A stretch of 64,000 bases of DNA from a bacterium (lineage in GTDB: Bacteria; Patescibacteriota; UBA1384; VFKW01): NCBI GenBank assembly GCA_030647355.1, contig JAUSIS010000013.1:113117-177116 (forward strand). The letters are read 5' to 3'. The translations under genes were made by a program, and so were the position numbers. Below the pieces are notes generated by a model. The model was not told the origin of the DNA. It saw only the letters and a list, made by a program, of their open reading frames with translations, and made no database searches. The first letter of the stretch is position 1. The number at the start of each line of letters is the position of its first letter. Of the stretch, positions 1 to 64,000 are shown piece after piece.

Positions 1-1233
1 GCCTGTTTTATGGCAGCCCTGCTCACTTCCGACTATCAGAATTTAGATCGAATTACTATCGAAATTGAAGAATGCAACAGAATGGGCATGGAAGTCTTGG
101 CTCCAAATGTAAATGAGTCGTTCGTAGAATTTGGCGTCCTTAAAGAGACAAATAACATTAGCTTTGGTCTAGCTGCAATCAAAAATGTCGGGGTCGGTGT
201 CGCCAAAGCTATTGTAGATGAGAGGAAAGTTGCAGGCTCTTATCAATCTATAGAAGACTTTGCCTCAAGACTCGGTACTAATATAATGAATAAAAAAGTA
301 CTTGAGGCATTAATTAAATCAGGCGCCCTAGACTGTTTTGGTGAGCGAAACCAGCTATTAGCCGGTGTAGAATTAATTTTGAAGTTCACCTCAAATTTCG
401 AAAAAATGCTCTCATCGAGCCAGCTAGACCTGTTTACAAATACTAAAATACGCAGTAAAACCCAATCAGTCCCCTTCCCTCAAGTTACATCAGCCGATAA
501 AAAACAGATTCTAGCTTGGGAGAAAGAACTCTTAGGAATCTATCTCTCAGATCATCCTCTAAAAGCAATCCAAAATATTCTGCCAAAAATTGCTACTCCC
601 ATCAATCAGCTATCGGATAAAGTGGGATCAATCGAGCGAATAGGCGGAATCATAACAACTGTCAAAAAAATAATGACCAAAAACAATCAACCTATGATCT
701 TCATGAAATTGGAAGATTTATCCTCAAATATAGAGGTAGTAGTCTTTCCGCGCGCCTACGAAAACGTTGCCCAAGAATGCCAAGTAGATAGACTAGTCTG
801 CGTGGAAGGTAAAATTCAAAAGAAAGACAATGAGCTAAAAATAATCGCCGAGCAAATTGATGAAATCCCCTCCGACACCGAAAATTTAGTAAAATTAGAA
901 GTTAAATATCACAAGATATCTAAAGAAAACGGAAGTGAACCGAAGTTGTCAGAACCCGACGAACCCGAACCCAAAACAATAGAAACTCCTCCTTCCCCTC
1001 CGCTTGTGTTGCGGCTGGATCATTCTTCCAATAAAAAAACCCTTGAAGATATTAGACAAATCGTATCACAATATCCCGGCAATACTCCTCTAGTTCTGGA
1101 GATACCTCAAAATGATGAATACCAAAAAGTAAAAACGAAGACTAAAATTGAACTATCACCAGAGTTAATCGCTAAATTAGAGAATCTGCTCCCCAAAACA
1201 AATATTCTTACTCCAACCCTGGAAACTGATTAG
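1..1233 (+). CDS. dnaE: DNA polymerase III alpha subunit, C-terminal fragment (gene continues upstream of window)
   Basis: ORF open to the left edge. The ISFGLAAIKNVG segment resembles the DnaE C-terminal/OB-fold region (FGLGAIKGVG). AT-rich backbone composition. Confidence 0.65.
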   Translation, partial: ACFMAALLTSDYQNLDRITIEIEECNRMGMEVLAPNVNESFVEFGVLKETNNISFGLAAIKNVGVGVAKAIVDERKVAGSYQSIEDFASRLGTNIMNKKVLEALIKSGALDCFGERNQLLAGVELILKFTSNFEKMLSSSQLDLFTNTKIRSKTQSVPFPQVTSADKKQILAWEKELLGIYLSDHPLKAIQNILPKIATPINQLSDKVGSIERIGGIITTVKKIMTKNNQPMIFMKLEDLSSNIEVVVFPRAYENVAQECQVDRLVCVEGKIQKKDNELKIIAEQIDEIPSDTENLVKLEVKYHKISKENGSEPKLSEPDEPEPKTIETPPSPPLVLRLDHSSNKKTLEDIRQIVSQYPGNTPLVLEIPQNDEYQKVKTKTKIELSPELIAKLENLLPKTNILTPTLETD

Positions 1234-1790
1234 GTCTTAGTCTTTTTCGGCACTTCTTCTCCGAAACTATCTTGAAATTCTATTTTACCGGACATTTCAT
1301 TCTTCATCAGGTTGTGAGCTTTAACGATCTGCTGTTGCACATCATAAGGGTCAGTCACGCTTGCTAGTTCCATACCTTCATTAGAACTAGCGGTTTTGAT
1401 ATGTATCGTGCCGAAATTGATCATCATTTGTATCGGTCCTTTCATCTCTGTAGAAATATCTTGAATTCTATCCAGCTCCATTTCACTTATAACCCTGTGA
1501 AAAATACTGCTTTGATCAACCTTGATAATTCGCTGGTTAGTAAGCATATAATTGCTATTGGACCATAAATACCAACGATAGCCAACCAAAAAGCCAGCCG
1601 CTAGTACAAAAATGAACAGCAGATAAGAAAAGACACCGCTTGCACCAAACATAATTAAGGCAAATACAACTACATTTGCTAAAATTAAAATTATAATACC
1701 TGTTTTGGCAAAAACCCAAGCATTTTGCTTAACAATCAGAAGAACATCTTCATCATCCCTTTGCCCGCGAAATGTATAGTCTTCTGTCAA
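1230..1790 (-). CDS. Membrane protein with bacterial PH domain (bPH_2/YdbS-YdbT-like)
   Basis: Two N-terminal TM helices followed by the NQRIIKVD...TAS pattern typical of bPH_2. Apparent TTG start 3 nt after a GGAGGGG RBS. Confidence 0.5.
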   Translation of the reverse strand: MTEDYTFRGQRDDEDVLLIVKQNAWVFAKTGIIILILANVVVFALIMFGASGVFSYLLFIFVLAAGFLVGYRWYLWSNSNYMLTNQRIIKVDQSSIFHRVISEMELDRIQDISTEMKGPIQMMINFGTIHIKTASSNEGMELASVTDPYDVQQQIVKAHNLMKNEMSGKIEFQDSFGEEVPKKTKT

Positions 1791-1815
1791 AACCCCTCCA
1801 AGAATAATATGGTTA

Positions 1816-1982
1816 GTATATGTTGGTTAGTAAATAAATTGCCGGTAAGATACCGAATACCCAGATTGGCATCAAAGCAATAAAGAAGAGCAATAATATC
1901 GTGAGGGAAATCTTATTAACTAACAGTTGTGTATTATCTCCTTTAATGACTTTATTAATTATTATGATTCTGCTTTGCTTCA
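1816..1982 (-). CDS. Small hydrophobic protein (55 aa), translationally coupled to upstream transferase
   Basis: ORF MKQSRIIIINKV...LLTNIY not in the supplied track. Its ATG overlaps the TGA stop of the upstream gene (ATGA). Single predicted TM segment. Confidence 0.3.
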
Positions 1983-3122
1983 TCTATCCTTCTTAATTCT
2001 TCTGATCCATTCTAACATAACCAGCCCACCCGATAAAAAAAGCATCACCCCAATCAGCCAAATAAGAGCCCAAAATTTTCCTTCCGGACCGGTTCTCAAG
2101 GCAACATATCCAAAAATAATCGAACCGGCATACAGCATCAAAACAGTCTGTTTAACTGTCAACCCTGCTCGCATTAACCTGTGGTGAATATGATTTTGAT
2201 CTGCCTCAAAAGGTGATTTATGGTGAATCAGTCGGTTGCTGACGACCCATATACCATCCAAAAGAGGTAATCCCATAATAAGCGAGGCTGTCGCCACCTT
2301 TCCCCCGGAAATTATTGCCAGTATTGCCAACATATATCCCAAAAACATACTTCCGGTATCCCCCAGAAACATCCGAGCCGGACTAAAATTAAAAGGTAAA
2401 AAACCAAATACACTTCCGGCTAAAATTATCGCCAATATCGCAACTGCCGGTTGATTTATTCTAGGACTAATCGCCAACAAGAAGATCGCCAAAGTAGCAA
2501 TAATCACAACTCCACTGGCCAGTCCGTCTACCCCGTCTAGCCAATTCACCACATTCATTATTAAAACTATCCATAGCACAACAAATAGCTGTCCCCAGCT
2601 AAACGAAAAATTCCCAATTGTAAATATTGTCTGATCCAAATGAATGAGAGAATCAAAGGGATTATTAATCCAATTAATTGTCACCCCGAATCCTGCAACC
2701 GCAAACCCTGCTAAAAACTGAGCTAATAGTTTCCCAGACCACTTCACTCCTTTAATGTCGTCATAGAGCATCACCGAAGCGATTATCAAAGCCCCTAAGA
2801 GCACACCGAATAAATTTCTGTCCAAACCCCAAACCGTTTCATCAACGAACTTCAATCTATCGGCACTAAACACCAAAATCAAAGTGACCACCAGCCAAAA
2901 ACTGATGAATATTCCTAGCCCGCCGATTCTAGGCAGAGGTTTGGAATGTATATCGCGATCTCGCACTCTTTGAGTGATATTTTTCAAAATTGCCCATTTT
3001 CGCAACCGAAAACAAACAGCGAATGAAATAATTCCTACTGCAACTACTAGAAACAAATAAGACCAAACCATTTCCATTAATCCTCCGGGCAAATCATCAA
3101 TCAGCGTTTTACTTTGCCCCAA
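1980..3122 (-). CDS. Glycosyltransferase family 4, polyprenyl-phosphate sugar-phosphate transferase (MraY/WecA type)
   Basis: Multi-TM protein with a DD motif (MLYDDIKG), NVVNWLDGVDGLASG (NxxNxxDGxDGL) and an HIHHRL motif. Confidence 0.7.
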   Translation of the reverse strand: MGQSKTLIDDLPGGLMEMVWSYLFLVVAVGIISFAVCFRLRKWAILKNITQRVRDRDIHSKPLPRIGGLGIFISFWLVVTLILVFSADRLKFVDETVWGLDRNLFGVLLGALIIASVMLYDDIKGVKWSGKLLAQFLAGFAVAGFGVTINWINNPFDSLIHLDQTIFTIGNFSFSWGQLFVVLWIVLIMNVVNWLDGVDGLASGVVIIATLAIFLLAISPRINQPAVAILAIILAGSVFGFLPFNFSPARMFLGDTGSMFLGYMLAILAIISGGKVATASLIMGLPLLDGIWVVSNRLIHHKSPFEADQNHIHHRLMRAGLTVKQTVLMLYAGSIIFGYVALRTGPEGKFWALIWLIGVMLFLSGGLVMLEWIRRIKKDR

Positions 3123-3694
3123 TCGGTGCCATGCATAATTTGGGAAATTACCAAATCATAATCTAGGATTTCTTCTTTTTTAAACCATAACTCAATCTCA
3201 CACTTGGCTTCCTCAACCGAACCGGAAGCATGAACTAATGTTTGCATTGATCTACCTAGTTTGTCAGCTACACTATATGACTCTTGAGAATAGTCGCCCC
3301 TGATACTGCCTAAATCGGCAGTTAATGGATTGGTAGTTCCAACCGTCTTCCTGCCAAGTTCAACAGCATGCGCACCTTCCCATATCATCGCTAACATTGG
3401 TCGCCCGCTGTAATACTCGATTAGCCCCTCGCGTATCTGGGTAGCCAGTTCGCGGGGTGTTAAATCAATTTTATTTCCCCACGCTTCGTGTCCTTTGAGT
3501 GCGTTCGTCCCCGTTGGAATAAGCCACGCATCATCATTAGGATAATGTTTGCCAATAAGCTCTTCCGTCGGTGCAATTAATTTCGCCGCAACCAGTTTAA
3601 GACCCCTGCGCTCGAATCTGGTTATTAACTCGCCGATTAATTGCCGCTGAACCGACTCCGGTTTAATCGCAATAAACGTCTGCTCTTTTACCAT
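3101..3694 (-). CDS. ndk: Nucleoside diphosphate kinase, with an internal insertion
   Basis: IAIKPESVQRQLIGELITRFERRGLKLVA, a catalytic His in LVHASGS, and EEAKCEIELWF. Confidence 0.85.
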   Translation of the reverse strand: MVKEQTFIAIKPESVQRQLIGELITRFERRGLKLVAAKLIAPTEELIGKHYPNDDAWLIPTGTNALKGHEAWGNKIDLTPRELATQIREGLIEYYSGRPMLAMIWEGAHAVELGRKTVGTTNPLTADLGSIRGDYSQESYSVADKLGRSMQTLVHASGSVEEAKCEIELWFKKEEILDYDLVISQIMHGTDWGKVKR

Positions 3695-3746
3695 CTATCC
3701 TCCAAAAATCAACTACTTATTATATATTCTAATACATTTTATTCAA

Positions 3747-5018
3747 TCAGTCCATATCAAGTAGAGATTGTAGTTTGTTCCCATCCTTAAGCGGAGCGAC
3801 AATAGCCAAGTTCAAGTTCTTATTAATAAATATTCGTTTGGCAACCCTCATCACATCTTCTGCTGTCACACTTTCAATCTTCTTAATAACTTGATCGGCA
3901 GTCAATACTTCAGGCATTAAAAGCTCCTGCCTACCGAACCAGCCAGAGACGCTATCTGTATCATCCATGGACAAACTTATCGCGCCCTTTAGATAATCTT
4001 TGGCTTTTTGCAATTCGTCAGGGCGGACAATCACATCCCGCAGTAATTTAAATTCCTTAATCACCCCCTCTATCGCTTCCTCTAATTTACCTAAATTTAA
4101 TCCTGCATGCACGATCAATGCGCCAGTGTCCTCATATGATTCGATATGTGATGAAATGTGATAAGCCAAACCTTTTTCTTCCCGTATCTTTAAAAATAAT
4201 CGAGAACTCATCCCTTGACCCAAAATACAGTTAAGCAAATTCCAAGTGTATCGATCAGGATCGGTGTTCCCAAAACCTCTTACACCTAAAGCTAAATGCG
4301 CCTGATCAGTCTGCTTAAAATAAACCGATTTCTTGGGTTCTTTCTGTACTTCATACGCCTTCTTTGAAACAAGAATCTTACCATTAGTAGCTTTACCAAA
4401 AATACTACCAAAACCGTCAACCACTTTCTGATGGGTAATATTCCCGGCAACTGATATAACAATAGAGTTACCTTGATAGAAACTATTCAGGTACGAAATA
4501 AAATCTTTCCGCTTGATATTCTGAATATTGTTCTTACTGCCAACTATTGGCCAGCCCAATGGCTGATCGGGCCACATTAAACCAATAAGAAGTTCATATA
4601 CATGACTAGGCGGGTCATCGTAACGGCGGTTAATTTCTTCCACGATCACTCCGCGCTCCCGATCAATCGCTTCTTTCTCTAATAGAGAACTAAAAACCAT
4701 TTCCCCTAGTACTTCAAATCCGCGTTTGGCAAACTCAAAAGGTAACAAATTCCAATACGCTGTATGATCCTGATCTGTCCAGGCATTCAATTGACCGCCT
4801 ACACCTTCAATTGCTCTAGCAATATCTGCTTGGCCAGGATATTTCTTGGTGCCCTTAAAAAGCATATGCTCCAGAAAATGTGAAATACCGTTTATCTTCT
4901 CCGTCTCATAACGGCTCCCCGCTTTTACATATACCGTAGTTGCCAGCGAACGCATATGCGGCATCTCCGATGTCAAAATTCTTACCCCATTTGCTAAAAT
5001 CGTTTTTTTATAATCCAT
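3747..5018 (-). CDS. M16 family zinc peptidase (pitrilysin-like)
   Basis: Inverted zincin motif HFLEHMLFKGT (HxxEH) near the N-terminus. Length and architecture typical of M16. Confidence 0.8.
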   Translation of the reverse strand: MDYKKTILANGVRILTSEMPHMRSLATTVYVKAGSRYETEKINGISHFLEHMLFKGTKKYPGQADIARAIEGVGGQLNAWTDQDHTAYWNLLPFEFAKRGFEVLGEMVFSSLLEKEAIDRERGVIVEEINRRYDDPPSHVYELLIGLMWPDQPLGWPIVGSKNNIQNIKRKDFISYLNSFYQGNSIVISVAGNITHQKVVDGFGSIFGKATNGKILVSKKAYEVQKEPKKSVYFKQTDQAHLALGVRGFGNTDPDRYTWNLLNCILGQGMSSRLFLKIREEKGLAYHISSHIESYEDTGALIVHAGLNLGKLEEAIEGVIKEFKLLRDVIVRPDELQKAKDYLKGAISLSMDDTDSVSGWFGRQELLMPEVLTADQVIKKIESVTAEDVMRVAKRIFINKNLNLAIVAPLKDGNKLQSLLDMD

Positions 5019-5210
5019 TCGTACTTCCTTTGTTTAATATTAGATGAATTAGTGTAAGCAATCAAGGACACTAAAAATATTACGATAATTAAATATATAT
5101 ATTAGGAGGAACAATTAAAAAACGCCAATATAAACGCCAAAAGATTTGACACTTGACAATACAAATAATAAACTAGATATAGATAATAAAATAAGCAACT
5201 GGGAGGGGAT

Positions 5211-6668
5211 ATGTCACTAAGCGCGCCTTTGGATAAAATAATTCCACTAACTGACGCTCGAGATAATTTCTCAAAAATAGTTTCCGAAATAGAGAAAACT
5301 ACTGAAGGCATGTATGTCCTAACCAAAGGCGGCAAACCGTCCGTAGCTATTATCAATATTAATTATTTAGAACGCTTAACCGGCGGTCCATTAATCAAGC
5401 CAAGCGAAGAAAATGAGCAAACAGCTGACGAAGCCGATACCCCAAGCGATGAATCATCCAAACTGGCAAAATTTGACGATAAGTCAGCAGATAAACAAAA
5501 CGATACCAAACAAGACGACGATATTAAAAAAACTCCGACCGGTTTCATAAAACCCGCAATACCCAATACTCCATCATTTACCCCCCCGCCTGCTATAAAA
5601 CCCATCATTCCCATTACCCCCTCTAGCCCTCCAGCCACCCCAACTCCCTCTCCGTCAACTTCCACACCCTCTACACCAAAACCTCCCACACTGGCGCCAC
5701 CCCAACCGCCAATTATAAAACCGGCACCATTTACCCCTCAAGCACCATTCAAACCAACCACCCCCCCGCCTGCCGTCCCATCTCCAAGTACCAATAATCC
5801 TCCGGCACCTACCCCTAAACCACAAGTCAACAACCTCGCTTCCAGTATGAAAACCCCGCCGGCGATCGCCGCTGTTCAAGCGCAGACCCAAACTCCCCCT
5901 GCTCCATCGCCAACCCCGCCCCCGCCAAAAATAAATCCTACCTGGTTAAATCCGGCGCCTCCCACTCCGCCAGCTCCGCCAACCAACCAAACCCCTCCTG
6001 CACAACCGGCCAGCCAACCAATATCGCCGACCGCCGTCTCGACACCCCCCCTGCCGACACCCAAGAATAATACACCAACCCCTGTAACCGCCAATCCAAG
6101 TGGAGCACCTACCCAATCTCCGTCCGCCCCAGGTATACCCCAACCACAACCAACACCTTTTAACGTTCCGAACCAGACACCACCCGCAGCGCCAAAAATA
6201 AATCCTACTTGGCTAAATCCAGCAGCGCCTACCCCTCCCGCTAACCAACCAGCCAGTATGCCGCCAACCCCCCCACCCGCCGCTTCTATCCCAACCAATC
6301 CAACACCACCCATTACCAACCAACCTCCACAACAACCTGCAAAACCCTACAGCCCGCAATTTAACTCCGGAAGCGGTGCTGCTCGAACATTAAGTGTCAA
6401 CCAACCAACTACTGCTCCGACCCCTAACACACCAACCCCGACATCCCCAGTTGCAACAGTCCCCGCCCAAACACCTCCCACCCAAGCTCCCCAAAACCCG
6501 CCAATATCCCCTCCCCCCATCACAAATACGGTTGCCATGACACCCCCGACAACTCCAACTCAACCAGCTACTCCAGCACCCTCTAATCCCACACCCCCCC
6601 AAACTCCACCGATACCTCCCCCGCCTGCTCCTCCTGCAGCCAATTCAGTATCAGATATGGAAATATAG
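5211..6668 (+). CDS. Phd/YefM antitoxin-like N-terminal domain fused to a ~400-aa Pro/Thr-rich low-complexity tail
   Basis: N-terminus LTDARDNFSKIVSEIEKTTEGMYVLTKGGKPSVAIININYLERL matches the YefM/Phd fold. The remainder is P/T/A-rich with an internal repeat, (P/A)PKINPTWLNPA(P/A)PTPPA, present twice. Confidence 0.55.
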   Translation: MSLSAPLDKIIPLTDARDNFSKIVSEIEKTTEGMYVLTKGGKPSVAIININYLERLTGGPLIKPSEENEQTADEADTPSDESSKLAKFDDKSADKQNDTKQDDDIKKTPTGFIKPAIPNTPSFTPPPAIKPIIPITPSSPPATPTPSPSTSTPSTPKPPTLAPPQPPIIKPAPFTPQAPFKPTTPPPAVPSPSTNNPPAPTPKPQVNNLASSMKTPPAIAAVQAQTQTPPAPSPTPPPPKINPTWLNPAPPTPPAPPTNQTPPAQPASQPISPTAVSTPPLPTPKNNTPTPVTANPSGAPTQSPSAPGIPQPQPTPFNVPNQTPPAAPKINPTWLNPAAPTPPANQPASMPPTPPPAASIPTNPTPPITNQPPQQPAKPYSPQFNSGSGAARTLSVNQPTTAPTPNTPTPTSPVATVPAQTPPTQAPQNPPISPPPITNTVAMTPPTTPTQPATPAPSNPTPPQTPPIPPPPAPPAANSVSDMEI

Positions 6669-6720
6669 ACCCATAACAAAACCACCAGCAAAGCTGGTGG
6701 TTTTTGGTTAAACAGCAAAT

Positions 6721-7332
6721 CTAGTGTTTTTTGAAATGTTTCATCACATACCAAACAATCGCCAACAATATGGCTACGATAATAATATAATCGAATCCGT
6801 GAAATGTACTTCTGATTGAATCCCAATTATCACCCAACACTACACCGACATAAGCCAATCCTAGCGTCCAAGGCAACGACCCCAAAAAGGTATACACAAT
6901 AAAACGTTTGAAATGCATTTTACTAATTCCGGCTGGAAGTGAAATAAAAGTCCGAACCACCGGTAGTAATCTCGAAATAAATATCGCCCACTCCCCGTAA
7001 CGACTAAACCACTTATCAGCTCTCTCAAGATCGCGATTAGATACAAAAATAAACCTACCATATTTTTCAACTAATGGACGCCCGCCCCAAGCTCCTAACC
7101 AATACGACACCGAAGACCCGATCACGCACCCCACTGCGCCTGCCACTCCGACTAACCAGAGATTCATTACTCCCCTACTAACCAAAAATCCCGAAAAAGG
7201 CATTATTACTTCTGAAGGCAGGGGAATATTCGCACTTTCTATTGCCATCAAACCAACCACTCCGCCATATCCGGTTGCCCGAATAACATGAATGATAAAA
7301 TTTCCCAGTGTTGTCAAAATCGCTTCAACCAT
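6721..7332 (-). CDS. DedA/SNARE-associated family membrane protein
   Basis: GYGGVVGLMAIESANIPLPSE...RLLPVVRTFISLPAGISKM is a typical DedA core. Confidence 0.8.
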   Translation of the reverse strand: MVEAILTTLGNFIIHVIRATGYGGVVGLMAIESANIPLPSEVIMPFSGFLVSRGVMNLWLVGVAGAVGCVIGSSVSYWLGAWGGRPLVEKYGRFIFVSNRDLERADKWFSRYGEWAIFISRLLPVVRTFISLPAGISKMHFKRFIVYTFLGSLPWTLGLAYVGVVLGDNWDSIRSTFHGFDYIIIVAILLAIVWYVMKHFKKH

Positions 7333-7340
7333 CTATTCTC

Positions 7341-7943
7341 CTATCTAGACCGATAATGAAATAATGTAAAAACTCCAAGCGCCGTAATAAGACCCACCAA
7401 TGAGCCGGCAATTACCTGCAAGAGAGAATGCCTTTTTCTGTGTATACGAGACCATCCAACCGGGATCAGAAAAAAATACAAAATTAAAGCATATGGGTTA
7501 TATAGATAAGCCAACAATGTCACTACAGAAGAAAAGGCCATTGTGTGCAGACTGATCTTCCAAAAAACTGTAACAAATATAATAATTACCAGCTCGCTTA
7601 TCAGAGTAATACCCATAATAGTCAACGCCGCCGGAGCATCCTTTCTAAGCAAAACCCAGGTACCGATAACGGCACCGATAAGAGCAATCGCCAGCGGACG
7701 TAATCTTTCTTCCCTTTCACTTAAATTTAACCCGCGGACATTACCCTTATGAAAAGCCCAGTAGACATATGCCGAAGCCGGACCAATCAAGATAAAAATC
7801 CCAAGCAGCGCCCATATCCAAAAATACTCATAACGCGACTCGTAATATACCGAGATCGCTAGTATCGCCAGTCCTGCAACCAAAGGCGGAGAAAAGACAG
7901 CCGATATCATAAAAGCTAATCTGTCTTTTATTGTTTTTGTCAT
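7341..7943 (-). CDS. Membrane protein, divergent PAP2-like phosphatase
   Basis: Multi-TM protein. KISLHT and SRIHRKRHSLLQ resemble PAP2 motifs 2 and 3 (PSGH, SRx5Hx3D). Stop/start overlap with the next PAP2 gene. Confidence 0.4.
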   Translation of the reverse strand: MTKTIKDRLAFMISAVFSPPLVAGLAILAISVYYESRYEYFWIWALLGIFILIGPASAYVYWAFHKGNVRGLNLSEREERLRPLAIALIGAVIGTWVLLRKDAPAALTIMGITLISELVIIIFVTVFWKISLHTMAFSSVVTLLAYLYNPYALILYFFLIPVGWSRIHRKRHSLLQVIAGSLVGLITALGVFTLFHYRSR

Positions 7944-8518
7944 AATCTAAACCTCTTCAAAAATCCCAATACAGGCACTGCTAAATACCTATCCAAATAC
8001 TCATCAATCAGCCAGAATAATACTGCCGCAATACACCCAACAATAGCTCCTACAATTACATCAAGAGGATAATGCACCCCGACAAACACTCTTGTAATAC
8101 TTATAATCCCTGCAATAATAAACATAATATTTCCCAACCTCTTGTAACCATGTAAGCGCATTGATAAGGCTAAGGCAAAAAGCAAAGCAGCATGATCCGA
8201 AGGAAAAGATGTATCGGGCCTGTGAAACAATAATTCTTGAGTGCCCGCAAATGCCTCCGGCCTTGGACGATTTACCAATAGCGCCAAAGCTTTGCCGAAA
8301 ACCAGCCATCCAAAAACCGCCGCAACAACAGATTTAAATACTGCCTTTTTAGTCGGGGCAGACCAAAACCATAAAACCAAAAGTAATATAGGCAATCCAT
8401 AAATCAAATACTGGGCTAAAAAAATCCAAACTTGGTTTAACCAGTGATTTTTATCAACCAGCTCTTGAATCGAAATCAAGAATCTACCATCAAATTCAAA
8501 AATCTTACCCATAAACAT
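7940..8518 (-). CDS. PAP2 family phosphatase (BcrC/PgpB-like)
   Basis: Motif 1 VNRPRP, motif 2 FPSDHA and motif 3 SRVFVGVHYPLD are all present. Confidence 0.7.
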   Translation of the reverse strand: MFMGKIFEFDGRFLISIQELVDKNHWLNQVWIFLAQYLIYGLPILLLVLWFWSAPTKKAVFKSVVAAVFGWLVFGKALALLVNRPRPEAFAGTQELLFHRPDTSFPSDHAALLFALALSMRLHGYKRLGNIMFIIAGIISITRVFVGVHYPLDVIVGAIVGCIAAVLFWLIDEYLDRYLAVPVLGFLKRFRL

Positions 8519-8623
8519 ATCTTAACATTATTAAAAAGCAATTCCAACAAATTACTCTACACCACAATCTTTCTTGCAGCATAGATTAATATGTCGTACA
8601 ATCTATATATACAAGGAGGATTC

Positions 8624-9577
8624 ATGGATCTCAATTCAGCTATTAGGCAATTTCTTGAATATTGCGAGCTCGAAAAAGGACATTCGCCTTTGACAATCAG
8701 GAATTACTCACAATACCTGGAGCGCTTCCATGCATGGGCAAACTTACAGAATATATCAAAACTAGAAGAAATCACTCAGGACACTATAAGGCAATACCGG
8801 CTGTATTTAAATCGAATCCAAGATGAAAACGGCAACAATCTAAAAAAAATCACCATCAATTATCATCTTATAGCCCTGCGCTCGTTTCTGAAATTTATCA
8901 GTAAAAAAGATTTGGCTCAAACTCTGCAAGCAGAAAAAATTGAACTTGCCGATACCGATGAAAGACAAATCAGCTTTCTTAGTCCGGAAGAAGTTGAAAC
9001 ATTGTTAAATCAACCTAATCAAAGCTCAATAATCGGCTTGCGGGATAAAGCAATCCTGGAAACCCTATATTCAACCGGCTTGCGCGTCAGCGAATTAGTC
9101 AATCTTAAACGCGATCAAATCAACATCGAAAAAGGAGAATTTGCAGTCCTTGGTAAGGGCGGCAAGGTTAGAGTTGTCTTCCTTTCCGATCGAGCAAAGA
9201 TTTGTCTTAAGCAATTCCTCGCTAGGCGTAGCGACACTGACGACTATGTCTTTATTCGTTTTGGACGTAAGAAAAACCCGGCATTGCAAATAGGAACTGA
9301 AGAATTAAAACTAACCTCGCGTACAATTCAGAGAATTATCCATCATTATGCAGTAAAAGCGGGCATCATAAAGCCGGTTACACCTCATGTCCTGCGCCAT
9401 AGCTTTGCCACCGACCTACTTTCCAACGGTGCCGACCTTCGTAGCGTCCAAACTCTTCTCGGTCACTCTTCTGTCACCACAACCCAAATCTACACTCACG
9501 TGACAGACCCCCAATTAAAAGAAATTCATAAGCAATTCCACGGCAAAACACTAAAGACACCTCTGGAAAAGAATTAA
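8624..9577 (+). CDS. Tyrosine recombinase XerC/XerD family
   Basis: LRVSEL, HVLRHSFAT and LLGHSSVTTTQIYTHV catalytic-region motifs. RTIQRIIHHYAVKAGI is XerD-like. AAGGAGGA RBS before ATG at 8624. Confidence 0.8.
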   Translation: MDLNSAIRQFLEYCELEKGHSPLTIRNYSQYLERFHAWANLQNISKLEEITQDTIRQYRLYLNRIQDENGNNLKKITINYHLIALRSFLKFISKKDLAQTLQAEKIELADTDERQISFLSPEEVETLLNQPNQSSIIGLRDKAILETLYSTGLRVSELVNLKRDQINIEKGEFAVLGKGGKVRVVFLSDRAKICLKQFLARRSDTDDYVFIRFGRKKNPALQIGTEELKLTSRTIQRIIHHYAVKAGIIKPVTPHVLRHSFATDLLSNGADLRSVQTLLGHSSVTTTQIYTHVTDPQLKEIHKQFHGKTLKTPLEKN

Positions 9578-9591
9578 TATTGGAAAATAAT

Positions 9592-9627
9592 TAGCAAAAA
9601 AAGAAGGACCCCGCCGGTCCTTTTCAT
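9592..9627. terminator. Bidirectional intrinsic terminator between xerD-like gene and GC-rich cassette
   Basis: A7 - GGACCCCGCCGGTCC - TTTTCAT. Confidence 0.55.
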
Positions 9628-10127
9628 GTAGTTGTAGCTCGAGGGAGTATCGTGAAAATAGCTTGTGCAAAACCTGGTTGGCCGATAGGCGGTAGATACG
9701 GGTAGAACTTCACCCGATCCTTTACATCCGGGTGGCAAAGCATACCCTTGATGATTATAAATCCACGATGGCCTTCTTCGGATGTTTGCAGTGGCTTGTA
9801 GCGCGGTCTGCAACCAATACAGCAGCTATTTACTATTATCACTACGAAACGTCCATCGGCCACACCATGCGCTACGTACGCAATCCCTCGACTGTCATTG
9901 TGCTTCAGGGTATTGGCCAGAGCGTCCCCAATCGGCTCCCGGATATTCTGCCATACTGGATCGTCGTCGTTGTTACCCAGAAAACTGAAGAGCGCTTCAC
10001 AGACTGACAAACGCGCCCGACTAGCGCTCCTCTGGGTCGTGACATCCATGTCCAGATAATCCAGACCGATAGGCTCCCTGTCCAATACCTTAGCTACGAG
10101 TCTCTCAAGCGCTGCGCTTTTTGCCAT
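9624..10127 (-). CDS. Hypothetical protein (GC-rich cassette)
   Basis: 167-aa ORF with visibly higher GC than the flanks. Flanked by the hairpin terminator at 9606-9627. No recognisable motif. Confidence 0.35.
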   Translation of the reverse strand: MAKSAALERLVAKVLDREPIGLDYLDMDVTTQRSASRARLSVCEALFSFLGNNDDDPVWQNIREPIGDALANTLKHNDSRGIAYVAHGVADGRFVVIIVNSCCIGCRPRYKPLQTSEEGHRGFIIIKGMLCHPDVKDRVKFYPYLPPIGQPGFAQAIFTILPRATTT

Positions 10128-10253
10128 AATACTCCTCCGTGAAGTTCTTCCCGCAGTGCCCCCGCTTGTAATCCAACTAGCAGCCAGTTTAATTCATATA
10201 TAGCACTAGAACGAATCCTCGTCAAATTGTCAATATTCTAGTATAATCATCTC

Positions 10254-10988
10254 ATGCAGAAAGAAAAATTGACCGACTATTTAAATATCGCTATATCAGA
10301 AATAAACGACGGAAACATGTCATACGTCTGGGGCAACCACCAAGAAGTTCTAGAAAACCGTACAAAATTCTTAGAAAAATCTGGCTTCGATACCAACAAT
10401 TGCGCTGTCATGAGCGTAACACATGGCACAGATATATTGATCGCCGACCAATCATATCGAGGCAAAGGAATGTTTGACCATTCAACTGCCCTAAAAGTTG
10501 ACGCTTTAATGACTCAAGATCCTAAAATTGTTCTTTGCCTACTGATCGCTGATTGCCTGCCAATCGTTTTTTATGATCCAAAAAAAAATATCTTAGCCCT
10601 CGCCCACATGGGTTGGAAAAGCACTAATGAAAAACTTGCCATGAAACTGATCACACTAATGAAACAAAAATTCGGCAGTAATCCAAAGGATATTGTTGTA
10701 TCCATCGGTCCTGGAATACACAAAAAATCTTCTATCTTCCCAAGTCCCGTTCTTCAAGAAAAAACGCTCAATTGGCAGCCTTATTTAAAAAATTTACCGA
10801 ACAACCAAACGTCAGTTGACAATCTCGGATATAACTATCAACAGCTTCTTGATTCGGGTATTATTGCAAAAAATATTGAAATTAACCCAATAGACACAGC
10901 CCAATCGCCGGATTACTTTTCTCACTATCGCTCCGTTCGGACCGGCGAGTCTGAAGGTAGATTCATGGTCGCCGTTCGCTTAAAATAA
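10254..10988 (+). CDS. pgeF: PgeF/YfiH family (Cu-oxidase_4/DUF152) purine nucleoside-processing enzyme
   Basis: HGTDIL...IADCLPIVFYD...ALAHMGWKS motifs of the YfiH family. AT-rich native composition. Confidence 0.7.
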   Translation: MQKEKLTDYLNIAISEINDGNMSYVWGNHQEVLENRTKFLEKSGFDTNNCAVMSVTHGTDILIADQSYRGKGMFDHSTALKVDALMTQDPKIVLCLLIADCLPIVFYDPKKNILALAHMGWKSTNEKLAMKLITLMKQKFGSNPKDIVVSIGPGIHKKSSIFPSPVLQEKTLNWQPYLKNLPNNQTSVDNLGYNYQQLLDSGIIAKNIEINPIDTAQSPDYFSHYRSVRTGESEGRFMVAVRLK

Positions 10989-11169
10989 CAAATCAACGAA
11001 ACTCTCTATGGCATAATTTTCATAGGATAAAATGACAAGCCTGTTTTACATCACTGGAAATTTTTGTATAATCCAGATACGATACAAACCAGCGGGAGGA
11101 AAGTCGTTGAGACATGCAGGAAGACAGACAAGACGGTCAACTTTGCCCTTCAAACAACAAGTCGCCGTA

Positions 11170-11571
11170 ATGTTGCGCACAAGATTCTACATTGGCATGC
11201 TTGTCGCCGGAGAAACCACCGGCACATGGGATGATCCGCTTTTTCAAGCGCCAGATCTCATCCCGCCAATCTCACTTGACGACGAAGAAATCAACATGGT
11301 TGCATTGATGCAAACTGATGATTTCTTGCTGGCAGCCATGGACTACTTGCAAAACGGACTACCGGAAGAGCTTATCGAGAATGGCCTGGACGCATTGGAA
11401 GCGTGGCTTGGATTGGGCATTTTGCGTCTGCAAGTCGGCTTAGCCATTACGGCAGAAGAAATCAGCGAAATCCCGGCAAGTATGTGGGAACTCAACAGAG
11501 ATAAGCTCTGGATAAAGTTCAGAGACGACTACTATTTCTGGAGTGAGCTTTATTTCCCCAAAAGCACCTAA
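11170..11571 (+). CDS. Hypothetical acidic protein (GC-rich cassette); start uncertain
   Basis: ORF in a GC-rich segment downstream of a TTTACA-N16-TATAAT promoter (~11055-11083). Followed by hairpin terminator GGGAAGC...GCTTCCC+T-run at ~11583-11610. Confidence 0.35.
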   Translation: MLRTRFYIGMLVAGETTGTWDDPLFQAPDLIPPISLDDEEINMVALMQTDDFLLAAMDYLQNGLPEELIENGLDALEAWLGLGILRLQVGLAITAEEISEIPASMWELNRDKLWIKFRDDYYFWSELYFPKST

Positions 11572-11655
11572 CTGCACAATGGGAAGCGACAAGCTTCCCT
11601 CTTTTTGTAAACAAAAAAACCCGACGCAATCGTCGGGATATAAGATATAAAATGG

Positions 11656-12273
11656 CTAGCCGCCCGCCGCCGCCTCCTCGGGAGTCACCACATGAATACT
11701 GAATTGACAGTCCAGTGCTGTCTCAAGCCCGAGACGTACCTGGCGAACTTGTTCGCCAGACTCCCCGATCAGCTCGCCGCACTTTGAGATGTAGCGAAAT
11801 CGTAGCAGTCTGCCGGCTTGCATCACTCGAATACCATCCAGATCAGCATTCAAATCCAGCTCACCAATGTCATAGTTGGCATATATCTTGAATAGCTTGC
11901 GAGTCAGCTCATGCGCTTCAGCTCCCCGCGCTTCTCCGCGGTGCCGGGTTCCAATACTCCAAAGCAAGATATATTGACAGGGAGTAACATCCCCCATCCG
12001 CGTTATTAGCTCCAACCACTCATGGGTAACTGGTTTCTCACGATCGAGAAAATAATAATGCCTGCCTGGACGGCCGGTAGCATTGCCATTCTCATAACCT
12101 GAACAGGTGTACCAGAGAACAGTAGTCAAAAGACTATTCTGATACTCCCTATGCGACAGAACAAAGTACGACCGATCCGGGACATAAATCAACCTGATCG
12201 CCTCCCCCAATGTTAATATCAACATACTAAGTCCAAAATTAATTTTCGTCAAATCTGCAAAACAACCGACCAC
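11656..12273 (-). CDS. Hypothetical protein (GC-rich cassette); start uncertain
   Basis: 205-aa ORF. Terminator hairpin CCCGACGATTGCGTCGGG+T-run on the minus strand at ~11615-11645. Confidence 0.35.
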   Translation of the reverse strand: MVGCFADLTKINFGLSMLILTLGEAIRLIYVPDRSYFVLSHREYQNSLLTTVLWYTCSGYENGNATGRPGRHYYFLDREKPVTHEWLELITRMGDVTPCQYILLWSIGTRHRGEARGAEAHELTRKLFKIYANYDIGELDLNADLDGIRVMQAGRLLRFRYISKCGELIGESGEQVRQVRLGLETALDCQFSIHVVTPEEAAAGG

Positions 12274-12487
12274 CCAAGGGCTCTCTTTGCCCCCTTTATT
12301 CAGAGATTAAGACCTTGACAATTCTTTTTGGTATCTCTATAATACGGACACAGTCCGCCAATTGGCTAAATTGTACCTGATCTTTATAAAAGATCATGCC
12401 TGCCAAATAGCACTTTGCGCATTTACCAAGTACTCAAAGCGCTGTTTGGCAAACCCAATCAGCTGTTCCCGGAGTTAGAGGAATGAA

Positions 12488-13045
12488 ATGGTACAAACGG
12501 TGGACAATCCTGTTCGAGTCACCAAAGTGGACCCTCTTGTCCACGCCGTCAATGCGCTCGCGAAGTTATTCGGAGCGCCGTCGTTTCCGGAGGAAAACCT
12601 TGCGGGGTTGACCCTGCAAGGACTTTATAGCAAGATGCTAGCCAGTCAGAGACGAACAAGAAGGCATGTCAGTTGGTGCCTTTCTGGCACAAAGGGTTTC
12701 TACTTCATCGTCAAAGGACATGGCGGGGAAACCGTCGTCCGAATTCATCCGGGGATAAAGACTGGTGATGTAGAGCTGAATGCCAGGTTGAAAAACACCA
12801 AACAAACTGGCCTCGCCCTTGAAGCCCGCTGGGCCTTGGACTATGGTTATGTAATCAGTGCCAAGACCCGAGACGAGAACAGCTTTGATGCTGATTCTCT
12901 CGACTACCAAAAGAATGTCCTTTGTGACATCTTAGGGAGAATCAGCATCATGGCACGTGCCTTAGAAACTGATGAGCCGGAAACCCAGGTAATCCGCCGA
13001 TTCATCGGGGCTCCTGCCTATAAGGCACTGCAACTCGCCGCCTAA
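12488..13045 (+). CDS. Hypothetical protein (GC-rich cassette)
   Basis: 185-aa ORF. Upstream TTGACA-N17-TATAAT promoter at ~12318-12346. Leader contains the palindrome GATCTTTATAAAAGATC. Hairpin terminator CCCAGGA...TCCTGGG+T7 at ~13066-13105. Confidence 0.45.
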   Translation: MVQTVDNPVRVTKVDPLVHAVNALAKLFGAPSFPEENLAGLTLQGLYSKMLASQRRTRRHVSWCLSGTKGFYFIVKGHGGETVVRIHPGIKTGDVELNARLKNTKQTGLALEARWALDYGYVISAKTRDENSFDADSLDYQKNVLCDILGRISIMARALETDEPETQVIRRFIGAPAYKALQLAA

Positions 13046-13215
13046 ACCGCCAGTTATCTGGCATCCGAACCTCACCCAGGATGAAATCAAATTCTCCTGG
13101 GTTTTTTTATACCCATAATCTCAAAAGTCAGTCGAATGCTAGGCTCGCTTGTTTGACGTAAAGACAACTTTATGGTTTACTAAAGCCACTGTTGGTTTTT
13201 TAGGGGGACTGATAA

Positions 13216-13680
13216 ATGAGAATGTTCGCATTGTCAGAAGATCTTCGGTTACAGAGCACTAAGCAAGGCGATGACTTCGTGGTTCGCTTCCCGCTAGGAA
13301 GAAATGGCATTCCTGGCGTTGCACTTTACAACGCTGGGAGAAACAACACAGCCGAAGCACCCGTCGTCAATCTTCCAAGCGACCAGGCACTCATTCTGGC
13401 ACACCGGATCACGGCTCGCTGTCGTGATCATGTCTTTTCGAAAGTCACCGAGGTCAAATCTCTCGGAGACGACTGCTATTACCATATCATACTCAAGTGC
13501 GGCTTCACCTACAGGTTCACGAATGACGCCGATTTCCGGCGGAATATCAAACCGGAAGTCGGGGACATGATCCTCATCCACTTCAACGCCCGCAGAGGCA
13601 AACACTTGGTCATAAAGTCCAGCGGGCAAAGATCGTTTCCGGCCTGCGAGATCACCGACGATGACATCATCGCCGAATAG
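13216..13680 (+). CDS. Hypothetical protein (GC-rich cassette)
   Basis: 154-aa ORF with a GGGGGA RBS. Hairpin terminator GGGGAAC...GTTCCCC+T-run at ~13700-13730. Confidence 0.45.
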   Translation: MRMFALSEDLRLQSTKQGDDFVVRFPLGRNGIPGVALYNAGRNNTAEAPVVNLPSDQALILAHRITARCRDHVFSKVTEVKSLGDDCYYHIILKCGFTYRFTNDADFRRNIKPEVGDMILIHFNARRGKHLVIKSSGQRSFPACEITDDDIIAE

Positions 13681-13934
13681 CCAATCCACACTATTCACGG
13701 GGAACACTACACGTTCCCCTATTTTTAATAAAAAAGACGGAATCCGTGTCCTCTTAAGAAACCAAGATCGCTGCCTCGCCACCGTTTGACAAAAACCTAT
13801 TTTTATGCTAATATATAACATCAAGACAAACCTCGTAATATCTTCCTTCAACCTATGGACAGCGCCTTGCGTACAAAAACAGTATTCAGAGCGCTGTTCA
13901 TAGCATCATATCACTTCGAAGGAGGATCCGTTTC

Positions 13935-14471
13935 ATGGAAAAAATCATCGTTATGGCATTAAGCGCGGTGAAAGTGCTGTTTGGCAAGGTGATTCTCTCT
14001 TGCCAAACAGCCGAGACACTTCAGGAGATCCAGGAAGTTATATCACAATGTCCTGACTGGAGAAAGTCCCTCGACAAGGTCAGCTTCTCCGAGAAGACTG
14101 GCTTATCGCTCTGCCGCCTGATCCACGGAGGTGCCTTATACCTCCAGCTGCGAAACCCCGTCGGACTGGTTAACTCGATCAGGATCGGAGTAATCGTAGC
14201 AGGAGACTCCGAATTCCAAACACCAACGACCTTGAACTTGCTCTTCTGTCAGTTGAAGGATCGGAAAGAATGGCGATTGGAAAAAGCAAGATGTGATCTT
14301 GCGGGAGTCATCGAGCCCGAGCCCATTCTGCGGCTTACGGAGCTACTTGGCCCAAATGGGCTTCCCGAACTAGGAGAAACCCTCAACCAGGCACCAATCG
14401 AACAAACCCGGGAAATCAGGGAGTTTCTGGACTCCTGGGTCCAGCAGCAGGTAACGACCGCAACCGCCTAG
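13935..14471 (+). CDS. Hypothetical protein, paralog A of a tandem pair (178 aa)
   Basis: Shares the block TGLSLCRLIHGGALYLQLRN with TLCQAVIGGALCLRFQE of the downstream 178-aa ORF. Upstream motif GCGCTGTTCATAG is shared with the paralog. GAAGGAGGA RBS. Confidence 0.5.
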   Translation: MEKIIVMALSAVKVLFGKVILSCQTAETLQEIQEVISQCPDWRKSLDKVSFSEKTGLSLCRLIHGGALYLQLRNPVGLVNSIRIGVIVAGDSEFQTPTTLNLLFCQLKDRKEWRLEKARCDLAGVIEPEPILRLTELLGPNGLPELGETLNQAPIEQTREIREFLDSWVQQQVTTATA

Positions 14472-14728
14472 CGACACCAACGCACACCAGAAACATCCTC
14501 ACCCTACAAAACCTCATTCCCCCGAGGCAAGACAAAGCACCACGCTTTTCACCTCGGGGCTTTGTTATTTATAGGCATTTTATAATTTTTAATTGACAAA
14601 ACTCAACAAATATGTGATTTTCAGATTAATATATTGTTCCTTTCAACCCCTCCTAGTGCTTATGGGCAGCACTTTGGATACCTAACTCAAGTATAAAAGG
14701 CATCCGAGGCGCTGTTCATAGACTACAT

Positions 14729-15265
14729 ATGGAGGACATAATGAATATTGTGCAAATGGCTCTTGTAGCGCTACGTGAACTGTTCGAAACTACAATGTCG
14801 GAAGAGTTCCCTGACCTGGGAAGCATCGCTTCCGAGCTGGAAAACATACGGCTTGGCAAATTCAAGTATTCCTACGACAACAACGGATTAACGCTCTGTC
14901 AAGCGGTAATCGGTGGCGCACTCTGCCTTCGTTTTCAAGAATCATCTCGGAGTAACACAGGCAAAGATCGGCTCACAGTCTGGCTCATCGGCGTGAGCTC
15001 CCTGAAGTGCAGCCAACTCACTCTTAGCCTCGGGTACAACCTAATAGGAATTGGGGTAGCGGAACTAGGTGCTATCAACTGCTCTTGGAGCACATCAGAT
15101 GTAGTTGCAAGCGGCGAGCCGATCAGTGCTTTCTTAAGACTGCTCCGGTTAGACGACTACAAAATGCTGGAAAGCGCCCTGAAAGCCAAGGAGGGTTTGG
15201 ATGACGTGCGCTACCTGAAGTACCTTCTCGATCTCTGGCGCCAGCGTTACCCAGAAAGCAAGTGA
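14729..15265 (+). CDS. Hypothetical protein, paralog B of a tandem pair (178 aa)
   Basis: Same length and conserved central block as 13935-14471. Upstream GCGCTGTTCATAG motif. Followed 12 nt later by a small Zn-ribbon ORF. Confidence 0.5.
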   Translation: MEDIMNIVQMALVALRELFETTMSEEFPDLGSIASELENIRLGKFKYSYDNNGLTLCQAVIGGALCLRFQESSRSNTGKDRLTVWLIGVSSLKCSQLTLSLGYNLIGIGVAELGAINCSWSTSDVVASGEPISAFLRLLRLDDYKMLESALKAKEGLDDVRYLKYLLDLWRQRYPESK

Positions 15266-15277
15266 AAGGAGCCCTGT

Positions 15278-15502
15278 ATGTTTCTTGCCCAATGTATCTT
15301 TGGTTTGTTCGTAGGCAGTATGATGTGCTATGTGTTGTGGTTCGTTTTCTTCGATCGCGAATGTCCCAAGTGCCATTCGCACTACATCAAGCACAACGAT
15401 GAATGCATTGCCGGAGGCGCCTACTTTCGAACCGTATTCTGCCGGAACTGCAGATACGTTCTCGAAACCAAGACTATCTGCGCCCCTATCTGCCATATAT
15501 GA
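15278..15502 (+). CDS. Small membrane-anchored zinc-ribbon protein (74 aa)
   Basis: N-terminal TM helix followed by CPKC...CRNC (two CxxC pairs). Tightly linked downstream of paralog B. Confidence 0.45.
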   Translation: MFLAQCIFGLFVGSMMCYVLWFVFFDRECPKCHSHYIKHNDECIAGGAYFRTVFCRNCRYVLETKTICAPICHI

Positions 15503-15594
15503 CCCCTGACGACATGTCTCGGGTCTCTTTTTATCTTTACAGAGTGAACCTTCGGTGTATAATACTAATAACGCTGCACCTTAAGGAGTAGAAG

Positions 15595-16506
15595 ATGGGA
15601 AAGATTCTCGCCCTTATGTGTCCCGGACAAGGATCGGCACACATTGGCATGGGTGAGGATCTTTATCAAACCTCGTCCTATGCCCGAACCGTTTACCATT
15701 TCGCCGACGACTATCTAAGGGGTTATCTCCGACAAATCCTGCCTTTTGAGCATTCCGACCTGACCTTGAGTAGTATCTGCTTCGAGGGGCCCCGGGAACT
15801 TCTGGAGCTACCCTCGATTGCGCCGCTGGCTGTTTTTGTCACCAGTATCGCTAACCTCCGTCTTCTTGAGGAGATAGCCGAAGAGGTAGAATGGATAGTC
15901 GCCGGACACAGCCTCGGTGAATATACTGCCTTGGTTGCCTCTAGAGTTCTGACTTACCAACAAGCCCTCTCACTAGTTCTTATCCGAACCAGATTGATGG
16001 TTCATCACGCGAGTCGAATAAACGGCGCAATGGTAGCTACTCTGGGGTTAACTGAAGCACAGGTTGCCGAAATCTGCCAGAAACACCAGCCCACAGGTGT
16101 GATCGTCATGGCAAATTACAACTGTCCGGGACAAATCGTGCTCTCGGGAGATAAGCTTGTACTTGAGAATGCCTGTCAAGACATTCTCCGCCTTGGAGGA
16201 AAGACGCGCGAACTCAATGTCGGCGGTCCCTGGCATTCCCCCCTGATGCAGCCTGCCGCTGATAAGTTCAAACCGCATCTTCGTAGAGCCAAGATCGCCT
16301 CACCCACAGGAACGCTCTACCTAAGCGGTACCGGACGGAAGGTTTCCGCACCTGCAACCATCCGCCATCACCTGCGTATTCAAATGGTATCTCCCGTACT
16401 CTGGGAGAAAACCATTCGCAACATGCTAAGAGATGGAGTAACCGACTTTATCGAGCTCGAACCGAGCAGGATACTAAGGGGATTTCTCAAGCGCATCAAG
16501 TCCTAG
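15595..16506 (+). CDS. fabD: Malonyl-CoA:ACP transacylase family acyltransferase (FabD-like)
   Basis: CPGQGS N-terminal motif, GHSLGEY active-site nucleophile elbow, ANYNCPGQIVLSG, and PWHSPLMQPAADKF as in FabD. GC-rich. Confidence 0.8.
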   Translation: MGKILALMCPGQGSAHIGMGEDLYQTSSYARTVYHFADDYLRGYLRQILPFEHSDLTLSSICFEGPRELLELPSIAPLAVFVTSIANLRLLEEIAEEVEWIVAGHSLGEYTALVASRVLTYQQALSLVLIRTRLMVHHASRINGAMVATLGLTEAQVAEICQKHQPTGVIVMANYNCPGQIVLSGDKLVLENACQDILRLGGKTRELNVGGPWHSPLMQPAADKFKPHLRRAKIASPTGTLYLSGTGRKVSAPATIRHHLRIQMVSPVLWEKTIRNMLRDGVTDFIELEPSRILRGFLKRIKS

Positions 16507-16583
16507 CCATCTAGGACTTTTTTTATGCTCAATAGACACTACACTAATACAACAACATACCAGTTTTTCACAAGCAAAGCTCG

Positions 16584-16796
16584 GTGTATAATATAGCTAT
16601 GCTAAAAAAATATCTACTCTATCTGCTAATGGGGCTGGTTGCTGAAGGCATCATCCGAGGGTTTTTCTATTTTGAAGATCGCTACCAAGCCACTCATCCT
16701 GTAAAGCAAAAAATCAATATTGAGAAAGTTGACCCAAAATATCGTCAGGACCTGCAAGACCTGAAAGATCTCAAAGATACCATTAACGGACAATAA
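16584..16796 (+). CDS. Small membrane protein with C-terminal DLKDLKD motif
   Basis: One TM helix. C-terminus ...DLQDLKDLKD matches the ...DLKDLKDLY C-terminus of the 47351-47653 small membrane ORF. Confidence 0.35.
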   Translation: MYNIAMLKKYLLYLLMGLVAEGIIRGFFYFEDRYQATHPVKQKINIEKVDPKYRQDLQDLKDLKDTINGQ

Positions 16797-16916
16797 TCTC
16801 CGGCCACAACCTCAAAAGCGCCTGTTGTAATATTAGCTAACCGGTTGACTTTGGCTGACAATTATAGTATACTTTTCGCATACTGAACGACCGAACGACT
16901 ATTTTGGAGGTAACCA

Positions 16917-17192
16917 ATGTCTGCTGCACAGATACCCGCCTCTCCCCCAAGTCTTGAGATTCCGACGCCCCCCACCGCCACCACCTACCGAGATGAAGGC
17001 CACGATGGCTCTCCTCCGGTTCAGGTCGGATGTACTCAATTCAACTCACATACTTGCCCTCTTCGCTTCCGGGGCCGCAACGAACCCTCGGAATGGTCAG
17101 GGGCCAAGTATGAGTACGATCCTCTACCGCCCCTGGACCACGACCCTGTGTGGTGCGCTACCTGCCCCGACAGGAGGCAGAAGATCAAATGA
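16917..17192 (+). CDS. Small Pro-rich Cys-containing protein (possible Zn ribbon)
   Basis: Strong GGAGGT RBS. CTQFNSHTC...CATC cysteine pairs. TTGACT-N17-TATACT promoter at ~16845-16873. Terminator at 17459-17492. Confidence 0.4.
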   Translation: MSAAQIPASPPSLEIPTPPTATTYRDEGHDGSPPVQVGCTQFNSHTCPLRFRGRNEPSEWSGAKYEYDPLPPLDHDPVWCATCPDRRQKIK

Positions 17193-17458
17193 ACTATTCG
17201 GGCTTTGCTGGATTGCGCGAATTCGTCAAGGCAATGACCACCTGTGGCAAGAGCATACGCTTGGATTAAGTCCTACTGATCCAAGCAGCAGCCGAAAAGG
17301 CCAAGCTCAGCTAGGAGCAGCGCATTGAGATCTATGAGATACTCGCTGCATCAGGATCTGATAGCATAGCGCAGAGTCGGCTGGAGAAACTCATGACTGG
17401 CACGGAAAGCCAAGTCACATCCGGCGCCGCCTAGGCGCCCGAACTTCATCCCACCCCA

Positions 17459-17492
17459 CCCCCGCCCTTTCCCAGAAAGAGCGGGGTTTTTT
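17459..17492 (+). terminator. Intrinsic terminator, family CCCACCCC...stem...TTTTTTCATACC
   Basis: Hairpin CCCCGCCCTTTC-CCAGA-GAAAGAGCGGGG followed by T6 and CATACC. Confidence 0.6.
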
Positions 17493-17506
17493 CATACCTC
17501 CACCGC

Positions 17507-17535
17507 TTGACCAGTTGTTTATGTAATGCAATAAT
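17507..17535 (+). promoter_or_regulatory. sigma70-type promoter TTGACC-N17-AATAAT upstream of purD
   Basis: Starts 14 nt after the TTTTTTCATACC terminator tail. Confidence 0.45.
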
Positions 17536-17600
17536 CCAGGCAACGCATTGTAGTAAATTCTGCATAACAACAAACCATAGAAACGGAGGAAAACACAGTA

Positions 17601-18878
17601 ATGCGTGTACTTATCGTCGGAAAGGGCGGACGTGAGCATGCTCTAACATGGATGATCACCCAAAGCCCAAGAAAGCCGGAAATTCTGGCAGCACCGGGCA
17701 ATCCCGGCATCGCCAAGTTCGGCACGTGCTATCCAATTTCGGACACAAACCTGGACGGCATCGTCAACCTGGCAGTTGAGAAAAAGGTCGACATCGTTGT
17801 AGTCGGCCCTGAAAACCCTCTGGACGCTGGCTTAGTTGACCGCTTGGCAGACGCCAATATTCTGGCATTCGGCCCCACAGCCGCCGCCGCGCGACTCGAG
17901 TCATCCAAGCTTTTTGGCAAAGGGATCATGGAAGCCGCCGGTGTCACCACTCCTGACTATCGGGCGTTCAACAATCCCGGGAAGGCGCTCAAGTACCTGC
18001 GAGAGCTGCATCTCAGCGACTTCCCGATTGTCATCAAAGCCGACGGTCTCGCTTTTGGCAAAGGCGTCTATATCTGCCTGACTCTGGAAGCCGCCGAGCG
18101 AGCAGTCCAAAACCTCATGGTCGCACGGCTTCTCGGAGAAGCCGGTGACGCCATCCTGGTCGAGGACTTCGTGAGCGGATTGGAATGCTCGGTACTCGCC
18201 GTCTGCGACGGCGAACGCTTCGTCTATTTCCGCGCCATTCGCGACTACAAGCGAATCGGCGTTGGAGACACAGGCGAGAACACTGGCGGAATGGGAGCTG
18301 TTACACCGGTTCCTGGATGCGACATCGCCTTCCACGAATGGGTAGCAGATCACATCATCGCACCCATACTCGCAGAGATGAGACGGCGCGGCATCCCCTA
18401 CAAGGGCTGCCTCTACCTCGGCTTGCTGATCAAGGACGGCGTGATCTATGTGTTGGAATTCAATGTTCGCTTCGGCGACCCTGAAACCCAACCGGCCATG
18501 CTGATGCTTGACGAGGATCTCCTGAAACTGATGCTGGATGCGAGCCACGGCAATCTTGCCATCTCCCGTCCTGCTAGGTGGCTCAATGGAGCAGCCGCCT
18601 GCATCGTCGGCGCCGCCAATGGCTATCCTGGCAATTACGCTAAGGGCAAAGCCATCTACGGCATCAACGAGGTCGAAACTGACGACACAATCGCCTTCCA
18701 AGCCGGTACTGCGCGTCACGGAAACATACTCGTCACCGACGGCGGCAGAGTAGTCGGCGTAACGTCTTACGACGCCAATAGTCTGCCGGCAGCGCTTGAC
18801 AAGTCCCTGGCAGGAATCAGTAAAATCCGCTGCTCGGACATGATCTGGCGCCCCGACATCGGCCACAACGCCGTCTGA
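17601..18878 (+). CDS. purD: Phosphoribosylamine--glycine ligase (GAR synthetase)
   Basis: MRVLIVGKGGREHALTW N-terminus, PGNPGIA, an ATP-grasp core and PurD C-domain all colinear with PurD. Very GC-rich relative to the backbone. Confidence 0.85.
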   Translation: MRVLIVGKGGREHALTWMITQSPRKPEILAAPGNPGIAKFGTCYPISDTNLDGIVNLAVEKKVDIVVVGPENPLDAGLVDRLADANILAFGPTAAAARLESSKLFGKGIMEAAGVTTPDYRAFNNPGKALKYLRELHLSDFPIVIKADGLAFGKGVYICLTLEAAERAVQNLMVARLLGEAGDAILVEDFVSGLECSVLAVCDGERFVYFRAIRDYKRIGVGDTGENTGGMGAVTPVPGCDIAFHEWVADHIIAPILAEMRRRGIPYKGCLYLGLLIKDGVIYVLEFNVRFGDPETQPAMLMLDEDLLKLMLDASHGNLAISRPARWLNGAAACIVGAANGYPGNYAKGKAIYGINEVETDDTIAFQAGTARHGNILVTDGGRVVGVTSYDANSLPAALDKSLAGISKIRCSDMIWRPDIGHNAV

Positions 18879-18912
18879 CCAAATCATCCGGAACTAAACA
18901 CCGGCAACCAAC

Positions 18913-18932
18913 GCCCCTTCGGGGGCTTTTTT
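18913..18932 (+). terminator. Intrinsic terminator after purD (GCCCCTTCGGGGGC+T6+CATACC)
   Basis: Perfect tetraloop hairpin followed by a T-run. The same hairpin type recurs at ~19674-19700. Confidence 0.65.
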
Positions 18933-18946
18933 CATACCAGTTAATC

Positions 18947-18975
18947 TTGACAAAAAAGCGTTTATACCGTACAAT
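18947..18975 (+). promoter_or_regulatory. Consensus sigma70-type promoter TTGACA-N17-TACAAT
   Basis: Located right after the TTTTTTCATACC terminator of purD. Drives the 19089 cassette. Confidence 0.55.
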
Positions 18976-19088
18976 CACATGTTGGTTGCACCTCTGGAAT
19001 CTTCCTTGATTGGCTGCGCTTTGGATATTGTTCAAATCAGTATTCAAACCGTTGCCAACCACCAACGAAAAAATAGGAGGATTACCGT

Positions 19089-19661
19089 TTGAATGCACGC
19101 CAACGAATGATCTGTTTTGTCCAAGGGATAGTTGCCGGACTCTGGAACAACCCGAAGTTCGAAACCGCTATCCTACCTGAGGCAACCGGGCTGAAACGGC
19201 TCGAGAATAGTTTCAGCCAGTACCCGGCACCCGCGGAACCGAACCGTATCATAACGGAGTACGGGCATGATGTCTTGAGTATTGGCTACATGACACTCGG
19301 CGGGCTGTTGACTTTCAACTGCTACCCCTACTCTTACATCATGTGTTGCATCAGGACTACCGTCGGACCTGACAGCCTGGAACAACTCTTCTCTCTCGGT
19401 TGGAACCTCAAAACCGACCAGATGGATAGGGTTGGAACGCCTAACTCAAATATCCTGTATCAAGGACTAAACGGCGCTTTCCTGGATCGGCTCAACGAAC
19501 AACTCGATGTTCTTGGACGGATACTGGCCGGCAGGTATCCCGGTGCTGACATCTATGGCTATTACACCGACCAGCTCAAGCAAATGCTGATGGCGGACGA
19601 GAGTCCTAGTGCGGTATTGTTCCGCGATCTACTCCTTGAATGCGGCTCGATCAGAGCCTAA
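19089..19661 (+). CDS. Hypothetical protein (GC-rich cassette)
   Basis: 190-aa ORF with a GGAGGA RBS. Own promoter at 18947-18975 and terminator at ~19674-19700. Confidence 0.45.
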   Translation: MNARQRMICFVQGIVAGLWNNPKFETAILPEATGLKRLENSFSQYPAPAEPNRIITEYGHDVLSIGYMTLGGLLTFNCYPYSYIMCCIRTTVGPDSLEQLFSLGWNLKTDQMDRVGTPNSNILYQGLNGAFLDRLNEQLDVLGRILAGRYPGADIYGYYTDQLKQMLMADESPSAVLFRDLLLECGSIRA

Positions 19662-19761
19662 CGATCCCCTACCAACGCCCCTTCGGGGGTTCTTTTTTTA
19701 TTTCCATGCGTTTGGGTTGACCTTGATAATCGCTCAGCTTATACTCAAGCAAAGGAGCATT

Positions 19762-20370
19762 ATGCAAAAAAGTCCAGAGACATTTACGGAATTAGACCAC
19801 GACGAAGTGCAACGAAAAAGAGATATTGCCGAAATCGAACATTTTAAATTTAAGGGTGCCTGGAAAAGAATAGGCGCCGATTGCTCTGGAGATTCCAGAG
19901 GAGCATGCGCACGAAGCAATAGTGGCAAATGTGGTGTCTACCATAACTGTGAAGCTGCCTCGGCAGCAATGGGGCCCGAGGAAATATGCCCAGCTCACAC
20001 ATCCGAAGAAGATGCTCATAAAGAAGCGGAAGCTATTTACGAAAAAGTTAGTCAACTGGCAAAATTCCATGATATTAGCGATAAGTCCTTTGAATTAAAA
20101 CATGAAATTATCGCTACTAACGGTGATAAAGTTCAACCGAAATATATACTTGATAAAACAGACGAAAGATCAACTGAAGATTTAGCTTGGTATGATCCTG
20201 AGGACATTAAAACTAGTCTAATACTCAAAACAAACTTCCAAAAAGATAGTGATCGGGAAGGGAATGATAATTCTTCTTTCGAGCTTCCTCCGTCTCCTAC
20301 CCCGGAACAGCTAGGAATACTAAAAGAATTCTGCGAAATTCATGGATTATTTAGATCCGAACAACAATAG
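19762..20370 (+). CDS. Hypothetical acidic protein with Cys-rich segment
   Basis: Start at MQKSPETF after an AAAGGAG RBS. Promoter TTGACC-N17-TATACT at 19716-19745. Confidence 0.4.
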   Translation: MQKSPETFTELDHDEVQRKRDIAEIEHFKFKGAWKRIGADCSGDSRGACARSNSGKCGVYHNCEAASAAMGPEEICPAHTSEEDAHKEAEAIYEKVSQLAKFHDISDKSFELKHEIIATNGDKVQPKYILDKTDERSTEDLAWYDPEDIKTSLILKTNFQKDSDREGNDNSSFELPPSPTPEQLGILKEFCEIHGLFRSEQQ

Positions 20371-20450
20371 AGAAACTATATTACTCGAAAAAGCCCGCTT
20401 GACCAGTTACCGACGGGGTGTATAATCCAGACAAAGAAAAGAAAGCTTGA

Positions 20451-21335
20451 ATGAATAACCTTAGAGATAAACCACTTTTTATAGTCACCCTTTTAGCAGC
20501 ACTACTAGCTTTTTGTATATTCAAGAATGAGCTAAGTCAAAAAACAATTTTCTTGGGAATTGCACATACGAACTTATTACAGTTGATTCTCATATTTGCC
20601 ATTCTCCTTTCGCTATCAGCATATTTATACGCATTAGATTTCGTTAGATATGGCACCAGTTTCGAGAATAACATCATCTTGAGACGTTTTATCCTCGTCG
20701 GACACTTTTTTTATATCTTAGCAGTTTTCTTTCCTATAATTATTGGGTTAGTTTGGCTCATAGTCTGGTTATTAAATATTATCTTAGCAAACGTAATTGT
20801 TAATCAGATAGTTACAGTAGTAGTTCTTAGTCTGTCATTTTTCATAAGTAGTTACTTTGCAGACAAAATGAAAAGAAGCCAGAGGAATCAGTTGGCAGAA
20901 AAAATACAAGAGAAAACCGAAGAAAATATGGAAAGAGCATTTGAGCTATATACACAAAAATTTTACCCATCTTTCATTTTAGAAAGCTATAACACCGCTC
21001 TTTCCTTGATTCGAACTACGCTTGAATCAAAAGGCTATAGCACTATTAATCTGCCTGCTACAACGCTCCTGCTGCTCGCCAAGAAAGAAAAGGTTATTTC
21101 ACCATCAGCGCAGGAAAAATTAAATAAACTAAAGATTCTTAGAAATAAAGCAGCCCACATGAATATTACTTTGAGTAAAGCAGATGCTGATTTTGCTAAG
21201 GAAATAGTCAAAAGCATATCAAAACAATTAGATTTCCATCAGTTACTCGAGAAGGAAACGGAAGAAGACCAGCAGAAGTTTAACAAACAAATTAAAACAA
21301 TACAAAATTATATAAAAAAAATTAGAAATAAATAA
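20451..21335 (+). CDS. Membrane-anchored protein with C-terminal HEPN-like (Rx4H, DUF4145-like) domain
   Basis: About four N-terminal TM helices. C-terminal LNKLKILRNKAAHMN carries an Rx4H HEPN motif in a helical context. Very AT-rich. Confidence 0.45.
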   Translation: MNNLRDKPLFIVTLLAALLAFCIFKNELSQKTIFLGIAHTNLLQLILIFAILLSLSAYLYALDFVRYGTSFENNIILRRFILVGHFFYILAVFFPIIIGLVWLIVWLLNIILANVIVNQIVTVVVLSLSFFISSYFADKMKRSQRNQLAEKIQEKTEENMERAFELYTQKFYPSFILESYNTALSLIRTTLESKGYSTINLPATTLLLLAKKEKVISPSAQEKLNKLKILRNKAAHMNITLSKADADFAKEIVKSISKQLDFHQLLEKETEEDQQKFNKQIKTIQNYIKKIRNK

Positions 21336-21399
21336 ATGATTCTCTTTTGCAGGAAGACGAAATAAGCTAACGCTTCTAAACTCTAATTAAAAAGAATAG

Positions 21400-21665
21400 C
21401 TCCCGCTTCATCGCTCCTTTGTTTCTTTGAAAAGGAGAAGTCAATTACGCTCCCAAAGAAGCCTCGGCCACAGGATGGAATCCTAGTGGAACGCTGGGAG
21501 TGTCTTTGAGGAAGTAATTTATTTTCGACGCTTCCCAAGAAGTCGTGCAGGGGTATGGGATTGTAAGGGACATAGGGGGCGGCATCGAAACGAGCCCCCT
21601 TACCCCTTACATACCCTGGCGCTGTCAGCGCCAAAAACCCAGGCATGTCCCATGCCCTCAAACAA
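21400..21665. ncRNA. GC-rich structured intergenic element (candidate small RNA; strand and class unknown)
   Basis: GC-rich island between two AT-rich genes. Nested hairpins CCTGGCGCTGTCAGCGCCAAAAACCCAGG and GGGGGCGGCATCGAAACGAGCCCCC. The 99-aa minus-strand ORF across it looks spurious. Confidence 0.3.
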
Positions 21666-21719
21666 TCTATGCTATAATACAAATAGTAAACTCACTCAAA
21701 AAATAAAAAAGGAGAGGAA

Positions 21720-22439
21720 ATGTTGGAGCTCAAAGATGTAACTAAAAAATTCGGCCCCATAACCGCCGTAGATAATTTATCTTTTGAAATAAACGAAGGC
21801 GAAATAGTCGGCCTCATCGGCCCAAACGGCTCCGGCAAAACCACCGCCCTCAAAATGATTGCCGGCCTCTACCGCCCAACTTCCGGCAAAATAACCATCA
21901 AAAACCACGATGTCGCCAAAGACGCCGAAGAAACTCGCGCTCTTCTCGGCTACATTCCGGATGAACCGGCTGTCTACAGCAAACTGACCGGCGACGAATT
22001 CCTCAATTTTGTCGGAGAAACATTTGGCATCCCCGCCGACAAACGCCAAAGCGCCATTGCCGAACTCCACAAACAATTCCCAATGGAAGAACAAACCGGC
22101 GGCTATTTTGAAGATTATTCCCGCGGCACCCGCCAAAAATTTATGATCATGGCCGCCTTACTTCACAAATCGCCTTTGCTTTTGATTGACGAGCCGATAG
22201 TCGGCCTCGACCCCTCGAGCGCCCACACCGCCACTCGCCTCTTCTCCGAATATGCCAAAGAAGACAAAAGAGCCATTCTCGTCTCCACCCATTCTCTGGC
22301 AGTCGCCCAAGAACTCTGCGACCGCTTCATCGTCTTATCAAAAGGCAAAATGGTTGCCCAAGGGTCGCTGAGCGAACTGCGCAAAGACGCCCAAACCGAC
22401 GGCTCTTTAGAGCAAATCTATCTCAAACTGGCAGAATAA
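21720..22439 (+). CDS. ABC transporter ATP-binding protein
   Basis: Walker A GPNGSGKTT, signature region, Walker B LLLIDEP, and an H-loop. Confidence 0.85.
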   Translation: MLELKDVTKKFGPITAVDNLSFEINEGEIVGLIGPNGSGKTTALKMIAGLYRPTSGKITIKNHDVAKDAEETRALLGYIPDEPAVYSKLTGDEFLNFVGETFGIPADKRQSAIAELHKQFPMEEQTGGYFEDYSRGTRQKFMIMAALLHKSPLLLIDEPIVGLDPSSAHTATRLFSEYAKEDKRAILVSTHSLAVAQELCDRFIVLSKGKMVAQGSLSELRKDAQTDGSLEQIYLKLAE

Positions 22440-22441
22440 TC

Positions 22442-24082
22442 ATGAACACATTATCACTTTTCAACATAATCAACCGCGGCAATTCCTATTGGCGAGGCAA
22501 AAACAAGGCCTTTCCCGTTATTGTCTCCGCTTTTATCGTCCTTATCTTAGGGATTGCCTTCGGCGAATATTACGGCTTCCGATATATCCTGCATACTCTC
22601 GAAGAAGATCCTTTCTTCAAAAACATCATCATTTCCTTTAGCTTCCACGCTATCTTCGCCATTCTCTTTTCCTTGATTGTCGCCAGCGCCCTTATCATAA
22701 GCCCGATATTATTTTTGAAAAACCGCTATGATAATTTTCTATTATCCTTGCCAATTAAAACCCATACCATTTTCTCCGCCCGTTTCATTACCCAGCTAAT
22801 TCTTCTCGGCTGGACAGCCATTATCTTCGGCATGCCGATAATTCTCGCCATCGGCATCAACACCCACGCTTCATTTTCGTTTTACCTGATCGCTGTCATT
22901 TATTTAGCCCTGCTTATCGTCTTAGCCGGAGCTATCAGCAATGCCCTATTGCTTTTGATAATCGCCGTCACCAAAAACAAAATCCCCCGCCTTACCACCC
23001 TGATTAGCTTGGCGGGCGCCGCCCTTTTCTTCTATGCCTTAGTGCGCACTGTCACCCCCCACAACCTCGTGCCATTGCTCCTGCCCGACAACCAAAGCCA
23101 CGTCACTGCCCTTGTAAACATCACCACACAATTTCGCTATTGGCCTTCCACTTGGTATGCCGATTCTGTCTTGCCGCTCGTCAACGGCACTGCGCTTTCG
23201 ACAATTAACTTTCTAATTCTGCCCCTGGTAACCATTGCCGTTTTTCTAATTCAATATCTTCTGGCAGTCAAATTCTACCGCTCGGCACTCCAAGAAACCC
23301 AAGAAAGCCGCGAGAAAAAACCCAAAAAGAACAGTTTTCTAATCAAACTATCCGGCGCCCCAATGCTTTTAGTACGCCAATGGGCGCAAGTCGCCCGCAC
23401 CCGAAACGACATTAACCAACTTTTCCTGTTTATCCTACTCTTTCTTATGTATCTCGGCTTTATCGCCAATTCTCCCAATCTCGGCAGCACACCGGATCCG
23501 GTTTGGACGCCACGCATAATATTTTTCCTCCTGCTTGTGGTCGTCTATTTCATTATCTTAATGGCACTGCGCTTTGCTTTTCCCTTTGCCAGCTTGTCAG
23601 CCAATCTCTCGTGGTTCAATCTATCTCTGCCCCGCTTTCGCGCCCGCTCCTATTCCAGCCATATCATGGCCACATTCCTGCCCATCGCCATAATCCTCGA
23701 GGTAATTATTTTCTTTACCTCCCGCATCATGCAATTCTCCGCGTCTTTTACCACTCCCATGCTGATTATTACTCCTATTTTATGTTTAACCATTATTACC
23801 CTCATCACTGCCGTCGGTTCGGTCTTCCCCGCCTCCCACAACATCAATCCGGAAACTATGAGCACCACTCCCTCCGGTTTACTGGCTCTGGTCGTCGCCA
23901 ACATTTACGCCCTGCTTGCCATCGCCGCTCTCTGGAAAGAAGCATCCAATGCTATAACCGGCGGTCACATTGGTATAAATATCGGCTCTCTTTATTTAAT
24001 CGCTTTATTGAGTTCACTTCTTCTCACTATAATCTTTTGGCGCATCGGCCAGTCGGCCTTCCGCCACCTTCGCCTGGCATAG
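22442..24082 (+). CDS. ABC-2 type transporter permease (multi-TM)
   Basis: 546-aa highly hydrophobic protein immediately downstream of the ATPase, with start overlapping the ATPase stop. Confidence 0.6.
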   Translation: MNTLSLFNIINRGNSYWRGKNKAFPVIVSAFIVLILGIAFGEYYGFRYILHTLEEDPFFKNIIISFSFHAIFAILFSLIVASALIISPILFLKNRYDNFLLSLPIKTHTIFSARFITQLILLGWTAIIFGMPIILAIGINTHASFSFYLIAVIYLALLIVLAGAISNALLLLIIAVTKNKIPRLTTLISLAGAALFFYALVRTVTPHNLVPLLLPDNQSHVTALVNITTQFRYWPSTWYADSVLPLVNGTALSTINFLILPLVTIAVFLIQYLLAVKFYRSALQETQESREKKPKKNSFLIKLSGAPMLLVRQWAQVARTRNDINQLFLFILLFLMYLGFIANSPNLGSTPDPVWTPRIIFFLLLVVVYFIILMALRFAFPFASLSANLSWFNLSLPRFRARSYSSHIMATFLPIAIILEVIIFFTSRIMQFSASFTTPMLIITPILCLTIITLITAVGSVFPASHNINPETMSTTPSGLLALVVANIYALLAIAALWKEASNAITGGHIGINIGSLYLIALLSSLLLTIIFWRIGQSAFRHLRLA

Positions 24083-24084
24083 AA

Positions 24085-24843
24085 TTATTGCACTTGCGAT
24101 ACTTTCCAAAGCTGCTGGAACCAGTTGCGCATGGCAGTCGCGTTTTCCCTGGAAGTAATCACCACACCAAAATTTTCTTTTATTGAGGTCAAAATTGCTA
24201 CATTATCGCCATAAATATAATAATGCGCCGGACACTCAAAACCAACTGGCCCTATTCGCCTCTTTCTCAAGCCTTCCTTCGGATCAAAAAATGAATCAAT
24301 CTTGCCTCTAACCCATACCGAGCGCGTCCAAATCCCCTTCTTTACCTTTCGAGCCACCCAATCAATAAAAAAATTCTTATCCAAAATATCAGTCAATTTG
24401 TTAGTTTCTCCGACATAATAAATCTCATCAACTGGCGTCTCAAGAATCTCCTCGTAAATCGCCTTAATCTCCTCACCTCGGAAAAACCGGACCCTTGGCT
24501 GAAACGGCGAAAACTCGTATAACCGGTTGAATTCCGGCAGAAATTTCTCCAAATTCTCCGCCTGTTCCTGCAATTTCTCCTGCTTGCCTCGAATCAGCGT
24601 CATAATCTTACGAGGCGGATAAGGTATATAAATCCGACGTGTTGCCGTCTGCGTAATCTCAATTAATCCCCTATCTCTTAAGTTTTCTAATTCATGAAAA
24701 ACCGTCGTCCTCGGCAAACCAGTCTTTTCTTTAATTGACACTATACTCGATTCACCAAGTTCAAGACAAGCCAAATAAACTTCAATCTCTTTTTCACTTA
24801 AATCCAATTGTTTTAAAAAATCATCGAATTGCATACTGTCCAC
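24085..24843 (-). CDS. TrmB family transcriptional regulator
   Basis: N-terminal HTH LSEKEIEVYLACLELGESSIVSIKEKTGLPRTTVFHELENLRDRGLI typical of TrmB. C-terminal sensor domain. Confidence 0.7.
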   Translation of the reverse strand: MDSMQFDDFLKQLDLSEKEIEVYLACLELGESSIVSIKEKTGLPRTTVFHELENLRDRGLIEITQTATRRIYIPYPPRKIMTLIRGKQEKLQEQAENLEKFLPEFNRLYEFSPFQPRVRFFRGEEIKAIYEEILETPVDEIYYVGETNKLTDILDKNFFIDWVARKVKKGIWTRSVWVRGKIDSFFDPKEGLRKRRIGPVGFECPAHYYIYGDNVAILTSIKENFGVVITSRENATAMRNWFQQLWKVSQVQ

Positions 24844-24974
24844 CTATTTGGATGATATTAGGAATTGATTTAATCTTACAATAAGCCAAATAACCTGTCA
24901 ATATGGCAATTGGTATCCAATGGTATTGACATTTTTTTGCTCTTAGCGGATAATTTCACGTCAAGCTTAAAGCT

Positions 24975-25165
24975 GACAAAGAACCCATTGCACAAGTCTC
25001 TTAGGTACGAAACAGGAAAGATTATCGACGAAAGACTAGAACTTATGAGGAAACGTAGCCAAAGCTACGTTGACAAATAATTCTTGGCTTGCAGTCATAA
25101 GATTCCCTGCTGCAGTAACCAATAGATCCTGTGAAATGGGTTCGTTACCTTAACAAGAAAGGAAC
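24975..25165 (+). promoter_or_regulatory. Long structured leader upstream of the secreted-protein/radical-SAM operon (riboswitch-like architecture, class unknown)
   Basis: Promoter TTGACA-N17-GATAAT at ~24927-24955. Long-range pairing GAACCCATT (~25003) with AATGGGTTC (~25133) encloses about 120 nt containing the hairpin CGTAGCCAAAGCTACG. Confidence 0.3.
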
Positions 25166-25741
25166 ATGACCCTAATGAAACGTCTGATCATGGCAGTCCT
25201 GGCAGTATTTCTCATTTCTACCTCCCGCACCACCGCCGACCAGCTGGACACCCAGTTCAACTCCTCCCTTACCTGGAACCAGGACGGCATAACCAGCAAA
25301 TACATCCATAGGGAGGCCTACTTTGCCCATCTACGGGAGAATGAGGTGAACATCGGTGCTAGAGTCTCTGATAATCTGACACTGTACGGCGCCTACATCA
25401 CCAACAACCAAGGGGTAGATCGGGCCGGTATCGTCATCGCCATATCCCAACCGCTGGATAGTAAATGGCATGCCTCCGCCAGTCTTCACCTCTACAAAGG
25501 GCTGAACTCCGCTCCCGACAGGTTCAAATGGACCTTGGTCATCGCCAAACCGGTAAGCAAACACTGGTTAGTCGGTATCTACAACTTCGGCAACAGCGTG
25601 CACGGCAATCCCAATAAGTATTGGGAAGGCGGGCCAGCGCTGATTTATCGAAATGGCGCAACAACCATCCCCATTTTCTTTCTCCTGAAAGACGAGGGAA
25701 GAAAGGGAATCCAAGCCAACCTGAACTTCGCGCTAAAATAG
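25166..25741 (+). CDS. Secreted hypothetical protein (signal peptide, beta-rich)
   Basis: N-terminal signal MKRLIMAVLAVFLISTSRTTA. GC-rich. Overlaps or abuts the downstream radical SAM gene. Confidence 0.45.
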   Translation: MTLMKRLIMAVLAVFLISTSRTTADQLDTQFNSSLTWNQDGITSKYIHREAYFAHLRENEVNIGARVSDNLTLYGAYITNNQGVDRAGIVIAISQPLDSKWHASASLHLYKGLNSAPDRFKWTLVIAKPVSKHWLVGIYNFGNSVHGNPNKYWEGGPALIYRNGATTIPIFFLLKDEGRKGIQANLNFALK

Positions 25742-25752
25742 GAGGAAGCAAG

Positions 25753-27168
25753 ATGGAAACCTTTGATGCACATGGTAATGATGACCAGTATAACCGAACC
25801 TGGATACTCGAGGGCACTCACCCTCGTTACCCTGCGATTGTGCTGGTTTCGCCCCGAAACGATCCGAACCGCTATCGGCTGATAGACAGCTCTGACAAGG
25901 GAGCTAGGAAGGGCAGGCGGACACGCATGTCCCTGGGACTGCTCTTTCTGGCCAGCCATCTGCAGGAAGAAATGGGATACCAATTCAATCAGGCACGACC
26001 AACGGAGAACAGCATATTAGCAAAGCTCTCCAAGGGAAAGGTCATTGGTATTTCAACTCTCCCCAGTAGCTACCTGATTGCTACCCAATTGGCAAAGATA
26101 GCCAAGGAATCGGGCGCGATATCGGTCGTCCTTGGGGGACCTTATGCCTCCAGCTGCGCCAGGGAAGTACTCCTGAACCAGCCGGCAGTTGATCTGATCA
26201 TCAGCGGCCCGGGGCAGATACCCCTGCAAATGATCCTGGAAGACCAGGCCCCAGCCAGTATAAAGGGAGTTTCCTATCGCCAGAGAAACCAGATAGTTCA
26301 AAATACCCTACAGTGGCCGCCCTATCCTCGGACAGATACCGACTATTCTCTCTGGACAAGGCAATCTGACGAACATCATGCTCTCACCTACTGGCAAGAC
26401 GGCTGCCCGGTGGGATGCAGACAACCATGCGTCTTTTGCTTCTCCCGCAAAACTACTCCCGTCAGATGTCCAAGCGAGCAAGTTATACGAGAAACAAGAG
26501 CGCTGGTTAATCAAGGGTATAAGACTGTCGAGGATGGAGGGGATGATTTCCCCTGCGGCGGAATACAAACCTATGGCTGGTTAGAATCCCTTATGACAGC
26601 TAAGACCAGGGAAAAGCTCAAACTCGATATGTTCATCCACACATCAGTCAGGAGTGCCACCTGGCAATTCCCGGAACACAGCGAGCTTTGGATGATCAAA
26701 CGCCTTAGGGATATCGGCGTCAAGACCATGCAAGTAGGCTTCGAAACAGATAATCCTTACCAGATGGTGCTCGAGAAAGAATCTCCCGATAAGATCGAGT
26801 TCCTAATCCGTACCGCTCGAGAGTTGGGCATGAATTTCTTCGGAAGTTGGATATTCGGTCATCAAGGGGAAAGTCGAGCAACCATGCTCCGGACAGTAGA
26901 GAAAATCTACTCGATTCACGAACAAGGCCTCCTTTGGGGGCTGCAGTTTGACCTCCTCTGGCCAGGCCCCTCAACTCGCGCCCTCCAAATGCTCCTACCC
27001 GATCATCCCGAGTGGCAAGATCGGGACTTCCTCCCACCAGAAGAGGTCATATCCGCCTGGTTCAAGACCTACACCAAGACCACATTAGACGAAGCGAGAA
27101 ACCTGCGCAATCAAGTCGTCGTAGATCTCTATGACCAGCTAAATTGCGTCGGCAGCATGCTTCTATAA
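25753..27168 (+). CDS. B12-binding domain radical SAM protein
   Basis: N-terminal Rossmann-like B12-binding region (VIGISTLPSSYL...VVLGGPYAS). Radical SAM CxxxCxxC motif in the CRQPCVFC segment. AGGAGG RBS before ATG at 25753. Confidence 0.7.
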   Translation: METFDAHGNDDQYNRTWILEGTHPRYPAIVLVSPRNDPNRYRLIDSSDKGARKGRRTRMSLGLLFLASHLQEEMGYQFNQARPTENSILAKLSKGKVIGISTLPSSYLIATQLAKIAKESGAISVVLGGPYASSCAREVLLNQPAVDLIISGPGQIPLQMILEDQAPASIKGVSYRQRNQIVQNTLQWPPYPRTDTDYSLWTRQSDEHHALTYWQDGCPVGCRQPCVFCFSRKTTPVRCPSEQVIRETRALVNQGYKTVEDGGDDFPCGGIQTYGWLESLMTAKTREKLKLDMFIHTSVRSATWQFPEHSELWMIKRLRDIGVKTMQVGFETDNPYQMVLEKESPDKIEFLIRTARELGMNFFGSWIFGHQGESRATMLRTVEKIYSIHEQGLLWGLQFDLLWPGPSTRALQMLLPDHPEWQDRDFLPPEEVISAWFKTYTKTTLDEARNLRNQVVVDLYDQLNCVGSMLL

Positions 27169-27186
27169 ACCCCCACAAACCCCCAC

Positions 27187-27217
27187 CCAGCTCTTTTCAA
27201 AAAAGAGCTGGTTTTTT
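27187..27217 (+). terminator. Intrinsic terminator after radical SAM gene (CCAGCTCTTTT-CAAA-AAAAGAGCTGG+T6)
   Basis: Perfect 11-bp stem preceded by CCCCCACAAACCCCCACC. Confidence 0.65.
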
Positions 27218-27218
27218 A

Positions 27219-27857
27219 TTAGAGAATACCGGGTAGCTCTCCCAATGAGCTATAGACGCTAACCTTATTTTTTCTAGCAATATCTTGGGGATCGGCAATA
27301 TATTTATTCGGAATAAATACCACCTGGCACCCGGCTGCCAATCCTGCCGTCACCCCTATCTCGCTATCTTCCAAAATCAGGCAATCCATCGGCTTGTTGC
27401 CTGTTGCTTCTATCGCCTTAAGGTAACAATCAGGCGCCGGTTTGGGTCGTCCTTGATCGCCCAAAGCAATAATTTTACTAAAAAAATCCGCCACTCCCAG
27501 ATGACTCATCTTGGTTGAGAGCGATATTTCAGCCGCATTGGTAACCAACACTAACTCATACTTTGGCTCCAAATACTCGAGAAGTTCTCGAGCGCCAGTT
27601 TTCAATTGAGCCGAAGGGTAATTCGCCTCCGCCCTGATAAGATCAATCAATTCCTTGTGGGAAAGCTGAATATCGCAATCATTAACAATGCGCTTGGCTA
27701 AATCCTCCCCTGAAAGACCGAAAAAGCTGCCAAATTCATCCGGATCCATTGATTTATTATGATCTTTGAGAATTCGAATTATCGCCCCGTATATCAGTTC
27801 GTCGGTGTTAATCAGTAATCCATCCAGATCGAAAAAAATTGCTTTAATATTCTTCAT
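27219..27857 (-). CDS. HAD superfamily hydrolase (beta-phosphoglucomutase-like subfamily IA)
   Basis: FFDLDG motif I, VTNA motif II, and K...EDS motifs III/IV. Confidence 0.8.
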   Translation of the reverse strand: MKNIKAIFFDLDGLLINTDELIYGAIIRILKDHNKSMDPDEFGSFFGLSGEDLAKRIVNDCDIQLSHKELIDLIRAEANYPSAQLKTGARELLEYLEPKYELVLVTNAAEISLSTKMSHLGVADFFSKIIALGDQGRPKPAPDCYLKAIEATGNKPMDCLILEDSEIGVTAGLAAGCQVVFIPNKYIADPQDIARKNKVSVYSSLGELPGIL

Positions 27858-28185
27858 ACTCCCTCGTTCTCTGGAATAATTATAACACACCTTACATCCA
27901 ACCCACTGCTATGGACCTACGCCACCTCTTTTCTCATAAATTAAAACCGTGCCGACTTATGACTAGGTCAGCGGCACGGTTCCAAGGAGAATTTGTTCCG
28001 GGCGGGACCCCACCCGCCACTAGGGTCACTCACAACAGATGGTAGCACTGTCCCAACTCTCGAAGGGACGCCCCCTCTATGTACCCAGCTTCATGCAACG
28101 CAGGAAGCTTTAGCTAAAGAAGATTATACCCGAAAGAACCCATTAAGTCAACTGGGTATTCTCCCTCGTTGCTTAACCTGCAACC

Positions 28186-28214
28186 TTGACAAACCTGTTG
28201 GCTAATGATAAAAT
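28186..28214 (+). promoter_or_regulatory. Consensus sigma70-type promoter TTGACA-N17-TAAAAT
   Basis: Exact -35 and near-perfect -10 with a 17-nt spacer, about 45 nt upstream of the ORF at 28257. Confidence 0.6.
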
Positions 28215-28256
28215 GCTGACAACCAACCGAACTCTGCATTTCAGGAGGAAGAAACG

Positions 28257-28556
28257 ATGGTATGTCAGAAATATGTCTGCCTATCTAAGTACTTGTTGGA
28301 GCATTTTGGGGACCTGCGAGGACAATTCTGTCGGTGCCAGATTCCGTGTAACAGCACGGATCTGATATTCCTGGCACTCTCCAGACCGGAGTCCTTCCAG
28401 GAAACTGTCGGGCTAAGTATACGGGAATTCAACGCCCTTCATCTGCCCGATGAGGTTTCTGAAGCAATTGAGACTGGCACCATTGACACACTCCCCGAGA
28501 AACTTGAGGTCTGGATCCGGGCTAAAGTACAATACCTGACTGGTAAACCCGCCTAG
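28257..28556 (+). CDS. Hypothetical protein (99 aa)
   Basis: Perfect TTGACA-N17-TAAAAT promoter at 28186-28214 and a GGAGGA RBS. Terminator at 28592-28626. Confidence 0.4.
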   Translation: MVCQKYVCLSKYLLEHFGDLRGQFCRCQIPCNSTDLIFLALSRPESFQETVGLSIREFNALHLPDEVSEAIETGTIDTLPEKLEVWIRAKVQYLTGKPA

Positions 28557-28591
28557 ATCGACACACTGCTTCAGCATCCCCACCCCTTCCC

Positions 28592-28626
28592 GCCCAGCCC
28601 TTTCTGTAAAAGAGCTGGGCTTTTTT
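28592..28626 (+). terminator. Intrinsic terminator (GCCCAGCCCTTT...AAAGAGCTGGGC+T5+CATACC)
   Basis: Preceded by CCCCACCCCTTCCC. Same family as 27187, 29375 and 63914. Confidence 0.6.
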
Positions 28627-28651
28627 CATACCCCTAAGTCAAGATTAACTT

Positions 28652-28680
28652 CTTGACATTTCCACTTCCATAAGGTAAAA
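28652..28680 (+). promoter_or_regulatory. Consensus sigma70-type promoter TTGACA-N17-TAAAAT
   Basis: Identical hexamers to the 28186 promoter. About 40 nt upstream of the ORF at 28722. Confidence 0.6.
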
Positions 28681-28721
28681 TATCGCTACCGTAACAACAT
28701 TACCCTCATGGAGGATTACCA

Positions 28722-29363
28722 ATGCCGAAACTTCTGACTATACCTGAAAGCAGTCTTACCTCTCGCCCGGAGAACCAACCTGGGTACTACCGGCTCGAAA
28801 CCCTGATTGATAAGATTCTTGAGGCAGAGGACAAATTGATCCTCAGCCGGTTTCGAGTCATGCTGTCGATAGAATGCCGAGTCCGGCGGGGGGATGCAAT
28901 ACCCACCCAAGACCTTACGCGCATCGTGCCGAAGCTGATGGAAGCTGCCTCCAAGTCGGAGGAAGAATGGCCATTTTCGGTCGCCCTGTTCATCGAGGCA
29001 CAAACGGGTAGCCGCGCAGTCATTGAACAGTGGCTTCATCTCAACCGAGAAGAATGGAGAGTTGATAGCCGCTGCAGCTGCCCCTACTGTAAGGAGACAC
29101 ACTTCAATGTCCTGACAAAAGCACATCTTGCTTATCATATGCAAGAGCGGCAGGAATTACTGCGAGGTATGGAAGCCTATGTCGAACAGGAGTTCGGCAA
29201 AAGAGCATCCATCGTCAGGACTGAACCATTGGGATTCGTCGAAAATGGGCTCATAGGGTACCAGCTCGTCATTGCGATTCCCGGCAAACCAGATAAGCAG
29301 TACTGCATCGCCGTGGACGACGCCCTGCACAAAGAGGATCTCCTCTGGTCACTTTTCCCCTGA
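28722..29363 (+). CDS. Hypothetical protein (213 aa)
   Basis: Perfect TTGACA-N17-TAAAAT promoter at 28652-28680 and a GGAGGA RBS. Terminator at 29375-29407. CSCPYC motif. Confidence 0.45.
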   Translation: MPKLLTIPESSLTSRPENQPGYYRLETLIDKILEAEDKLILSRFRVMLSIECRVRRGDAIPTQDLTRIVPKLMEAASKSEEEWPFSVALFIEAQTGSRAVIEQWLHLNREEWRVDSRCSCPYCKETHFNVLTKAHLAYHMQERQELLRGMEAYVEQEFGKRASIVRTEPLGFVENGLIGYQLVIAIPGKPDKQYCIAVDDALHKEDLLWSLFP

Positions 29364-29374
29364 TCCAATTCACC

Positions 29375-29407
29375 CCCGCTCTTTCTATGAAAGGGCGGGG
29401 TTTTTTC
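29375..29407 (+). terminator. Intrinsic terminator (CCCCCGCTCTTTC-TAT-GAAAGGGCGGGG+T6+CAT)
   Basis: Near-identical stem to 17459 with the arms swapped. Confidence 0.6.
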
Positions 29408-29445
29408 ATTCTAAAAATAAGTTATAATAACCTCGAGGAGCGCAT

Positions 29446-30627
29446 ATGGCACTATCTTTAGGCATTGTCGGCTTGCCCAATGTCGGCAAATCAACCTTAT
29501 TCAATGCTTTGGTCAAAAACGCCCAGGCCCAAGCTAGCAACTACCCCTTCTGTACCATAGACCCCAATGTCGGCGTAGTTCAGCTACCCGATGAAAGGTT
29601 GGAAAAATTATCTGAAATCTCTAAATCAAAACAAATCGTCCCTACAACCGTCGAATTCACCGATATCGCCGGATTGGTTCAAGGTGCGCATCATGGCGAA
29701 GGATTGGGCAATCAATTTCTCTCTCATATTCGCCAGACCGATGCCATCGCCATGGTTGTCCGCTTCTTTGAAGATAAAGATATTGTTCATGTCGCCGGTG
29801 CTATTGACCCTGTCGACGACATTCATGTCATTAACCTTGAATTAATCCTAGCCGACCTGGCAGTCGCCGAAAAACGTCTGGAAGCCCTCAAAAAAGAGAC
29901 CAAATCGGGCGATGCCAAAGCTAAAAAACGGGTAGAAATTATGCAAAAGATAAAAGATGGATTGGATAGAGAAATCCCTGTCAGACAAATCTTCCCTGAT
30001 CCAAATGATCTCGAACCTATCAAAGATATTCAATTTATCACCTCCAAACCAGTAATTTACATCGCTAATGTCTCGGAGGGCCAAGCCTCAATTACTTCAG
30101 ATGAACTGATAAAGCATCACGGCCTGCAATCTATTCTACAGCCAACAAACATCCAAAAAGTCATTGCGAGGAGTGAAACGACGAAGCAATCTATTGATTG
30201 CCACGCTTCGCTCGCAATGACAAAAAATAATCTAATCCTTATCAGTGCCAAAATCGAAGCTGAACTCTCCGTTCTGGCAGAAAAGGAACAGCAAGAGTAC
30301 CTAGAATCCCTTGGGCTCCATGAAAGCGGCCTCAACCGCCTCATAGAAGCCGCCTACGAGACGCTCGGTTTGATCACCTTCTTTACCTCAGGTGAGAAGG
30401 AAACACGCGCCTGGACCGTCCTAAAGGGTTCGAGCGCCCCTGTAGCCGCCGGCAAGATACATAAAGACTTCGAGAAGGGCTTTATCGCCGCCGATGTCAT
30501 CAAATATAACGATTTTATTAAATATAACGGTTGGCAAGGCACCAAAGAGAAAGGCCTCATCAAAACAGAGGGCAAGCAGTATGTTGTACAGGACGGTGAT
30601 GTTATTTTATTCAAATTTAATGTTTAA
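29446..30627 (+). CDS. ychF: Ribosome-binding ATPase YchF (Obg-family GTPase)
   Basis: GIVGLPNVGKSTLFNAL G1 motif, DIAGLV G3, C-terminal TGS domain. An internal insertion relative to typical YchF. Confidence 0.85.
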   Translation: MALSLGIVGLPNVGKSTLFNALVKNAQAQASNYPFCTIDPNVGVVQLPDERLEKLSEISKSKQIVPTTVEFTDIAGLVQGAHHGEGLGNQFLSHIRQTDAIAMVVRFFEDKDIVHVAGAIDPVDDIHVINLELILADLAVAEKRLEALKKETKSGDAKAKKRVEIMQKIKDGLDREIPVRQIFPDPNDLEPIKDIQFITSKPVIYIANVSEGQASITSDELIKHHGLQSILQPTNIQKVIARSETTKQSIDCHASLAMTKNNLILISAKIEAELSVLAEKEQQEYLESLGLHESGLNRLIEAAYETLGLITFFTSGEKETRAWTVLKGSSAPVAAGKIHKDFEKGFIAADVIKYNDFIKYNGWQGTKEKGLIKTEGKQYVVQDGDVILFKFNV

Positions 30628-30822
30628 AATTAAACTCTAAATCCTAATATCTAAACTCTAAACAAATTCTAATTTATAAATTCAAAACAATTTCTCTTTG
30701 TCATTCGAATTTTGTATTCCGTGCTTATTTAGGATTTCGAATTTAGAATTTTTACTACGCCTGCTTCCCATCCGACCTTTTATATAGTACGCTGAGGTTA
30801 AGTTACTAAATGAAGGAGTGGG

Positions 30823-32847
30823 GTGGCTAAAATTGCTAACCGGGTTTTTGTACCTATTAAATATCTTTACACAAATAATAACAAATCTCTTGTTCTAATT
30901 TTAATTTTGATTTCATTACAAATGCCTCTTTTGGCGATAGTTCCCTTTTCACAAAAAGCCAAAGCTACAATAACTCCGCCTGCTACGCTAAGCGTCTCTG
31001 ACTTACCACCTAAGCCAAACCCTATACCAAACATTATTTATATGAACGATTTCGCCCAAGACTATGATGGTGAGATCGGACTTTTGATGTTAGCATACTT
31101 GCAACACATCGGCTATGCGAAAATTTCAGCCGTTATCGGCGACTGGAGGTACATACAGGCACAATATGCTATTGATGGAATATTGTCCAGCTATAACATT
31201 GGCGATGTTCCAATCGGCGTCTATAATTTGGCTCAAGCTACTTCGGGCGAAGAAAGACATGGCTATCACGACGGACAGTTAAATGATAATGTTACCCAAC
31301 TCAATCGAGAATACGGCGACTCAACTAATGTTCTTCGAGAGACACTAAACAATGCCACAGAACAACTAACCTTAGTCACTAACGGACCTCTAACATCATT
31401 AAATAATTTAATACAATCAGCGGCTTACAATAACGGAAATGACGATATCCCCCTTACTGGAGTTGAATTAATGCAGCAACATGTTGCTAAATTGATTGTC
31501 GGAGGGGGTTATTACTTTAAGAGCCCGTCATGGTCCAACCTCATGATTGCGCCAGCAGAAGCTTACAATGTAATTGAAACCTGGAATTCCTACTTATCTT
31601 CCAAACCAATTATCTTTATGGGAGAAGATGCCTCAGATGCACAAGGAAGAGATGTAAATGATCCTGATGGATTGGTGAATTTTATGAATGCGAAATTACT
31701 GGTAGGTGAAAATATATGGCCGGCAACCAATCCGGCGCATTGGTTTTGGGGACAGGTACCGGGGGAAGCTCAAGATTTTGGCGATGATGGCACATTCGGA
31801 TTAGGCTATGCCGAATCGCATGATCTTATCAGAACTTTTTATTATGTGTTTGGAGAAAGTGTATATTTCACATTATCTGAACCATGCCTGAATTACGTAG
31901 CCCCAGAAAACTCAATGGACGGATCAGAAGTAGCCGGGCAGACAACATGCACACCAATAGAGGGTGTTAATTCCTATTTTATTTACAGCCCAATTAATCA
32001 AGATGATGTAGATGCGTTAAATGATTTAGTTAGCAGAATCGCCTACACCGCTGCTTTTGAGGATATAACCGCACCTACCACCACTATAGCAGCAATTCCC
32101 TCCTCGCCCGACGGCTCGGACAGTTGGCATAAATCAGCCGCTCCTACTGTTTCTCTATCAGCCAATGATGGCAACGGTTTGGGTGTCGATAGAATCTATT
32201 ACAAATGGGATAATAATACGTACCAAGAATACAGCACCTCACTTATCGCTCCTGAAGGCACCCATACTCTCTACTATTATTCAAACGATAATGCCGGTAA
32301 TAGCGAGGTGGCAAAAAACCGGGAATTCAAGGTAGATACTAACACCGTTACTGCTACAATTACTACTCCTGCGGTTACTACTAGCTCTGCCCCCCAACCC
32401 GCCCTCTCCACTACCGCCCCCAGATACGGCCAAAGGAATGTTACTGTAACTAACCTGCAGACAATGCTTAAACAGATGGGCTACTATAACAAATCCTGGC
32501 CGATTACTGGATATTATGGCAACCTGACACGCACCGCTGTTATGCGCTACCAAAAGGCAAAGTATCTCCAAATTAATGGGCGGGTTGATCCGGCTACTTT
32601 GGCATATTTGAATTACAACGGCCAGGGCTATATCTTTACCAAAACCCTCAAACGTGGCTCTTCCGGTAAAGATGTTATTATTCTTCAAGCTAAACTAAAA
32701 CAAGGAAGATTTATGTCCCGATATATCACTACTACTGGTTATTTTGGCTACTATACTAAAATAGCTGTCAAAAAATACCAAAAAGCGCATTCTCTCCCCA
32801 AAACCGGGATTCTTGATCTCGCCACACGACAGGCAATCAACGATTAA
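30823..32847 (+). CDS. Secreted/membrane-anchored protein with two C-terminal peptidoglycan-binding (PG_binding_1-like) domains
   Basis: N-terminal signal-anchor. Two C-terminal repeats matching the PGRP-like PG-binding motif (TGYYGNLTRTAVMRYQKA and TGYFGYYTKIAVKKYQKAHSLPKTG). Central region has no recognised domain. Confidence 0.55.
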   Translation: MAKIANRVFVPIKYLYTNNNKSLVLILILISLQMPLLAIVPFSQKAKATITPPATLSVSDLPPKPNPIPNIIYMNDFAQDYDGEIGLLMLAYLQHIGYAKISAVIGDWRYIQAQYAIDGILSSYNIGDVPIGVYNLAQATSGEERHGYHDGQLNDNVTQLNREYGDSTNVLRETLNNATEQLTLVTNGPLTSLNNLIQSAAYNNGNDDIPLTGVELMQQHVAKLIVGGGYYFKSPSWSNLMIAPAEAYNVIETWNSYLSSKPIIFMGEDASDAQGRDVNDPDGLVNFMNAKLLVGENIWPATNPAHWFWGQVPGEAQDFGDDGTFGLGYAESHDLIRTFYYVFGESVYFTLSEPCLNYVAPENSMDGSEVAGQTTCTPIEGVNSYFIYSPINQDDVDALNDLVSRIAYTAAFEDITAPTTTIAAIPSSPDGSDSWHKSAAPTVSLSANDGNGLGVDRIYYKWDNNTYQEYSTSLIAPEGTHTLYYYSNDNAGNSEVAKNREFKVDTNTVTATITTPAVTTSSAPQPALSTTAPRYGQRNVTVTNLQTMLKQMGYYNKSWPITGYYGNLTRTAVMRYQKAKYLQINGRVDPATLAYLNYNGQGYIFTKTLKRGSSGKDVIILQAKLKQGRFMSRYITTTGYFGYYTKIAVKKYQKAHSLPKTGILDLATRQAIND

Positions 32848-32882
32848 AATTCTTTTTTACTACAACCAAAGTGCTCCAAATT

Positions 32883-32910
32883 AAAAAAAGCACCCGATCA
32901 GTTCGGGTGC
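32883..32910 (-). terminator. Intrinsic terminator of the Dcd-like gene (minus strand)
   Basis: Plus strand reads A7-GCACCCGATCAGTTCGGGTGC, so the minus-strand RNA has the hairpin followed by U7. Confidence 0.6.
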
Positions 32911-32936
32911 CAACATAAACATACCAGCGAGGAAAC

Positions 32937-33776
32937 CTATAGCTCTTCCTCCACAACTTCGTACAAAAGTGACTCAAGCCCCCGTTTTACTACCTTAGGG
33001 AGCTCTCTCATCTGTACGCGCGGAGCCAATGCATAGTGCATATACTCTTGCCGCTCAACGACATCCTCGCGGAGCTCGTCATAAGGAGCACAGATCTCCC
33101 CCTCTACTGTGAAGAACTCCATCTGTCCGATCTTGAGACCCATTTTCAGTTCTAGTGGGAATGGACCCCCATGCTTGAGCTCCAAAACAATGCGGCCGCA
33201 AAATCCCGGATCTATTTTGGGCGCATCCCGAGTGACCGTTATACCCATACGCCCAGTCTTACTACGACCATGCACATACCCCATCAGGTCGCAGGGCAGC
33301 CAGTAGCGTCGCATAGTGTAAGCCAAAGCGAATGTCCCCGGCCTCAACACATACCTCTTGCCCGCATCAATGTGGTATGTCTGCAGATAGCCCTCCGCCC
33401 GCCTCATACTATCCTTATCATTCAGATCAATCACCAGATCAGTCGGCAGGTCCGAATATCCGTCCGTGCCTGGGAGTGGGGCTATTTTGAGTGTGTCTCC
33501 CAACTCCAGGTCGAGCGATACATTCCCCACCATACCATTCGGCTGAAAATCCGCCTCCGTATGCGGCGGATCTACCACAATAAAGCCGTGCCTCCTGGCT
33601 TCCTGGAACGACGGGGGACGCTCTTCAGGTTTGAGCCTCAGAAAATCTTCCCCCGAAAGCTCAATGCCCAAATCCGCCAAGCTAACCAAACGGGATTGGA
33701 TGGAGCTATACCCCAACACGCCAAACTTCTCGATATGCTGTCTTCCTAACATCCGTCTTACTAATTCAGCTCTCAC
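32937..33776 (-). CDS. dCTP deaminase/dUTPase-superfamily protein (extended, Dcd-like)
   Basis: QPNGMVGNVSLDLELG resembles the Dcd N-terminal beta-strand. KIDPGFCGRIVLELKH matches the Dcd/dUTPase active-site motif (IDPGFxGxxTLEL). GC-rich single-gene cassette with terminator at 32883-32910. Confidence 0.6.
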   Translation of the reverse strand: MRAELVRRMLGRQHIEKFGVLGYSSIQSRLVSLADLGIELSGEDFLRLKPEERPPSFQEARRHGFIVVDPPHTEADFQPNGMVGNVSLDLELGDTLKIAPLPGTDGYSDLPTDLVIDLNDKDSMRRAEGYLQTYHIDAGKRYVLRPGTFALAYTMRRYWLPCDLMGYVHGRSKTGRMGITVTRDAPKIDPGFCGRIVLELKHGGPFPLELKMGLKIGQMEFFTVEGEICAPYDELREDVVERQEYMHYALAPRVQMRELPKVVKRGLESLLYEVVEEEL

Positions 33777-33992
33777 TGTTTTGCTCCTAAATGGAAATGT
33801 GCTTTGCGGCTACCATACAGCAAACTCGCCGGGCTATCAAGCCCTAATCGTTTGACTAAAATCCAACCTTAAGTCAAGATACTTCCGACATGAAAGCTAT
33901 GTTACGTCATTGCTCTAGGAATACTAATCTGCCACAACGCCTCAAAATAATTTCTATGTGCCTGTGAGATATCATGGTTCTCGATAACTCCC

Positions 33993-34021
33993 TTGCCAAA
34001 ACCTAAAAACCATACTATAAT
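33993..34021 (+). promoter_or_regulatory. rpsF operon promoter TTGCCA-N17-TATAAT
   Basis: Followed by an approximately 240-nt GC-richer leader before the rpsF GTG. Confidence 0.5.
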
Positions 34022-34029
34022 GTAATCAC

Positions 34030-34262
34030 TTCGCCAAACAGTATCTAGAACCCATCTTATAATTGCTTCTTGAAACGAAACTATCCTCGGCCGAGACGAG
34101 AGCGTAGGAGGTTGAGGAAGCGTAGCCACTGCTACACTGACGAAGCATCCTGCGGTAGCAGTCCGGTCCGAGATAGTTGCAGTTATCAGAGGTAGTTATA
34201 AGATGGGTTCCCAAACAATCTCCTAGTGGGATGATTGATGTAATTAATTTTCTGGAGGTTTC
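34030..34262 (+). ncRNA. Long structured 5' leader of the rpsF-ssb-rpsR operon (candidate ribosomal-protein autoregulatory leader)
   Basis: Visibly GC-rich in an AT-rich context, with multiple complementary segments (GCGTAGCCACTGCTACACTGACG, CTGCGGTAGCAG). No convincing ORF. Confidence 0.35.
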
Positions 34263-34898
34263 GTGAAGAAATACGAACTGACAACTATTACTCTGAAAGA
34301 AGACGAAGCAGACAAAGTCGCGTCTCTCATTCAAGAGCTTGGTGGAAAAATCGAAGATAGAAAAGATCTCGGCAATCGCCGGTTTGCTTATCCAATTAAC
34401 AAAGAAGCGAGCGGCATCTACACTGCATTTACCTTTTCTCTCGACGAACAAAAAATAACCGAACTCAACAAAAAACTAACCGGCAACTCTGATATCATAA
34501 GACACTTGATTATCATTACCAAAGAAATTAAGAAAGAATTCATCTCCAAGCTTTCTGAAGAGCTATCGAAAAAAACTGCCGAAAAGACAGGGGAAGAAGC
34601 TTTGGTTTCTGGTCCAGTTGAAAAAGAAGAGAAGCCGGAAGAGACCAAAGAAGCCAAAACTGAAAAAGAAAAACCCGCTGTAATATCAAAAGCAAAAGAA
34701 CCGGAGCTAAAAAAACCAGAAGAAAAGCAACCAGAAGCCGAAACTGAAAAAGTCGAGCTAAAAGAAGCAACAACAGAGGAAAAACAAGAAGAAAAACCAA
34801 CAGAAAAACCAAAAACCAAAGAACCTGAAGCCAAGAGTGAAGAGGAAGAGCGCCTCAAAAAGCTCAATGAGAAATTGGACGAACTACTTAAGGACTAA
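34263..34898 (+). CDS. rpsF: 30S ribosomal protein S6 with long acidic/lysine-rich C-terminal extension
   Basis: MKKYELTTI...GNRRFAYPI S6 core. GTG start. In the rpsF-ssb-rpsR arrangement. Confidence 0.85.
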   Translation: MKKYELTTITLKEDEADKVASLIQELGGKIEDRKDLGNRRFAYPINKEASGIYTAFTFSLDEQKITELNKKLTGNSDIIRHLIIITKEIKKEFISKLSEELSKKTAEKTGEEALVSGPVEKEEKPEETKEAKTEKEKPAVISKAKEPELKKPEEKQPEAETEKVELKEATTEEKQEEKPTEKPKTKEPEAKSEEEERLKKLNEKLDELLKD

Positions 34899-35044
34899 TT
34901 TAACAAATCCGAATATCAAATGACCAATTTCCAATCAAATTCTAAATCAAAAAAATTTGATATTAGAACTTTAACATTATTTGACATTGGAAATTTGAAA
35001 TTTGAAATTAATTCTCTGCTTCGGCAGAGAAGAAAGGAGTACCC

Positions 35045-35560
35045 ATGTTCAGTCTAAATCGAGCCACGGTCATTGGCAATCTAACCCGCGATCCGGAACT
35101 TCGATATACCCCCAACGGACAAGCGGTCGCATCTTTTGCTATCGCTACCAATCGCCGTTGGAAAAACCAAAGCGGAGAAATGCAGGACGAAGTCCAATAT
35201 CATGAAATCGTTGCTTGGGGCAAATTGGGTGAAATCGCCAACCAAACCCTGGCTAAAGGTAAAAAGGCCTATATCGAAGGGCGAATTCAAACCCGAAGCT
35301 GGGAAGGACCTGACGGCGCCAAACGCAATAAAACCGAGATAGTCGCCGAAAACTTAATCGCTTTGAGTCCGCGTGATAATTTCGGCCAGACAGGTGATTC
35401 TGACTTCCTCTCCGAAGCCCAAGAAAGCCCCCCAGAAACAAAAAAACCTGGCAAAACCGATTCCAGCCCATCGGGCTCTAAAAGTACTGCTAAAAAGGAT
35501 TCTGACGAGGATTCCTTGGACGACAATAGTGAAATAAAACTGGAAGATATACCGTTTTAA
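35045..35560 (+). CDS. ssb: Single-stranded DNA-binding protein
   Basis: OB fold RATVIGNLTRDPELRYTPNG, an acidic disordered tail, and the C-terminal DIPF tip. Confidence 0.9.
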   Translation: MFSLNRATVIGNLTRDPELRYTPNGQAVASFAIATNRRWKNQSGEMQDEVQYHEIVAWGKLGEIANQTLAKGKKAYIEGRIQTRSWEGPDGAKRNKTEIVAENLIALSPRDNFGQTGDSDFLSEAQESPPETKKPGKTDSSPSGSKSTAKKDSDEDSLDDNSEIKLEDIPF

Positions 35561-35574
35561 TTTGAAAGGGAAAT

Positions 35575-35793
35575 ATGGCAAGACAATCAAAATATAAACA
35601 ATGTGCATTCTGCAAAAAACGTATTGATGAGATAGATTTCAAAGATGTAGCTGTAATTCAAAAATACATCACTTCTTGGGGAAAAATAAAAAGTATCCGC
35701 GAATCAGGCAGTTGCGCAAAACATCAAAGATCGCTATCCCATGCCATCAAGCGCGCCCGCTTCATGGCATTATTGGCATACACCAATAAATAA
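35575..35793 (+). CDS. rpsR: 30S ribosomal protein S18
   Basis: CAFCKKRIDEIDFKDV...RQLS.AIKRARFMALLAY typical of S18. Confidence 0.9.
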   Translation: MARQSKYKQCAFCKKRIDEIDFKDVAVIQKYITSWGKIKSIRESGSCAKHQRSLSHAIKRARFMALLAYTNK

Positions 35794-35919
35794 GTAAAAT
35801 GTCTAAGTCCCAATGACAAAAGAATTTCAAAGCCAGAAATCCAAAAGATTTGACATTTGTTATTAAAACATTTATTTGTCCTTTGGACTTTGGACTTTAG
35901 TTTTGAGACAGGGAGTATT

Positions 35920-36480
35920 GTGCTAAACTTAGCAAATATTAAAGTTGGGACAATAATAGAGTTTCGTGGCTCTCCACATGAAGCGATTTTTGTTGAACAC
36001 TCCAAGCAGGGACGCGGAGGGGCAATCCTACGCACTAAACTTCGCAATCTGGAAAATGGGGCTACTGTTGAAAATACTTTCAAAGGAGCTGATAAGGTAG
36101 AGGAAGCAAATTTGAGCTATAAAAAAGCGCAGTTTCTATACAAAGACAGCGATAAACTGTTTTTTATGGATAATAAGACCTTTGATCAAATCGAACTACC
36201 TAAATCGGCTATCGGTAGCCAAGCAGAGTTCCTCAGGGAAGAAACTGCGGTTGATTTAGTCATAATTAATGGCAAAGTAGCCACAGCCAGAATCCCCATA
36301 AAAATAGATCTTAAAGTGACTTATACCGAACCCGGCTATAAAGGCAATACGCAATCAGCCGCCTTCAAACCGGCAACTTTAGAAACGGGCGCTCAAATTC
36401 AAGTCCCTTTGTTTATCTCCAATGGCGAACTCGTACGAGTGGATACTCGCACTGGGACTTATGTTGAACGGGTAAAGTAA
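35920..36480 (+). CDS. efp: Elongation factor P
   Basis: KVGTIIEF...GRGGA...KTFD... pattern. GTG start at 35920 after an AGGGAG RBS. The supplied ORF has a spurious N-terminal extension. Confidence 0.8.
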   Translation: MLNLANIKVGTIIEFRGSPHEAIFVEHSKQGRGGAILRTKLRNLENGATVENTFKGADKVEEANLSYKKAQFLYKDSDKLFFMDNKTFDQIELPKSAIGSQAEFLREETAVDLVIINGKVATARIPIKIDLKVTYTEPGYKGNTQSAAFKPATLETGAQIQVPLFISNGELVRVDTRTGTYVERVK

Positions 36481-36535
36481 AAATCAAACCTCAAAATCCA
36501 AAACCTACGCCCAAATACTGAAATGAACAAAAGTA

Positions 36536-36660
36536 AGTTATTCTTCGAGCCAGTCGAGAAGTTTTCAGAGCTTGTCGAGAAGTTATTTAAGTAAGGTATT
36601 CTTCGAGCTTGTCGAGAAGTTTTCAAAACTTGATCGTTCTCGATTGCCCTCGAACAATAA
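36536..36660. repeat. Tandem REP-like repeats (CTTCGAGCNNGTCGAGAAGTTTT units)
   Basis: TTCTTCGAGCCAGTCGAGAAGTTTTCAGAGCTTGTCGAGAAGTT followed by TTCTTCGAGCTTGTCGAGAAGTTTTCAAAACTTGATCGTTCTCGA. Related units at 44651-44700 and 53420-53469. Confidence 0.55.
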
Positions 36661-36722
36661 GAGATTTTTGTATTTTATACTTAGACATTTGACATTGGAA
36701 ATTTGTTATTTGTCATCACTCT

Positions 36723-39700
36723 CTATTCCTCCGCCGGCACTTCCACCACCGACGTGATCGTACCCGTCGGTAGGTAAGACACGATAAACGCCCGGGAAAT
36801 CCCTCCGTAGTAACCAGTAACTTTCATTTTATTCAATGACTGGGTGTAGGCAATAAGGTTAAGGTAAAAAACCGCATTCCGCACATAGTCTAAAGTCCCT
36901 GGATGATATTGTCGTATAAATTGCTGTGTTGCTAAGTTATTGGGAGTTGCATACCAAACAGTCCATGGAGGTGACGGGGGCTTGTAATAGTGGAATTCTT
37001 GTTCCCAATATTTATTAAACGGGCTGGCAAGGTCGTCTATATCTATTGTAATCTCAACTAAATCATCGATTAGCGCATTTCCAAATCCCCTCTTAATTGC
37101 CAGCCCATTGAGCCATTCTTTCCAATAATCACCGTCTCCCCAAGTACTTGAATCATCAGGATCGTATCCCGGCGGTACGCCTTTGGAGAAAGCACTATTC
37201 ATCAAATCTAAATATTCGATCTGGCTGGATAGGCCGGATGCGCCAGCCAACGAACGGGATGAAATAAACAGAAATCCTCCTTTATCATCCACGCTGGCTA
37301 CCGCCATATTGGCCAGATCGCAAACCTGCCGGGCATTCCCGTCATGGTCTGTTCTGGTTTCGACCTTTTCATTATCCTCATTGTAGTAAGGAAGCTTTCT
37401 TAGCTTCCATCCCGGCTTACTTTGACATGGATAAGTTGCCAGTACATCAAATTTTAGTCCTAAATCGGTAATAGCATAAGCATTTAGACCGTAACCCATA
37501 TAACCACCCGTAACATATCCGGGTTCGCCTATCTTTAACACATCCCTCAATCGGGCGCTATTTAAACGAAAAATTGGATACAAACCGTTCCGGTCATAAA
37601 GACTGGCAAAAATCGGATGAGAAAATTCTACTGATGATCCATCTGTATTGCCCGGACTATTAGACCAGACGTCAAAGCCGTATTCGTTTGGAGGTGGGCT
37701 TCCTATCGGGGGTATATCCGCCAAATCTACTTTGGGATTCTGATCGGACCGTTCATAAGCATAACTGTAATCACCGCTATAAAAAAGCAGATTACCGGCG
37801 GTCTGATCGATGCTAATCGACTGGCTGCCGCTTGTAGAAATCGGCCGGTCTAACCCAAGTTTATCGTCAGGATTATTTTTGAAAAGTTCCCAAGTCTGCT
37901 GGGTTCCGTCAGTTTTAGCGTTAAGTTTCCATAAGAAATTCTTATTCGAAAGACTCGCCCCCGAGGAGCTTCCTCCCCACAGGTAAAGAAAATCTTCTCC
38001 TGCTATAGAGGCATAGTTTAAAGATCCGGCAGTTCTCGTCCTTGGCTTCTTGCTTGGATCAGTATCAACTTTCGGATCAGAATCTACTTTGACATATCTC
38101 CAGTCAACTCTCCAGTTATCAGGTAGTCCGGCTAATTGAGAAACTTCACCTACCCACGAAATAAATGATTGATCCGAAGTGTCTGTATTCAAAACAAACA
38201 TCTTATTACTGCCATTAGAAGTAAACAGATCGCCAGACGTCAAACTATAGGAGGGTTGATACCGCAGTAGTATCCTATGATCATTGTCAGCAATACTCTC
38301 AATATTATCAACAGTCGCAATAAACAGCTTGTTATTTCCGCTGATAATCGGCCCTAATGTTATCTGCTTGCCAGCATACAAACCCCTTGCTTGAGAATCG
38401 TCAAGCTGTAAAGTTGCAGGAGCATCGGTAATCAAGTCTTTAGTGATTGATGTGCTTAAAACCTCGCTGTTATAACTGCCTAAATTTACACTAAACATGG
38501 TTAATCCGTTATTTGCCAAAACCTCGCTGGTTCCACCAAGTATTAAATTATTTTCAAACTCAATTTTTTGACATCCTCGAGATCCAGGCGGATTAGTCGA
38601 AAAACAGCTAGCATCATAAAATATTTTTTTAACAGTACCCTTCATTCTCTGATTTTGCGTTCCTTGATCATCAACCGGACCAACAAGGTACTCCATTCCC
38701 AACGCAATCCCCCTTATGGTGCCTTGAGCTACTTTCAATACTTTAACTGTATCGTTCGGCACGGAGTTATTCATCCTCCCTTCGGGCACTAAAACAGCCT
38801 CATTCTGAATACTGCCTCCCAAGTGGTACATATTAAAATTAACGTTGCTGGATACGCCCTTGGGTTTCAGAAAATGCCAGGTCGGGCTCGCAGTAGTTAC
38901 GCCGGTTAATCTCCATGATGGCTTTTGAATTTTCATGTGGCTGTATCCGCCGAATACATACAAAGTATCCTCGGAAAAAACATAATAGCCCTGCGGATTA
39001 GACATATAATTCGGGCCCTCATAGAGCTGCCTGATGGATTTAACGGGTTGACCGGCTATCACCCCGACTTCGCTAACCCTCCCCCAGTAAACCTCATCAT
39101 AACTATCGGTTTGCTCTAAGTTTGGACTGTTTCCATAATAAGTGGCGACATCTCCCGGCGCCAAGCACCTGTTGCCATTACCCAAAGGATTAGCGCTATT
39201 CGTCATCTCGTCGCAACCCGGAGTTACGGTTGTTGCATTCGATAATTGAAGGGTTAATCTCCTTGTATCCGCAACTGACTCTGTATTCCTGCCCGCCAAT
39301 GGCTGGTCAAAGTGCAATTGATATCTGTAGGTTCCAAATCCAACGTCAGTACCGTCTGGAAACCTGGTAATTTTCGAAATCTTCCCCTTTAAATCAACAT
39401 ATTCAGTATCCCCGCCCGAACCATCTTTGGGCCCGTAAACTCGTATAATATCTCCCACCGTTAATCCGTCCGGATATACCTCATCGCCCACAGCGCCATG
39501 AGGAGCATATACGCTCGAGCGCATACTTAAAGTCACTTCATGTATTTCATTAGCTGGCAGCGTCGTTTTGGGCGTGATATTCGGCTCAATCCAATAATCG
39601 GTCGTTGGATTTACGGCCGAAGAACTGTTGATTGATTTATGCGAAAACACTTCTTGGAGGTAATCTCCGTCAGCTAGTACATCTATAACCGGACGGTCTA

Positions 39701-42113
39701 TAACCAGATTCCACTGGGGACTGGCAATAGTCGGATCGATTCTCCAGACATCCGCTGTGCTTCCGATGCTTGTCATGCCTGAATCCCCTACATTTCCAAG
39801 GTTGCCGCCTGCAACTACCAAATTCTTATTGTCTCTGCTGTAACTAACCAGCGCCTCGCTTCTTGGCAACGGACGGTTAATATTTGTGTTAGCAGGCTTA
39901 ATCAGTTTCCATGTTTGAGGTATGCCTCCGCTCAAACTTAGCTCCCAAAGATCATTCTTCTTATTCACGCCCATATTGAATATTATTGCTGTAAGCGGGT
40001 TATCATCCGAATCATCTGCCGGACGTAGATCCCTGTTTAGATATGTTTCATTAGCTGCCATATTGCCGTTTAGCGCGCGATTAGAAATATCTTTGCCGCC
40101 ATACAAGTACGCTATGTTCTCTGACTCGTCATAAACCATTCCGTGTCCTGACCTGGGAGTCGGGCCGAAATTTAAATCCACATGCATAGTCCCCGCTGCC
40201 CCCGGACCATAATCAATGCTGTTTACTCTGCCCCACAATGGCTCCAGATTGATATCGTCTGGCTCTAGCTGAACTATTGAACCGATCGTATAACCGCTTA
40301 TATTAGCAACCGGAACGGGTTGGTTCGCTCCTGGCAAAATCTCTACCGCAGTCCCTCCGCTCCAAATACTTTTTATTTTACTGATGTCATAGTTCCCGTT
40401 TAAATCGTATTTATTATATTCTTTTTGACCGGTAATAGTTTTAGGAAGTACATATACAGAATAGCCGTGACTCTGAAAATATTCATCATACTGAAAATTC
40501 ACAAAATTGACTCCATATCCGAAATTCATCCTATCGCCTTCCAGCGTCCCGCCAAAATCAAACTTATCAGGAATGAATATCAACGGCTTGGTTGTCAATC
40601 CGGTTCCGTCAATTATATGGATAATATCTGCCTTACCGCATACTTCGCGTGCTCCTCCGTTGTGAACTGGTTGAGAGAAATAGAGCGAATCCGGATCCAC
40701 CGTGAAAAAATTTCCGGCCGTATCGATGCTCGTAATAACCCCATCAACTGTAATGTTGAAATTATAAAAATTGCTCTTCCAATATTCCTGTCCGGTCGTA
40801 TACAGCGGATCAGGCCAAGGGTGACTATCCAATTGCAAATAATAATTATACTTAGCCATGACCTTGAGAAATGCCACTCTATCGCCAATTCCGAAAGACG
40901 ATGCTTGTCCGTATTTTAAGTAAACTTTGGTGTCCGGACCCATAAACGCCGTATCCAAAGATTTTGCGATGTTAACATCGTAAGCCAGTTCGCTTGCCGG
41001 AAAAGTCAGAACGGTTGGGGTTGTTTTCTTATAAAGCTGCCGTACATAATAATCCCCGCTAATTTTTTGAGTACTCCCGTTAGCGACAACAGATGCTTTC
41101 TCCCAATTAATTACATTCGAGGGAGTATTATCCGACGGATTGTAGGCATTCTTCATTACCCATAAATCATTACGCTTTCCTCCAGACAAATTCAGCTCGT
41201 CATTGATGATAGCTTTAGTATTGGGATCCATATTCTTTTCAATCGGTCCCCACTTAAATTGATAATTAGTGTCACCAATAAAAGGAGGGTTGATAATACC
41301 TTCGGTCGGATTAGGTAAATCGCTGTTGGCATCTATCATCAGCTTTCCCCCGACGCGATCCACATTCCCTGTTATCCAGTCTTCCAAATTAGTTCTCTCT
41401 TGGCCATCGAGTACCAGACTGTCTTCCGGCAAAGATAAAATCAAAAGATCGTATTTCAAATAGCCCGGATTACTGAACAGACCGGAATATTTCACCCCGC
41501 CAGTATTAGTCACGCCAACATTCCCTTGATCCAGCGGTCCGCCCATTAAAACCTGCCAGTATTCAATCTTGTTTTTCGCATAAACCTTGCCTGTAGAAGG
41601 GTCAATCGGTGCAAGGGGATTCACAAAATCCTTAAATCCGTTATCTTTCAATATAGTACTGCTAGACATTGCCGATCCAATCGTAGTAAAGATATCATTG
41701 GGCTGGACGTAACTTCCTGCAGCTGCATCCCACGCTGAAATTACTGCGACATTGGTGCACCTGGAAATTGTTTTTATTTTTTCTTCCGGAGTAAACGAGT
41801 AATATTTGATATATGGCGCTTTCTTGGAATCTGTTGAAGCTTGGTTTCCAGTGTCAAAGTTTATTAGCATTGTCTGATCAAAAGACGGGTCACCGGCCAA
41901 TTTTTTGCTTAAATCAGAAACTCCTGCCAGCGCCGCTTCCCTCGCCACTCTCGCGTCATTATAAGAAGCCGCATTGCCGATTATGGAGTAACTGTTTATC
42001 GCCGCTCCTAAGGTCGCCGCCGTCATCAAAGTAACAATAAGCAAAGTAAGAACCAATACAGTCCCCTGCTTTTTGAGACCTGTACAATTAAATTTTATTT
42101 TGCCTAAAGCCAT
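36723..42113 (-). CDS. Giant (1796 aa) T4P-associated surface protein: PilX_N-like N-terminal prepilin-type helix plus Kelch/beta-propeller-like repeats (PilY1-like tip adhesin candidate)
   Basis: N-terminus KKQGTVLVLTLLIVTLMTAATLGAAINS resembles the PilX_N hydrophobic helix. Multiple Kelch-like segments (for example SGHGMVYDESENIAYLYGGKD). Last gene of the minus-strand prepilin/pilC cluster. Confidence 0.65.
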   Translation of the reverse strand: MALGKIKFNCTGLKKQGTVLVLTLLIVTLMTAATLGAAINSYSIIGNAASYNDARVAREAALAGVSDLSKKLAGDPSFDQTMLINFDTGNQASTDSKKAPYIKYYSFTPEEKIKTISRCTNVAVISAWDAAAGSYVQPNDIFTTIGSAMSSSTILKDNGFKDFVNPLAPIDPSTGKVYAKNKIEYWQVLMGGPLDQGNVGVTNTGGVKYSGLFSNPGYLKYDLLILSLPEDSLVLDGQERTNLEDWITGNVDRVGGKLMIDANSDLPNPTEGIINPPFIGDTNYQFKWGPIEKNMDPNTKAIINDELNLSGGKRNDLWVMKNAYNPSDNTPSNVINWEKASVVANGSTQKISGDYYVRQLYKKTTPTVLTFPASELAYDVNIAKSLDTAFMGPDTKVYLKYGQASSFGIGDRVAFLKVMAKYNYYLQLDSHPWPDPLYTTGQEYWKSNFYNFNITVDGVITSIDTAGNFFTVDPDSLYFSQPVHNGGAREVCGKADIIHIIDGTGLTTKPLIFIPDKFDFGGTLEGDRMNFGYGVNFVNFQYDEYFQSHGYSVYVLPKTITGQKEYNKYDLNGNYDISKIKSIWSGGTAVEILPGANQPVPVANISGYTIGSIVQLEPDDINLEPLWGRVNSIDYGPGAAGTMHVDLNFGPTPRSGHGMVYDESENIAYLYGGKDISNRALNGNMAANETYLNRDLRPADDSDDNPLTAIIFNMGVNKKNDLWELSLSGGIPQTWKLIKPANTNINRPLPRSEALVSYSRDNKNLVVAGGNLGNVGDSGMTSIGSTADVWRIDPTIASPQWNLVIDRPVIDVLADGDYLQEVFSHKSINSSSAVNPTTDYWIEPNITPKTTLPANEIHEVTLSMRSSVYAPHGAVGDEVYPDGLTVGDIIRVYGPKDGSGGDTEYVDLKGKISKITRFPDGTDVGFGTYRYQLHFDQPLAGRNTESVADTRRLTLQLSNATTVTPGCDEMTNSANPLGNGNRCLAPGDVATYYGNSPNLEQTDSYDEVYWGRVSEVGVIAGQPVKSIRQLYEGPNYMSNPQGYYVFSEDTLYVFGGYSHMKIQKPSWRLTGVTTASPTWHFLKPKGVSSNVNFNMYHLGGSIQNEAVLVPEGRMNNSVPNDTVKVLKVAQGTIRGIALGMEYLVGPVDDQGTQNQRMKGTVKKIFYDASCFSTNPPGSRGCQKIEFENNLILGGTSEVLANNGLTMFSVNLGSYNSEVLSTSITKDLITDAPATLQLDDSQARGLYAGKQITLGPIISGNNKLFIATVDNIESIADNDHRILLRYQPSYSLTSGDLFTSNGSNKMFVLNTDTSDQSFISWVGEVSQLAGLPDNWRVDWRYVKVDSDPKVDTDPSKKPRTRTAGSLNYASIAGEDFLYLWGGSSSGASLSNKNFLWKLNAKTDGTQQTWELFKNNPDDKLGLDRPISTSGSQSISIDQTAGNLLFYSGDYSYAYERSDQNPKVDLADIPPIGSPPPNEYGFDVWSNSPGNTDGSSVEFSHPIFASLYDRNGLYPIFRLNSARLRDVLKIGEPGYVTGGYMGYGLNAYAITDLGLKFDVLATYPCQSKPGWKLRKLPYYNEDNEKVETRTDHDGNARQVCDLANMAVASVDDKGGFLFISSRSLAGASGLSSQIEYLDLMNSAFSKGVPPGYDPDDSSTWGDGDYWKEWLNGLAIKRGFGNALIDDLVEITIDIDDLASPFNKYWEQEFHYYKPPSPPWTVWYATPNNLATQQFIRQYHPGTLDYVRNAVFYLNLIAYTQSLNKMKVTGYYGGISRAFIVSYLPTGTITSVVEVPAEE

Positions 42114-42124
42114 AACCTCTCCTG

Positions 42125-42778
42125 TCAGATTTCTTCAATATTACTGATATTGCTTGCAATAAAACGCAGTTCAATCTTACTTGGACGCGCCAGCACACTC
42201 AAGAGCTTGGAATTACCCGAATTAAAGTTGCCAAGTTTGCTGTATCGTGCTTCTTCCATAGACATCTCTACCTTAATTGCAAACTTATCATTCGGAGGAA
42301 CAGCGTCCGCACCAGTATAGACAGGAATAAAACGTAGCTTCCGTAAAAATACTTTATCCGAACTAATAATCTGCTTATGTAAGACTCCGGGGGCAGTACT
42401 TTTTTCCACCGTCATTTCAATGCTCCTACTGTTAACCGTCGGATTGATTGTCTCGATAATTGTTGTATTGCCGTCAATATCCAATCGGGTTATTTTAATC
42501 GTATCGCAAAAAACTGAAACCCCTTTACAATTCACCACATCTACTGGCTTAACGATCACTACATTGCTAGCGCTCTGCACCTCACGGTTGATGAACTCGC
42601 CGACAAATCTCGTTTCATCTTGCACTTCCCTCATTCCCTCGACTCTATCGCGCATTCTGGCACTCATAATAACCGAACCGGCTGACATCAACATGGCAAT
42701 AGTAAAAATTACTACGGAAACCAGTATCTCAATCAGTGTAAATCCGTTTCTCTCATTCAATTTCACAGCTTTTATCAT
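42125..42778 (-). CDS. Type IV pilus minor pilin (prepilin-type N-terminal cleavage/methylation domain)
   Basis: NGFTLIEILVSVVIF class III signal peptide. Confidence 0.7.
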   Translation of the reverse strand: MIKAVKLNERNGFTLIEILVSVVIFTIAMLMSAGSVIMSARMRDRVEGMREVQDETRFVGEFINREVQSASNVVIVKPVDVVNCKGVSVFCDTIKITRLDIDGNTTIIETINPTVNSRSIEMTVEKSTAPGVLHKQIISSDKVFLRKLRFIPVYTGADAVPPNDKFAIKVEMSMEEARYSKLGNFNSGNSKLLSVLARPSKIELRFIASNISNIEEI

Positions 42779-43242
42779 ATATTCCTCTTAATTACTGCAA
42801 GAGTCTCAATATAATTTTTTTTGGCTAATTCTGCGGCATCACATTTTGACTTGCTCACTGCCTCCGGCCCAAAGCAAACACCAACTTTGATTTTGGCATA
42901 ATCCGAATCGCTGAAAGCATCCTCCACTGTTATAATTCGGTAATATCTTCCGCCGTAGAGATAAACCTTCCCATCACTGGCGTCATCGGTTACAGCTAAA
43001 TCTTCACTTAAAAACTTTGTCCCGTTACCCGGAAAAGAAACCGACCCTTGATAATTCAAAATTTTCAAAACTTCCACCCCTTCTGTCGCTAGATAATACG
43101 CCTGCGTCTGTACTGCCGCCCGGTCAGCCAGACGAAATGAATTAAAATGCAAAGAAAGCGATGCTGATCCTACAGTTACAACCAGTAAAACGCTAATCAG
43201 CACCTCAATTAACCCAAAACCGTATTTATTCAGTCTCCCCAT
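42775..43242 (-). CDS. Type IV pilus minor pilin (PilV-like prepilin)
   Basis: YGFGLIEVLISVLLV prepilin N-terminus. Confidence 0.7.
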   Translation of the reverse strand: MGRLNKYGFGLIEVLISVLLVVTVGSASLSLHFNSFRLADRAAVQTQAYYLATEGVEVLKILNYQGSVSFPGNGTKFLSEDLAVTDDASDGKVYLYGGRYYRIITVEDAFSDSDYAKIKVGVCFGPEAVSKSKCDAAELAKKNYIETLAVIKRNI

Positions 43243-43252
43243 AAAATATCTC

Positions 43253-44617
43253 CTAATACAATAATTCCAAAACCGGAGCCGGTCTCACAGCTACAGACGA
43301 ATCACCGCCAGTCCCTCCACCTTCATCCTCGATACTAACCGATCCCTCTGAATCGTACTTTTCCTTGCTCAAAAACTCGACACTATCCCCTGAAGTTAAA
43401 TAGAAAACTAGCGGTAGATCATAATCAATCGATCCTGTTCCATTCCACCATGCTTTGTGCCTGGCTAAGTTAAACTCGATTGAATAACGGGTATTCTTTT
43501 CCACGTCTACTAACTCCCCTACTTCACTGCGATTTGCCCCTGCCTCCGCATAGATATGGCAGTCGCTAAACGTAGGACTAGACTCGCTGCAATTCCCCTC
43601 CAAGTCTGAATCCGGCTTAAGCATATAAATATCTACCAAACTGCCTGCTGTAACAATATCGCCTGTAGTCAGCCATAATCTGGCCCGTTTTGGAAATTTG
43701 TTCGGCTCGCTCGGGTCAGTTAAGCTGGCCCAATCGAACATGACAAATGATTGGTTGCCGTCATTAACTCTCAATATATTTCCAATCCAATCCCCTCCCC
43801 CTGCATCCCAATACGAGTCTTGCATAATCAACGATTCAGCGCTTGAATTATCGGGGAAAACCGCCATATCTGTTGACTCGCTGGCTTCTCTCGATATCCA
43901 AACCTGCCCGCTGTATTTGTTAATATTGACATACATAAATTCCGTATCCGAACTCGTTGTATTTTTTATCTTTTCATATCTGATATTTTTCAATTTCACT
44001 CTAAAGGTGTTTTCCTGTTTCGTTGAGTCCCATAATTCCGCGTTCTGCGAATCAACACTCTTCGTACCCCCGCAGGTAATGTCAAAATTTGCTAAAGTAA
44101 ACCGGACACCGGTTCTGGTTATTTTTTTCGATGTGTCGCCGTCAACCGGAATCAATTCCTCAGTGCCTGCTTTAATTGATTCTAAGAGCTTTTCCGGCGA
44201 AAATCCGTCAATCATAATACCGTCCGAAAAATCGATTGATTTGATTAATGTGGACGATAATTGATTGCTTCGATTATCACATGCCGTTACAATTCCCTGA
44301 ATTTCCACCGGTGAATTCGTCACAACTGCGTTTGAACCTGATGTCGTCTTAACTTGCTCATTCTTTTTTGTTATCCCGTTAATAAACTTGATCTCGAAAG
44401 CGGTAAAATTACTCCGACCGACATTCCCCCCCCGTGGAGCAATGGCATCGGTCCGCGCCTCGATCACTGCCTGCCTTATCGTCTCCGCCGCAGTCGTCAG
44501 ACTGCTTCGTTCTTGAATTCCGTTAACTTGAGGCATAGCTAAAGCCGTCAAAATTACAATGACGCCAATTACTACAATTAACTCAATTAAAGTGTATCCT
44601 TTTTTTAATGATTTAAT
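43253..44617 (-). CDS. Large type IV pilin-like protein (~455 aa); start codon uncertain (no in-frame ATG upstream of the prepilin motif)
   Basis: KKGYTLIELIVVIGVIVILTALAMPQ prepilin motif. The only plausible initiation is a non-ATG codon (ATT at 44615-44617) 5 nt after an AAAGGAGA RBS. The in-frame stretch upstream back to 44713 is probably not translated. Confidence 0.55.
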   Translation of the reverse strand: MKSLKKGYTLIELIVVIGVIVILTALAMPQVNGIQERSSLTTAAETIRQAVIEARTDAIAPRGGNVGRSNFTAFEIKFINGITKKNEQVKTTSGSNAVVTNSPVEIQGIVTACDNRSNQLSSTLIKSIDFSDGIMIDGFSPEKLLESIKAGTEELIPVDGDTSKKITRTGVRFTLANFDITCGGTKSVDSQNAELWDSTKQENTFRVKLKNIRYEKIKNTTSSDTEFMYVNINKYSGQVWISREASESTDMAVFPDNSSAESLIMQDSYWDAGGGDWIGNILRVNDGNQSFVMFDWASLTDPSEPNKFPKRARLWLTTGDIVTAGSLVDIYMLKPDSDLEGNCSESSPTFSDCHIYAEAGANRSEVGELVDVEKNTRYSIEFNLARHKAWWNGTGSIDYDLPLVFYLTSGDSVEFLSKEKYDSEGSVSIEDEGGGTGGDSSVAVRPAPVLELLY

Positions 44618-44785
44618 CCCATCTCCTTTTATATTTAAATGTATGTGATATCCTTCGAGCCCCACCGGCCAGCAGAGTCGAGAAGCTCGGTTCTCCACAA
44701 GCCAGAACAGCATCCTTCCCTGTCATTGCGAGCGCATTTCTGTCATTGCGAGCGTAGCGTGGCAATCTTTCTCTTTCCCAACTTC

Positions 44786-44840
44786 CTTCTTACTTCTTAC
44801 TGCTTACCAGCTTATCGCTTATTACTTACTGCTTAACTAG
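44786..44840 (-). repeat. Heptanucleotide tandem repeat (GTAAGNA)n in 5' leader of large pilin gene
   Basis: Plus strand reads CTTACTTCTTACTGCTTACCAGCTTATCGCTTATTACTTACTGCTTAA, about 7 units of NGCTTAC. Related repeat at 53227-53268. Confidence 0.5.
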
Positions 44841-44843
44841 CCC

Positions 44844-45461
44844 CTATTCCATAAGGCAAGGTGTGCAAATTTTGGTAATATCAAACTCGAAAATCCAATC
44901 TGGAGGCACTTCAGGATATACGCTAACCGTTCCATCTGTTCGAATACTCTTATCGGTCCCCTTTTCATATCTGTTAGAATCACTGCCGGCTCCTGTTGTA
45001 TCCGTCGTTAAATCATTATCATTCGAGTTCTCTAGTTGAGCCGAAATCTCAAAATTCAAACCATCTTCCGACGGTCGGTATCTGTATGCATATCCTGTCT
45101 TTGAATCCTGCACATAGGTATCGGCATAACCGTCCTTGATCATCCCATTAACATTACCGCCATCACCCTTCATAAGTTTCTCGTAGCCGCCTTGCTCGCC
45201 GTCATAATAGCAAGGGAAATTAACTTTCAAAGCAGGTAATGTTTTCTCGCAAGGCAGAGGGTAAGTCTTTTTATCGGCATAATATAAAGTCAAATACCCC
45301 TGTATTTTCGCCAAATCACTTTTCCTTTTAGCATCTCTGGATCTCAACCTCACTGCGCTCGTGCCAACCAGCGAAATTACCATTAAAATTGAAATGATGG
45401 AAATAACTACCAACAATTCTATCAGAGTAAAAGCTGAAATCCTTTCCCTTTTAATTTTCAT
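44844..45461 (-). CDS. Type IV pilin (major pilin candidate)
   Basis: ISAFTLIELLVVISIISIL prepilin leader and N-terminal helix. 205 aa. Confidence 0.75.
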   Translation of the reverse strand: MKIKRERISAFTLIELLVVISIISILMVISLVGTSAVRLRSRDAKRKSDLAKIQGYLTLYYADKKTYPLPCEKTLPALKVNFPCYYDGEQGGYEKLMKGDGGNVNGMIKDGYADTYVQDSKTGYAYRYRPSEDGLNFEISAQLENSNDNDLTTDTTGAGSDSNRYEKGTDKSIRTDGTVSVYPEVPPDWIFEFDITKICTPCLME

Positions 45462-45470
45462 AATGCCTCC

Positions 45471-46664
45471 TTAAAAAGCATTAACCAAGCTATATATCGG
45501 ACCTAAAATACTAATGACCACAAATCCAACACCGCCGCCCAGTACAATAAAGATAAACGGTTCCAAAAGTGATGTAAATGTCTTTAATTTATTATCCACT
45601 TCTTCCTCATAATACTCGGCAAGAGTATCGCACATTCCCGAAAGATCACCAGTCTGCTGACCGACATAGAGCAACTGGCTCATAAGCGGTGGGAAATATT
45701 TACTTTTCTTCAGTACCGAGCTTATCGGCAAACCCTGCTCCAGCGATTTAGATATACTCAATACCAGATCTATGTAAATCGTATTTGTCGTAATAGTCGC
45801 CAATATATTCACCGACTCGATAATCGGCACTCCAGCCAGAAGCAGCAAGGAAAAAGTCCGATTAAAACGAGCATAAAAAACTTCCCTAACAAGAGTCCCA
45901 AACACCGGAAAATTTATGCTTATAACACTTTTAGTCTTTTTGCCAGTGTTACTAATCATAAATACTTTATATCCGGCCACCAAAAATATTATACCCATAA
46001 TAATCAAATACCAATACTGAGTCATAAACCTGCTCAACGCAATCAAAATTTGAGTTTGTATAGGCAAAGCCAGATTTTGCTCCTCAAAAATCTGACTAAT
46101 AGAAGGAATGACCTTAGTCATCACAATAAAAATGACAGCTATCATCACACACACGATTACAATCGGATAAACCATAGCCCCACGGATTTTAGCAGTAAAA
46201 GAAGCCGAAGTCGCCACTTCAGCCGATAACTCGTTAAGAACAATTTCCATCTTACCCGTCGCCTCCCCGGCGCGCAGAACCCCGGTTTCTATACTGGGAA
46301 AAACTTGCGGATAATTTTCCATCATCCGTGATAATGGAAAACCATTCTGTAATCCAAGACTCATCTCCTCTAATACTCTTCCCAGCGATTTATTGGGTGT
46401 TTGCCTGGCAATCTCGATCGCTTGTGTAATAGAAACACCGGCTTTAAGCATTGTCGTTAACTGCCGATACAGCAAACTGCGATCTCTCGCCTTCACAGAA
46501 AAAGACAGAAATATGTCCTGCCATTTGGTTTTCTCAGTAATTGAGATTACTTTGAGTCCCCGTTTTTCCACATCTTTATGCACTTGTTCCATATCAGAAG
46601 AGGCAACCTTGCCGTTGACAATTTGCCCTTTGTCATCACTCGCCTTAAAAGTAAAGATTTTCAT
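45471..46664 (-). CDS. pilC: Type IV pilus assembly platform protein PilC (GspF family)
   Basis: Two GspF-type repeats each with three TM segments, including the QLLYVGQQTGDL...L motif region. Confidence 0.85.
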   Translation of the reverse strand: MKIFTFKASDDKGQIVNGKVASSDMEQVHKDVEKRGLKVISITEKTKWQDIFLSFSVKARDRSLLYRQLTTMLKAGVSITQAIEIARQTPNKSLGRVLEEMSLGLQNGFPLSRMMENYPQVFPSIETGVLRAGEATGKMEIVLNELSAEVATSASFTAKIRGAMVYPIVIVCVMIAVIFIVMTKVIPSISQIFEEQNLALPIQTQILIALSRFMTQYWYLIIMGIIFLVAGYKVFMISNTGKKTKSVISINFPVFGTLVREVFYARFNRTFSLLLLAGVPIIESVNILATITTNTIYIDLVLSISKSLEQGLPISSVLKKSKYFPPLMSQLLYVGQQTGDLSGMCDTLAEYYEEEVDNKLKTFTSLLEPFIFIVLGGGVGFVVISILGPIYSLVNAF

Positions 46665-46822
46665 TCCCCTCCCGAATTTAACCCAAAACTGTGAGACCGC
46701 TAATTCTATAAACTTATCATATCAAACTACTAAATTACGTCAAGCTGGTTTAACCTTGCAGTATATTACACAGGATAGAAGCCGATTGATCTTGCTAAAT
46801 AAATTCGGTATATTATTCTTGT

Positions 46823-47323
46823 ATGCTAATACTTGCAACCAAATTATTTCGCGCGCCGATCGTCACTCCTTCGGCAGGGAAACTGGGCGAACTCGGCAAT
46901 CCCATAGTCAATCCGTCCGATGCACACCTTTTGGCCTTTCATGTTCTGCCCAGCACTCTTTTCGGCCGAAAAAAAATAATTTCCATAACGGATATCATCG
47001 TCTTGGATCCAAAAATCGTCTTAATCAATAGCCCCGAAAGCATCATAGATTCCCAAGAAATCATCCGAGTCAAGGAGTCCGCCGATCAACAGATCTCCCT
47101 GCTCAAAACTAAAGCATATACCAAGAGTAAAGTATATCTGGGACGAGTTGAAGACATAGTGATAGATAGCGAGACCAATATGATAATAAAATATTATATT
47201 AAACATATAATTCAGAGCCGGATACTGCCCGCCGATAAAGTCGTTGAAACTAAACATAATAAAATAATATTTGACGATACAGTAATTGCCCCTAATGTCG
47301 AAGTTAAGGGTGTGCCAGCTTAG
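46823..47323 (+). CDS. Hypothetical protein, possible PRC-barrel-like domains
   Basis: Two repeats of a G..V.D.V.D....I....I pattern (KLGELGNPIVNPSD..., YLGRVEDIVIDSETNMII). Weak assignment. Confidence 0.3.
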   Translation: MLILATKLFRAPIVTPSAGKLGELGNPIVNPSDAHLLAFHVLPSTLFGRKKIISITDIIVLDPKIVLINSPESIIDSQEIIRVKESADQQISLLKTKAYTKSKVYLGRVEDIVIDSETNMIIKYYIKHIIQSRILPADKVVETKHNKIIFDDTVIAPNVEVKGVPA

Positions 47324-47350
47324 CATTAGGTCAATAAAAGAGGAGGGGAG

Positions 47351-47653
47351 ATGGATCAGGCGCCACAAAAAACGGATCAAACACCAGCCGGTGAATCAAA
47401 AGATGTGCTGGTAACAATGGATCGGTTAATTCAGGCAACTAACCAATTAACCGATATTCAAAAAAAAATATACAAACAAAACAAAATTGGTCCAGTTATG
47501 ATTCGCAGTATCGCCTATGCCCTTGGTTCCACTCTTGGTTTGGCTTTAGTTATCTCTATACTATTTTATATCTTAAAATCAATCGGGGTGCTTGACAGCC
47601 TCTCCGGCGTATTTGGCGATCTTAAAGACTTAAAAGATCTCTACACTAACTAG
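47351..47653 (+). CDS. Small membrane protein with C-terminal DLKDLKD motif
   Basis: GGAGGGGAG RBS, one TM helix, C-terminal GDLKDLKDLYTN. Related C-terminus in the 16584-16796 ORF. Confidence 0.4.
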   Translation: MDQAPQKTDQTPAGESKDVLVTMDRLIQATNQLTDIQKKIYKQNKIGPVMIRSIAYALGSTLGLALVISILFYILKSIGVLDSLSGVFGDLKDLKDLYTN

Positions 47654-48422
47654 TCTCTCGCAAAAACTGCCAAAACAGCTCAAAAATCGTCTTTTGACTA
47701 CCTGCCAGTTCTTTATCTTGAATTATCGTTGCCATCGGTCTTTGAAACGATGCCTTCAATACATTATCTCCATAAACCAAAACAAACCCAGGCAATGTAA
47801 AACCAACCGGCAATAACCTGATCGGCCAGCCCCCATCAATTTCCACATCTTCTCCCCGAAGTTTATTAATCGTCTTCTGATCAATTCTCCTTATTTCCAT
47901 ATGCCTCTTGGTCGCCTCCTCACTAAACCACTGAAAATGATCCGGCATCCATCTATTCCATGGTTCAAGCGACCCGTAGATCATTAGCGGCTGCTTACTG
48001 GTTAAGCAGAGATTTAATGCTTCAACTAAACCCTTGGCGCCATCGTAAAAATGCACGCTCGGCTTTCCCACCACCTCGTCGGAAAGCCCTCTAAGTTGGG
48101 GAATCAATTCCTTTAACTCCTCCTGCTTCTCGTCTAAAATCTTCTTTTGACGCGCAACTTCCTCCGCTTTATCTCCGATAAAATCAATAAGCTTCTCTGG
48201 TCCCTCGGCGACAAAAGTCTTGCGCTTCCCTTCCGCACTGCCTATCGCGGCGAAACCATTTTTTACAAGGTCGTCCAATATGTCGTAGACGGTTGTCCTT
48301 TGCACCTTAGTTTCTTTGGCAATCTCGCTAGCTGACATCTCCCCATTTTGTAAAAGAGCCAAATAAATAAGCGACTTCTTATCGGAAAATCCCATTTTTT
48401 GTAATGTTTGAGAAAATGACAT
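47646..48422 (-). CDS. TrmB family transcriptional regulator
   Basis: N-terminal HTH LSDKKSLIYLALLQNGEMSASEIAKETKVQRTTVYDILDDLVKNGF. Same architecture as 24085-24843. Confidence 0.7.
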   Translation of the reverse strand: MSFSQTLQKMGFSDKKSLIYLALLQNGEMSASEIAKETKVQRTTVYDILDDLVKNGFAAIGSAEGKRKTFVAEGPEKLIDFIGDKAEEVARQKKILDEKQEELKELIPQLRGLSDEVVGKPSVHFYDGAKGLVEALNLCLTSKQPLMIYGSLEPWNRWMPDHFQWFSEEATKRHMEIRRIDQKTINKLRGEDVEIDGGWPIRLLPVGFTLPGFVLVYGDNVLKASFQRPMATIIQDKELAGSQKTIFELFWQFLRETS

Positions 48423-48560
48423 ATTTAGCTCCTGTCGACAATATCTCTACAGTAAAATAATAATCTGCCTCCAGTAAAATGTCAAGTATTCAAAACCTGT
48501 CGCTGGTCAGCCGACAATATTTCATCCCCCGATTTTCCCAATTTTAATCGAAAAATCCGC

Positions 48561-48899
48561 CTAATCCAGCTTACCGCTCACTAGTCTTTCCAAAAAAGTC
48601 AAATCCTTCATGCAATAGCTAAGTGCCGCATTCACAATATCCGACTTGCTGATTTTTAACCGCCTTTCCATGCGCAGTCGAAATTTAGCTACTTCCAGAT
48701 CCTCGAGAATCTGCGGATTGAAATAAAAAGTGAACTTGACAGGGTCAGTTTCCTCCAGCTTGGCAATCTTGAAATTTGAACCGCTCCTTATCCCCCTTTC
48801 CTCCGGCTCTTCCACGGAGGGTTTATCCTCGGTTTGCTTCCCGTGCGAACCGAATAGAAGGTCCGCTCCGGGTAGATCCTCCCTACCTGTTTTTGACAT
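48561..48899 (-). CDS. Small ParA-partner protein (putative centromere-binding/partition adaptor)
   Basis: 112-aa ORF overlapping the 3' end of parA by about 17 nt (coupled). C-terminal KISKSDIVNAALSYCM helix. No ParB N-terminal domain. Confidence 0.4.
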   Translation of the reverse strand: MSKTGREDLPGADLLFGSHGKQTEDKPSVEEPEERGIRSGSNFKIAKLEETDPVKFTFYFNPQILEDLEVAKFRLRMERRLKISKSDIVNAALSYCMKDLTFLERLVSGKLD

Positions 48900-49698
48900 T
48901 TTCTACCTCCTTAGCCACTGCGCGATAAGCATCGGCCGCTTCTGAAGTCTTGGCGTGCGTTAGCACCGACTCGCAAGCGACTGTCGCATAATCAAACCGC
49001 ACAGTCTCTTTAATTACCGTTTGAAATACTTTATCTCCGAACGCCTCTCTCGCCCTCTCGGTCACTTGGCGGGAATGATGCGTCCGGCTGTTGTACATCG
49101 TAAGTAGAATACCGATAAGCTCCAAATTGGGGTTCATGCCGCTTTCTTTTATCTTATCAATCGTGTCCATCAGTTGCTTCATACCGCGCATCGCCCAATA
49201 AGCGCACTGCAATGGCACAATCACGCCATCCGACGCTACCAGCGCATTTAGAGTTAAAAGGCCTAAACTAGGCGGGCAATCAATCAAAACGTAATCGTAG
49301 GCGTTTTTGTGAGGTTTTAAGAGGTCATGAAGCGTCTTCTCGCGATTCTCACGCGCAAAAAGCTGAATTTCCGCCGCCGTCAGATCCAATGTTGCCGGCG
49401 CCACTTTCAACCCGGGTATCTTCGTTTTGTGTGAAACTTTAGGCAGAGTGAGCTTATCGTCAAACAACGCATGATAAATACTTCTGTTCCCGATATTATC
49501 AACGTCCACACCCAAACCAATAGACATATTAGATTGGGGATCGAAATCCACCAGAAGAACGTCCTTACCTCTTTCCGCTAGCGCCACACCTAAATTAATC
49601 GTGCTGGTCGTCTTACCAACCCCGCCTTTTTGATTGGCTATCGAGATGACGCGCGTATTTCGGTTTTTGTCCTTGAACATATCAAAGGGACGCAACAC
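48883..49698 (-). CDS. parA: ParA/Soj family partition ATPase
   Basis: Deviant Walker A KGGVGKTT, the DFDPQ motif, and a typical Soj-length protein. Confidence 0.85.
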   Translation of the reverse strand: MLRPFDMFKDKNRNTRVISIANQKGGVGKTTSTINLGVALAERGKDVLLVDFDPQSNMSIGLGVDVDNIGNRSIYHALFDDKLTLPKVSHKTKIPGLKVAPATLDLTAAEIQLFARENREKTLHDLLKPHKNAYDYVLIDCPPSLGLLTLNALVASDGVIVPLQCAYWAMRGMKQLMDTIDKIKESGMNPNLELIGILLTMYNSRTHHSRQVTERAREAFGDKVFQTVIKETVRFDYATVACESVLTHAKTSEAADAYRAVAKEVENVKNR

Positions 49699-49739
49699 AA
49701 CCTCCTCCTTACCTGTTCGAAATTATATACGGAAACTTG

Positions 49740-51050
49740 AATATATAATTACAATTCCTATTGCAGACATAGATTCAATCTTACGGTAATATAATATTAA
49801 TTTTATGTATACATTACACTATACATGCCATTGTATTCTACGTTATTACATGTATTATTTTTTGTCAAGTTTCACTTAATATTATTTGCACGTATTAAAT
49901 TATTCGACTGGTTAATTATTCTATATACGCTTATTAGCGTTTACGTGTAATAATCTATTTCCGCTATATTTTTTAATTGTATTATTATCGCAAAAGAACT
50001 AATTCGTTGATAATACTTGCATACCTCCATGTTAGACTCAGACAGTTCAAAATGTTACAACATAACGTATTCTAATAATAACTTCGGCAATAAAATTCCT
50101 CATGTCAAAGATAAAATTCATGTTCAAAGCGATCCTAAAGCCAAAATAGGTACGATTACAAATCATCTAATAACTAGCAATGTTCACTATAACAATTTGA
50201 AAAACAACAAGTAATAAAATCTATATTACATCAATCGCCACATCGTTCAAATCGTCAGAACCTGCACTAAGTAGTCGGCATTCAATATCTAACATTCCGC
50301 ACTCAAGATTTTACATTTAACATTTGTCAATTTAACAATGCAATTGTCCGCTCGTAAACAATAATTTCTAGCTGAAATATAAAACAAAGTGTCTGCTCCA
50401 AAAGCAATATTTACGATTGTAAAATATTAACAAATAATTTAAGTTGGACGATTGCTCAGTTATTAAAATCAACAAACATACTATGAAACAAAAACTTCTA
50501 AATATTAATATACAGATCGTCGCTCAACTAATAGAATTGGTAAATATACTAACAGAAATACTACATTTCAAAGTCCATAATCATTTGAACAATAATATTT
50601 TATTTTACAACTAATTGAATATGATTTTTGGTCGCAATAATGGCAAAAATGCAAAGCAATATACTCACCAATCGTATTATATATATTGAACTAAAGAGCA
50701 AAATAAGCGCATAAGGTACCTTAAAAAGTGAGTAACCGTATATCAAGTGAGATATTTGTTGTCGAAGTATAATAGACAGATACTAAACTGTTTATACAAT
50801 TATTGTCGAAATCTTTTCTACATTACTTTACGATAATCTACATTAGAATCAGCCAATTAACCACTCAAAAACTAATAATATATCAACTACTTGAGTTTAA
50901 GGAATTTTATGATGATTTAATACTTAGACTTACGACATCCATTTAGCTTGCATTCCCTATATTATTCAATTACACTTGAACGTTAATTGCAACAAATTAT
51001 TGTACAACCTATATTGACATAATAATCAAAAACCCTATTGCATTTGGCAA
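49740..51050. other. 1.3-kb extremely AT-rich non-coding tract between parA and groEL (candidate replication origin or decayed mobile DNA)
   Basis: No ORF longer than 65 aa on either strand. Much lower GC than either neighbour. Adjacent to parA. Confidence 0.4.
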
Positions 51051-51082
51051 AAGAAAAGTCCCGGCTCGCGGGACTTTTCTTA
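51049..51082. terminator. Bidirectional terminator downstream of groEL
   Basis: AAAAGAAAA-GTCCCGGCTCGCGGGAC-TTTTCTT. Confidence 0.6.
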
Positions 51083-51104
51083 CTTTGAATTTATATTTTT
51101 TAGC

Positions 51105-52781
<1,677 letters not shown>

Positions 52782-52927
52782 CTACTTTCTCTTAAGATTC
52801 AATAAAGTTCTATAATTGTTCAATCTTGCCTGGCGAAAGGATACGTTTTTGAGGAGAGTTAAGCGTAGTGCAGCGAGCCTGCGAGCGTAACGCTCTCCGA
52901 CAAAATGTATCCTTGAGCCTGTATTAA

Positions 52928-53227
52928 CTATTCTATAACCCCTAAAATATCTTCTTCTTTTACAATCTTGTATTCTTTGCCTTCAAATTTAATCGAATCC
53001 CCGCCATACTTACTAAACAAAACGACATCCCCCTGCTTTACTCCTAAGGAAACCAGTTTTCCGTCAATCCATTTGCCTGTCCCTATCGCTACTACCTTCC
53101 CTTCCTGTCTTTCTTCTTTGGCCGACTCCGGCAGAATTATCCCGCCCTTTGTCTTCTCTACTTTCTCAAGCGGGAAAACGAGCACGCGATCGCCCAGCGG
53201 TCTTAGCTTTGCCATATCACTCCTCAC
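52928..53227 (-). CDS. groES: Co-chaperonin GroES
   Basis: MAKLRPLGDRVLV...GKVVAIG...Y typical GroES, 99 aa. Confidence 0.9.
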   Translation of the reverse strand: MRSDMAKLRPLGDRVLVFPLEKVEKTKGGIILPESAKEERQEGKVVAIGTGKWIDGKLVSLGVKQGDVVLFSKYGGDSIKFEGKEYKIVKEEDILGVIE

Positions 53228-53268
53228 TTACTTCTTATTGCTTACTGCTTACTAGCTTATTGCTTAAT
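53227..53268 (-). repeat. Heptanucleotide tandem repeat (GTAAGNA)n immediately upstream of groES RBS
   Basis: Plus strand reads CTTACTTCTTATTGCTTACTGCTTACTAGCTTATTGCTTAA. In mRNA sense the repeats run directly into GAGGAG-N6-ATG. Confidence 0.5.
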
Positions 53269-53315
53269 CATTCAACCAATTATTACCTCAAAAGTCAACA
53301 GTGTTTCGTATTAAA

Positions 53316-53344
53316 AATTGTAAAGTCTGCTTTACATTTTGTCA
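53316..53344 (-). promoter_or_regulatory. groES promoter (TTGACA-N17-TACAAT on minus strand) with embedded inverted repeat TGTAAAG-N4-CTTTACA
   Basis: The inverted repeat at 53318-53335 lies between -35 and -10, consistent with an operator (heat-shock repressor site candidate). Not a canonical CIRCE sequence. Confidence 0.5.
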
Positions 53345-53375
53345 AGCCCATTATTGGGACCGCTGAAAAACCTAA

Positions 53376-53470
53376 TTATTCTCCGAGCGATCCGCCATCC
53401 GCCAACTGGCGGAGGCGGAGAGTCGAGAAGTTTTATCCTGCTAGTTCTCGACAAGCTCGAACAATAAAGC
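53376..53470. repeat. REP-like hairpin pair upstream of groES (CCGCCATCCGCCAACTGGCGGAGGCGG; GTCGAGAAG-N15-TTCTCGAC ... CTCGAACAATAAAG)
   Basis: Inverted copies of the GTCGAGAAG unit form a hairpin. The tail CTCGAACAATAA is shared with 36650-36660. Confidence 0.5.
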
Positions 53471-53551
53471 AAAATATGCCTTTTCAAAGAAGTTTTTCAG
53501 CGGTCTCTTATTTACAGCGGGCCCTGCATCCTATCTAGTAGAAAGAATATT

Positions 53552-53753
53552 ATCCTTTGAGAGGTATCTCGGAGGTCGAGCGAGCATTCATCCTTTTCCA
53601 CCTTAAAGAATAAGGTGTACTTTTTAAAGGCCTCTCGGAGGCGGAGCAAGCTTGGTCCCCGCCTTGGCGGGGTTGCGAGCCGAGAGAGAGCGGCGATTTT
53701 CGCTGGAAAAATCGAACGCGTGCCTTTAAGAAATACGCCTTATTCACTCCCAC
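53552..53753 (+). repeat. Copy 1 of a ~190-bp two-copy structured element (core ~53620-53753)
   Basis: Shares TTGAGAGGTATCTCG...CTTTTTAAAGGCCTCTCG.AGGC..GCAAGCT.GGT.CCCGCC..GGCGGGGTTGCGAGCCGAGAG.GAGCGGCGATTTTCGCTGGAAAAATCGAACGCGTGCCTTTAA with 60768-60958. Outer stem AATAAGGTGTAC.../...GTACGCCTTATT. Confidence 0.6.
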
Positions 53754-53758
53754 TCGCC

Positions 53759-53787
53759 TTGACAATCGCTCATCCGGCTGTTACAAT
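53759..53787 (+). promoter_or_regulatory. Consensus sigma70-type promoter TTGACA-N17-TACAAT
   Basis: Immediately downstream of copy 1 of the two-copy structured element. Drives the 53846 cassette. Confidence 0.55.
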
Positions 53788-53845
53788 ACCTTCAGATTCA
53801 CGCACCCTACATTTCATAGCGCTAAAGCGCGGAGGCACTTTTCGG

Positions 53846-54607
53846 ATGTTGATGGACAAGCTGGATATCGCTCAGTTTCTGGAGAAACGATTGTCAGAGG
53901 CGTCACTCAAGGTAACAATCTTGGCCTTGTTGGTTGTCGGAGGAATCTTCGGCATCACCTGCTCGGCGAACGCAGGTCACATCTTGATCGCCTTGATGTT
54001 GCTGGCAGCCAATATCGTAGTTGGCTTCTGGCTCCTCATCCGTTTTCCACTCACCCTGCACGACCGAGACAACTGCATCGTGCGATTGGTATACCATCGT
54101 CGGTCGCACTACTTCTACGTCGCTGACGGCACCCCTTGCTACCTGGACGTGCTCGGCCTTTCTATGAAGCTCCTGATCGTCGCCGACATGTTTCTTCATC
54201 AGGTGGCAACGAAAGAGTACCGACTCGACGACAACTTCACTCACACTACCACGTCCCTTGGAGTCGAGTTCACTCTTTCCAAAATCGCCAAAGAGAATCT
54301 CGGCAATACCATGGAACAGCTGCTCACTAGATATCGTGGCAGCAACAATGCAAGCTTGACAGCCGACCAGCTACCAGAGCACGGCAACAGGATCGTGGTT
54401 GCTGTCAAGGCAAACCCATATCTCCTGCTAGGCGACGACGGCACTCTGGAAGACCTTCGCAATAGGATCTACGACCAGACCGGTTACGAGGTCGTAGGTA
54501 TCCAAGCTATCCAGCGCCACGAACAGCGCCCCGGAAAGCCAGAGGAGCCAATCGTCATCCCGGAGCTCGCCATTGCCACACTCAACGAGCCTCCATCGGC
54601 AAGGTAA
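53846..54607 (+). CDS. Hypothetical membrane protein (two N-terminal TM helices; GC-rich cassette)
   Basis: Start at MLMDK. TTGACA-N17-TACAAT promoter at 53759-53787. Terminator at 54667-54689. Confidence 0.45.
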   Translation: MLMDKLDIAQFLEKRLSEASLKVTILALLVVGGIFGITCSANAGHILIALMLLAANIVVGFWLLIRFPLTLHDRDNCIVRLVYHRRSHYFYVADGTPCYLDVLGLSMKLLIVADMFLHQVATKEYRLDDNFTHTTTSLGVEFTLSKIAKENLGNTMEQLLTRYRGSNNASLTADQLPEHGNRIVVAVKANPYLLLGDDGTLEDLRNRIYDQTGYEVVGIQAIQRHEQRPGKPEEPIVIPELAIATLNEPPSAR

Positions 54608-54666
54608 GAACTCCAGGAAAGGAATGCGCACACCCAGCACCCCCAAGGAGTAACTGCAAACCCGCA

Positions 54667-54689
54667 GGCCTCGATCCGAGGCCTTTTTT
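54667..54689 (+). terminator. Intrinsic terminator (GGCCTCGGATCGAGGCC+T6+CATAC)
   Basis: Perfect hairpin plus T-run plus CATAC tail. Confidence 0.6.
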
Positions 54690-55306
54690 CATACAAAAAA
54701 TGCTTATGAGACACTCCTAATGACGCGGCATAACTCTCAAGTACGATTCTAACGGCACCGTATCAGTATTAATCTTTCTATAACCCACCCCTTCCACCCG
54801 TAACTAGTATTAAATAATTTAATTATTCCCCCTATACAAGTATAGTATCTTACTTGTAATACCTATCAAGTAATCCAATTTCCAGAATTCAAAAGGCAGT
54901 GGCAACGAGAAGGGGGTACTCGTATATGCCACCACCAGAATCCCATATTAGCAAAGCCCCCAAATTCTGTCAAGGTTCACGATGTTAGTTCAAACCATAT
55001 TGAAAAATCTCCTGTTTTAGTCGCCAACCGATCGTCGCTATACTCAATTGTGGTATAATGTAATCACTCTAACTAATTCTCCTCGGACAAACGCCTATGG
55101 ATATATTTTGATGTATTGAGCTATTCGACGAGGAGGGGATTATGAGCTGTCTAAGAGACTATTCAACAGTCTCCAGCCAGCTGGATTAATGTAAATTGTC
55201 CAGCAACAGATAGTAAGTTTGAGGTATAAAGAATTGACAAATCCTAACCTATAAATTAAAATAAGCGCGGCAATACAAGAAAAAACTGAAAAAGGAGGAC
55301 CTGTAA

Positions 55307-56248
55307 TTGCCAGCCATATTGCGAATCGTACCCAGAAAAACATATGCTACTTTCTCGGAGTTCATTGCAGCGACGCCTCCGTACTCGATAGGAATTGACG
55401 GCATCGTAGCCGAATCAACCCAGTACGAGCAAAAAGGGCCATACCTGAACCTAAACCATCATGACTCCTGTGACCGATTGGCCACGCGCAGTGCCTGCGG
55501 ACAAGCGTTGTGCTATATGCGAGCTGGCTTGAATGAGCAGTTTCGCCTCAATGGCCAGTACCACGCGATTGTGCACGCCAATCACCCCGACGAGGATGTC
55601 TGCACCGCCTGGTTCGTCCTGAAACACCCGGAGCTGACATGTCAGACAATCCACCCCTTGCTGAATCGGTTGATTGCCGTCGAGGATACTATGGACACCA
55701 TGGCCGGCGCTTACCCGTTCCACAAGGATTTACCTCTGCTGGAAGAGTTCGCCTGGATCTTCGAGCCCTACACTCGAGCCAGACAACTGGGAATCATTCA
55801 CCAACCGGCTATCAGCGAACATACCATGATCGGCATCGTTACCGATGTCGAGAATCGTATCATGCGCCACATCACAGGTAAGGGTGAGAGAATCGCCCTA
55901 GATACCCGCTATACCTTGTTGGATAAGGTGGGCCCGGTCGCCATTATCGAGGAGACCGGCCAGCATGCCCGCATCGGACTATTCGGCGATGGCCACAAGG
56001 CATATCTGTCCATCCAGGAATTGTCCAACGGCAATCTCAAGGTATCTGTCGGCCGCATGTCGCCCTTCATCGGATTCAATGTCATCCAGTTCCTAAGCCT
56101 CTGCAACCGAGAGGAGAGACCCTCGGGGGGCAATATCTGGGGCGGCGGCAACAATGTCGGCGGAAGCCCTCGTGACGGCGGCACCAAACTCAAGCTTGTC
56201 ACCCTCAAGGGAGCCCTGGTGCATTGCATCAGACCGATCAAAGCCTAG
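55307..56248 (+). CDS. Hypothetical protein (313 aa; GC-rich cassette)
   Basis: GGAGGA RBS. His/Asp-rich motifs (NLNHHDSCD, VHANHPDED) suggest a metal-dependent enzyme but fit no family I can assign. Terminator at 56242-56276. Confidence 0.45.
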   Translation: MPAILRIVPRKTYATFSEFIAATPPYSIGIDGIVAESTQYEQKGPYLNLNHHDSCDRLATRSACGQALCYMRAGLNEQFRLNGQYHAIVHANHPDEDVCTAWFVLKHPELTCQTIHPLLNRLIAVEDTMDTMAGAYPFHKDLPLLEEFAWIFEPYTRARQLGIIHQPAISEHTMIGIVTDVENRIMRHITGKGERIALDTRYTLLDKVGPVAIIEETGQHARIGLFGDGHKAYLSIQELSNGNLKVSVGRMSPFIGFNVIQFLSLCNREERPSGGNIWGGGNNVGGSPRDGGTKLKLVTLKGALVHCIRPIKA

Positions 56249-56276
56249 CGATAACATCAATAGGCTTCTTTTTTTA
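56242..56276 (+). terminator. Intrinsic terminator with conserved loop GCGATAACATCAA (copy 1)
   Basis: AGCCTA-GCGATAACATCAA-TAGGCT+TCTTTTTTT directly after the stop of the 55307-56248 ORF. Confidence 0.55.
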
Positions 56277-56392
56277 TTTCTTCTTTGCCTTTTAAAATTA
56301 TTTCGATCACTAAATTATTATTAATAATTTAGTATTTTTGATTTTAATGATAGCAATAACATATTCTTAGGTATTAGAAAAGTAAATGAGAA

Positions 56393-57031
56393 TTATTTAT
56401 TCAACTTCAGTTTCTTAAATATTTCAATTGTTTTTTTAATATCTGAGTCACGATTGTTCTTTGGATCTCTCCATTCATAAGAATTATCATAACCAGCCTG
56501 TTCAGCAACAAGTTTTATAAAACATGATTTGGGAGCATCTTTAATAGAATGAGACATATAATAGTGCTTATTCTCAGATCTATACATCCAATAATCTTTG
56601 TGTTTCATGTTATGTAAAGAAATTATAGTAAATTGTAATCCCAACTCTAATTCATCAAACAACTTTTCTAAATTATCACGAGAAAAATATATAGGAATGA
56701 TATGCAGGTGTGCATGAGTAATACTGAGTGGATGCCTTCCCTTTGATAAAGAACCATGTTCAAAAATTATTGGGTAAGTTCCAATAATTTTAAGATATTC
56801 ATCACAAATTCTATCTAATAAATTTTCTAACCTAAATAGATTACAAGAATCTAATTCTGCAAACCCATTGATATGTTGTTTGGAAATAATCATTAAATAA
56901 TTAGGAATAGACATCCCTAATGCTGGTTTAATTAATACCAAATCATCCTCATAAAGAACTGTATTTTCTGGTTTAGAGTAAAGTTCTTTATCAGTTTGAT
57001 TTACTAAAGAGCAAAACACACAATCTTTCAT
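56393..57031 (-). CDS. HIT (histidine triad) family nucleotide hydrolase/transferase
   Basis: N-terminal CVFC and the histidine triad ITHAHLHIIP (HxHxHxx). Extremely AT-rich. Confidence 0.75.
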   Translation of the reverse strand: MKDCVFCSLVNQTDKELYSKPENTVLYEDDLVLIKPALGMSIPNYLMIISKQHINGFAELDSCNLFRLENLLDRICDEYLKIIGTYPIIFEHGSLSKGRHPLSITHAHLHIIPIYFSRDNLEKLFDELELGLQFTIISLHNMKHKDYWMYRSENKHYYMSHSIKDAPKSCFIKLVAEQAGYDNSYEWRDPKNNRDSDIKKTIEIFKKLKLNK

Positions 57032-57038
57032 TAGTTCA

Positions 57039-57521
57039 TTAATCTTTCTTGATTATATGTGTTAAAGTGTCCAATTTGTTGTTCACCATCAAATCTTTAA
57101 CAGTGAATGGTTTAAGATCTATTTCTTCTAATTCATCAATAGAAACCCATTTGATAAATAAGTGTTTTTCTTCACCACGATCAATTTCTATAACTTCTCT
57201 GTCAACTGTTTCAACGTCTTCTTCTAGTTCAATAATGTAGTAGAATTCTACACCATGTTGAACAATTCCTTTTTTCTCATAGAAATTCTCTTGAATACAT
57301 AATAGATTTGTATTTTTAACAGTGTAATCTAATTCTTCCTTGATTTCTCTAGTAACAGCAGTAGTAGAATCTTCGCCTATTTCAATATGTCCGCCTGGAA
57401 TGTGATAATATGGCGCATTATCCACATTCATAATTAGGAATTTGTCATTGTGCTTGATAATTCCTACAACTCGATTATAGTAATTATAATCATCCGTTTT
57501 AAATTTAACTTCTTGTTTCAT
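57039..57521 (-). CDS. NUDIX hydrolase
   Basis: Nudix box GGHIEIGEDSTTAVTREIKEELDY (GX5EX7REUXEEXGU). Start at MKQEVKF after an AAAGGAAA RBS. Overlaps the upstream kinase by about 16 nt. Confidence 0.75.
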   Translation of the reverse strand: MKQEVKFKTDDYNYYNRVVGIIKHNDKFLIMNVDNAPYYHIPGGHIEIGEDSTTAVTREIKEELDYTVKNTNLLCIQENFYEKKGIVQHGVEFYYIIELEEDVETVDREVIEIDRGEEKHLFIKWVSIDELEEIDLKPFTVKDLMVNNKLDTLTHIIKKD

Positions 57522-58224
57522 TTTCAATATTTCCTTTCTTATAAATATTTTCAATTTGTCTTATATCCATAAAATTATTGGTTGTATCGTAAACAATGTT
57601 TGCTTTTGCCCCATTGTTCAATATACTATACAAATTCATGTGTCGTAAAATATCAACACCATACTTTATCCCATCAGAGCCAAGTTTCTCTCGTTCTATA
57701 AACCTTGCTACAAGAACAGATTCTTCACCCGTTAACATTATAGACAATGTTGAATCGTTCCAAATATCTGTTAGTGGCAGTAAAGCATGATTTAATACAA
57801 TTAAGTCAGGTTTATCCAATGGACTCCACTTGATTATTTTACTGTATTTAGATAAGAAATCTTCATAATCTAAGTCCTTAAAATCGTTTAATATTTTAAG
57901 AATTGTTCTATTTATGTATTCCATTATAACTTCGTACCATTCTATATATTCATCAAGAGTTATAATCTTTTCATAAATAGCACACCTCAGAAAGTACGTT
58001 CTCAAATCTTCACTTTTCTTAATTGGTTCATTGTGAGTAAATCCAAACACATTGTTTTCAATATCTTCTTCAAAAAACGTTGTTCTCAAATACTCTAAGT
58101 CTAAAGAAAGACCATTATGTAAAGAAGCAAAGGAATTACACAGTGTTGTTTTACCACAACAAGGCAACCCCGCAATACTAATAATCTCTGTCATTGTGTC
58201 CTTTCTTAATGAATGGTTACTCAT
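57505..58224 (-). CDS. P-loop nucleoside/nucleotide kinase-like protein
   Basis: Walker A IISIAGLPCCGKTTL resembles uridine/nicotinamide-riboside kinase-type P-loops. Substrate unknown. Confidence 0.55.
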   Translation of the reverse strand: MSNHSLRKDTMTEIISIAGLPCCGKTTLCNSFASLHNGLSLDLEYLRTTFFEEDIENNVFGFTHNEPIKKSEDLRTYFLRCAIYEKIITLDEYIEWYEVIMEYINRTILKILNDFKDLDYEDFLSKYSKIIKWSPLDKPDLIVLNHALLPLTDIWNDSTLSIMLTGEESVLVARFIEREKLGSDGIKYGVDILRHMNLYSILNNGAKANIVYDTTNNFMDIRQIENIYKKGNIENETRS

Positions 58225-58406
58225 ATTACAAGCTATTGTCTGATTGTTTGAAAATTTATTTATTGTAGCATACTGACTGGTCGAGTTGAATTTTAACGGG
58301 TCAATGGATCACTCGAATGAGTCGTTAAAATAAAAAGATTATTTTTAGGATTTCAACTTTATTATGTTTTTCTAATTTTGAAGTTGAAGTTGTGGGAAGT
58401 GATTGC

Positions 58407-58916
58407 TCACTCCCCACGGTTGCAGAGAAGAGCAACGATAGGTAATGGAACGCTAATTCCTTCTTCTCGACATAGAGCCAAAATAGTCGCTGCCCCTTCC
58501 GCGTCATCGGGAGTATGCAATCTATTTTCAGCTAGTTTGTCTTGAAGTGATAGACCGTCGTAACCCATCAGTACCAGCTCATCCTTCGAGTGATAGCAAA
58601 ACTTTTTCCTGATTCCATCCGTATCCATTCTTCCTTTAAGCTGTCGTAGAACTTCCCAAATATCCGTATTTGTGGGATTTTTGACTACGATAACCATCGA
58701 AAGACCAAACGAGATGGCCTTAACTGTCGAAGAGTAAGTTGGCTCCACTACTTTCTCTGGATAAATCATTTGGACGATTTCCGGCCTTATTTGCCAGTAT
58801 TCTTTCCATACTATTTCTAAGCCCCCTTCCTCAAGACATCTGATGATGTCATTTTCCAAACTATCCCTGATAGAGTCAGGTTTAAGAATTACTAGTCCAT
58901 ATTGCATTGCTAGCAC
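58407..58916 (-). CDS. Divergent nucleoside diphosphate kinase-like protein (second NDK-fold paralog)
   Basis: GLVILKPDSIRDSLENDIIRCLEEGGLEIV aligns with the NDK N-terminus (IKPDGV...RFEKKGFKLV). NRLHTPDDAEGA aligns with the catalytic NxxHGSD region, with the catalytic His retained. Confidence 0.5.
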   Translation of the reverse strand: MLAMQYGLVILKPDSIRDSLENDIIRCLEEGGLEIVWKEYWQIRPEIVQMIYPEKVVEPTYSSTVKAISFGLSMVIVVKNPTNTDIWEVLRQLKGRMDTDGIRKKFCYHSKDELVLMGYDGLSLQDKLAENRLHTPDDAEGAATILALCREEGISVPLPIVALLCNRGE

Positions 58917-59223
58917 CCCCCTTATACAAATATGCTAGTTTCTAGCTATAAAATCCCAAGTAAAACATATACTTATTTAGGTTTTTGTCAAGTCTCACAA
59001 GGAGGATAATTCTAAACAGGGACGAGATCGTTATCTTTTGCAATTATTATACTGCTACGATAAGTTTCTTCTCTCAAATGATTTTAAGTTGAAAAACTCT
59101 TCAATGTGCATAAAAGCCTTTGCGGACGGTTGTTAATGTTCACTAATCAGGTGAAAACCAGTATTTAGATATTTGTATTTCTTTAGCAAGGCCTGTGATT
59201 TCTTGGTAGTGTTTCATTCTAAA

Positions 59224-59258
59224 CGCATCAGCTAGCCCCCGCGATAACATCAAAGGGC
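59224..59258 (+). terminator. Terminator-like hairpin with the same loop GCGATAACATCAA (copy 2), not preceded by a plus-strand gene
   Basis: AGCCC-CCGCGATAACATCAA-AGGGCT+TCTTTTATT. Upstream GCATCAG also matches the 3' end of the 55307 gene. Confidence 0.45.
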
Positions 59259-59347
59259 TTCTTTTATTACCAATTTTTCTCCTTGTTTTTGATTTTCCCC
59301 TATGTTAATCTTTAATTACTAAATTAGTTCAAAAGAAGTGGGGTAAT

Positions 59348-60385
59348 ATGGCTAAAAGAATTTTCTCGGGAATCCAACCAAGCGGCATCATTCATATTGG
59401 CAACTATCTCGGCGCTATCAAGCAATGGGTTGAACTGCAAAACAATCCGCCAACTGGCGAAGATGAAGCTATCTTTTGCATTGTTGATCTCCATGCCATT
59501 ACCGTCCGCCAAAACCCCGAGCAATTGCGCAAAAACACCTTATCTGCTGCCGCCTGGTACATTGCCTGCGGCATAAACCCGCAAAAATCGGATATCTTTA
59601 TCCAATCCACCCGCCCCGAGCACACCGAACTGGCTTGGATTCTAAGTTGCTACACACAAATCGGCGAACTGGCTCGGATGACTCAGTACAAGGAAAAAAC
59701 TCAAAAATTACAGAACGACTTAGGAGATACAGGGTTTATCGTAAAAGCGGCACCCTCGGCTGGACTTCTTACCTATCCAACCCTTATGGCCGCCGACATT
59801 CTTCTTTACCAAACAACCACTGTCCCTGTTGGTGAAGATCAAGTTCAGCACGTTGAATTAACCCGTGACATAGCCAAACGCTTCAACAACCTATACGGAC
59901 AGACCTTCACTATCCCTGACTACTCTACAAAAATCTCCGGCAAACGCATTATGGCTCTCGACGACCCGTCCAAGAAAATGTCCAAATCCGCCGCCAGCGA
60001 ATATAATTACATGGCTCTATCTGATTCTCCCGAGAAAATCCGTCAAAAGATCCGCAAAGCCGTCACTGATTCTGGCACCCAAGTCAAATACGAAAAAGAC
60101 CAGCCTGCCATTTCTAATCTGTTAAACATCCACTCAGAAATCTCCGGTAAAGAAGTAGCCGAGTTGGAAGATGAATTTTCCAGTAAAAACTATGGGGAAT
60201 TCAAAGAAGCCCTTGCCGATACGATTATCTCTCATCTAGCACCAATTCAATCAAAATATAATAGCTTAATGCAAAGTCCTACCGAATTAGAAAAAATCCT
60301 TAAAGCAGGAAGCGAAAAAGTCGCATCCACCGCTCAGAAAACTCTCTCTGATGTCAAAACCAAAATCGGCTTACTAAACCTGTAA
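59348..60385 (+). CDS. trpS: Tryptophan--tRNA ligase
   Basis: FSGIQPSGIIHIGNYLGA (HIGH-class motif) and KKMSKSAAS (KMSKS). Confidence 0.9.
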   Translation: MAKRIFSGIQPSGIIHIGNYLGAIKQWVELQNNPPTGEDEAIFCIVDLHAITVRQNPEQLRKNTLSAAAWYIACGINPQKSDIFIQSTRPEHTELAWILSCYTQIGELARMTQYKEKTQKLQNDLGDTGFIVKAAPSAGLLTYPTLMAADILLYQTTTVPVGEDQVQHVELTRDIAKRFNNLYGQTFTIPDYSTKISGKRIMALDDPSKKMSKSAASEYNYMALSDSPEKIRQKIRKAVTDSGTQVKYEKDQPAISNLLNIHSEISGKEVAELEDEFSSKNYGEFKEALADTIISHLAPIQSKYNSLMQSPTELEKILKAGSEKVASTAQKTLSDVKTKIGLLNL

Positions 60386-60531
60386 ACAAGCTAAGGTTTG
60401 CAAAATCTCAGATGTCATAAATTCGTAAAGTCATCCAAAATTATAGCCATATTCTTGGCATTTTAGTGATATCCGACAATGCGATCAATAACTCTTTCGA
60501 ATATGCTTGTAATCCATTAAGCGAAAGGAGG

Positions 60532-60693
60532 TATGTGAGAAGAAAACGTCTCAGAAAAATTATTCGCTACCGAGATAAGGCTCTCAAGGAGATCAAGAAA
60601 CTCCAGCAAAAAGTTGATCGCAATTACTCGGAAATCCGAACCACACTATATTCCATCAGGAAACTGCCCCCTCAATACGATACCGACAAGTAA
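60532..60693 (+). CDS. Small basic coiled-coil protein (~53 aa)
   Basis: GTG start 5 nt after a GAAAGGAGG RBS. Followed by hairpin terminator CCGGCACCGCTCCTGCCGG+T-run at 60702-60731. Confidence 0.35.
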   Translation, partial: YVRRKRLRKIIRYRDKALKEIKKLQQKVDRNYSEIRTTLYSIRKLPPQYDTDK

Positions 60694-60767
60694 ATCCCCA
60701 CAAAAACCGGCACCGCTCCTGCCGGTTTTTGTATTCCATCCCCCTTATTTATTTTTCGAGACCAGGA

Positions 60768-60958
60768 TATTGTTTTTGAGAGGTATCTCGCAAACCCGCT
60801 AACCCATCCCTCTTTTTCACATAAATACGATGTGCTTTTTAAAGGCCTCTCGCAGGCAAGGCAAGCTGGGTTCCCGCCAAGGCGGGGTTGCGAGCCGAGA
60901 GTGAGCGGCGATTTTCGCTGGAAAAATCGAACGCGTGCCTTTAAAAAGCACGTCGTAT
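60768..60958 (+). repeat. Copy 2 of the ~190-bp two-copy structured element (core ~60825-60958)
   Basis: Outer inverted repeat ATACGATGTGCTTTTTAAAGGC / GCCTTTAAAAAGCACGTCGTAT (one mismatch) differs from copy 1 but keeps complementarity. Confidence 0.6.
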
Positions 60959-60974
60959 TTCAACCTTTACTCTG

Positions 60975-62378
60975 CTAGTTCAGCGAATCCAAATTAGCCC
61001 CAAAACTCCAATCAATCTCCGGCGCATCCTTCAGAAGTCCCACCACAATTTTCTTCATCTCTTCGTATCTCTCTTGGGTTTTGGCCTCAAACTTCGGTGA
61101 TAGATAAGGGCCGTTCTGAGAATAACGAACGATAAACATCGCATCTGAAAAATCCACTCTTATCCCATCTATATCGCTTATCTTCTCGCCCTTGTATTTT
61201 TCCTTCATCTCTTTAACCATTCGATCAACCACCTCTGCCTTAACCTCGTCAGGGCAACCGATCTTGATTTCCGGACTGGAGATATAAACCGGGAATTCCT
61301 TAATAACCTCGGAAAATGGCTTGTCTCGTCTCGATAAATACTCAAGCAACCTCAAAGCTGCATAAAAGCCGTCATCATGCCCGTAAAATTTATCAACAAA
61401 GAAGAAATGACCCGACAATTCTCCGGCAAAAGGCGCTTTTTCCTCAAATAACTTCTCCTTTATCCAAGAATGCCCCGTTAGCCACATGATTGGCTTCCCG
61501 CCATTGGCTCGAATAGTCTCCTCAACTACCTTGGAACACAAGGCATTATAGATAATCTTCTCACCCGGATTGTTCTCCAGAACATCGGCTGCAAAAATCG
61601 CCACCAGCATATCATTCCAAATAACCGCACCCTTGTCATCAACCACACCCAACCTGTCGCCATCTGCATCAAAAGTTAAGCCGATATCGGCCTTCTCTTC
61701 CAAAACTGCCTTAGCCAATCTTTCTGCCAAATGTCTTTCCGTTGGGTCAGGCGTTCCATTGGGAAAGCTGCCGTCAATCTCGGAATTGCGTACTACTAGC
61801 TCTGCCCCTATTTTCTCCATTAATCTCGGCAAAAATTTAGCCGCCGTAGCATTGTTGAAATCCGCCAAAATACGAAATTTCTTATCAATCTTGATCTTCT
61901 CTAATAGTTTAGCAAAATACGCCTCTGTTATATCTTCTTTCTTAACCGTTCCTTTCCCTGTGGCAAATTCACCTTCCTCTGCCAATTTCCTAACCTCCTG
62001 AATCTGATCAGTTACCATTGTCTGCGAAAAATCCGCCCCCAGCTTGAAACCATTGTATTCTGCCGGATTGTGCGAAGCCGACACCATTACCGCCCCTTTG
62101 GTATTGAAATGATATTGGCCGTAATAAACAATCTGTACCAGAGACATACCTAAATCAAACACATCTATCCCTGTACTGGTTAAACCCCGAATAATCGCCT
62201 CCCGATAATCATCGCTAGTCAATCTGCAATCCGATCCCACAACAGCTGTTTTTATCCCATTTTTGACTAGCCAAGTGCCATAAGCTTTACCGATAATTTC
62301 CACACTCTCCACATTCAAATCCTTATCAACTACACCTCGAATATCGTATCCACGAAAAATATATGGGTTTATCGTCAT
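60975..62378 (-). CDS. Phosphoglucomutase/phosphomannomutase (alpha-D-phosphohexomutase) family
   Basis: Active-site loop GAVMVSASHNPAEYNGFKL, the metal-binding FDADGDR motif, and a sugar-binding GELSGH motif. Confidence 0.8.
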   Translation of the reverse strand: MTINPYIFRGYDIRGVVDKDLNVESVEIIGKAYGTWLVKNGIKTAVVGSDCRLTSDDYREAIIRGLTSTGIDVFDLGMSLVQIVYYGQYHFNTKGAVMVSASHNPAEYNGFKLGADFSQTMVTDQIQEVRKLAEEGEFATGKGTVKKEDITEAYFAKLLEKIKIDKKFRILADFNNATAAKFLPRLMEKIGAELVVRNSEIDGSFPNGTPDPTERHLAERLAKAVLEEKADIGLTFDADGDRLGVVDDKGAVIWNDMLVAIFAADVLENNPGEKIIYNALCSKVVEETIRANGGKPIMWLTGHSWIKEKLFEEKAPFAGELSGHFFFVDKFYGHDDGFYAALRLLEYLSRRDKPFSEVIKEFPVYISSPEIKIGCPDEVKAEVVDRMVKEMKEKYKGEKISDIDGIRVDFSDAMFIVRYSQNGPYLSPKFEAKTQERYEEMKKIVVGLLKDAPEIDWSFGANLDSLN

Positions 62379-62585
62379 TATTTACTCCTCGTAATTTATA
62401 TTACTCCTCGTGTTACTATTTTATACCTTTGATAAGTCCCTAGCAATCCCTAAATTATCAATATTAAGTATGGAGCGCTATTTTCTCGCTGGGAAAATAG
62501 ATAGCGTGTTTTCGAAATACAAGATGCCCTAATGACTATCCGTCGATAATAAAATATGTTAAAATATGGCCAAACGGAGAACAAA

Positions 62586-63464
62586 ATGACTAAAAAGAAA
62601 AAAATATTATTCATATCTCTCCCTGTGCTAGCTATCGCCATTCTTGCAACGATCGCCTTTCTCATCTGGCCGCCTAAAACCGCCGTGGCACCTCAAGAGC
62701 CCGACAAAACATCCGAGACACCAACTGAATCTAATAATAATTCTTCCGAAGAGCCGCAACCCACACCAACTCCTGCGCCTACTCCTACGCCAACTCCCGC
62801 GCCTACTCCTACGCCAGCTCCCACACCTACACCAACCCCAACTCGCCCCACCATATTACCTCTTAACAAAGAAATCTCGATTGGCAAAACCACCGGCAAG
62901 CGCATTGCTCTCACTTTCGATGCCGGTTCGGGCGCCGTCCAAACCCCTCAAATCCTGGATATTCTGAAACAAAATAACCTCCATGCCTCGTTTGCCCTTA
63001 CCGGCAAATGGATTGAGAAAAATCCTACTCTTGTCAAACGCATGATTGCAGATGGCCATACTTTCATCAATCACACTTATTCCCACCCCTATCTGACACA
63101 AATCTCCGATGACCAGATTAAAGAAGAGTTTGCCAAAACCGAAGCCCTTCTCAAAGCTCTCGATTCAACAGCCGTCATGAAACCATATTTTCGCCCTCCC
63201 TACGGCAATCGCAACCAGCACGTTTGGGATTATGCCGCCTCTTTGGGCTATCAGTCAATCTACTGGACAGTTGACGCTCTCGATTGGAAAACCGGCACCA
63301 CCGCCGACACAGTCAAACAACGCATCTATGCCAATGAAAAACCAGGTGCCATCATCCTAATGCATGTCGGCGACGATCTCACCCCGCAAGTTTTACAAGA
63401 AGTCATAACCAAACTCCAATCAGATGGTTACTCCCTTGGCACTCTCGAATCCGTCCTCCAATAA
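62586..63464 (+). CDS. Polysaccharide deacetylase (NodB/CE4) with N-terminal TM anchor and (TPxP)n linker
   Basis: LTFDAG (TFDDG-like) motif, HTFINHTYSHP (HxxxxH) and MHVGDD motifs. The TPTPAPTPTPTPAP linker is a tandem repeat at the DNA level. Confidence 0.75.
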   Translation: MTKKKKILFISLPVLAIAILATIAFLIWPPKTAVAPQEPDKTSETPTESNNNSSEEPQPTPTPAPTPTPTPAPTPTPAPTPTPTPTRPTILPLNKEISIGKTTGKRIALTFDAGSGAVQTPQILDILKQNNLHASFALTGKWIEKNPTLVKRMIADGHTFINHTYSHPYLTQISDDQIKEEFAKTEALLKALDSTAVMKPYFRPPYGNRNQHVWDYAASLGYQSIYWTVDALDWKTGTTADTVKQRIYANEKPGAIILMHVGDDLTPQVLQEVITKLQSDGYSLGTLESVLQ

Positions 63465-63561
63465 CTCTCAAGTAGTTTACATAACCACCCTATCGTGCTA
63501 TACTTTAGCCAGTAAAAGCGTGCATTCTTCATTCACAATTTCATCACACGGAGGGACCGCA

Positions 63562-63897
63562 ATGTTGCACTATGTCATCGGTTTCGTTGCATTAATCTCC
63601 CTCGTAGTCTGCTCTGCCAGCTCGGTCCTCCTCTATCACCCTCTAGTCAGTATTAGCCGACGATGGGTAAGATTGTCAGCAGTCATCTCTGCCGCCGTCT
63701 ACTGGATCACAGGCACTATGGCCCTCACCCCCTTCTTAACCTCTCTCAAGTTTCCGGGCTATGGTCCAGTTGCAGCCAGTGCCATAATAGCACTCGTCGG
63801 AGGGATAGCCGCCTGTACAATCGCCGAAGGCGTATTCAATAACTCAGGCAACCTTCGGTTACGACAGAAGCTCGCCGATCAAAACCGGCGCTACTAG
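63562..63897 (+). CDS. Small multi-TM membrane protein (GC-rich cassette)
   Basis: Start at MLHYVIGF after a GGAGGGA RBS. TTTACA-N17-TATACT promoter at 63476-63504. Terminator at 63914-63949. Confidence 0.4.
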   Translation: MLHYVIGFVALISLVVCSASSVLLYHPLVSISRRWVRLSAVISAAVYWITGTMALTPFLTSLKFPGYGPVAASAIIALVGGIAACTIAEGVFNNSGNLRLRQKLADQNRRY

Positions 63898-63913
63898 CCC
63901 CACCCCCTTCCTC

Positions 63914-63949
63914 GCCCAGCTCTTACCTAAAAAGAGCTGGGCTCTTTTC
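63914..63949 (+). terminator. Intrinsic terminator (GCCCAGCTCTT-ACCTAAA-AAGAGCTGGGC+TCTTTTCAT)
   Basis: Preceded by AGCCCCACCCCCTTCC. Same family. Confidence 0.6.
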
Positions 63950-64000
63950 ATTAAACATATCTTCCATTGCCTCCTAAAAAACGTCCGCTTGACAAAAAAA

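Follow-up and report, generated by a model that had tools for sequence, protein, structure and literature searches.

The AUU start codon of infC in Escherichia coli is conserved and feeds back through IF3, and cyanobacterial STRR heptamers and REP/MITE-type elements are examples of dispersed intergenic repeats. Both infC and pcnB of E. coli use AUU, from which initiation reaches about 1-2% of that from AUG, near-cognate codons spanning 0.02-3% (10.1101/063800). Upstream of hmwA in Haemophilus influenzae, tandem copies of ATCTTTC lie between two promoters, and hmw1A constructs carry 13-24 copies (PMC8262952). The locus described here, part of a 64,000-nt stretch of DNA (the window), is an ordinary type IV pilus operon in the genome of an uncultured, Berkelbacteria-like member of the Patescibacteria, in which the start codon of a large pilin gene is weak or damaged. 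We propose, with moderate confidence, that the ATG of this gene has been replaced, that ATT 44617-44615 is its only credible start, and that the repeat tract in the spacer before it is not a slipped-strand switch.

The large pilin gene is accompanied by pilC and three other pilin-like genes in one co-directional cluster. In the operon, pilC comes first, then the major pilin, the 454-aa pilin, a pair of small minor pilins and a 1796-aa putative beta-propeller protein:

45471..46664, minus strand: pilC-like platform gene (T2SSF), first in the operon (Pfam T2SSF, E = 7e-51)
44844..45461, minus strand: major-pilin-like gene, 205 aa (N_methyl, 26.2 bits; N-terminal matches to GspG and ComGC)
43253..44617, minus strand: large pilin ORF, 454 aa, with an N-terminal helix and a clade-specific beta-rich body
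44582..44599, minus strand: prepilin cleavage/methylation motif of the large pilin, G(-1) Y T L I E(+5), above the cutoffs of Pfam and TIGR02532
42775..43242, minus strand: minor pilin, PilV/GspI-like (TIGR02523, E = 8e-6, below cutoff)
42125..42778, minus strand: minor pilin, GspJ/ComGF-like (N_methyl, 30.8 bits; weak GspJ and ComGF matches)
36723..42113, minus strand: 1796-aa protein with a hydrophobic N-terminus (faint precomputed Kelch/beta-propeller matches)

This cluster is conserved in the relatives L001, L003 and L128, and the operon position of the 1796-aa protein, a putative tip adhesin, is likewise conserved in relatives. A TTGACG / TATGAT promoter-like pair was spotted by eye upstream of the pilC-like gene. 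The window ORFs that were scanned yielded no prepilin peptidase gene.

The minus-strand ORF ending at 43253 encodes ...IKSLKKG/YTLIELIVV... (the slash marks the cleavage site) and bears the class III signal of type IV pilins and pseudopilins, KKG/YTLIEL, with G at -1, E at +5 and a hydrophobic helix. It scores 22.8 bits against Pfam N_methyl (cutoff 21.2) and 23.4 bits against TIGR02532 (cutoff 16.3). We infer a minor-pilin role for this gene, which occupies the GspH/FimU position in the operon. It resembles GspH/FimU minor pilins in its class III signal with E5 and in gene order, where it comes second, behind the major pilin and ahead of an I-like pilin, a J-like pilin and a large tip protein. 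It differs from them in its length of 454 aa, far above the roughly 170 aa of a typical GspH/FimU protein, and in a body without any family match. The match to solved pilin structures is limited to the N-terminal part, and an AlphaFold model of low confidence (mean pLDDT 50.3, from a 3-sequence alignment) places a helix at residues 10-59, followed by strands. The family is rare: an exhaustive HMMER search of 1.84 billion representative proteins found only 6 relatives, a profile search for orthologs retrieved 3 proteins, and a scan of JGI metagenomes yielded none.

The candidate initiation sites of the large pilin gene, with the Shine-Dalgarno sequence before ATT, are the following:

44615..44617, minus strand: ATT, the proposed initiation codon, at -7 from the cleavage site and 5 nt after AAGGAG
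44623..44628, minus strand: Shine-Dalgarno sequence AAGGAG (dG -8.9 kcal/mol; median for the window, -8.0)
44605..44622, minus strand: ATG in the +1 frame (44622-44620) with a 5-codon ORF, MGLNH, then a stop
44663..44665, minus strand: in-frame GTG, no Shine-Dalgarno sequence (dG -1.5)
44696..44698, minus strand: second in-frame GTG (dG -5.7, 13-nt gap)
44711..44713, minus strand: in-frame ATG of the public annotation, 486-aa product (Shine-Dalgarno dG -6.5, 0-nt gap)

The dG values assume an anti-Shine-Dalgarno sequence, as the window contains no 16S rRNA. The prepilin motif, the AAGGAG 5 nt before ATT and the out-of-frame ATG, all reported in the initial annotation, were confirmed in the sequence. 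Its statement that no in-frame ATG, GTG or TTG lies upstream proved false, given ATG 44713, GTG 44698 and GTG 44665, and the pilin frame is open as far as TGA 44725-44723. The view that the start is unusual holds nevertheless, because ATT alone has a strong, correctly spaced Shine-Dalgarno sequence, the canonical alternatives being weaker or mis-spaced. The gap between AAGGAG and ATT (4-5 nt) falls within the modal range for the window, where 13 out of 41 AAGGAG hexamers precede real starts; Shine-Dalgarno use is heavy in this genome, with 38 cases that combine a Shine-Dalgarno sequence with ATG. Starting from ATT, the leader has 7 residues, (M)KSLKKG, compared with 8-10 in the four ATG-starting orthologs and 8-12 in the other pilins within the window. 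Given this normal leader and the sole well-placed ribosome-binding site, the ancestral ATG has probably been replaced, leaving ATT as a weak start. General use of ATT starts in the genome was considered and rejected: judged by coordinates against the ORF table, the other Shine-Dalgarno plus ATT matches in the window appear to lie inside longer ORFs.

If initiation occurs at ATT 44617-44615, the leader (M)KSLKKG would be cut before YTLIEL by prepilin peptidase. Because that cut removes the leader, N-terminal proteomics would be uninformative about the start codon. If AUU behaves as in E. coli, its output should reach a few percent of that from AUG, and the large pilin would then be made at a low level or be nearly silent; low-level synthesis would fit a minor, tip-complex pilin. 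What the data show directly are the features of the sequence, the energetics of the ribosome-binding sites, the starts of the orthologs and the homologies of the repeats; AUU initiation and a low expression level we infer. Reduced translation from a non-AUG start is plausible, as a strong and correctly spaced Shine-Dalgarno sequence is found only at ATT and the resulting leader has an ortholog-like length. The gene resembles the AUU-initiated infC and pcnB of E. coli in having a near-cognate AUU properly spaced from a Shine-Dalgarno sequence. It differs from infC in that the four orthologs of the large pilin with a clear start (L001, L003, L007 and L128) use ATG and a fifth, L005, has ACG, ATT here being a derived, putative start.

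Since ATT is not conserved, it could have arisen recently as a null mutation and not as a tuned start. In such an inactive or OFF allele, the start would have been lost by a recent ATG-to-ATT change, possibly in connection with repeat invasion of the spacer, and the pilin would effectively not be made. The ATG starts of the orthologs agree with this explanation, as does the contrast in the VFKW01 relative between a copy with ACG behind a repeat-laden spacer and another contig with ATG; AUG starts are also reported to be under purifying selection in prokaryotes (PMC5622118). However, no break interrupts the 454 codons of the ORF, and it is not the odd one out at conserved columns more often than its orthologs are (21 times against 22, 16 and 14). 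The gene has also retained its strong, correctly spaced Shine-Dalgarno sequence, and AUU gives measurable initiation in E. coli (10.1101/063800). We consider an inactive allele possible, though not likely.

The spacers upstream of the ATG-starting orthologs measure 5-34 nt in L001, L003 and L128. In the related MAG (L005, VFKW01 contig 44), the gene lies behind a repeat-laden spacer and has ACG at -7 after AAGGAG. A near-cognate codon at -7 after AAGGAG, behind a repeat-invaded spacer, is thus seen in two Berkelbacteria-like populations, AUU here and ACG in VFKW01. A second VFKW01 contig carries an identical N-terminal coding sequence with an ATG start, and at precisely the cleavage-site codon the VFKW01 assembly graph branches to a different 5' end, which brings an ATG of its own. 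Contigs 44 and 76 overlap by 77 nt, a typical assembler k-mer length. An invertible segment was rejected for this relative, as nothing in L005 corresponds to the alternative upstream sequence in reverse complement; within our window, no second copy of the large pilin 5' end was found. Loss of the AUG might be both recurrent and meaningful, exchange of a 5' cassette or insertion of repeats shifting the tip pilin back and forth between normal expression and a throttled or off state, an idea that we regard as quite doubtful.

Under our preferred explanation, a replaced ATG with ATT as the start, the 226-nt spacer before the large pilin gene would be lineage-specific inserted material, consisting of a heptamer tract, 1.5 REP-like copies and a third repeat. 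The upstream frame would be open because these dispersed repeats are free of stops, and ATG 44713 would have been annotated because gene callers accept only ATG, GTG or TTG. The repeats concerned, with a sister copy of the heptamer tract, are:

44787..44836, minus strand: degenerate heptamer tract xTAAGxx, 7 units (Tandem Repeats Finder period 7); an eighth unit, GGAAGTT, reaches 44780
44720..44770, minus strand: REP-like repeat, 1.5 copies, AAAGATTGCCACGCTACGCTCGCAATGACAG then AAATGCGCTCGCAATGACAG, with a 15-nt direct repeat that is 100% identical
44648..44685, minus strand: third dispersed repeat, CTTCTCGACT...GCTCGAAGGATAT, inside the annotated N-terminal extension
53225..53267, minus strand: sister heptamer tract; it lies in the 5' leader of groES and runs up to the Shine-Dalgarno sequence of that gene

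At least four dispersed repeat families were found in the window. The REP-like repeat has a 93.5% match at 30196-30226, inside ychF, where the copy sits in frame. The third repeat has a counterpart in the non-coding spacer between pilA and the pilin gene of L005 (alignment of 109 columns, mean column identity 71%), and its relatives occur upstream of groES and in L001. As with STRR heptamers and REP/MITE-type elements, short repeat families are scattered through the spacers of the window, but the sequences differ, and at the loci examined the xTAAGxx tracts run in the sense direction, either in 5' leaders or behind stop codons. A riboswitch or small RNA in the spacer was rejected: Rfam gave no match at the gathering threshold across the whole window and none at E <= 5 in 44500-44950, and the spacer RNA has less structure than shuffling of its sequence would give (z = +2.3).

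The same spacer bears on whether the public annotation could be right, with a start at ATG 44713 or GTG 44665 and a type IVb-like leader of 39 or 23 residues. Canonical codons are in frame and NCBI calls the 486-aa product from ATG 44713 (P0001), next to which lies a weak Shine-Dalgarno-like GGGAAGG (dG -6.5); a GTG located 18 codons before the cleavage site in L005, behind GAGAGG, could act likewise. Nevertheless, GGGAAGG adjoins ATG 44713 with zero spacing, and GTG 44665 has no Shine-Dalgarno sequence. The codon log-odds of the extension (44618-44713) are 0.018, placing its mere 32 codons in the bottom 4% of 767 coding windows, whereas all 32-codon windows of the pilin body lie above this value (minimum 0.037). 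The extension is also homologous to repeats found in non-coding DNA. Given these dispersed repeats, the non-coding codon usage, the poor or absent ribosome-binding sites and a 39-residue leader at odds with those of orthologs and neighbouring pilins, the 32-codon extension is unlikely to be coding, and we judge the annotated start to be unlikely.

The initial annotation had described the heptamers as (GTAAGNA)x7 and proposed slipped-strand phase variation. On that model, tract copy number would switch or grade pilin expression, as in hmw1A of H. influenzae. The period-7 tract is indeed present, 169 nt upstream of ATT and directly after the preceding gene, 7 nt beyond the TAG stop of the major-pilin-like gene, but its units are degenerate: TTAAGCA, GTAAGTA, ATAAGCG, ATAAGCTG (8 nt), GTAAGCA, GTAAGAA, GTAAGAA and GGAAGTT. 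Tandem Repeats Finder reports 44789-44835, with 6.6 copies, 75% matches, 4% indels and a score of 43. At most two adjacent units are identical, so that a long run of identical units is lacking, and the 8-nt unit breaks the phase. The tract lies outside the large pilin ORF, and neither a promoter-like site nor a minus-strand terminator-like site was found in 44400-45000.

Moreover, the tract is one member of a sense-oriented family located in 5' leaders and between genes, not a pilin-specific switch. Three in-phase RTAAG units, with one mismatch allowed, matched 6 times in the window against 0.04 expected. The pilin tract is 88% identical over 41 nt to its paralogue in the groES leader (53226-53266), the odd 8-nt unit included. 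L005, whose GroEL is 84% identical, has the orthologous groES tract, and both groES tracts count 6 units; as far as sequences from two species can indicate, this equality argues for stability. Sister tracts in a relative occupy spacers adjoining groES, groEL, trmB and pilA, and all six sense-oriented tracts of the window and L005 either adjoin these genes, housekeeping genes among them, or follow a pilin or pilC stop. A looser tract lies upstream of pilC in L001.

The tract shares with hmw1A/hmw2A its 7-nt units upstream of a surface-adhesion gene, and the (ATCTTTC)n upstream of hmwA sets a precedent for such a switch (PMC8262952). It differs from hmwA in its 7-8 degenerate units, in the lack of a promoter-like site and in its paralogous tracts adjoining groES and other genes. 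Long perfect xTAAGxx arrays do occur in other metagenomic contigs, an abundance assessed without a control-heptamer baseline. A link of heptamer tracts with REP-like 8-mers was rejected there, as such 8-mers lay near 3 out of 123 tracts and only one case looked real. A separate Logan contig ends at 44770, beside the tract, a point in favour of slippage; however, the Logan assembly of the run looks fragmentary, and no Logan copies of the exact GroEL, pilA or pilC proteins are on record. Slippage of the tract is a very improbable control of this pilin.

Equally improbable is a sequencing or assembly indel, in which a base missing between 44620 and 44608 would make ATG 44622 the true start: the ATG is one base out of frame and a 1-nt insertion would give a 9-residue leader, MGIKSLKKG, but the Logan contig (possibly assembled from the very reads behind the MAG) has an identical Shine-Dalgarno/ATG(+1)/ATT sequence, the ATG directly abuts AAGGAG, an unfavourable spacing, and the closest homopolymer is just GGG, with the A7 run unable to restore the frame because it follows the +1-frame stop (TAA 44607-44605). 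Two further candidates were rejected on the same grounds, namely a programmed frameshift from the +1 ATG, as ATG GGA TTA AAT CAT TAA stops before the A AAA AAG heptamer, and slippage on A7, as the +1 frame ends before the A run.

If AUU is used, the deposited 486-aa protein carries a spurious 32-residue N-terminal extension, and stop-free repeats upstream of a non-canonical start are a typical setting for gene-caller errors. The xTAAGxx tracts, which are sense-oriented and occur between genes as well as in 5' leaders, constitute an undescribed feature of these genomes. Were the 5' ends of large pilin genes indeed exchanged or invaded by repeats, pilus composition would be varied by recombination and not by repeat slippage. 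Host attachment is a role proposed for type IV pili in Patescibacteria, and a throttled or lost clade-specific large pilin could alter the pilus tip.

The minus-strand ORF ending at 43253 encodes a 454-aa pilin, here called the large pilin, whose N-terminus reads ...IKSLKKG|YTLIELIVVIGVIV... from an ATT at 44617. It scores above the curated cutoffs of both Pfam N_methyl (22.8 versus 21.2 bits) and TIGR02532 (23.4 versus 16.3 bits), confirming the prepilin motif of the initial annotation. The gene is part of a co-directional pilus cluster.

Genes of the co-directional pilus cluster
Gene 1: pilC (T2SSF, E = 7e-51)
Gene 2: major-pilin-like gene, 205 aa
Gene 3: large pilin, 454 aa
Gene 4: PilV/GspI-like pilin, 155 aa
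Gene 5: GspJ/ComGF-like pilin, 217 aa
Gene 6: 1796-aa protein, faint beta-propeller matches

Pseudopilin operons have the gene order G-H-I-J-K. The cluster mirrors this order, suggesting that the large pilin, in the GspH/FimU position, would be a minor, tip-complex pilin. Outside the N-terminus, a Pfam scan found no family, and the match to solved pilin structures was limited to the N-terminal part. Searched exhaustively with HMMER, 1.84 billion representatives yielded six proteins of this family, and an AlphaFold model based on a three-sequence alignment (mean pLDDT 50) showed a helix at 10-59 followed by strands. The body of the protein is clade-specific. The best matches of the GroEL at 51105-52769 are metagenomic proteins; among named ones, Candidatus Berkelbacteria and Patescibacteria come nearest, at ~70% identity. 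The single relative found among species-representative genomes is Candidatus Berkelbacteria bacterium Bin_65_7.

An AAGGAG lies at 44628-44623 (minus strand) and the ATT (44617-44615) follows 5 nt later, as initially described. The reported ATG in the +1 frame is also there, at 44622-44620; it directly abuts AAGGAG, is one base off frame and opens a 5-codon ORF ending at TAA 44607-44605. The initial claim that the upstream frame lacks any ATG, GTG or TTG was wrong, as the frame is open as far as TGA 44725-44723 and contains three such codons. The deposited protein (P0001, 486 aa, 'prepilin-type N-terminal cleavage/methylation domain-containing protein [bacterium]') starts at the first of them, ATG 44713. 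Since the window carries no 16S rRNA, candidates were scored with an assumed generic anti-Shine-Dalgarno sequence.

Start candidates of the large pilin, with Shine-Dalgarno (SD) dG under the assumed anti-SD
ATT 44617: -8.9 kcal/mol, gap 4-5 nt
ATG 44713: -6.5 kcal/mol, gap 0 nt
GTG 44698: -5.7 kcal/mol, gap 13 nt
GTG 44665: -1.5 kcal/mol, no usable gap

The median dG of 56 window ORFs is -8.0 and their modal gap 3-6 nt, which places the SD of ATT 44617 within the normal range. The genome is dependent on SD sequences: a strong SD motif is followed by an ATG and a long ORF in 38 cases, and 13 of 41 AAGGAG hexamers stand ahead of real starts.

Relatives keep the gene order between groESL and the pilus cluster, so that large-pilin orthologs could be recovered with their DNA.

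Starts of the large pilin in the window and in loci of relatives
L001: ATG, leader MIWRDKIAKG, 22 nt spacer to preceding pilin gene
L003: ATG, leader MLKKTFSKG, 34 nt spacer
L128: ATG, leader MKKYSKIG, 5 nt spacer
L007: ATG, leader MFLKRKRG, contig ends 160 nt upstream of sequence shared with L005
Window: ATT in start position, leader (I)KSLKKG, 226 nt spacer
L005: ACG in start position, leader (T)KNFRRG, repeat-laden spacer of about 350 nt

Four orthologs with an ATG and leaders of 8-10 residues point to such a canonical start as the likely ancestral state, and the 226-nt spacer is lineage-specific. We give about an even chance to the explanation that the start codon was replaced, which would leave initiation, at low output, to an SD-directed AUU. 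The original codon would have been replaced in the window lineage, AAGGAG would direct initiation at AUU 44617-44615, and weak expression would be in keeping with a minor pilin. In Escherichia coli, near-cognate codons reach roughly 1-2% of AUG initiation (0.02-3% depending on the construct), and AUU is the start codon of infC and pcnB (10.1101/063800).

The same mutation may instead have left an effectively null or OFF allele, a reading to which we give about one chance in four. Odd-one-out counts at conserved columns were 21 for the window pilin versus 22, 16 and 14 for orthologs; the protein is changing no faster at these positions and bears no sign of long-standing decay.

It is rather improbable that the annotated long-leader start is real. 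It does have an in-frame ATG, and the predicted leader would be 39 residues beginning MLFWLV, as against (M)KSLKKG from the ATT. The 32 codons from ATG 44713 to the ATT have a codon log-odds of 0.018, which ranks among the lowest 4% of 767 coding windows (the minimum among 32-codon windows of the pilin body is 0.037), and this stretch has homologs among non-coding repeats elsewhere.

A second copy without an ATG was found in the Bin_65_7 MAG. Its contig VFKW01000044 (L005) carries groESL, pilC, pilA and a repeat-filled spacer of ~350 nt, then AAGGAG TGGGTT ACG AAG AAT TTT AGG CGG GGT TAC ACT, where the contig ends; the large-pilin N-terminus thus has ACG at position -7. A whole large-pilin gene is present on contig 76 of this MAG (L007). 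From the cleavage-site codon on, the two contigs share exactly 77 nt (L005 21117-21193, L007 161-237); upstream lie the repeat-filled spacer and ACG in the former, and TTGACATT arrays and ATG in the latter. As 77 nt is a typical assembler k-mer length, this is the signature of an assembly-graph fork at that codon, and the population therefore contains either two 5'-end haplotypes or a pair of paralogs whose N-terminal coding sequences are identical. An inversion was rejected as the source of the alternative upstream sequence, which matches no reversed L005 sequence. Recurrent start-codon weakening, or 5'-end exchange, of the tip pilin in two related populations is an unlikely scenario.

That a sequencing indel hides the true start is very doubtful. 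The Logan assembly of SRR13727527 is base-for-base identical over the SD, +1 ATG and ATT, making a consensus assembly error unlikely, though its reads are perhaps those of the MAG. Its contig ends at 44770, and the assembly looks fragmentary because the exact GroEL, pilA and pilC proteins have no Logan copy on record. Rescue of the +1 ATG by an A-run slip or programmed frameshift was rejected, as that frame stops before the A7 run. This homopolymer (44600-44606, minus strand), in leader codons TTA AAA AAA GGA, may make the gene itself prone to frameshifts at this point.

Equally remote is a heptamer slippage switch. The (GTAAGNA)x7 tract proposed initially exists as a heptamer repeat in imperfect form: TTAAGCA, GTAAGTA, ATAAGCG, ATAAGCTG, GTAAGCA, GTAAGAA, GTAAGAA, (GGAAGTT), spanning 44836-44780 (Tandem Repeats Finder: 6.6 copies, 75% matches, 4% indels, score 43). 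A pattern of three in-phase RTAAG units, with one mismatch allowed, has 6 matches in the window where 0.04 would be expected. A tract at 53225-53267 takes up the groES 5' leader as far as the SD sequence. Its 88% identity to the pilin-spacer tract over 41 nt (53266-53226), with a common irregular 8-nt unit ATAAGCT(G/A), marks the two as copies of each other and not as products of separate slippage events. The proposed pilin switch was not borne out: the tract shows none of the testable defining features and is one of a family that recurs in several gene spacers across the clade. In hmw1A of Haemophilus influenzae, tandem copies of one unit, ATCTTTC, lie between two promoters (13-24 copies studied; PMC8262952), whereas the window units are imperfect and the spacer has no promoter-like site.

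Degenerate xTAAGxx tracts in relatives
L005: 9502-9545, 9852-9889, 15751-15794 and 19707-19736, all sense
L001: about 1128-1180, looser, upstream of pilC

Of the four L005 tracts, all within 21 kb, one precedes groES, one separates groES from groEL, one precedes trmB and one follows pilC. Together with the window groES and L001 tracts, all are sense and occupy a 5' leader or the sequence just past a stop codon. The TAA of every unit closes all three frames. The groES tract has 6 units in both the window and L005 (GroEL identity 84%), is reduced in L003 and is absent at the L006 and L128 loci. In metagenomes, runs of four in-phase units were found in at least 120 stretches. Among the matches listed, contigs ranged from 29% to 69% GC and included long perfect arrays, and tracts between co-directional genes were 31 sense versus 15 antisense; all are raw counts with no control pattern alongside.

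Three elements make up the mosaic spacer (44618-44843): the heptamer tract, a REP-like element (GATTGCCACGCTACGCTCGCAATGACAG) in 1.5 copies, and CTTCTCGACT...GCTCGAAGGATAT, which recurs in L001, ahead of groES and in the spacer of L005. It contains no minus-strand terminator-like site or Rfam family, and its RNA folds more poorly than shuffled sequence. Several repeats and a groES promoter-like sequence were also observed.

Other elements in the window and relatives
30160-30226 (+): palindromic REP-like element GTCATTGCGAG...AAGCAATC TATT GATTGCCACGCTTCGCTCGCAATGAC, in frame within ORF 29446-30627 (YchF GTPase), translated ...VIARSETTKQSIDCHASLAMTKNN... between G domain and C-terminal domain; one arm recurs 1.5 times in the pilin spacer
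53345-53317 (-): groES promoter-like TTGACAAAATGTAAAGCAGACTTTACAAT, conserved at L003 9329-9357, L006 3182-3210 and L128 9543-9571; its spacer holds the palindrome TGTAAAG-N4-CTTTACA, a candidate operator unlike the classical CIRCE element
About 53360-53520 (-): MITE-like element with inverted repeat CCGCTGAAAAAC / GTTTTTCAGCGG, upstream of groES; also L005 20926-21071, pilA-pilin spacer
36545-36625, 36687-36712, 34979-35004; L007 30-80: dispersed repeats, with TTCGAG(C)NNGTCGAGAAG in three copies past the end of the 1796-aa gene, and arrays of TTTGACATTGGAAATTTG (also ahead of the ATG-bearing pilin copy in L007)
44613-44765 (-): third-frame 50-codon ORF of REP-derived sequence (MPRYARNDRNALAMTG...), stop TAA 44615-44613

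The stop of this last ORF overlaps the ATT by one base, and termination-reinitiation coupling would be possible if it were ever translated. Purifying selection generally acts on AUG starts (PMC5622118), so that the derived ATT is either offset by the strong SD sequence or mildly deleterious. The locus, from a Patescibacteria MAG, is an ordinary type IV pilus operon in which the N-terminus of the large pilin is probably mis-annotated and its start codon is weak or lost.

Follow-up and report, generated by a model that had tools for sequence, protein, structure and literature searches.

The window considered here, a 64,000-nucleotide stretch from an uncultured MAG with a Berkelbacteria-like CPR genome, contains a parA gene followed by a small overlapping ORF and separated from groESL by a long, AT-rich non-coding tract. 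The features of this locus are listed in Table 1. Both genes of the pair are present as the original prediction had claimed, and their overlap is of 17 nt. The order groES-groEL-[AT-rich gap]-parA-small ORF-TrmB recurs in 10 other genomes. The genes nearby are of the housekeeping type (rpsF, ssb, efp, purD, dnaE and a tyrosine recombinase of the phage-integrase family), and a type IV pilus operon lies downstream of the cassette. The window ORFs scanned against Pfam included all those of at least 300 aa except a 1,796-aa ORF of the pilus operon (36723-42113) and pilC (45471-46664), which were identified via their counterparts in related loci. The TrmB-family gene has a promoter at 48485-48457 (11/12 match), with TGTCG/CGACA boxes on either side (48498-48516 and 48433-48440), and the density of TCGACA by this gene reaches 5-21 per kb of intergenic DNA, versus 0.3-1.0 per kb locus-wide (5 genomes).

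Table 1. Features of the parA locus, in window coordinates.
Feature	Position	Strand	Sequence and size	Remarks
TrmB-family HTH regulator	47646-48422	-		Pfam TrmB 7.8e-15; conserved downstream neighbour, CPR clade only
ParA partner ORF	48561-48899	-	112 aa, own AAGGAGG	Overlaps parA
parA	48883-49698	-	271 aa, GTG start, AAGGAGGAGG ahead of start	Soj-type deviant-Walker-A partition ATPase
AT-rich tract	49699-51104		1,406 bp	From parA start to groEL stop
parA-proximal part of tract	49699-50100			Holds the palindromic boxes; putative regulatory/centromere-like region
Palindromic box 1	49847-49854		TACATGTA, context TTATTACATGTATTATT	Putative operator or centromere of the adaptor; 156 nt upstream of parA start
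Palindromic box 2	49942-49949		TACGTGTA	251 nt upstream of parA start
Distal AT-rich spacer	50101-51050			Fast-evolving, length-variable, without detectable coding, repeat or RNA-structure signal
Distal element	50760-50809	- (parA sense)	TCGACA, ~38 nt, TGTCT-N9-TCGACAA
groEL intrinsic terminator hairpin	51051-51081	-	13-bp stem	Right-hand boundary of the tract
groEL	51105-52769	-		Conserved upstream neighbour; from translation, Cpn60 annotated in syntenic loci
groES	52928-53227	-		Conserved upstream neighbour; from translation, Cpn10 annotated in syntenic loci
Second box array	54835-54873		TATACAAGTATA, TTACTTGTAA, ATCAAGTA, ~16-bp spacing	~5 kb upstream, beyond groESL

The identity of parA is settled by computation. 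Its product matches the Pfam families AAA_31 (1.5e-61) and CbiA (6e-28), and the nearest solved structures are those of chromosomal ParA/Soj proteins (8ray, 5.5e-67; Thermus thermophilus Soj, 1wcv, 1.4e-55). The protein carries a KGGVGKTT motif, and both its length and its lack of an N-terminal HTH domain are as in type Ib/SegAB cassettes, the ATPases of which have about 210-280 aa. Its N-terminus, MLRPFDMFKDK, is kept in the relatives.

The partner protein consists of three parts: a conserved N-terminal peptide (residues 1-22, ..DLPGADLLFGSH.K), in which L9, P10, G11, D13, L15, F16 and G17 are invariant, a disordered and variable linker (~23-50), which has a low pLDDT in the AF2 model, and a C-terminal ribbon-helix-helix (RHH) domain (~54-108). 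RHH is the fold predicted by AF2, and a small RHH partner is also what characterizes type Ib/SegAB cassettes; in addition, members of the family match Pfam RHH_1/RHH_3, the best PDB sequence match is a designed RHH protein, and the RHH strand motif K-x-T-F-Y is conserved. A Foldseek search of the PDB with the monomer model gave no informative match because of the long disordered part. The family, which has received no name from Pfam, NCBIfam or PHROGs, is bacterial (CPR, Chloroflexi and Actinomycetes), comprises 233 cluster representatives at 50% identity, and has 27 invariant columns in an alignment of 17 sequences. Its pairing with parA is obligatory, with parA as the immediate upstream neighbour of the partner gene in all related loci of sufficient extent, including those of high-GC Chloroflexi/Dehalococcoidia. 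The original prediction, according to which the partner lacks a ParB N-terminal domain, agrees with the Pfam and NCBIfam searches, which revealed no ParB/Srx domain (ParBc). Of the two identities proposed for it, a minimal centromere-binding adaptor is supported by the finding of a conserved small RHH protein always encoded right after parA, whereas a degraded parB can be rejected, given the lack of any ParB/Srx or HTH remnant and the clear constraint on the family.

The longest non-coding stretch of the window had been placed at 49740-51050; it is real, slightly wider, and the longest ORF-free gap in the 64 kb. It is also as AT-rich as had been claimed, with 28.3% GC, versus 45.2% in coding DNA and 46% at third codon positions, and its longest ORF has 65 aa, none exceeding this length, as predicted. 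The anomaly lies in the composition and the length of the tract, the lack of long ORFs being expected at 28% GC. Only two 1-kb stretches of the window fall below 29% GC, namely the tract and a coding stretch at 56.2-57.6 kb. The sequence of the tract is identical in an independent assembly of run SRR13727527 (L001). On the groEL side, the terminator folds with z = -5.2/-3.2 (150-nt folding window at 51050) and -4.5 on the - strand (folding window at 50975).

Between genomes, the tract is highly variable. Its parA-proximal ~340 nt can be aligned only among four closer relatives (L006, L008, L032 and L033; 62-74% identity, E 1e-12 to 1e-20), and no alignment between genomes was obtained beyond this stretch; the tract of L034, the closest relative, showed no similarity to that of the window, though parA and partner DNA are 77% identical between the two. 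The gap measures from 458 bp (L010) to 2,940 bp (L008) in the relatives, with about 0.4-2.2 kb of non-coding AT-rich DNA (~400 bp in L002), and the spacer is absent in one of them. The non-coding stretches at this position have 19-33% GC across genomes, and the gap is always the longest and most AT-rich of its locus; this long AT-rich spacer persists as an oddity in otherwise compact genomes. Searches of the tract yielded no tandem repeats, iterons or over-represented 7-9-mers beyond those of shuffles, and no conserved peptides (tblastx among tracts); tblastn with three antisense 2-TM ORFs of the relatives and with the 330-aa 2-TM ORF of the window returned nothing. An ORF in the tract of L008 is a strict orphan, unmatched in a search of 5.8 billion proteins. 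A-tract phasing or curvature was considered and discarded as unconvincing, with a weak AA/TT periodicity of ~11.25 bp detected in five of nine tracts. The tract was also suspected of being the scar of a lost element; the variability of its distal part is partly compatible with this suggestion, but the plasmid and phage collections gave no DNA match, and a mobile-element relic was rejected. The distal ~1.1 kb is most plausibly a dispensable spacer, prone to indels and with rapid turnover, in which lineage-specific orphan ORFs are gained and lost, and most likely has no sequence-specific function. A functionless spacer does not, however, account for the fact that nine of 11 genomes retain 1.1 kb or more of AT-rich non-coding DNA here despite complete sequence turnover, nor for 28% GC as opposed to 46% at synonymous sites, which hint that the length or composition of the tract may be under selection.

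The parA-proximal part of the tract holds copies of the palindrome AAATACNNGTAWW, which is present no farther than 450 bp upstream of parA in each of the 11 related genomes. The conservation of these boxes is accompanied by a strong enrichment: over the 11 genomes, the 450 bp upstream of parA contain 26 copies of TACNNGTA, versus 2.07 expected and a maximum of 7 in 1,000 shuffles, and the first eight genomes analysed have 19 boxes in 3.6 kb of proximal DNA versus 20 in 159 kb elsewhere, these statistics being partly post hoc, as the box patterns were defined after viewing the sequences, with two exact boxes only in the window itself. The array beyond groESL is a possible additional adaptor site; lone perfect 14-bp palindromes are found at comparable distances in L003 (4509) and L008 (3129). 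The core ACAYGT/ACRTGT (e.g. GTACACGTGTAC) is shared by the high-GC Chloroflexi copies of the cassette and is about 36-fold enriched in the parA leader of 12 distant loci (19 observed versus 0.53 expected); the site thus accompanies the cassette from one phylum to another, with the K-x-T-F-Y strand motif remaining conserved. On these sequence grounds, the palindrome would be the operator or centromere of the adaptor. Another factor, such as the neighbouring TrmB-like regulator, could bind the boxes, but the TrmB-like gene is absent from distant loci that keep the core.

The locus is probably best explained as a chromosomal partition or positioning cassette, made up of ParA and an RHH adaptor, beside a long AT-rich spacer that is not an origin. 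By analogy with SegAB, ParFG and delta/omega, the 112-aa protein would dimerise via its RHH domain and bind the AAATACNNGTAWW boxes upstream of parA, and possibly the second array, whereas its flexible, conserved N-terminal peptide would touch DNA-bound ParA-ATP and stimulate ATP hydrolysis. Box binding and ATPase stimulation together would provide both autoregulation of the operon and a specific cargo for ParA, presumably in segregation. The tract would then fall into two parts, a regulatory or centromere-like region of ~250-400 bp proximal to parA and a distal spacer of ~1 kb.

Partition genes are often located near oriC, and AT-rich DNA resembles a DNA-unwinding element; the original prediction was that the tract is a possible chromosomal oriC, parA being the neighbour usually found there. 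This now appears highly improbable. Cumulative GC skew is monotonic over the 64 kb, GC3 skew, expressed relative to the + strand, has a negative sign in 55 of 56 genes on both sides of the tract, irrespective of the strand that encodes them, and the sign of the skew is likewise uniform across the tract in relatives L003, L006 and L030; replication traverses the whole region one way, from groES towards parA. No DnaA box (TTATCCACA) was found at up to one mismatch in 49699-51104, in line with the earlier failure to identify canonical boxes by eye, and at up to two mismatches the tract has four, versus 6.5 in shuffles. Neither dnaA nor dnaN (Bac_DnaA, DNA_pol3_beta) was found among the window ORFs scanned. 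The tract is AT-rich throughout, so that its resemblance to an unwinding element is trivial and does not discriminate, and it contains no 13-mer-type repeats; in one relative the gap is only 458 bp long. The monotonic skew and the lack of DnaA boxes and of dnaA/dnaN in the window are the reasons for regarding the spacer as something other than an origin. The relatives add a nuance in favour of the intuition of a replication link, as eight of the 11 have a DnaA box at most 185 nt upstream of parA (46-185 nt), five of these boxes being perfect copies of TTATCCACA, versus two perfect copies elsewhere (179 kb). These boxes are, however, single or double and promoter-proximal rather than clustered as in an origin, and the window genome does not have them. 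Their position before parA in most relatives suggests that expression of the cassette is tied there to replication initiation, and there is a precedent for DnaA control of a par operon, in the form of transcription control (PMC13438810). Transcription has also to be considered for the tract itself, which might be a long 5' leader of parA starting at 50809-50760 or harbour fast-evolving small RNAs or micro-ORFs. The distal element is conserved in four lineages, lies ~1.06 kb upstream of parA and is promoter-like, with - strand matches at 50809-50766 and a TCGACA one mismatch from the -35 hexamer; its TGACT-N7-11-CGACA pattern occurs once per locus, always in the tract and in the parA sense (L003, L006 and L008 lineages). 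There are, moreover, 16 sigma-70-like sites in 48400-51200, versus 9.8 expected, and an ORF for a hydrophobic 48-aa peptide begins 14 nt past the element. Promoter-like hexamers are nevertheless expected in AT-rich DNA, as are hydrophobic micro-ORFs by chance on a T-rich strand, and this ORF, which is not conserved and has no Shine-Dalgarno sequence, was rejected as a candidate; nor is there any terminator inside the tract. No Rfam family or tRNA was detected in the window and five related loci, the only matches being sub-threshold ones on the groEL terminator, and no structured RNA was found within the tract (fold z-scores of -1.9 to +1.4), so that the cluster of small RNAs that had been proposed as an alternative receives no backing. 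A transcribed tract is, overall, an unlikely explanation.

It is similarly doubtful that the whole tract acts as a sequence-independent regional centromere, with the adaptor nucleating at the boxes and then spreading or wrapping, so that length and AT content, not sequence, would be under selection. What is retained, unlike sequence, is position, a length of at least 1.1 kb in nine of 11 genomes and a GC content of 19-33%; the tract is far more AT-rich than synonymous sites, and SegB is known to spread laterally from its site and to form a superhelical complex (PMC8682754). Against this, L010 (458 bp) and L002 (~400 bp non-coding) manage without a tract, distant Chloroflexi cassettes have just a ~150-bp leader of normal GC, the repeat arrays usually needed by RHH centromere-binding proteins were not found, and the G>C and T>A skews of the tract match those of leading-strand DNA that evolves neutrally. 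The ~11.25-bp periodicity is a point in favour of this explanation in five tracts, but it is weak, and it is absent from the other four of the nine. A last group of explanations does without chromosome segregation: the cassette might position another cargo, combine an RHH transcription factor with an orphan ParA, or be the par/ori remnant of an integrated plasmid. ParA/RHH modules of type Ib are typical of plasmids, and the downstream pilus operon is a further point in favour of these explanations. However, this ParA has its nearest relatives among chromosomal Soj/ParA proteins, synteny with groESL persists through 11 genomes in a housekeeping neighbourhood, there are no rep, relaxase or phage genes nearby and no plasmid or phage DNA match to the tract, and the adaptor combines a predicted DNA-binding fold with candidate cognate palindromes beside its own operon. 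These explanations are accordingly rather improbable.

The reading as a ParA and RHH-adaptor cassette has several consequences. The idea of an origin at this locus can be dropped, which saves effort. The adaptor belongs to a widespread RHH family that has no Pfam or NCBIfam model and follows chromosomal Soj-type parA in every sufficiently long locus retrieved, and the predicted cognate palindrome is conserved from CPR with 40% GC to Chloroflexi with 65% GC. The cassette thus provides a testable candidate for the way in which DNA is marked for ParA in genomes that are minimal or have no ParB. A search of the literature on ParA/ParB or origins in CPR, Patescibacteria or Berkelbacteria found nothing specific. 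A much broader and quite speculative proposal, for which the chances seem slim, is that many non-model bacteria (CPR/Berkelbacteria-like bacteria, Chloroflexi/Dehalococcoidia and some Actinomycetes) pair a Soj-type ParA with SegB-like RHH adaptors that act on (T)ACNNGT(A) and replace or supplement ParB-parS. In CPR, the adjoining gene-free, ultra-AT-rich tract of 1-2 kb would also serve, independently of its sequence, as a regional centromere, coupled to DnaA via a promoter-proximal box. If true, bacteria would have an equivalent of AT-rich regional centromeres.

Among known systems, canonical ParABS (Soj/ParA, the CTPase Spo0J/ParB and parS) resembles the cassette in the type of ATPase. The N-terminus of the partner is also reminiscent of the motif by which ParB binds ParA, in which aliphatic residues are preceded by a basic residue (PMC12462528), being short and conserved, with aliphatic residues after a basic one. 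Unlike ParB, the partner has neither a ParB/Srx CTPase domain nor an HTH; the scan of window ORFs gave no member of the ParB family, and the parS 16-mer TGTTNCACGTGAAACA has a single three-mismatch match in the window (at 26481), versus 1.14 expected by chance. The locus likewise resembles bacterial oriC regions in having AT-rich non-coding DNA beside parA, and DnaA boxes nearby in relatives, but differs from them in having no DnaA-box cluster, skew inversion or dnaA/dnaN neighbour. The type Ib plasmid systems ParF/ParG (TP228) and delta/omega (pSM19035) share with the cassette a small ParA of the Walker type that lacks an N-terminal HTH and, in architecture, a centromere-binding RHH protein, small and dimeric, whose flexible N-terminal tail activates the ATPase, dimerisation and activation being predicted for the partner described here. 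In these systems, sites upstream of the operon serve as both operator and centromere (PMC12462528). The context here is, by contrast, chromosomal, housekeeping and clade-stable, and there are two or three dispersed palindromes of 8-14 bp, 40-95 bp apart, instead of tight arrays of 4-7-bp repeats.

The relation of the partner to ParG, omega and SegB is at the level of fold and architecture only, as no homology to any of the three was found in Pfam or in PDB sequence and profile searches; SegB structures, in particular, were missing from the PDB profile searches at E <=10 and <=1. The sequence of the boxes also differs from that of SegB sites, and ParA here is of the typical bacterial Soj type. 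SegB has been described as archaea-specific, whereas the partner family is bacterial, and the cassette therefore represents a bacterial architectural parallel to the archaeal SegAB system of Sulfolobus. The two have in common an overlapping or adjacent gene pair with the ParA-type ATPase first and a partner of ~110 aa (109 aa for SegB, 112 aa here). SegB has a disordered N-terminus that stimulates SegA, an RHH domain and palindromic sites upstream of segA (PMC8682754), and the ends of SegB are conserved while the middle is variable (PMC12139799). The same arrangement is seen in the bacterial partner, with a short conserved N-terminal tail, predicted to interact with the ATPase as that of SegB does, a variable middle and a conserved C-terminal region of ~60 aa with RHH and extra helices, and in both cases palindromic sites, candidate ones in the bacterial cassette, are located just upstream of the ATPase gene, with further sites dispersed elsewhere.

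The long AT-rich non-coding stretch beside parA described in the original prediction is present, with slightly wider limits, filling the gap between groEL and parA (see table). Its size, its low GC content (28.3%; coding DNA has 45.2%, third codon positions 46%) and its rank as the longest ORF-free stretch of the window confirm that observation. The window is chromosomal DNA from an uncultured bacterium; the 112-aa ORF, on a contig of 241,868 bp, corresponds to NCBI 'MAG: hypothetical protein Q7S37_04870 [bacterium]', and the nearest named relatives are 'Candidatus Berkelbacteria' and one Saccharibacteria-labelled MAG.

Features of the window and of related loci (L numbers; positions relative to parA in parentheses)
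Feature	Location	Strand	Remark
groES	52928-53227	-	
groEL	51105-52769	-	
Terminator	51051-81	-	13-bp stem
AT-rich gap	49699-51104		1,406 bp
Palindromic boxes	49942-49949 (-251); 49847-49854 (-156)		
parA	48883-49698	-	
112-aa ORF	48561-48899	-	17-nt overlap with parA
TrmB-family regulator	47646-48422	-	
DUF5665 and PRC-barrel genes	after TrmB gene	+	two small genes, then type IV pilus operon
Second TrmB-family regulator	24085-24843	-	
Nucleoside-diphosphate-kinase-like genes	3101-3694; 58407-58916	-	
Orphan 212-aa ORF	56393-57031		
NUDIX hydrolase	57039-57554		
AAA_18 kinase-like ORF	57505-58224		
Two-TM antisense ORFs	L002:8162-8923; L008:6646-7341; L030:5640-6407		
Perfect DnaA boxes	L003:9066; L006:9123; L008:9123; L030:7758 and 7770		
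1-mismatch DnaA boxes	L033:3750; L018 (-46); L034 (-67, -56); L002:9017		

The proposal that this tract might be an origin of replication is refuted. Cumulative GC skew falls monotonically over all 64 kb, with no switch at the tract. At third codon positions (plus-strand reference), 55 of 56 genes have negative skew, whatever their coding strand and whether they lie left or right of the tract. This ties the asymmetry to replication, with a single fork direction, from groES to parA, spanning the whole window. The sign is likewise uniform across the tract in three related loci (L003, L006 and L030), the skew of L002 being weak and uninformative for this comparison. DnaA boxes are absent from the window tract at up to one mismatch and, at up to two mismatches, are fewer than in shuffled sequences. 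Among the window ORFs scanned against Pfam (including all those of at least 300 aa except a 1,796-aa pilus-operon ORF and pilC), dnaA, dnaN and parB were not found, the sole replication genes being the 3' end of dnaE and ssb; canonical parS is absent from the window. The most extreme GC skew of the window (-0.52) is that of a gene at 5211-6668 (+), whose 485-aa product carries a Phd/YefM antitoxin-like domain at the N-terminus (residues 9-58) and then about 400 Pro/Thr/Ala-rich low-complexity residues. The window's sole perfect DnaA box (57418-57426) lies within the NUDIX gene. This gene, the orphan 212-aa ORF and the AAA_18 kinase-like ORF make up a second patch (56200-58200), which matches the tract in AT-richness (27-29% GC) yet is coding; the patch was possibly acquired laterally.

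A search that began with homologues of the small protein recovered ten further distinct genomes. Wherever the contig is long enough, a single gene order is found (groES-groEL, gap, parA, small gene, TrmB), and no intergenic region in any locus is longer or more AT-rich than the gap. It measures 1,166-2,940 bp in eight genomes (19-38% GC), at least 1,599 bp in L034 (24.5% GC) and at least 1,099 bp in L018 (19.5% GC); L010 is the sole relative with a short groEL-parA gap (458 bp). L010 (JAQTVP010000253.1; 2.6-kb contig, 40% GC) is labelled Dehalococcoidales, and its identities to the window are 74% for groEL, 73% for ParA and 61% for the adaptor; mis-binning of a CPR contig into a Dehalococcoidales MAG is the almost certain explanation. 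The tract can be aligned solely over the approximately 340 nt adjoining parA, and solely among four closer relatives. The window tract has no detectable similarity to that of its nearest relative, L034, despite 77% DNA identity over parA and the small gene (ParA 88% at the protein level; third positions 57-60%). In three relatives, the groEL-proximal part of the gap contains a 231-255-aa ORF antisense to parA with two N-terminal TM helices; these ORFs share place, strand and architecture, with no mutual sequence similarity detected, and that of L008 is a singleton, with zero homologues among 5.8 billion proteins.

Because one lineage is without it, the distal tract is regarded as dispensable, an indel-prone spacer in which orphan ORFs are gained and lost. 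On the leading strand, this spacer shows the G>C and T>A bias expected of neutral DNA. However, this reading does not explain why more than 1 kb of gap is retained in nine of 11 compact genomes, and why its GC content is so much lower than at synonymous sites. Two other readings, in which the tract would be a regional centromere or a long leader, are both of low probability. A search of the distal 1 kb or so (about 50100-51050) yielded no repeats, Rfam matches, fold-energy signal, conserved peptides or plasmid/phage similarity. A weak AA/TT periodicity of about 11.25 bp is found in five of nine tracts (window, L003, L008, L033 and L034; observed power reached by 0-14 of 200 shuffles) and is absent from the other four. 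A 50-nt element at 50760-50809 (-; parA sense), reading TCGACA ... TGTCT-N9-TCGACAA in the window, is common to four lineages (window, L003, L006 and L008), about 1.1-1.5 kb upstream of parA, in the general form TCGACA, about 38 nt, then TG[AT]CT-N9-[TA]CGACAA. It looks promoter-like, and a search for a downstream gene or RNA identified none.

This element resembles the boxes around the TrmB promoter. There, TGTCGACA and TGTCG...CGACA boxes flank a strong promoter (TTGACA-17-TATTAT, 48485-48457; region 48433-48516), and in five genomes (window, L002, L003, L006 and L008) TCGACA occurs there at 5-21 per kb, against a locus-wide density of 0.3-1.0 per kb. These boxes are probably the TrmB-like regulator's own operator. 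The equivalent spacer of L002 (453 bp, 25% GC) has five CGCACAATAT repeats instead. Two TrmB-family regulators and two nucleoside-diphosphate-kinase-like genes occur in the 64 kb, and the relatives have more TrmB paralogues flanking groESL.

In eight of the 11 genomes, a DnaA box lies 46-185 nt upstream of parA, in one shared orientation; it is missing in the window genome, L010 and L032. Five perfect TTATCCACA boxes occur in 2.75 kb, versus two in the other 179 kb examined. Such single or double promoter-proximal boxes do not constitute an origin; they fit transcriptional control of a par operon by DnaA, a role with a reported precedent (PMC13438810). This suggests that DnaA controls the par cassette in this clade.

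The minimal-adaptor reading of the 112-aa product is supported and can be sharpened. Alignment of 17 close homologues revealed three modules: at the N-terminus a conserved peptide (M-[SA]-K-x3-5-DLPG[AT]DLLFG), next a linker that varies, and at the C-terminus about 58 highly conserved residues (VKFTFYFxPQLLEDLEVAKFRLRMEKR-KVSKSDIVNAAL...). In the AlphaFold2 model, the first half is disordered apart from a short helix (12-16); next come an extended segment and then helices at 62-79, 85-98 and 100-108 (pLDDT 78-94). The family comprises 233 clusters (profile search of 1.84 billion representatives), a few of which match Pfam RHH_1 (3e-05) or RHH_3 (1e-04); the top PDB sequence match is a designed ribbon-helix-helix (RHH) protein, and the RHH strand motif K-x-T-F-Y is kept family-wide. 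In distant loci from Dehalococcoidia, Chloroflexi and Actinomycetes MAGs (57-66% GC), parA is directly upstream of the small gene in every locus long enough, and ParA is nearest to chromosomal Soj/ParA structures. Sequence and predicted fold thus point to a 'small ParA + RHH adaptor' cassette, its partner a putative SegB/ParG-like adaptor with predicted cognate palindromes.

These palindromes (consensus AAATAC[AT][TC]GTA[TA]AA) were revealed by aligning parA-proximal regions, the box patterns being defined post hoc, after inspection of the sequences. In all 11 genomes, the 450 bp preceding parA contain one to three TACNNGTA sites (26 observed versus 2.07 expected from dinucleotide-preserving shuffles; maximum 7 in 1,000 shuffles), with positions of about -341, -277 and -204 kept in several genomes; for the eight genomes analysed first, the count is 19 sites in 3.6 kb, versus 20 in the other 159 kb. 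In 12 distant high-GC cassettes, the approximately 146-bp parA leader is dense with the same core (GTACACGTGTAC, TACATGTA, ACACGTAT), ACAYGT/ACRTGT being enriched 36-fold (19 versus 0.53 expected), and the TrmB gene was not found in the distant loci. The box core moves with the cassette across phyla, whereas neighbouring genes do not. Since the core follows the cassette and K-x-T-F-Y is conserved family-wide, the boxes are taken to be the candidate operator/centromere of the adaptor. A second array in the window (TATACAAGTATA, TTACTTGTAA, ATCAAGTA, about 16 bp apart; 54835-54873, intergenic 54608-55306) lies about 5 kb from parA, beyond groESL. Of the eight TACNNGTA sites in the 64 kb, five are accounted for by this array, the two tract boxes and one box at 54917-54924. 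A perfect 14-bp palindrome also occurs once in L003 and once in L008, at 4.7-6 kb from parA, which suggests a few dispersed sites around groESL-parA.

As sequence homology of the partner to SegB, ParG or omega was not detectable, the likeness claimed would be one of fold and mechanism rather than family membership. The parA-adaptor pair shares its architecture with plasmid type Ib systems and, strikingly, with archaeal SegAB, in which SegB (109 aa) has a disordered N-terminus that stimulates SegA, an RHH fold with extra helices, and conserved ends around a variable middle, and palindromic sites lie upstream of segA (PMC8682754; PMC12139799).

What the first reader, a model, noticed from the sequence alone, without database searches (positions are those of the whole stretch)
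56236..59260. Extremely AT-rich nucleotide-enzyme island (NDK-like, P-loop kinase, Nudix, HIT) bracketed by a duplicated terminator with a conserved loop
There are four co-directional minus-strand genes. A divergent second NDK-fold protein (58407-58916) is followed by a tight, overlapping operon of P-loop nucleoside-kinase-like, Nudix and HIT genes (56393-58224). These last three are far more AT-rich than the backbone. The block is flanked on the left by the terminator AGCCTA-GCGATAACATCAA-TAGGCT (56242-56276) ending the 55307 gene. On the right is a near-copy, AGCCC-CGCGATAACATCAA-AGGGCT (59224-59258), together with a short copy of that gene's 3' end (GCATCAG...) but with no gene attached. 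A duplicated att-like sequence around foreign-composition DNA indicates site-specific insertion into the terminator; the identical 13-nt loop may be the crossover or recognition site. Functionally, kinase plus Nudix plus HIT plus NDK all act on nucleotides. This could be a self-contained nucleotide or NAD salvage module for an auxotroph, or a phage-derived counter-defence or nucleotide-remodelling cassette.
Basis: partly seen in the sequence, partly recalled or inferred. Interest (0 to 1): 0.75.

Follow-up and report, generated by a model that had tools for sequence, protein, structure and literature searches.

The report
Mobile nucleotide-enzyme cassette between conserved-loop terminators
A small, AT-rich block of four nucleotide-handling genes has been horizontally inserted into a variable spot of a candidate-phyla-radiation bacterium, and it is bracketed by two copies of an unusual terminator hairpin whose 13-base loop also occurs, unchanged, in unrelated bacteria and marine phages.

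Summary
The genes, the AT-richness and the hairpin pair are real. The claimed copy of the neighbouring gene's 3' end is not.

The four genes form a mobile module of Patescibacteria with no recombinase. Its DNA is 85-96% identical to copies in at least five other genomic contexts whose flanks cannot be aligned. More diverged protein-level versions sit in two further contexts. It stays at 32-34% GC whatever the host. One copy has a circularly permuted gene order. Another interrupts the secE-nusG-rplK cluster.

The hairpin is not a private att site:
- Other module copies lack it.
- The shared DNA ends 115 and 232 nt short of the hairpins.
- The two stems differ by a compensated pair, which argues against crossover in the loop.

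The loop GCGATAACATCAA defines a widespread terminator-hairpin family. Stems covary. It follows orthologous capsid genes in marine phage contigs. It is absent from Rfam and the searched literature.

Four of eight module contexts carry their own flanking direct repeats. Insertion or exchange at short repeated regulatory sequences, as with phage PeSLs, is therefore the best mechanistic guess.

The most likely function is nucleoside or nucleotide salvage and pool sanitation. No link to phage or defence was found.

The parts
55307..56248 (+). Gene 55307: 313 aa, 55% GC, no Pfam family. It is the left neighbour. Its stop codon lies inside the left hairpin stem.
   Evidence: A promoter-like site lies at 55234-55262. 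The family has 138 homologues, none with a Pfam domain.
56241..56276 (+). Left conserved-loop terminator hairpin: AAGCCTA-GCGATAACATCAA-TAGGCTT followed by a T-run.
   Evidence: -9.8 kcal/mol, z = -3.1; 53.3 bits.
56277..56391 (.). AT-rich spacer (21% GC across 56249-56392) between the hairpin and the module. It is not shared with any other module copy.
56392..58336 (-). Cassette A: an inverted repeat and promoter-like region (58225-58336), then the P-loop, Nudix and HIT genes. The shared DNA ends at the HIT stop codon.
   Evidence: 96.5% identical over 1945 nt to L082-85. 88.4% to L086-91. 91.5% to L271. Junctions were read.
56393..57031 (-). HIT-superfamily protein, 212 aa, with the HAHLHII triad and a two-domain CwfJ-C-like fold.
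   Evidence: (pLDDT 88).
57039..57521 (-). Nudix hydrolase, 160 aa as called on public contigs, with an intact Nudix box (REIKEE).
   Evidence: (E = 1e-13).
57505..58194 (-). P-loop protein with a nucleoside/NMP-kinase fold, 229 aa, Walker A motif GLPCCGKTT.
   Evidence: (pLDDT 91).
58358..58991 (-). Cassette B: promoter-like site (TTGACA-16-TATGTT, 58991-58964), the NDK-like gene and a terminal hairpin over its stop codon.
   Evidence: 90% identical to L082-85, where it lies on the other side of cassette A. 85-89% to L086-91 and L271.
58407..58916 (-). Divergent NDK-fold protein, 169 aa, 43% GC. It keeps the N..H..D catalytic motif.
   Evidence: (47 bits against a cut-off of 27).
58992..59233 (.). 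Spacer with no ORF and no Rfam match. It is not shared with other module copies.
59234..59269 (+). Right conserved-loop hairpin: AGCCC-CC-GCGATAACATCAA-A-GGGCT followed by a T-run. It is an orphan, with no + strand gene upstream, and lies about 90 nt before trpS.
   Evidence: 44.5 bits.
59348..60385 (+). trpS, the native right neighbour.

Best explanation
The segment at about 56.3-59.0 kb is a horizontally acquired module without a recombinase. It circulates among Patescibacteria. It consists of two self-contained expression cassettes. One is promoter, NDK-like gene and hairpin. The other is inverted repeat, promoter, and P-loop kinase-Nudix-HIT.

It sits in a variable interval between groES and trpS. 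That interval also holds two GC-rich genes without a Pfam family.

The most likely role is accessory nucleoside or nucleotide salvage with pool sanitation. The kinase would make NMPs. The NDK-like enzyme would raise NDPs to NTPs. Nudix and HIT would remove aberrant or adducted nucleotides. This functional assignment is inferred, not shown.

The two flanking hairpins are members of a widespread family of intrinsic-terminator hairpins with an invariant 13-nt loop and freely covarying stems. They mark the borders of the acquired DNA.

The favoured mechanism (inferred) is cassette insertion or exchange by recombination at short repeated regulatory sequences that flank cassettes. This resembles the promoter/terminator stem-loops (PeSLs) of T4-type phages, which form and integrate mini-circles. 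It is not integrase-mediated crossover in the loop.
For: Mobility:
- Only the island is shared at the DNA level with contigs L082-91 and L271. Identity is 85-96.5% and flanks are unalignable.
- There are eight distinct contexts, including one inside secE-nusG-rplK.
- The module is 32-34% GC in flanks of 37-54% GC.
- Gene order is circularly permuted in L082-85.
- The P-loop protein is up to 94% identical to proteins on other metagenome contigs (P0121, on L082-85). TrpS is at most 67% and GroEL 84% identical to the nearest species representative.

Hotspot:
- L002 has groES, 1.5 kb with no ORF of 80 aa or more, then trpS. L003 has four unrelated genes in that interval.

Flanking repeats:
- Left-versus-right flank alignment is significant in the window, L082, L271 and L277, with 0 of about 240-290 controls reaching the observed score. 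The repeat sequences are unrelated between contexts.

Hairpin family:
- 44 distinct hairpins were collected.
- Stem covariation is 0.388 against 0.148 in shuffles, 0 of 500 reaching it.
- 30 of 44 lie directly after a same-strand ORF stop.
- The loop is identical after orthologous capsid genes of 34-82% amino-acid identity.
- Copies cluster in L174 (5), L146 (2) and L258 (3, with loop variants).

Precedent:
- PeSL papers PMC2839356 and PMC4122927.

Function:
- Pfam, NCBIfam and motif evidence.
- Kinase fold and HIT fold.
- Neighbouring genes in other contexts include PNP_UDP_1, dCTP deaminases, dCMP deaminase, an HD protein, uracil permease, UPRTase and CTP synthase.
Against: - No circular intermediate, recombinase or empty site has been seen.
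- Identical stretches in the window pair are only 13 and 10 nt, short for homologous recombination.
- Four of eight contexts show no flanking repeat.
- The spacers between repeats and module differ in every context.
- Unlike a PeSL, no promoter element accompanies the hairpin.
- The kinase substrate is unknown, with TM scores of only about 0.5-0.57 to several kinase classes.
- The host already has a canonical ndk, so salvage is not demonstrably needed.
- A patchy, mobile, AT-rich module would also fit a conflict-related role.
- Host relatedness of the other contigs could not be measured directly.
Confidence: 0.5

Rival explanations
1. The island integrated site-specifically into the terminator of gene 55307. 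The two hairpins are attL and attR, and the 13-nt loop is the crossover core, acted on by an integrase supplied in trans.
For: - Direct, same-strand hairpin pair with identical 13 + 10 nt around foreign DNA.
- The pair is unique in the window and absent from 0.87 Mb of other Patescibacteria loci.
- Other contexts also have flanking direct repeats.
Against: - Other module copies lack this hairpin.
- Their flanking repeats are unrelated in sequence, so there is no common att.
- Shared DNA stops 115 and 232 nt short of the hairpins.
- No integrase was found in the island or among the 37 window ORFs scanned.
- The stems differ by a compensated pair plus an indel, yet each copy pairs on its own. 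Crossover in the loop would give chimeric, mismatched stems.
- There is no similarity upstream of the loop.
- The loop is common to unrelated terminators.
Confidence: 0.1
2. Coincidence or relic. The two hairpins are simply independent terminators of a type used in this accessory region. The right one is left over from a gene that the island displaced. The island arrived by illegitimate recombination or transformation unrelated to the hairpins.
For: - The family behaves as ordinary 3'-end terminators and clusters in accessory regions (L174, L146).
- Two randomly placed copies in 64 kb would fall within 3 kb of each other about 9% of the time (my estimate).
- Four of eight contexts have no flanking repeats.
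Against: - Three further independent contexts have significant flanking repeats bracketing the module at 2.8-3.1 kb spacing.
- The copies sit exactly at the compositional borders.
- The right copy has nothing to terminate.
Confidence: 0.25
3. Functional rival. The operon works on RNA 5' ends or caps, or on a signalling or defence nucleotide, not on the nucleotide pool. The kinase would act as a polynucleotide-kinase-like enzyme, the Nudix as a decapping or RppH-like enzyme, and the HIT as a DcpS-, CwfJ- or aprataxin-like enzyme. It could serve as a phage-derived or anti-phage cassette.
For: - Weak matches to Nudt16-like and DcpS_C.
- Weak match to phrog_505, polynucleotide kinase, and matches to phage families phrog_1198 and phrog_23000.
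- The Nudix matches the PADLOC candidate PDC-S07.
- The best full-length fold matches of the HIT protein are spliceosomal Cwf19/CWF19L, partners of RNA debranching.
- The distribution is patchy and mobile.
Against: - No phage or plasmid record or viral contig carries the module.
- The kinase fold is closest to small-molecule kinases: dephospho-CoA, CMP and uridine kinases.
- An NDK accompanies it in most contexts.
- The neighbours are salvage genes.
- The PADLOC and PHROG hits are generic Nudix or Walker-A similarity.
Confidence: 0.15

Closest known systems
PeSL composite promoter/terminator stem-loops of T4-type phages (Arbiol et al. 2010, PMC2839356; Comeau et al. 2014, PMC4122927)
   Same: Short conserved regulatory stem-loops repeated in hyperplastic regions. 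They flank strain-specific ORFs in direct orientation. They are proposed, and for deletion shown, to mediate cassette excision and integration through mini-circles. This fits the permuted gene order and the clustering of hairpins in accessory regions.
   Different: - A PeSL includes an early promoter next to the stem-loop, its stem is the conserved part, and it is phage-lineage specific.
- Here the loop is invariant, the stems vary and no promoter is attached.
- The motif spans bacteria and phages.
- No mini-circle has been observed.
Integrase-borne genomic islands and Xer-dependent IMEX elements flanked by att or dif repeats
   Same: Foreign-composition DNA bracketed by imperfect direct repeats. 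The island itself may lack a recombinase (IMEX, satellites).
   Different: - There is no common att sequence across insertions.
- There is no tRNA or dif target.
- No recombinase was found.
- The repeats lie outside the conserved element by 85-330 nt.
Integron gene cassettes with attC sites
   Same: Cassettes bounded by structured, host-array-specific repeats located just after the ORFs, with circular intermediates and shuffled order.
   Different: - The hairpin is 35 nt, not 57-141 nt.
- It lacks the R''/R' (RYYYAAC / GTTRRRY) boxes.
- The cassettes carry their own promoters.
- No intI was seen.
- A T-run follows the hairpin.
Terminator-embedded conserved hairpins such as the thiS (HMP-PP) riboswitch. 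This comparison is recalled from memory and was not checked.
   Same: An intrinsic terminator whose loop region carries conserved nucleotides with a sequence-specific function.
   Different: - That motif lies in 5' leaders of one gene class.
- This hairpin mostly lies at the 3' ends of unrelated genes (capsid, gltX and small ORFs).
Nucleotide salvage plus sanitation sets: nucleoside or NMP kinases, Ndk, MutT-type Nudix, Hint/Fhit-type HIT (rationale in PMC12887539)
   Same: The same four enzyme superfamilies. The catalytic motifs are intact. The neighbourhoods hold phosphorylase, deaminase and UPRTase genes.
   Different: - All four members are too divergent for equivalog assignment.
- The HIT protein has a CwfJ-C-like second domain.
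- The set is accessory, mobile and AT-rich, in addition to a canonical ndk.

Membership tests
Integrase-mediated att-flanked genomic island | Recombinase gene in or next to the island | tested here: not met
   The four island genes and both neighbours carry no recombinase domain. Twenty further window ORFs have none either. Module contexts elsewhere show none adjacent.
Integrase-mediated att-flanked genomic island | The same att core at independent insertions | tested here: not met
   The flanking repeats of the window, L082, L271 and L277 are unrelated in sequence. The hairpin is absent from the other module loci.
Integrase-mediated att-flanked genomic island | Empty site in a relative | tested here: inconclusive
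   The nearest relative, L002, lacks the island but also lacks gene 55307 and the hairpin. No trpS locus among 80 carries gene 55307.
Integron cassette / attC | attC of 57-141 nt with R''/L''-L'/R' boxes, and an intI nearby | tested here: not met
   The hairpin is about 35 nt with no GTTRRRY / RYYYAAC boxes. No integrase was found among the ORFs scanned. The window was not exhaustively annotated.
PeSL-type mobile regulatory cassette | Repeated conserved stem-loops flanking variable ORFs in plastic regions | tested here: met
   The window pair. L174 has 5 copies, L146 has 2 and L258 has 3. The groES-trpS interval is variable.
PeSL-type mobile regulatory cassette | A promoter fused to the stem-loop | tested here: not met
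   No + strand promoter-like site adjoins either hairpin. The one listed downstream of the left hairpin (56292-56321, 9 of 12) is at the level found in shuffles. Positions downstream of the T-run are not conserved in the family.
PeSL-type mobile regulatory cassette | Mini-circle excision and integration | not testable with these tools
   The only indirect hint is the circularly permuted order in L082-85.
Intrinsic (Rho-independent) terminator | GC-rich stem and a U-run directly after a same-strand gene | tested here: met
   The left copy overlaps the stop codon of gene 55307. 30 of 44 family members follow an ORF stop within 60 nt. A T-run is present at +7 to +14. The 13-nt loop is atypically long. 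The right copy has no upstream gene.
Any Rfam family | A score at or above the gathering threshold | tested here: not met
   No match in the window. No match around the right hairpin at E up to 10. No match in 20 hairpin-bearing loci apart from tRNAs.
Nucleoside diphosphate kinase (PF00334) | Pfam score above the cut-off and the catalytic His in N-x-x-H-x-x-D | tested here: met
   47.3 bits against a cut-off of 27. NRLHTPDD aligns with NVIHASDS of PDB 3vvt. It falls far below the NCBIfam equivalog cut-offs, so the activity is inferred.
Nudix hydrolase (PF00293) | Nudix box GX5EX7REUXEEXGU | tested here: met
   51.7 bits against a cut-off of 21.1. GHIEIGEDSTTAVTREIKEELD was read. The terminal G of the box is replaced by D.
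HIT superfamily | HxHxHxx triad on a HIT fold | tested here: met
   HAHLHII. DcpS_C scores 22.5 bits, just under its cut-off of 24. The model has pLDDT 88 and matches Hint, Fhit and Ap4A phosphorylase cores. The full-length model matches Cwf19/CWF19L. Homologues carry PF01230, PF11969 and PF04677.
P-loop nucleoside/NMP kinase fold | Walker A motif and a kinase fold; substrate class | tested here: inconclusive
   The Walker A motif and the fold are met. The substrate class cannot be assigned: dephospho-CoA, CMP, adenylate and uridine kinases all score TM 0.4-0.57.

The most novel reading that the evidence does not exclude
The GCGAUAACAUCAA-loop hairpin is an undescribed, sequence-specific element shared by Patescibacteria-like bacteria and marine siphophages. 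A conserved factor reads its loop, either as RNA at mRNA 3' ends or as hairpinned single-stranded DNA. It also acts as the border and recombination hotspot that lets promoter-bearing gene cassettes, such as this nucleotide module, move between genomes without carrying a recombinase.
Probability: 0.2. Interest if true: 0.8.

Novelty: new variant of a known kind. Interest (0 to 1): 0.55.

Why it matters
Patescibacteria have tiny genomes and depend on scavenged nucleotides. A promoter-equipped nucleotide-enzyme module that hops between lineages shows how they trade metabolic accessories.

The more unexpected result is the hairpin. A terminator-like stem-loop keeps an exact 13-nt loop while its stem and the adjacent genes diverge to 34% protein identity. 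It occurs in both bacteria and phages and is not in Rfam. This points to an unrecognised RNA-protein or DNA-protein interaction at gene ends, and possibly to a general cassette-border signal. Both ideas can be tested directly with termination assays, pull-downs and long-read searches for circles.

Tried and rejected
- T-box or other attenuator upstream of trpS. No Rfam hit at E up to 10, the leader does not fold better than shuffles (z = +1.2), and L002 has no such hairpin.
- Copy of the 3' end of gene 55307 at the right hairpin. The alignment is at shuffle level.
- Phage or plasmid carriage of the module. No blastn or tblastn hit in INPHARED, and no relative in IMG/VR.
- Defence system membership. 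Only generic PADLOC hits.
- Literature match to the loop sequence. None.
- Wider distribution of the L271 flanking repeat. Zero hits in viral contigs, and only two copies per locus.
- IS200/IS605-like ends, considered because these also use same-strand hairpins. Rejected because here the stems vary while the loop is fixed, and the other contexts use repeats that are not hairpins.
- K-turn, boxA, dif or DnaA-box readings of the loop. These were resemblances from memory only, and none fitted.
- Cultured relatives of the capsid gene (Alteromonas phage R9Y1, Salmonella phage Ent1). Both have ordinary terminators, so the loop is patchy even within that capsid family.
- AFDB fold search. The library was unavailable.

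Full report
**Observation check**

- Four minus-strand genes are present:
  - a HIT-like protein at 56393-57031;
  - a Nudix hydrolase at 57039-57521;
  - a P-loop protein at 57505-58194, with a possible alternative start at 58224;
  - an NDK-like protein at 58407-58916.
- Pfam gives NUDIX (E = 1e-13), NDK (E = 2.5e-12), AAA_18 (E = 9e-6) and DcpS_C (E = 1.7e-4).
- The three operon genes are 28-30% GC. The NDK-like gene is 43%, the neighbours 55307 and 53615 are 54-55%, and the window as a whole is 44%.
- A canonical ndk lies at 3101-3694 on the minus strand, so the island's NDK is a second, divergent copy.
- Both hairpins are on the + strand. They share the exact loop GCGATAACATCAA and then GGCTTCTTTT.
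- The supposed copy of the neighbouring gene's 3' end is not there. Upstream of the loop the two sides align at shuffle level, 15 against 14.1 +/- 2.1.

**Source and setting**

- The window matches an NCBI MAG protein (Q7S37_04895, 'bacterium', contig of 241,868 bp) and a Logan contig.
- The TrpS and GroEL relatives are Patescibacteria. The best is L002, with TrpS 67% and GroEL 84% identical.
- L002 has groEL-groES, then 1.5 kb with no ORF of 80 aa or more, then trpS. It has no gene 55307, no island and no such hairpin.
- L003 has four unrelated genes in the same interval.
- The groES-trpS interval is therefore a variable hotspot.
- In this window it is a mosaic of a GC-rich block (53615 and 55307, neither with a Pfam family), the AT-rich operon and the NDK cassette.

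**The island is a mobile module**

- The P-loop protein has homologues of 84-94% identity in other metagenomes.
- Their contigs share with the window only the island DNA:

| Contigs | Cassette A (window 56392-58336) | Cassette B (window 58358-58991) |
|---|---|---|
| L082-85 | 96.5% over 1945 nt | 90% |
| L086-91 | 88% | 85-86% |
| L271 | 91.5% | 89% |

- Nothing else in the 64 kb aligns with these contigs.
- Eight contexts were found:
  1. This window.
  2. L082-85, between an AMP-binding enzyme plus Nudix and a STAND-like ATPase.
  3. L086-89, with HIT deleted, next to PNP_UDP_1 and two dCTP deaminases.
  4. L090-91, directly after rpsI.
  5. L271-72, a 'Parcubacteria group' MAG, near dCMP deaminase.
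  6. L273, next to a P-type ATPase.
  7. L277-79, inside the secE-nusG-rplK cluster, with a second kinase-like gene in place of NDK.
  8. L274-76, with only Nudix and HIT, next to an HD protein, a uracil permease, UPRTase and CTP synthase.
- Everywhere the module is 32-34% GC in flanks of 37-54% GC.
- No phage record, plasmid-like carrier or viral contig carries it.

**Architecture**

- Comparison of the junctions shows two units.
- Cassette B starts exactly at a TTGACA-16-TATGTT promoter-like site. It ends after a hairpin that overlaps the NDK stop codon.
- Cassette A starts at an inverted repeat. The repeat has a perfect 15-bp arm in L082 and is degraded here (I21). A TTCAAC-17-TACAAT site follows, which I read from the sequence; the promoter scan did not list it. 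Cassette A ends at the HIT stop codon.
- In L082-85 the order is A-B. Elsewhere it is B-A. This is a circular permutation, or independent shuffling of the two cassettes.

**Flanking repeats**

I aligned the 500 nt to the left of the module against the 500 nt to the right, with random windows from the same locus as controls.

| Context | Score | Controls | Repeat |
|---|---|---|---|
| Window | 43 | 21 +/- 2.7, 0/293 reach it | the hairpin pair, about 29 nt |
| L082 | 38 | 0/239 | 24 nt, terminator-like |
| L271 | 75 | 0/273 | 51 nt at 90% |
| L277 | 37 | 0/243 | about 80 nt with gaps, upstream region of rplK |
| L086, L090, L273, L274 | not significant | | |

- The repeats are unrelated between contexts. 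They occur only twice per locus.
- They lie 85-330 nt outside the DNA shared between contexts.
- This recurrent pattern supports a link between insertion and flanking repeats.
- It rules out a single att site.
- It fits a simple target-site duplication poorly, because the spacers differ in every context.

**The hairpin is a family**

- Exact scans for the loop found more than 120 metagenome hits and 13 + 46 viral hits. About half of the GGCT-constrained hits lie in a hairpin followed by a T-run. So do 14 of the 46 stem-unconstrained viral hits.
- In the unconstrained set the stems are entirely different (CCCGC/GCGGG, GGAGG/CCTCC, CCCCC/GGGGG, GGAGCG/CGCTCC).
- On 44 distinct hairpins, all seven stem pairs show changes on both sides. 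Covariation is 0.388 against 0.148 in shuffles, 0 of 500 reaching it.
- Loop invariance in this set follows from how the search was built.
- Independent evidence for selection on the loop comes from five viral contigs (L094, L217, L233, L248, L267). They carry orthologous major capsid genes of 34-82% identity. Each is followed by this loop on a different stem and spacer. The genes are annotated as capsid in cultured relatives.
- Two cultured relatives have ordinary terminators, so the motif is patchy.
- 30 of 44 copies follow a same-strand ORF stop within 60 nt.
- Copies cluster:
  - five in 6.5 kb of L174, among small ORFs, a Nudix, a MazG-like gene and a deoxyribosyltransferase-like gene (the last two read from the translations, no family search run);
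  - two in L146;
  - three in tandem in L258, with loop variants GCGATTGTATCAA and GCGACAGCATCAA.
- ViennaRNA predicts a 3-bp GAU/AUC mini-helix inside the loop. The first variant keeps it.
- There is no Rfam family and no paper containing the sequence.
- Model R1 finds only the two copies in the window, at 53 and 44 bits against 18.5 for the next hit. It finds nothing above 25 bits in 0.87 Mb of other Patescibacteria loci.

**What this means for the insertion model**

- Each copy pairs with itself, AGCCTA/TAGGCT on the left and AGCCC/GGGCT on the right. A crossover inside the loop would have produced chimeric stems. This follows directly from the sequence.
- Other module copies lack the hairpin.
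- A 69%-identical homologue of gene 55307 has an ordinary TACC-loop terminator.
- The hairpins are therefore best read as two members of a terminator family that mark cassette borders.
- The right copy is an orphan, possibly left by a displaced gene or brought in with the incoming DNA.
- The nearest documented mechanism is PeSL-mediated mini-circle excision and integration in T4-type phages. That comparison is an inference.

**Function**

- The catalytic motifs are intact, read and aligned: Walker A GLPCCGKTT, Nudix box REIKEE, HIT triad HAHLHII and NDK NRLHTPDD.
- The kinase model (pLDDT 91) matches dephospho-CoA, CMP, adenylate and uridine kinases at TM 0.4-0.57. No class can be assigned.
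- The HIT model (pLDDT 88) has a Hint/Fhit-like core. As a whole it best matches the two-domain Cwf19/CWF19L proteins, with query TM 0.64-0.71.
- Salvage genes recur next to the module.
- I therefore favour accessory salvage with pool sanitation, at roughly 0.5.
- A role at RNA 5' ends, or a conflict-related role, remains open.

**Verdict**

- The island and the hairpin pair are real and non-random.
- The island is an ordinary kind of thing, a horizontally moving operon, in an interesting form: promoter-bearing cassettes, no recombinase, context-specific flanking repeats.
- The specific att-in-the-loop interpretation is not supported.
- The conserved-loop terminator family is the novel and unexplained part.

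Noticed in passing
window 53556-53750 and 60775-60965: Two copies (about 86-88% identical) of a structured element of about 190 nt. It forms a long hairpin with 24-nt closing arms (-66.8 kcal/mol, z = -5.3) and shows compensatory differences between the copies. It is not in Rfam. The copies bracket the 7.2-kb stretch from gene 53615 to trpS. The annotated GTG start of ORF 53615 lies inside copy 1, so the true start is probably later.
   Followed up: partly
window 49700-51100: A 1.4-kb stretch of 28.5% GC between parA and groEL with no ORF longer than 65 aa and no Rfam match. It could be a decayed island or an origin-like region.
   Followed up: no
window 53615-56248: Genes 53615 and 55307 are 54-55% GC in a 44% GC window and have no Pfam, NCBIfam, PHROG or PADLOC match. 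Gene 55307 belongs to a family of at least 138 proteins of about 310 aa. Source names for members include Pirellulales, Uhrbacteria and Andersenbacteria. None has an annotated domain.
   Followed up: partly
L258 6600-6900 (minus strand): A viral contig has three tandem hairpin-plus-T-run units about 90-120 nt apart downstream of a 419-aa ORF that I judged terminase-like from its translation (no family search run). They carry the loop and two variants of it. This may be an array of small RNAs or stacked terminators.
   Followed up: partly
L277 1098-5937: A diverged version of the module (kinase-like, P-loop, Nudix, HIT) is inserted between rplK and nusG-secE. An upstream region of rplK of about 80 nt is duplicated on both sides.
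   Followed up: partly
L082 7100-7170 and window 58290-58331: Palindromes of the form TTTAACG...CGTTAAA recur at cassette edges. One is a perfect 15-bp-arm inverted repeat before the operon promoter in L082. Another has 11-bp arms after NDK. They could be operators or recombination sites.
   Followed up: no
window 36723-42113: A 1796-aa ORF with weak Kelch / beta-propeller matches lies directly downstream of pilin-like genes (N_methyl motif) and a T2SSF gene.
   Followed up: no
L099, L143 and L167 (hairpin upstream of a murD-like ORF): The left hairpin of the window, including its T-run, is 94% identical over 33 nt to a hairpin in another bacterial contig family. That hairpin lies just upstream of a roughly 430-aa ORF that I judged murD-like from its translation (no family search run). 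The whole hairpin unit therefore seems to be shared between genomes.
   Followed up: no
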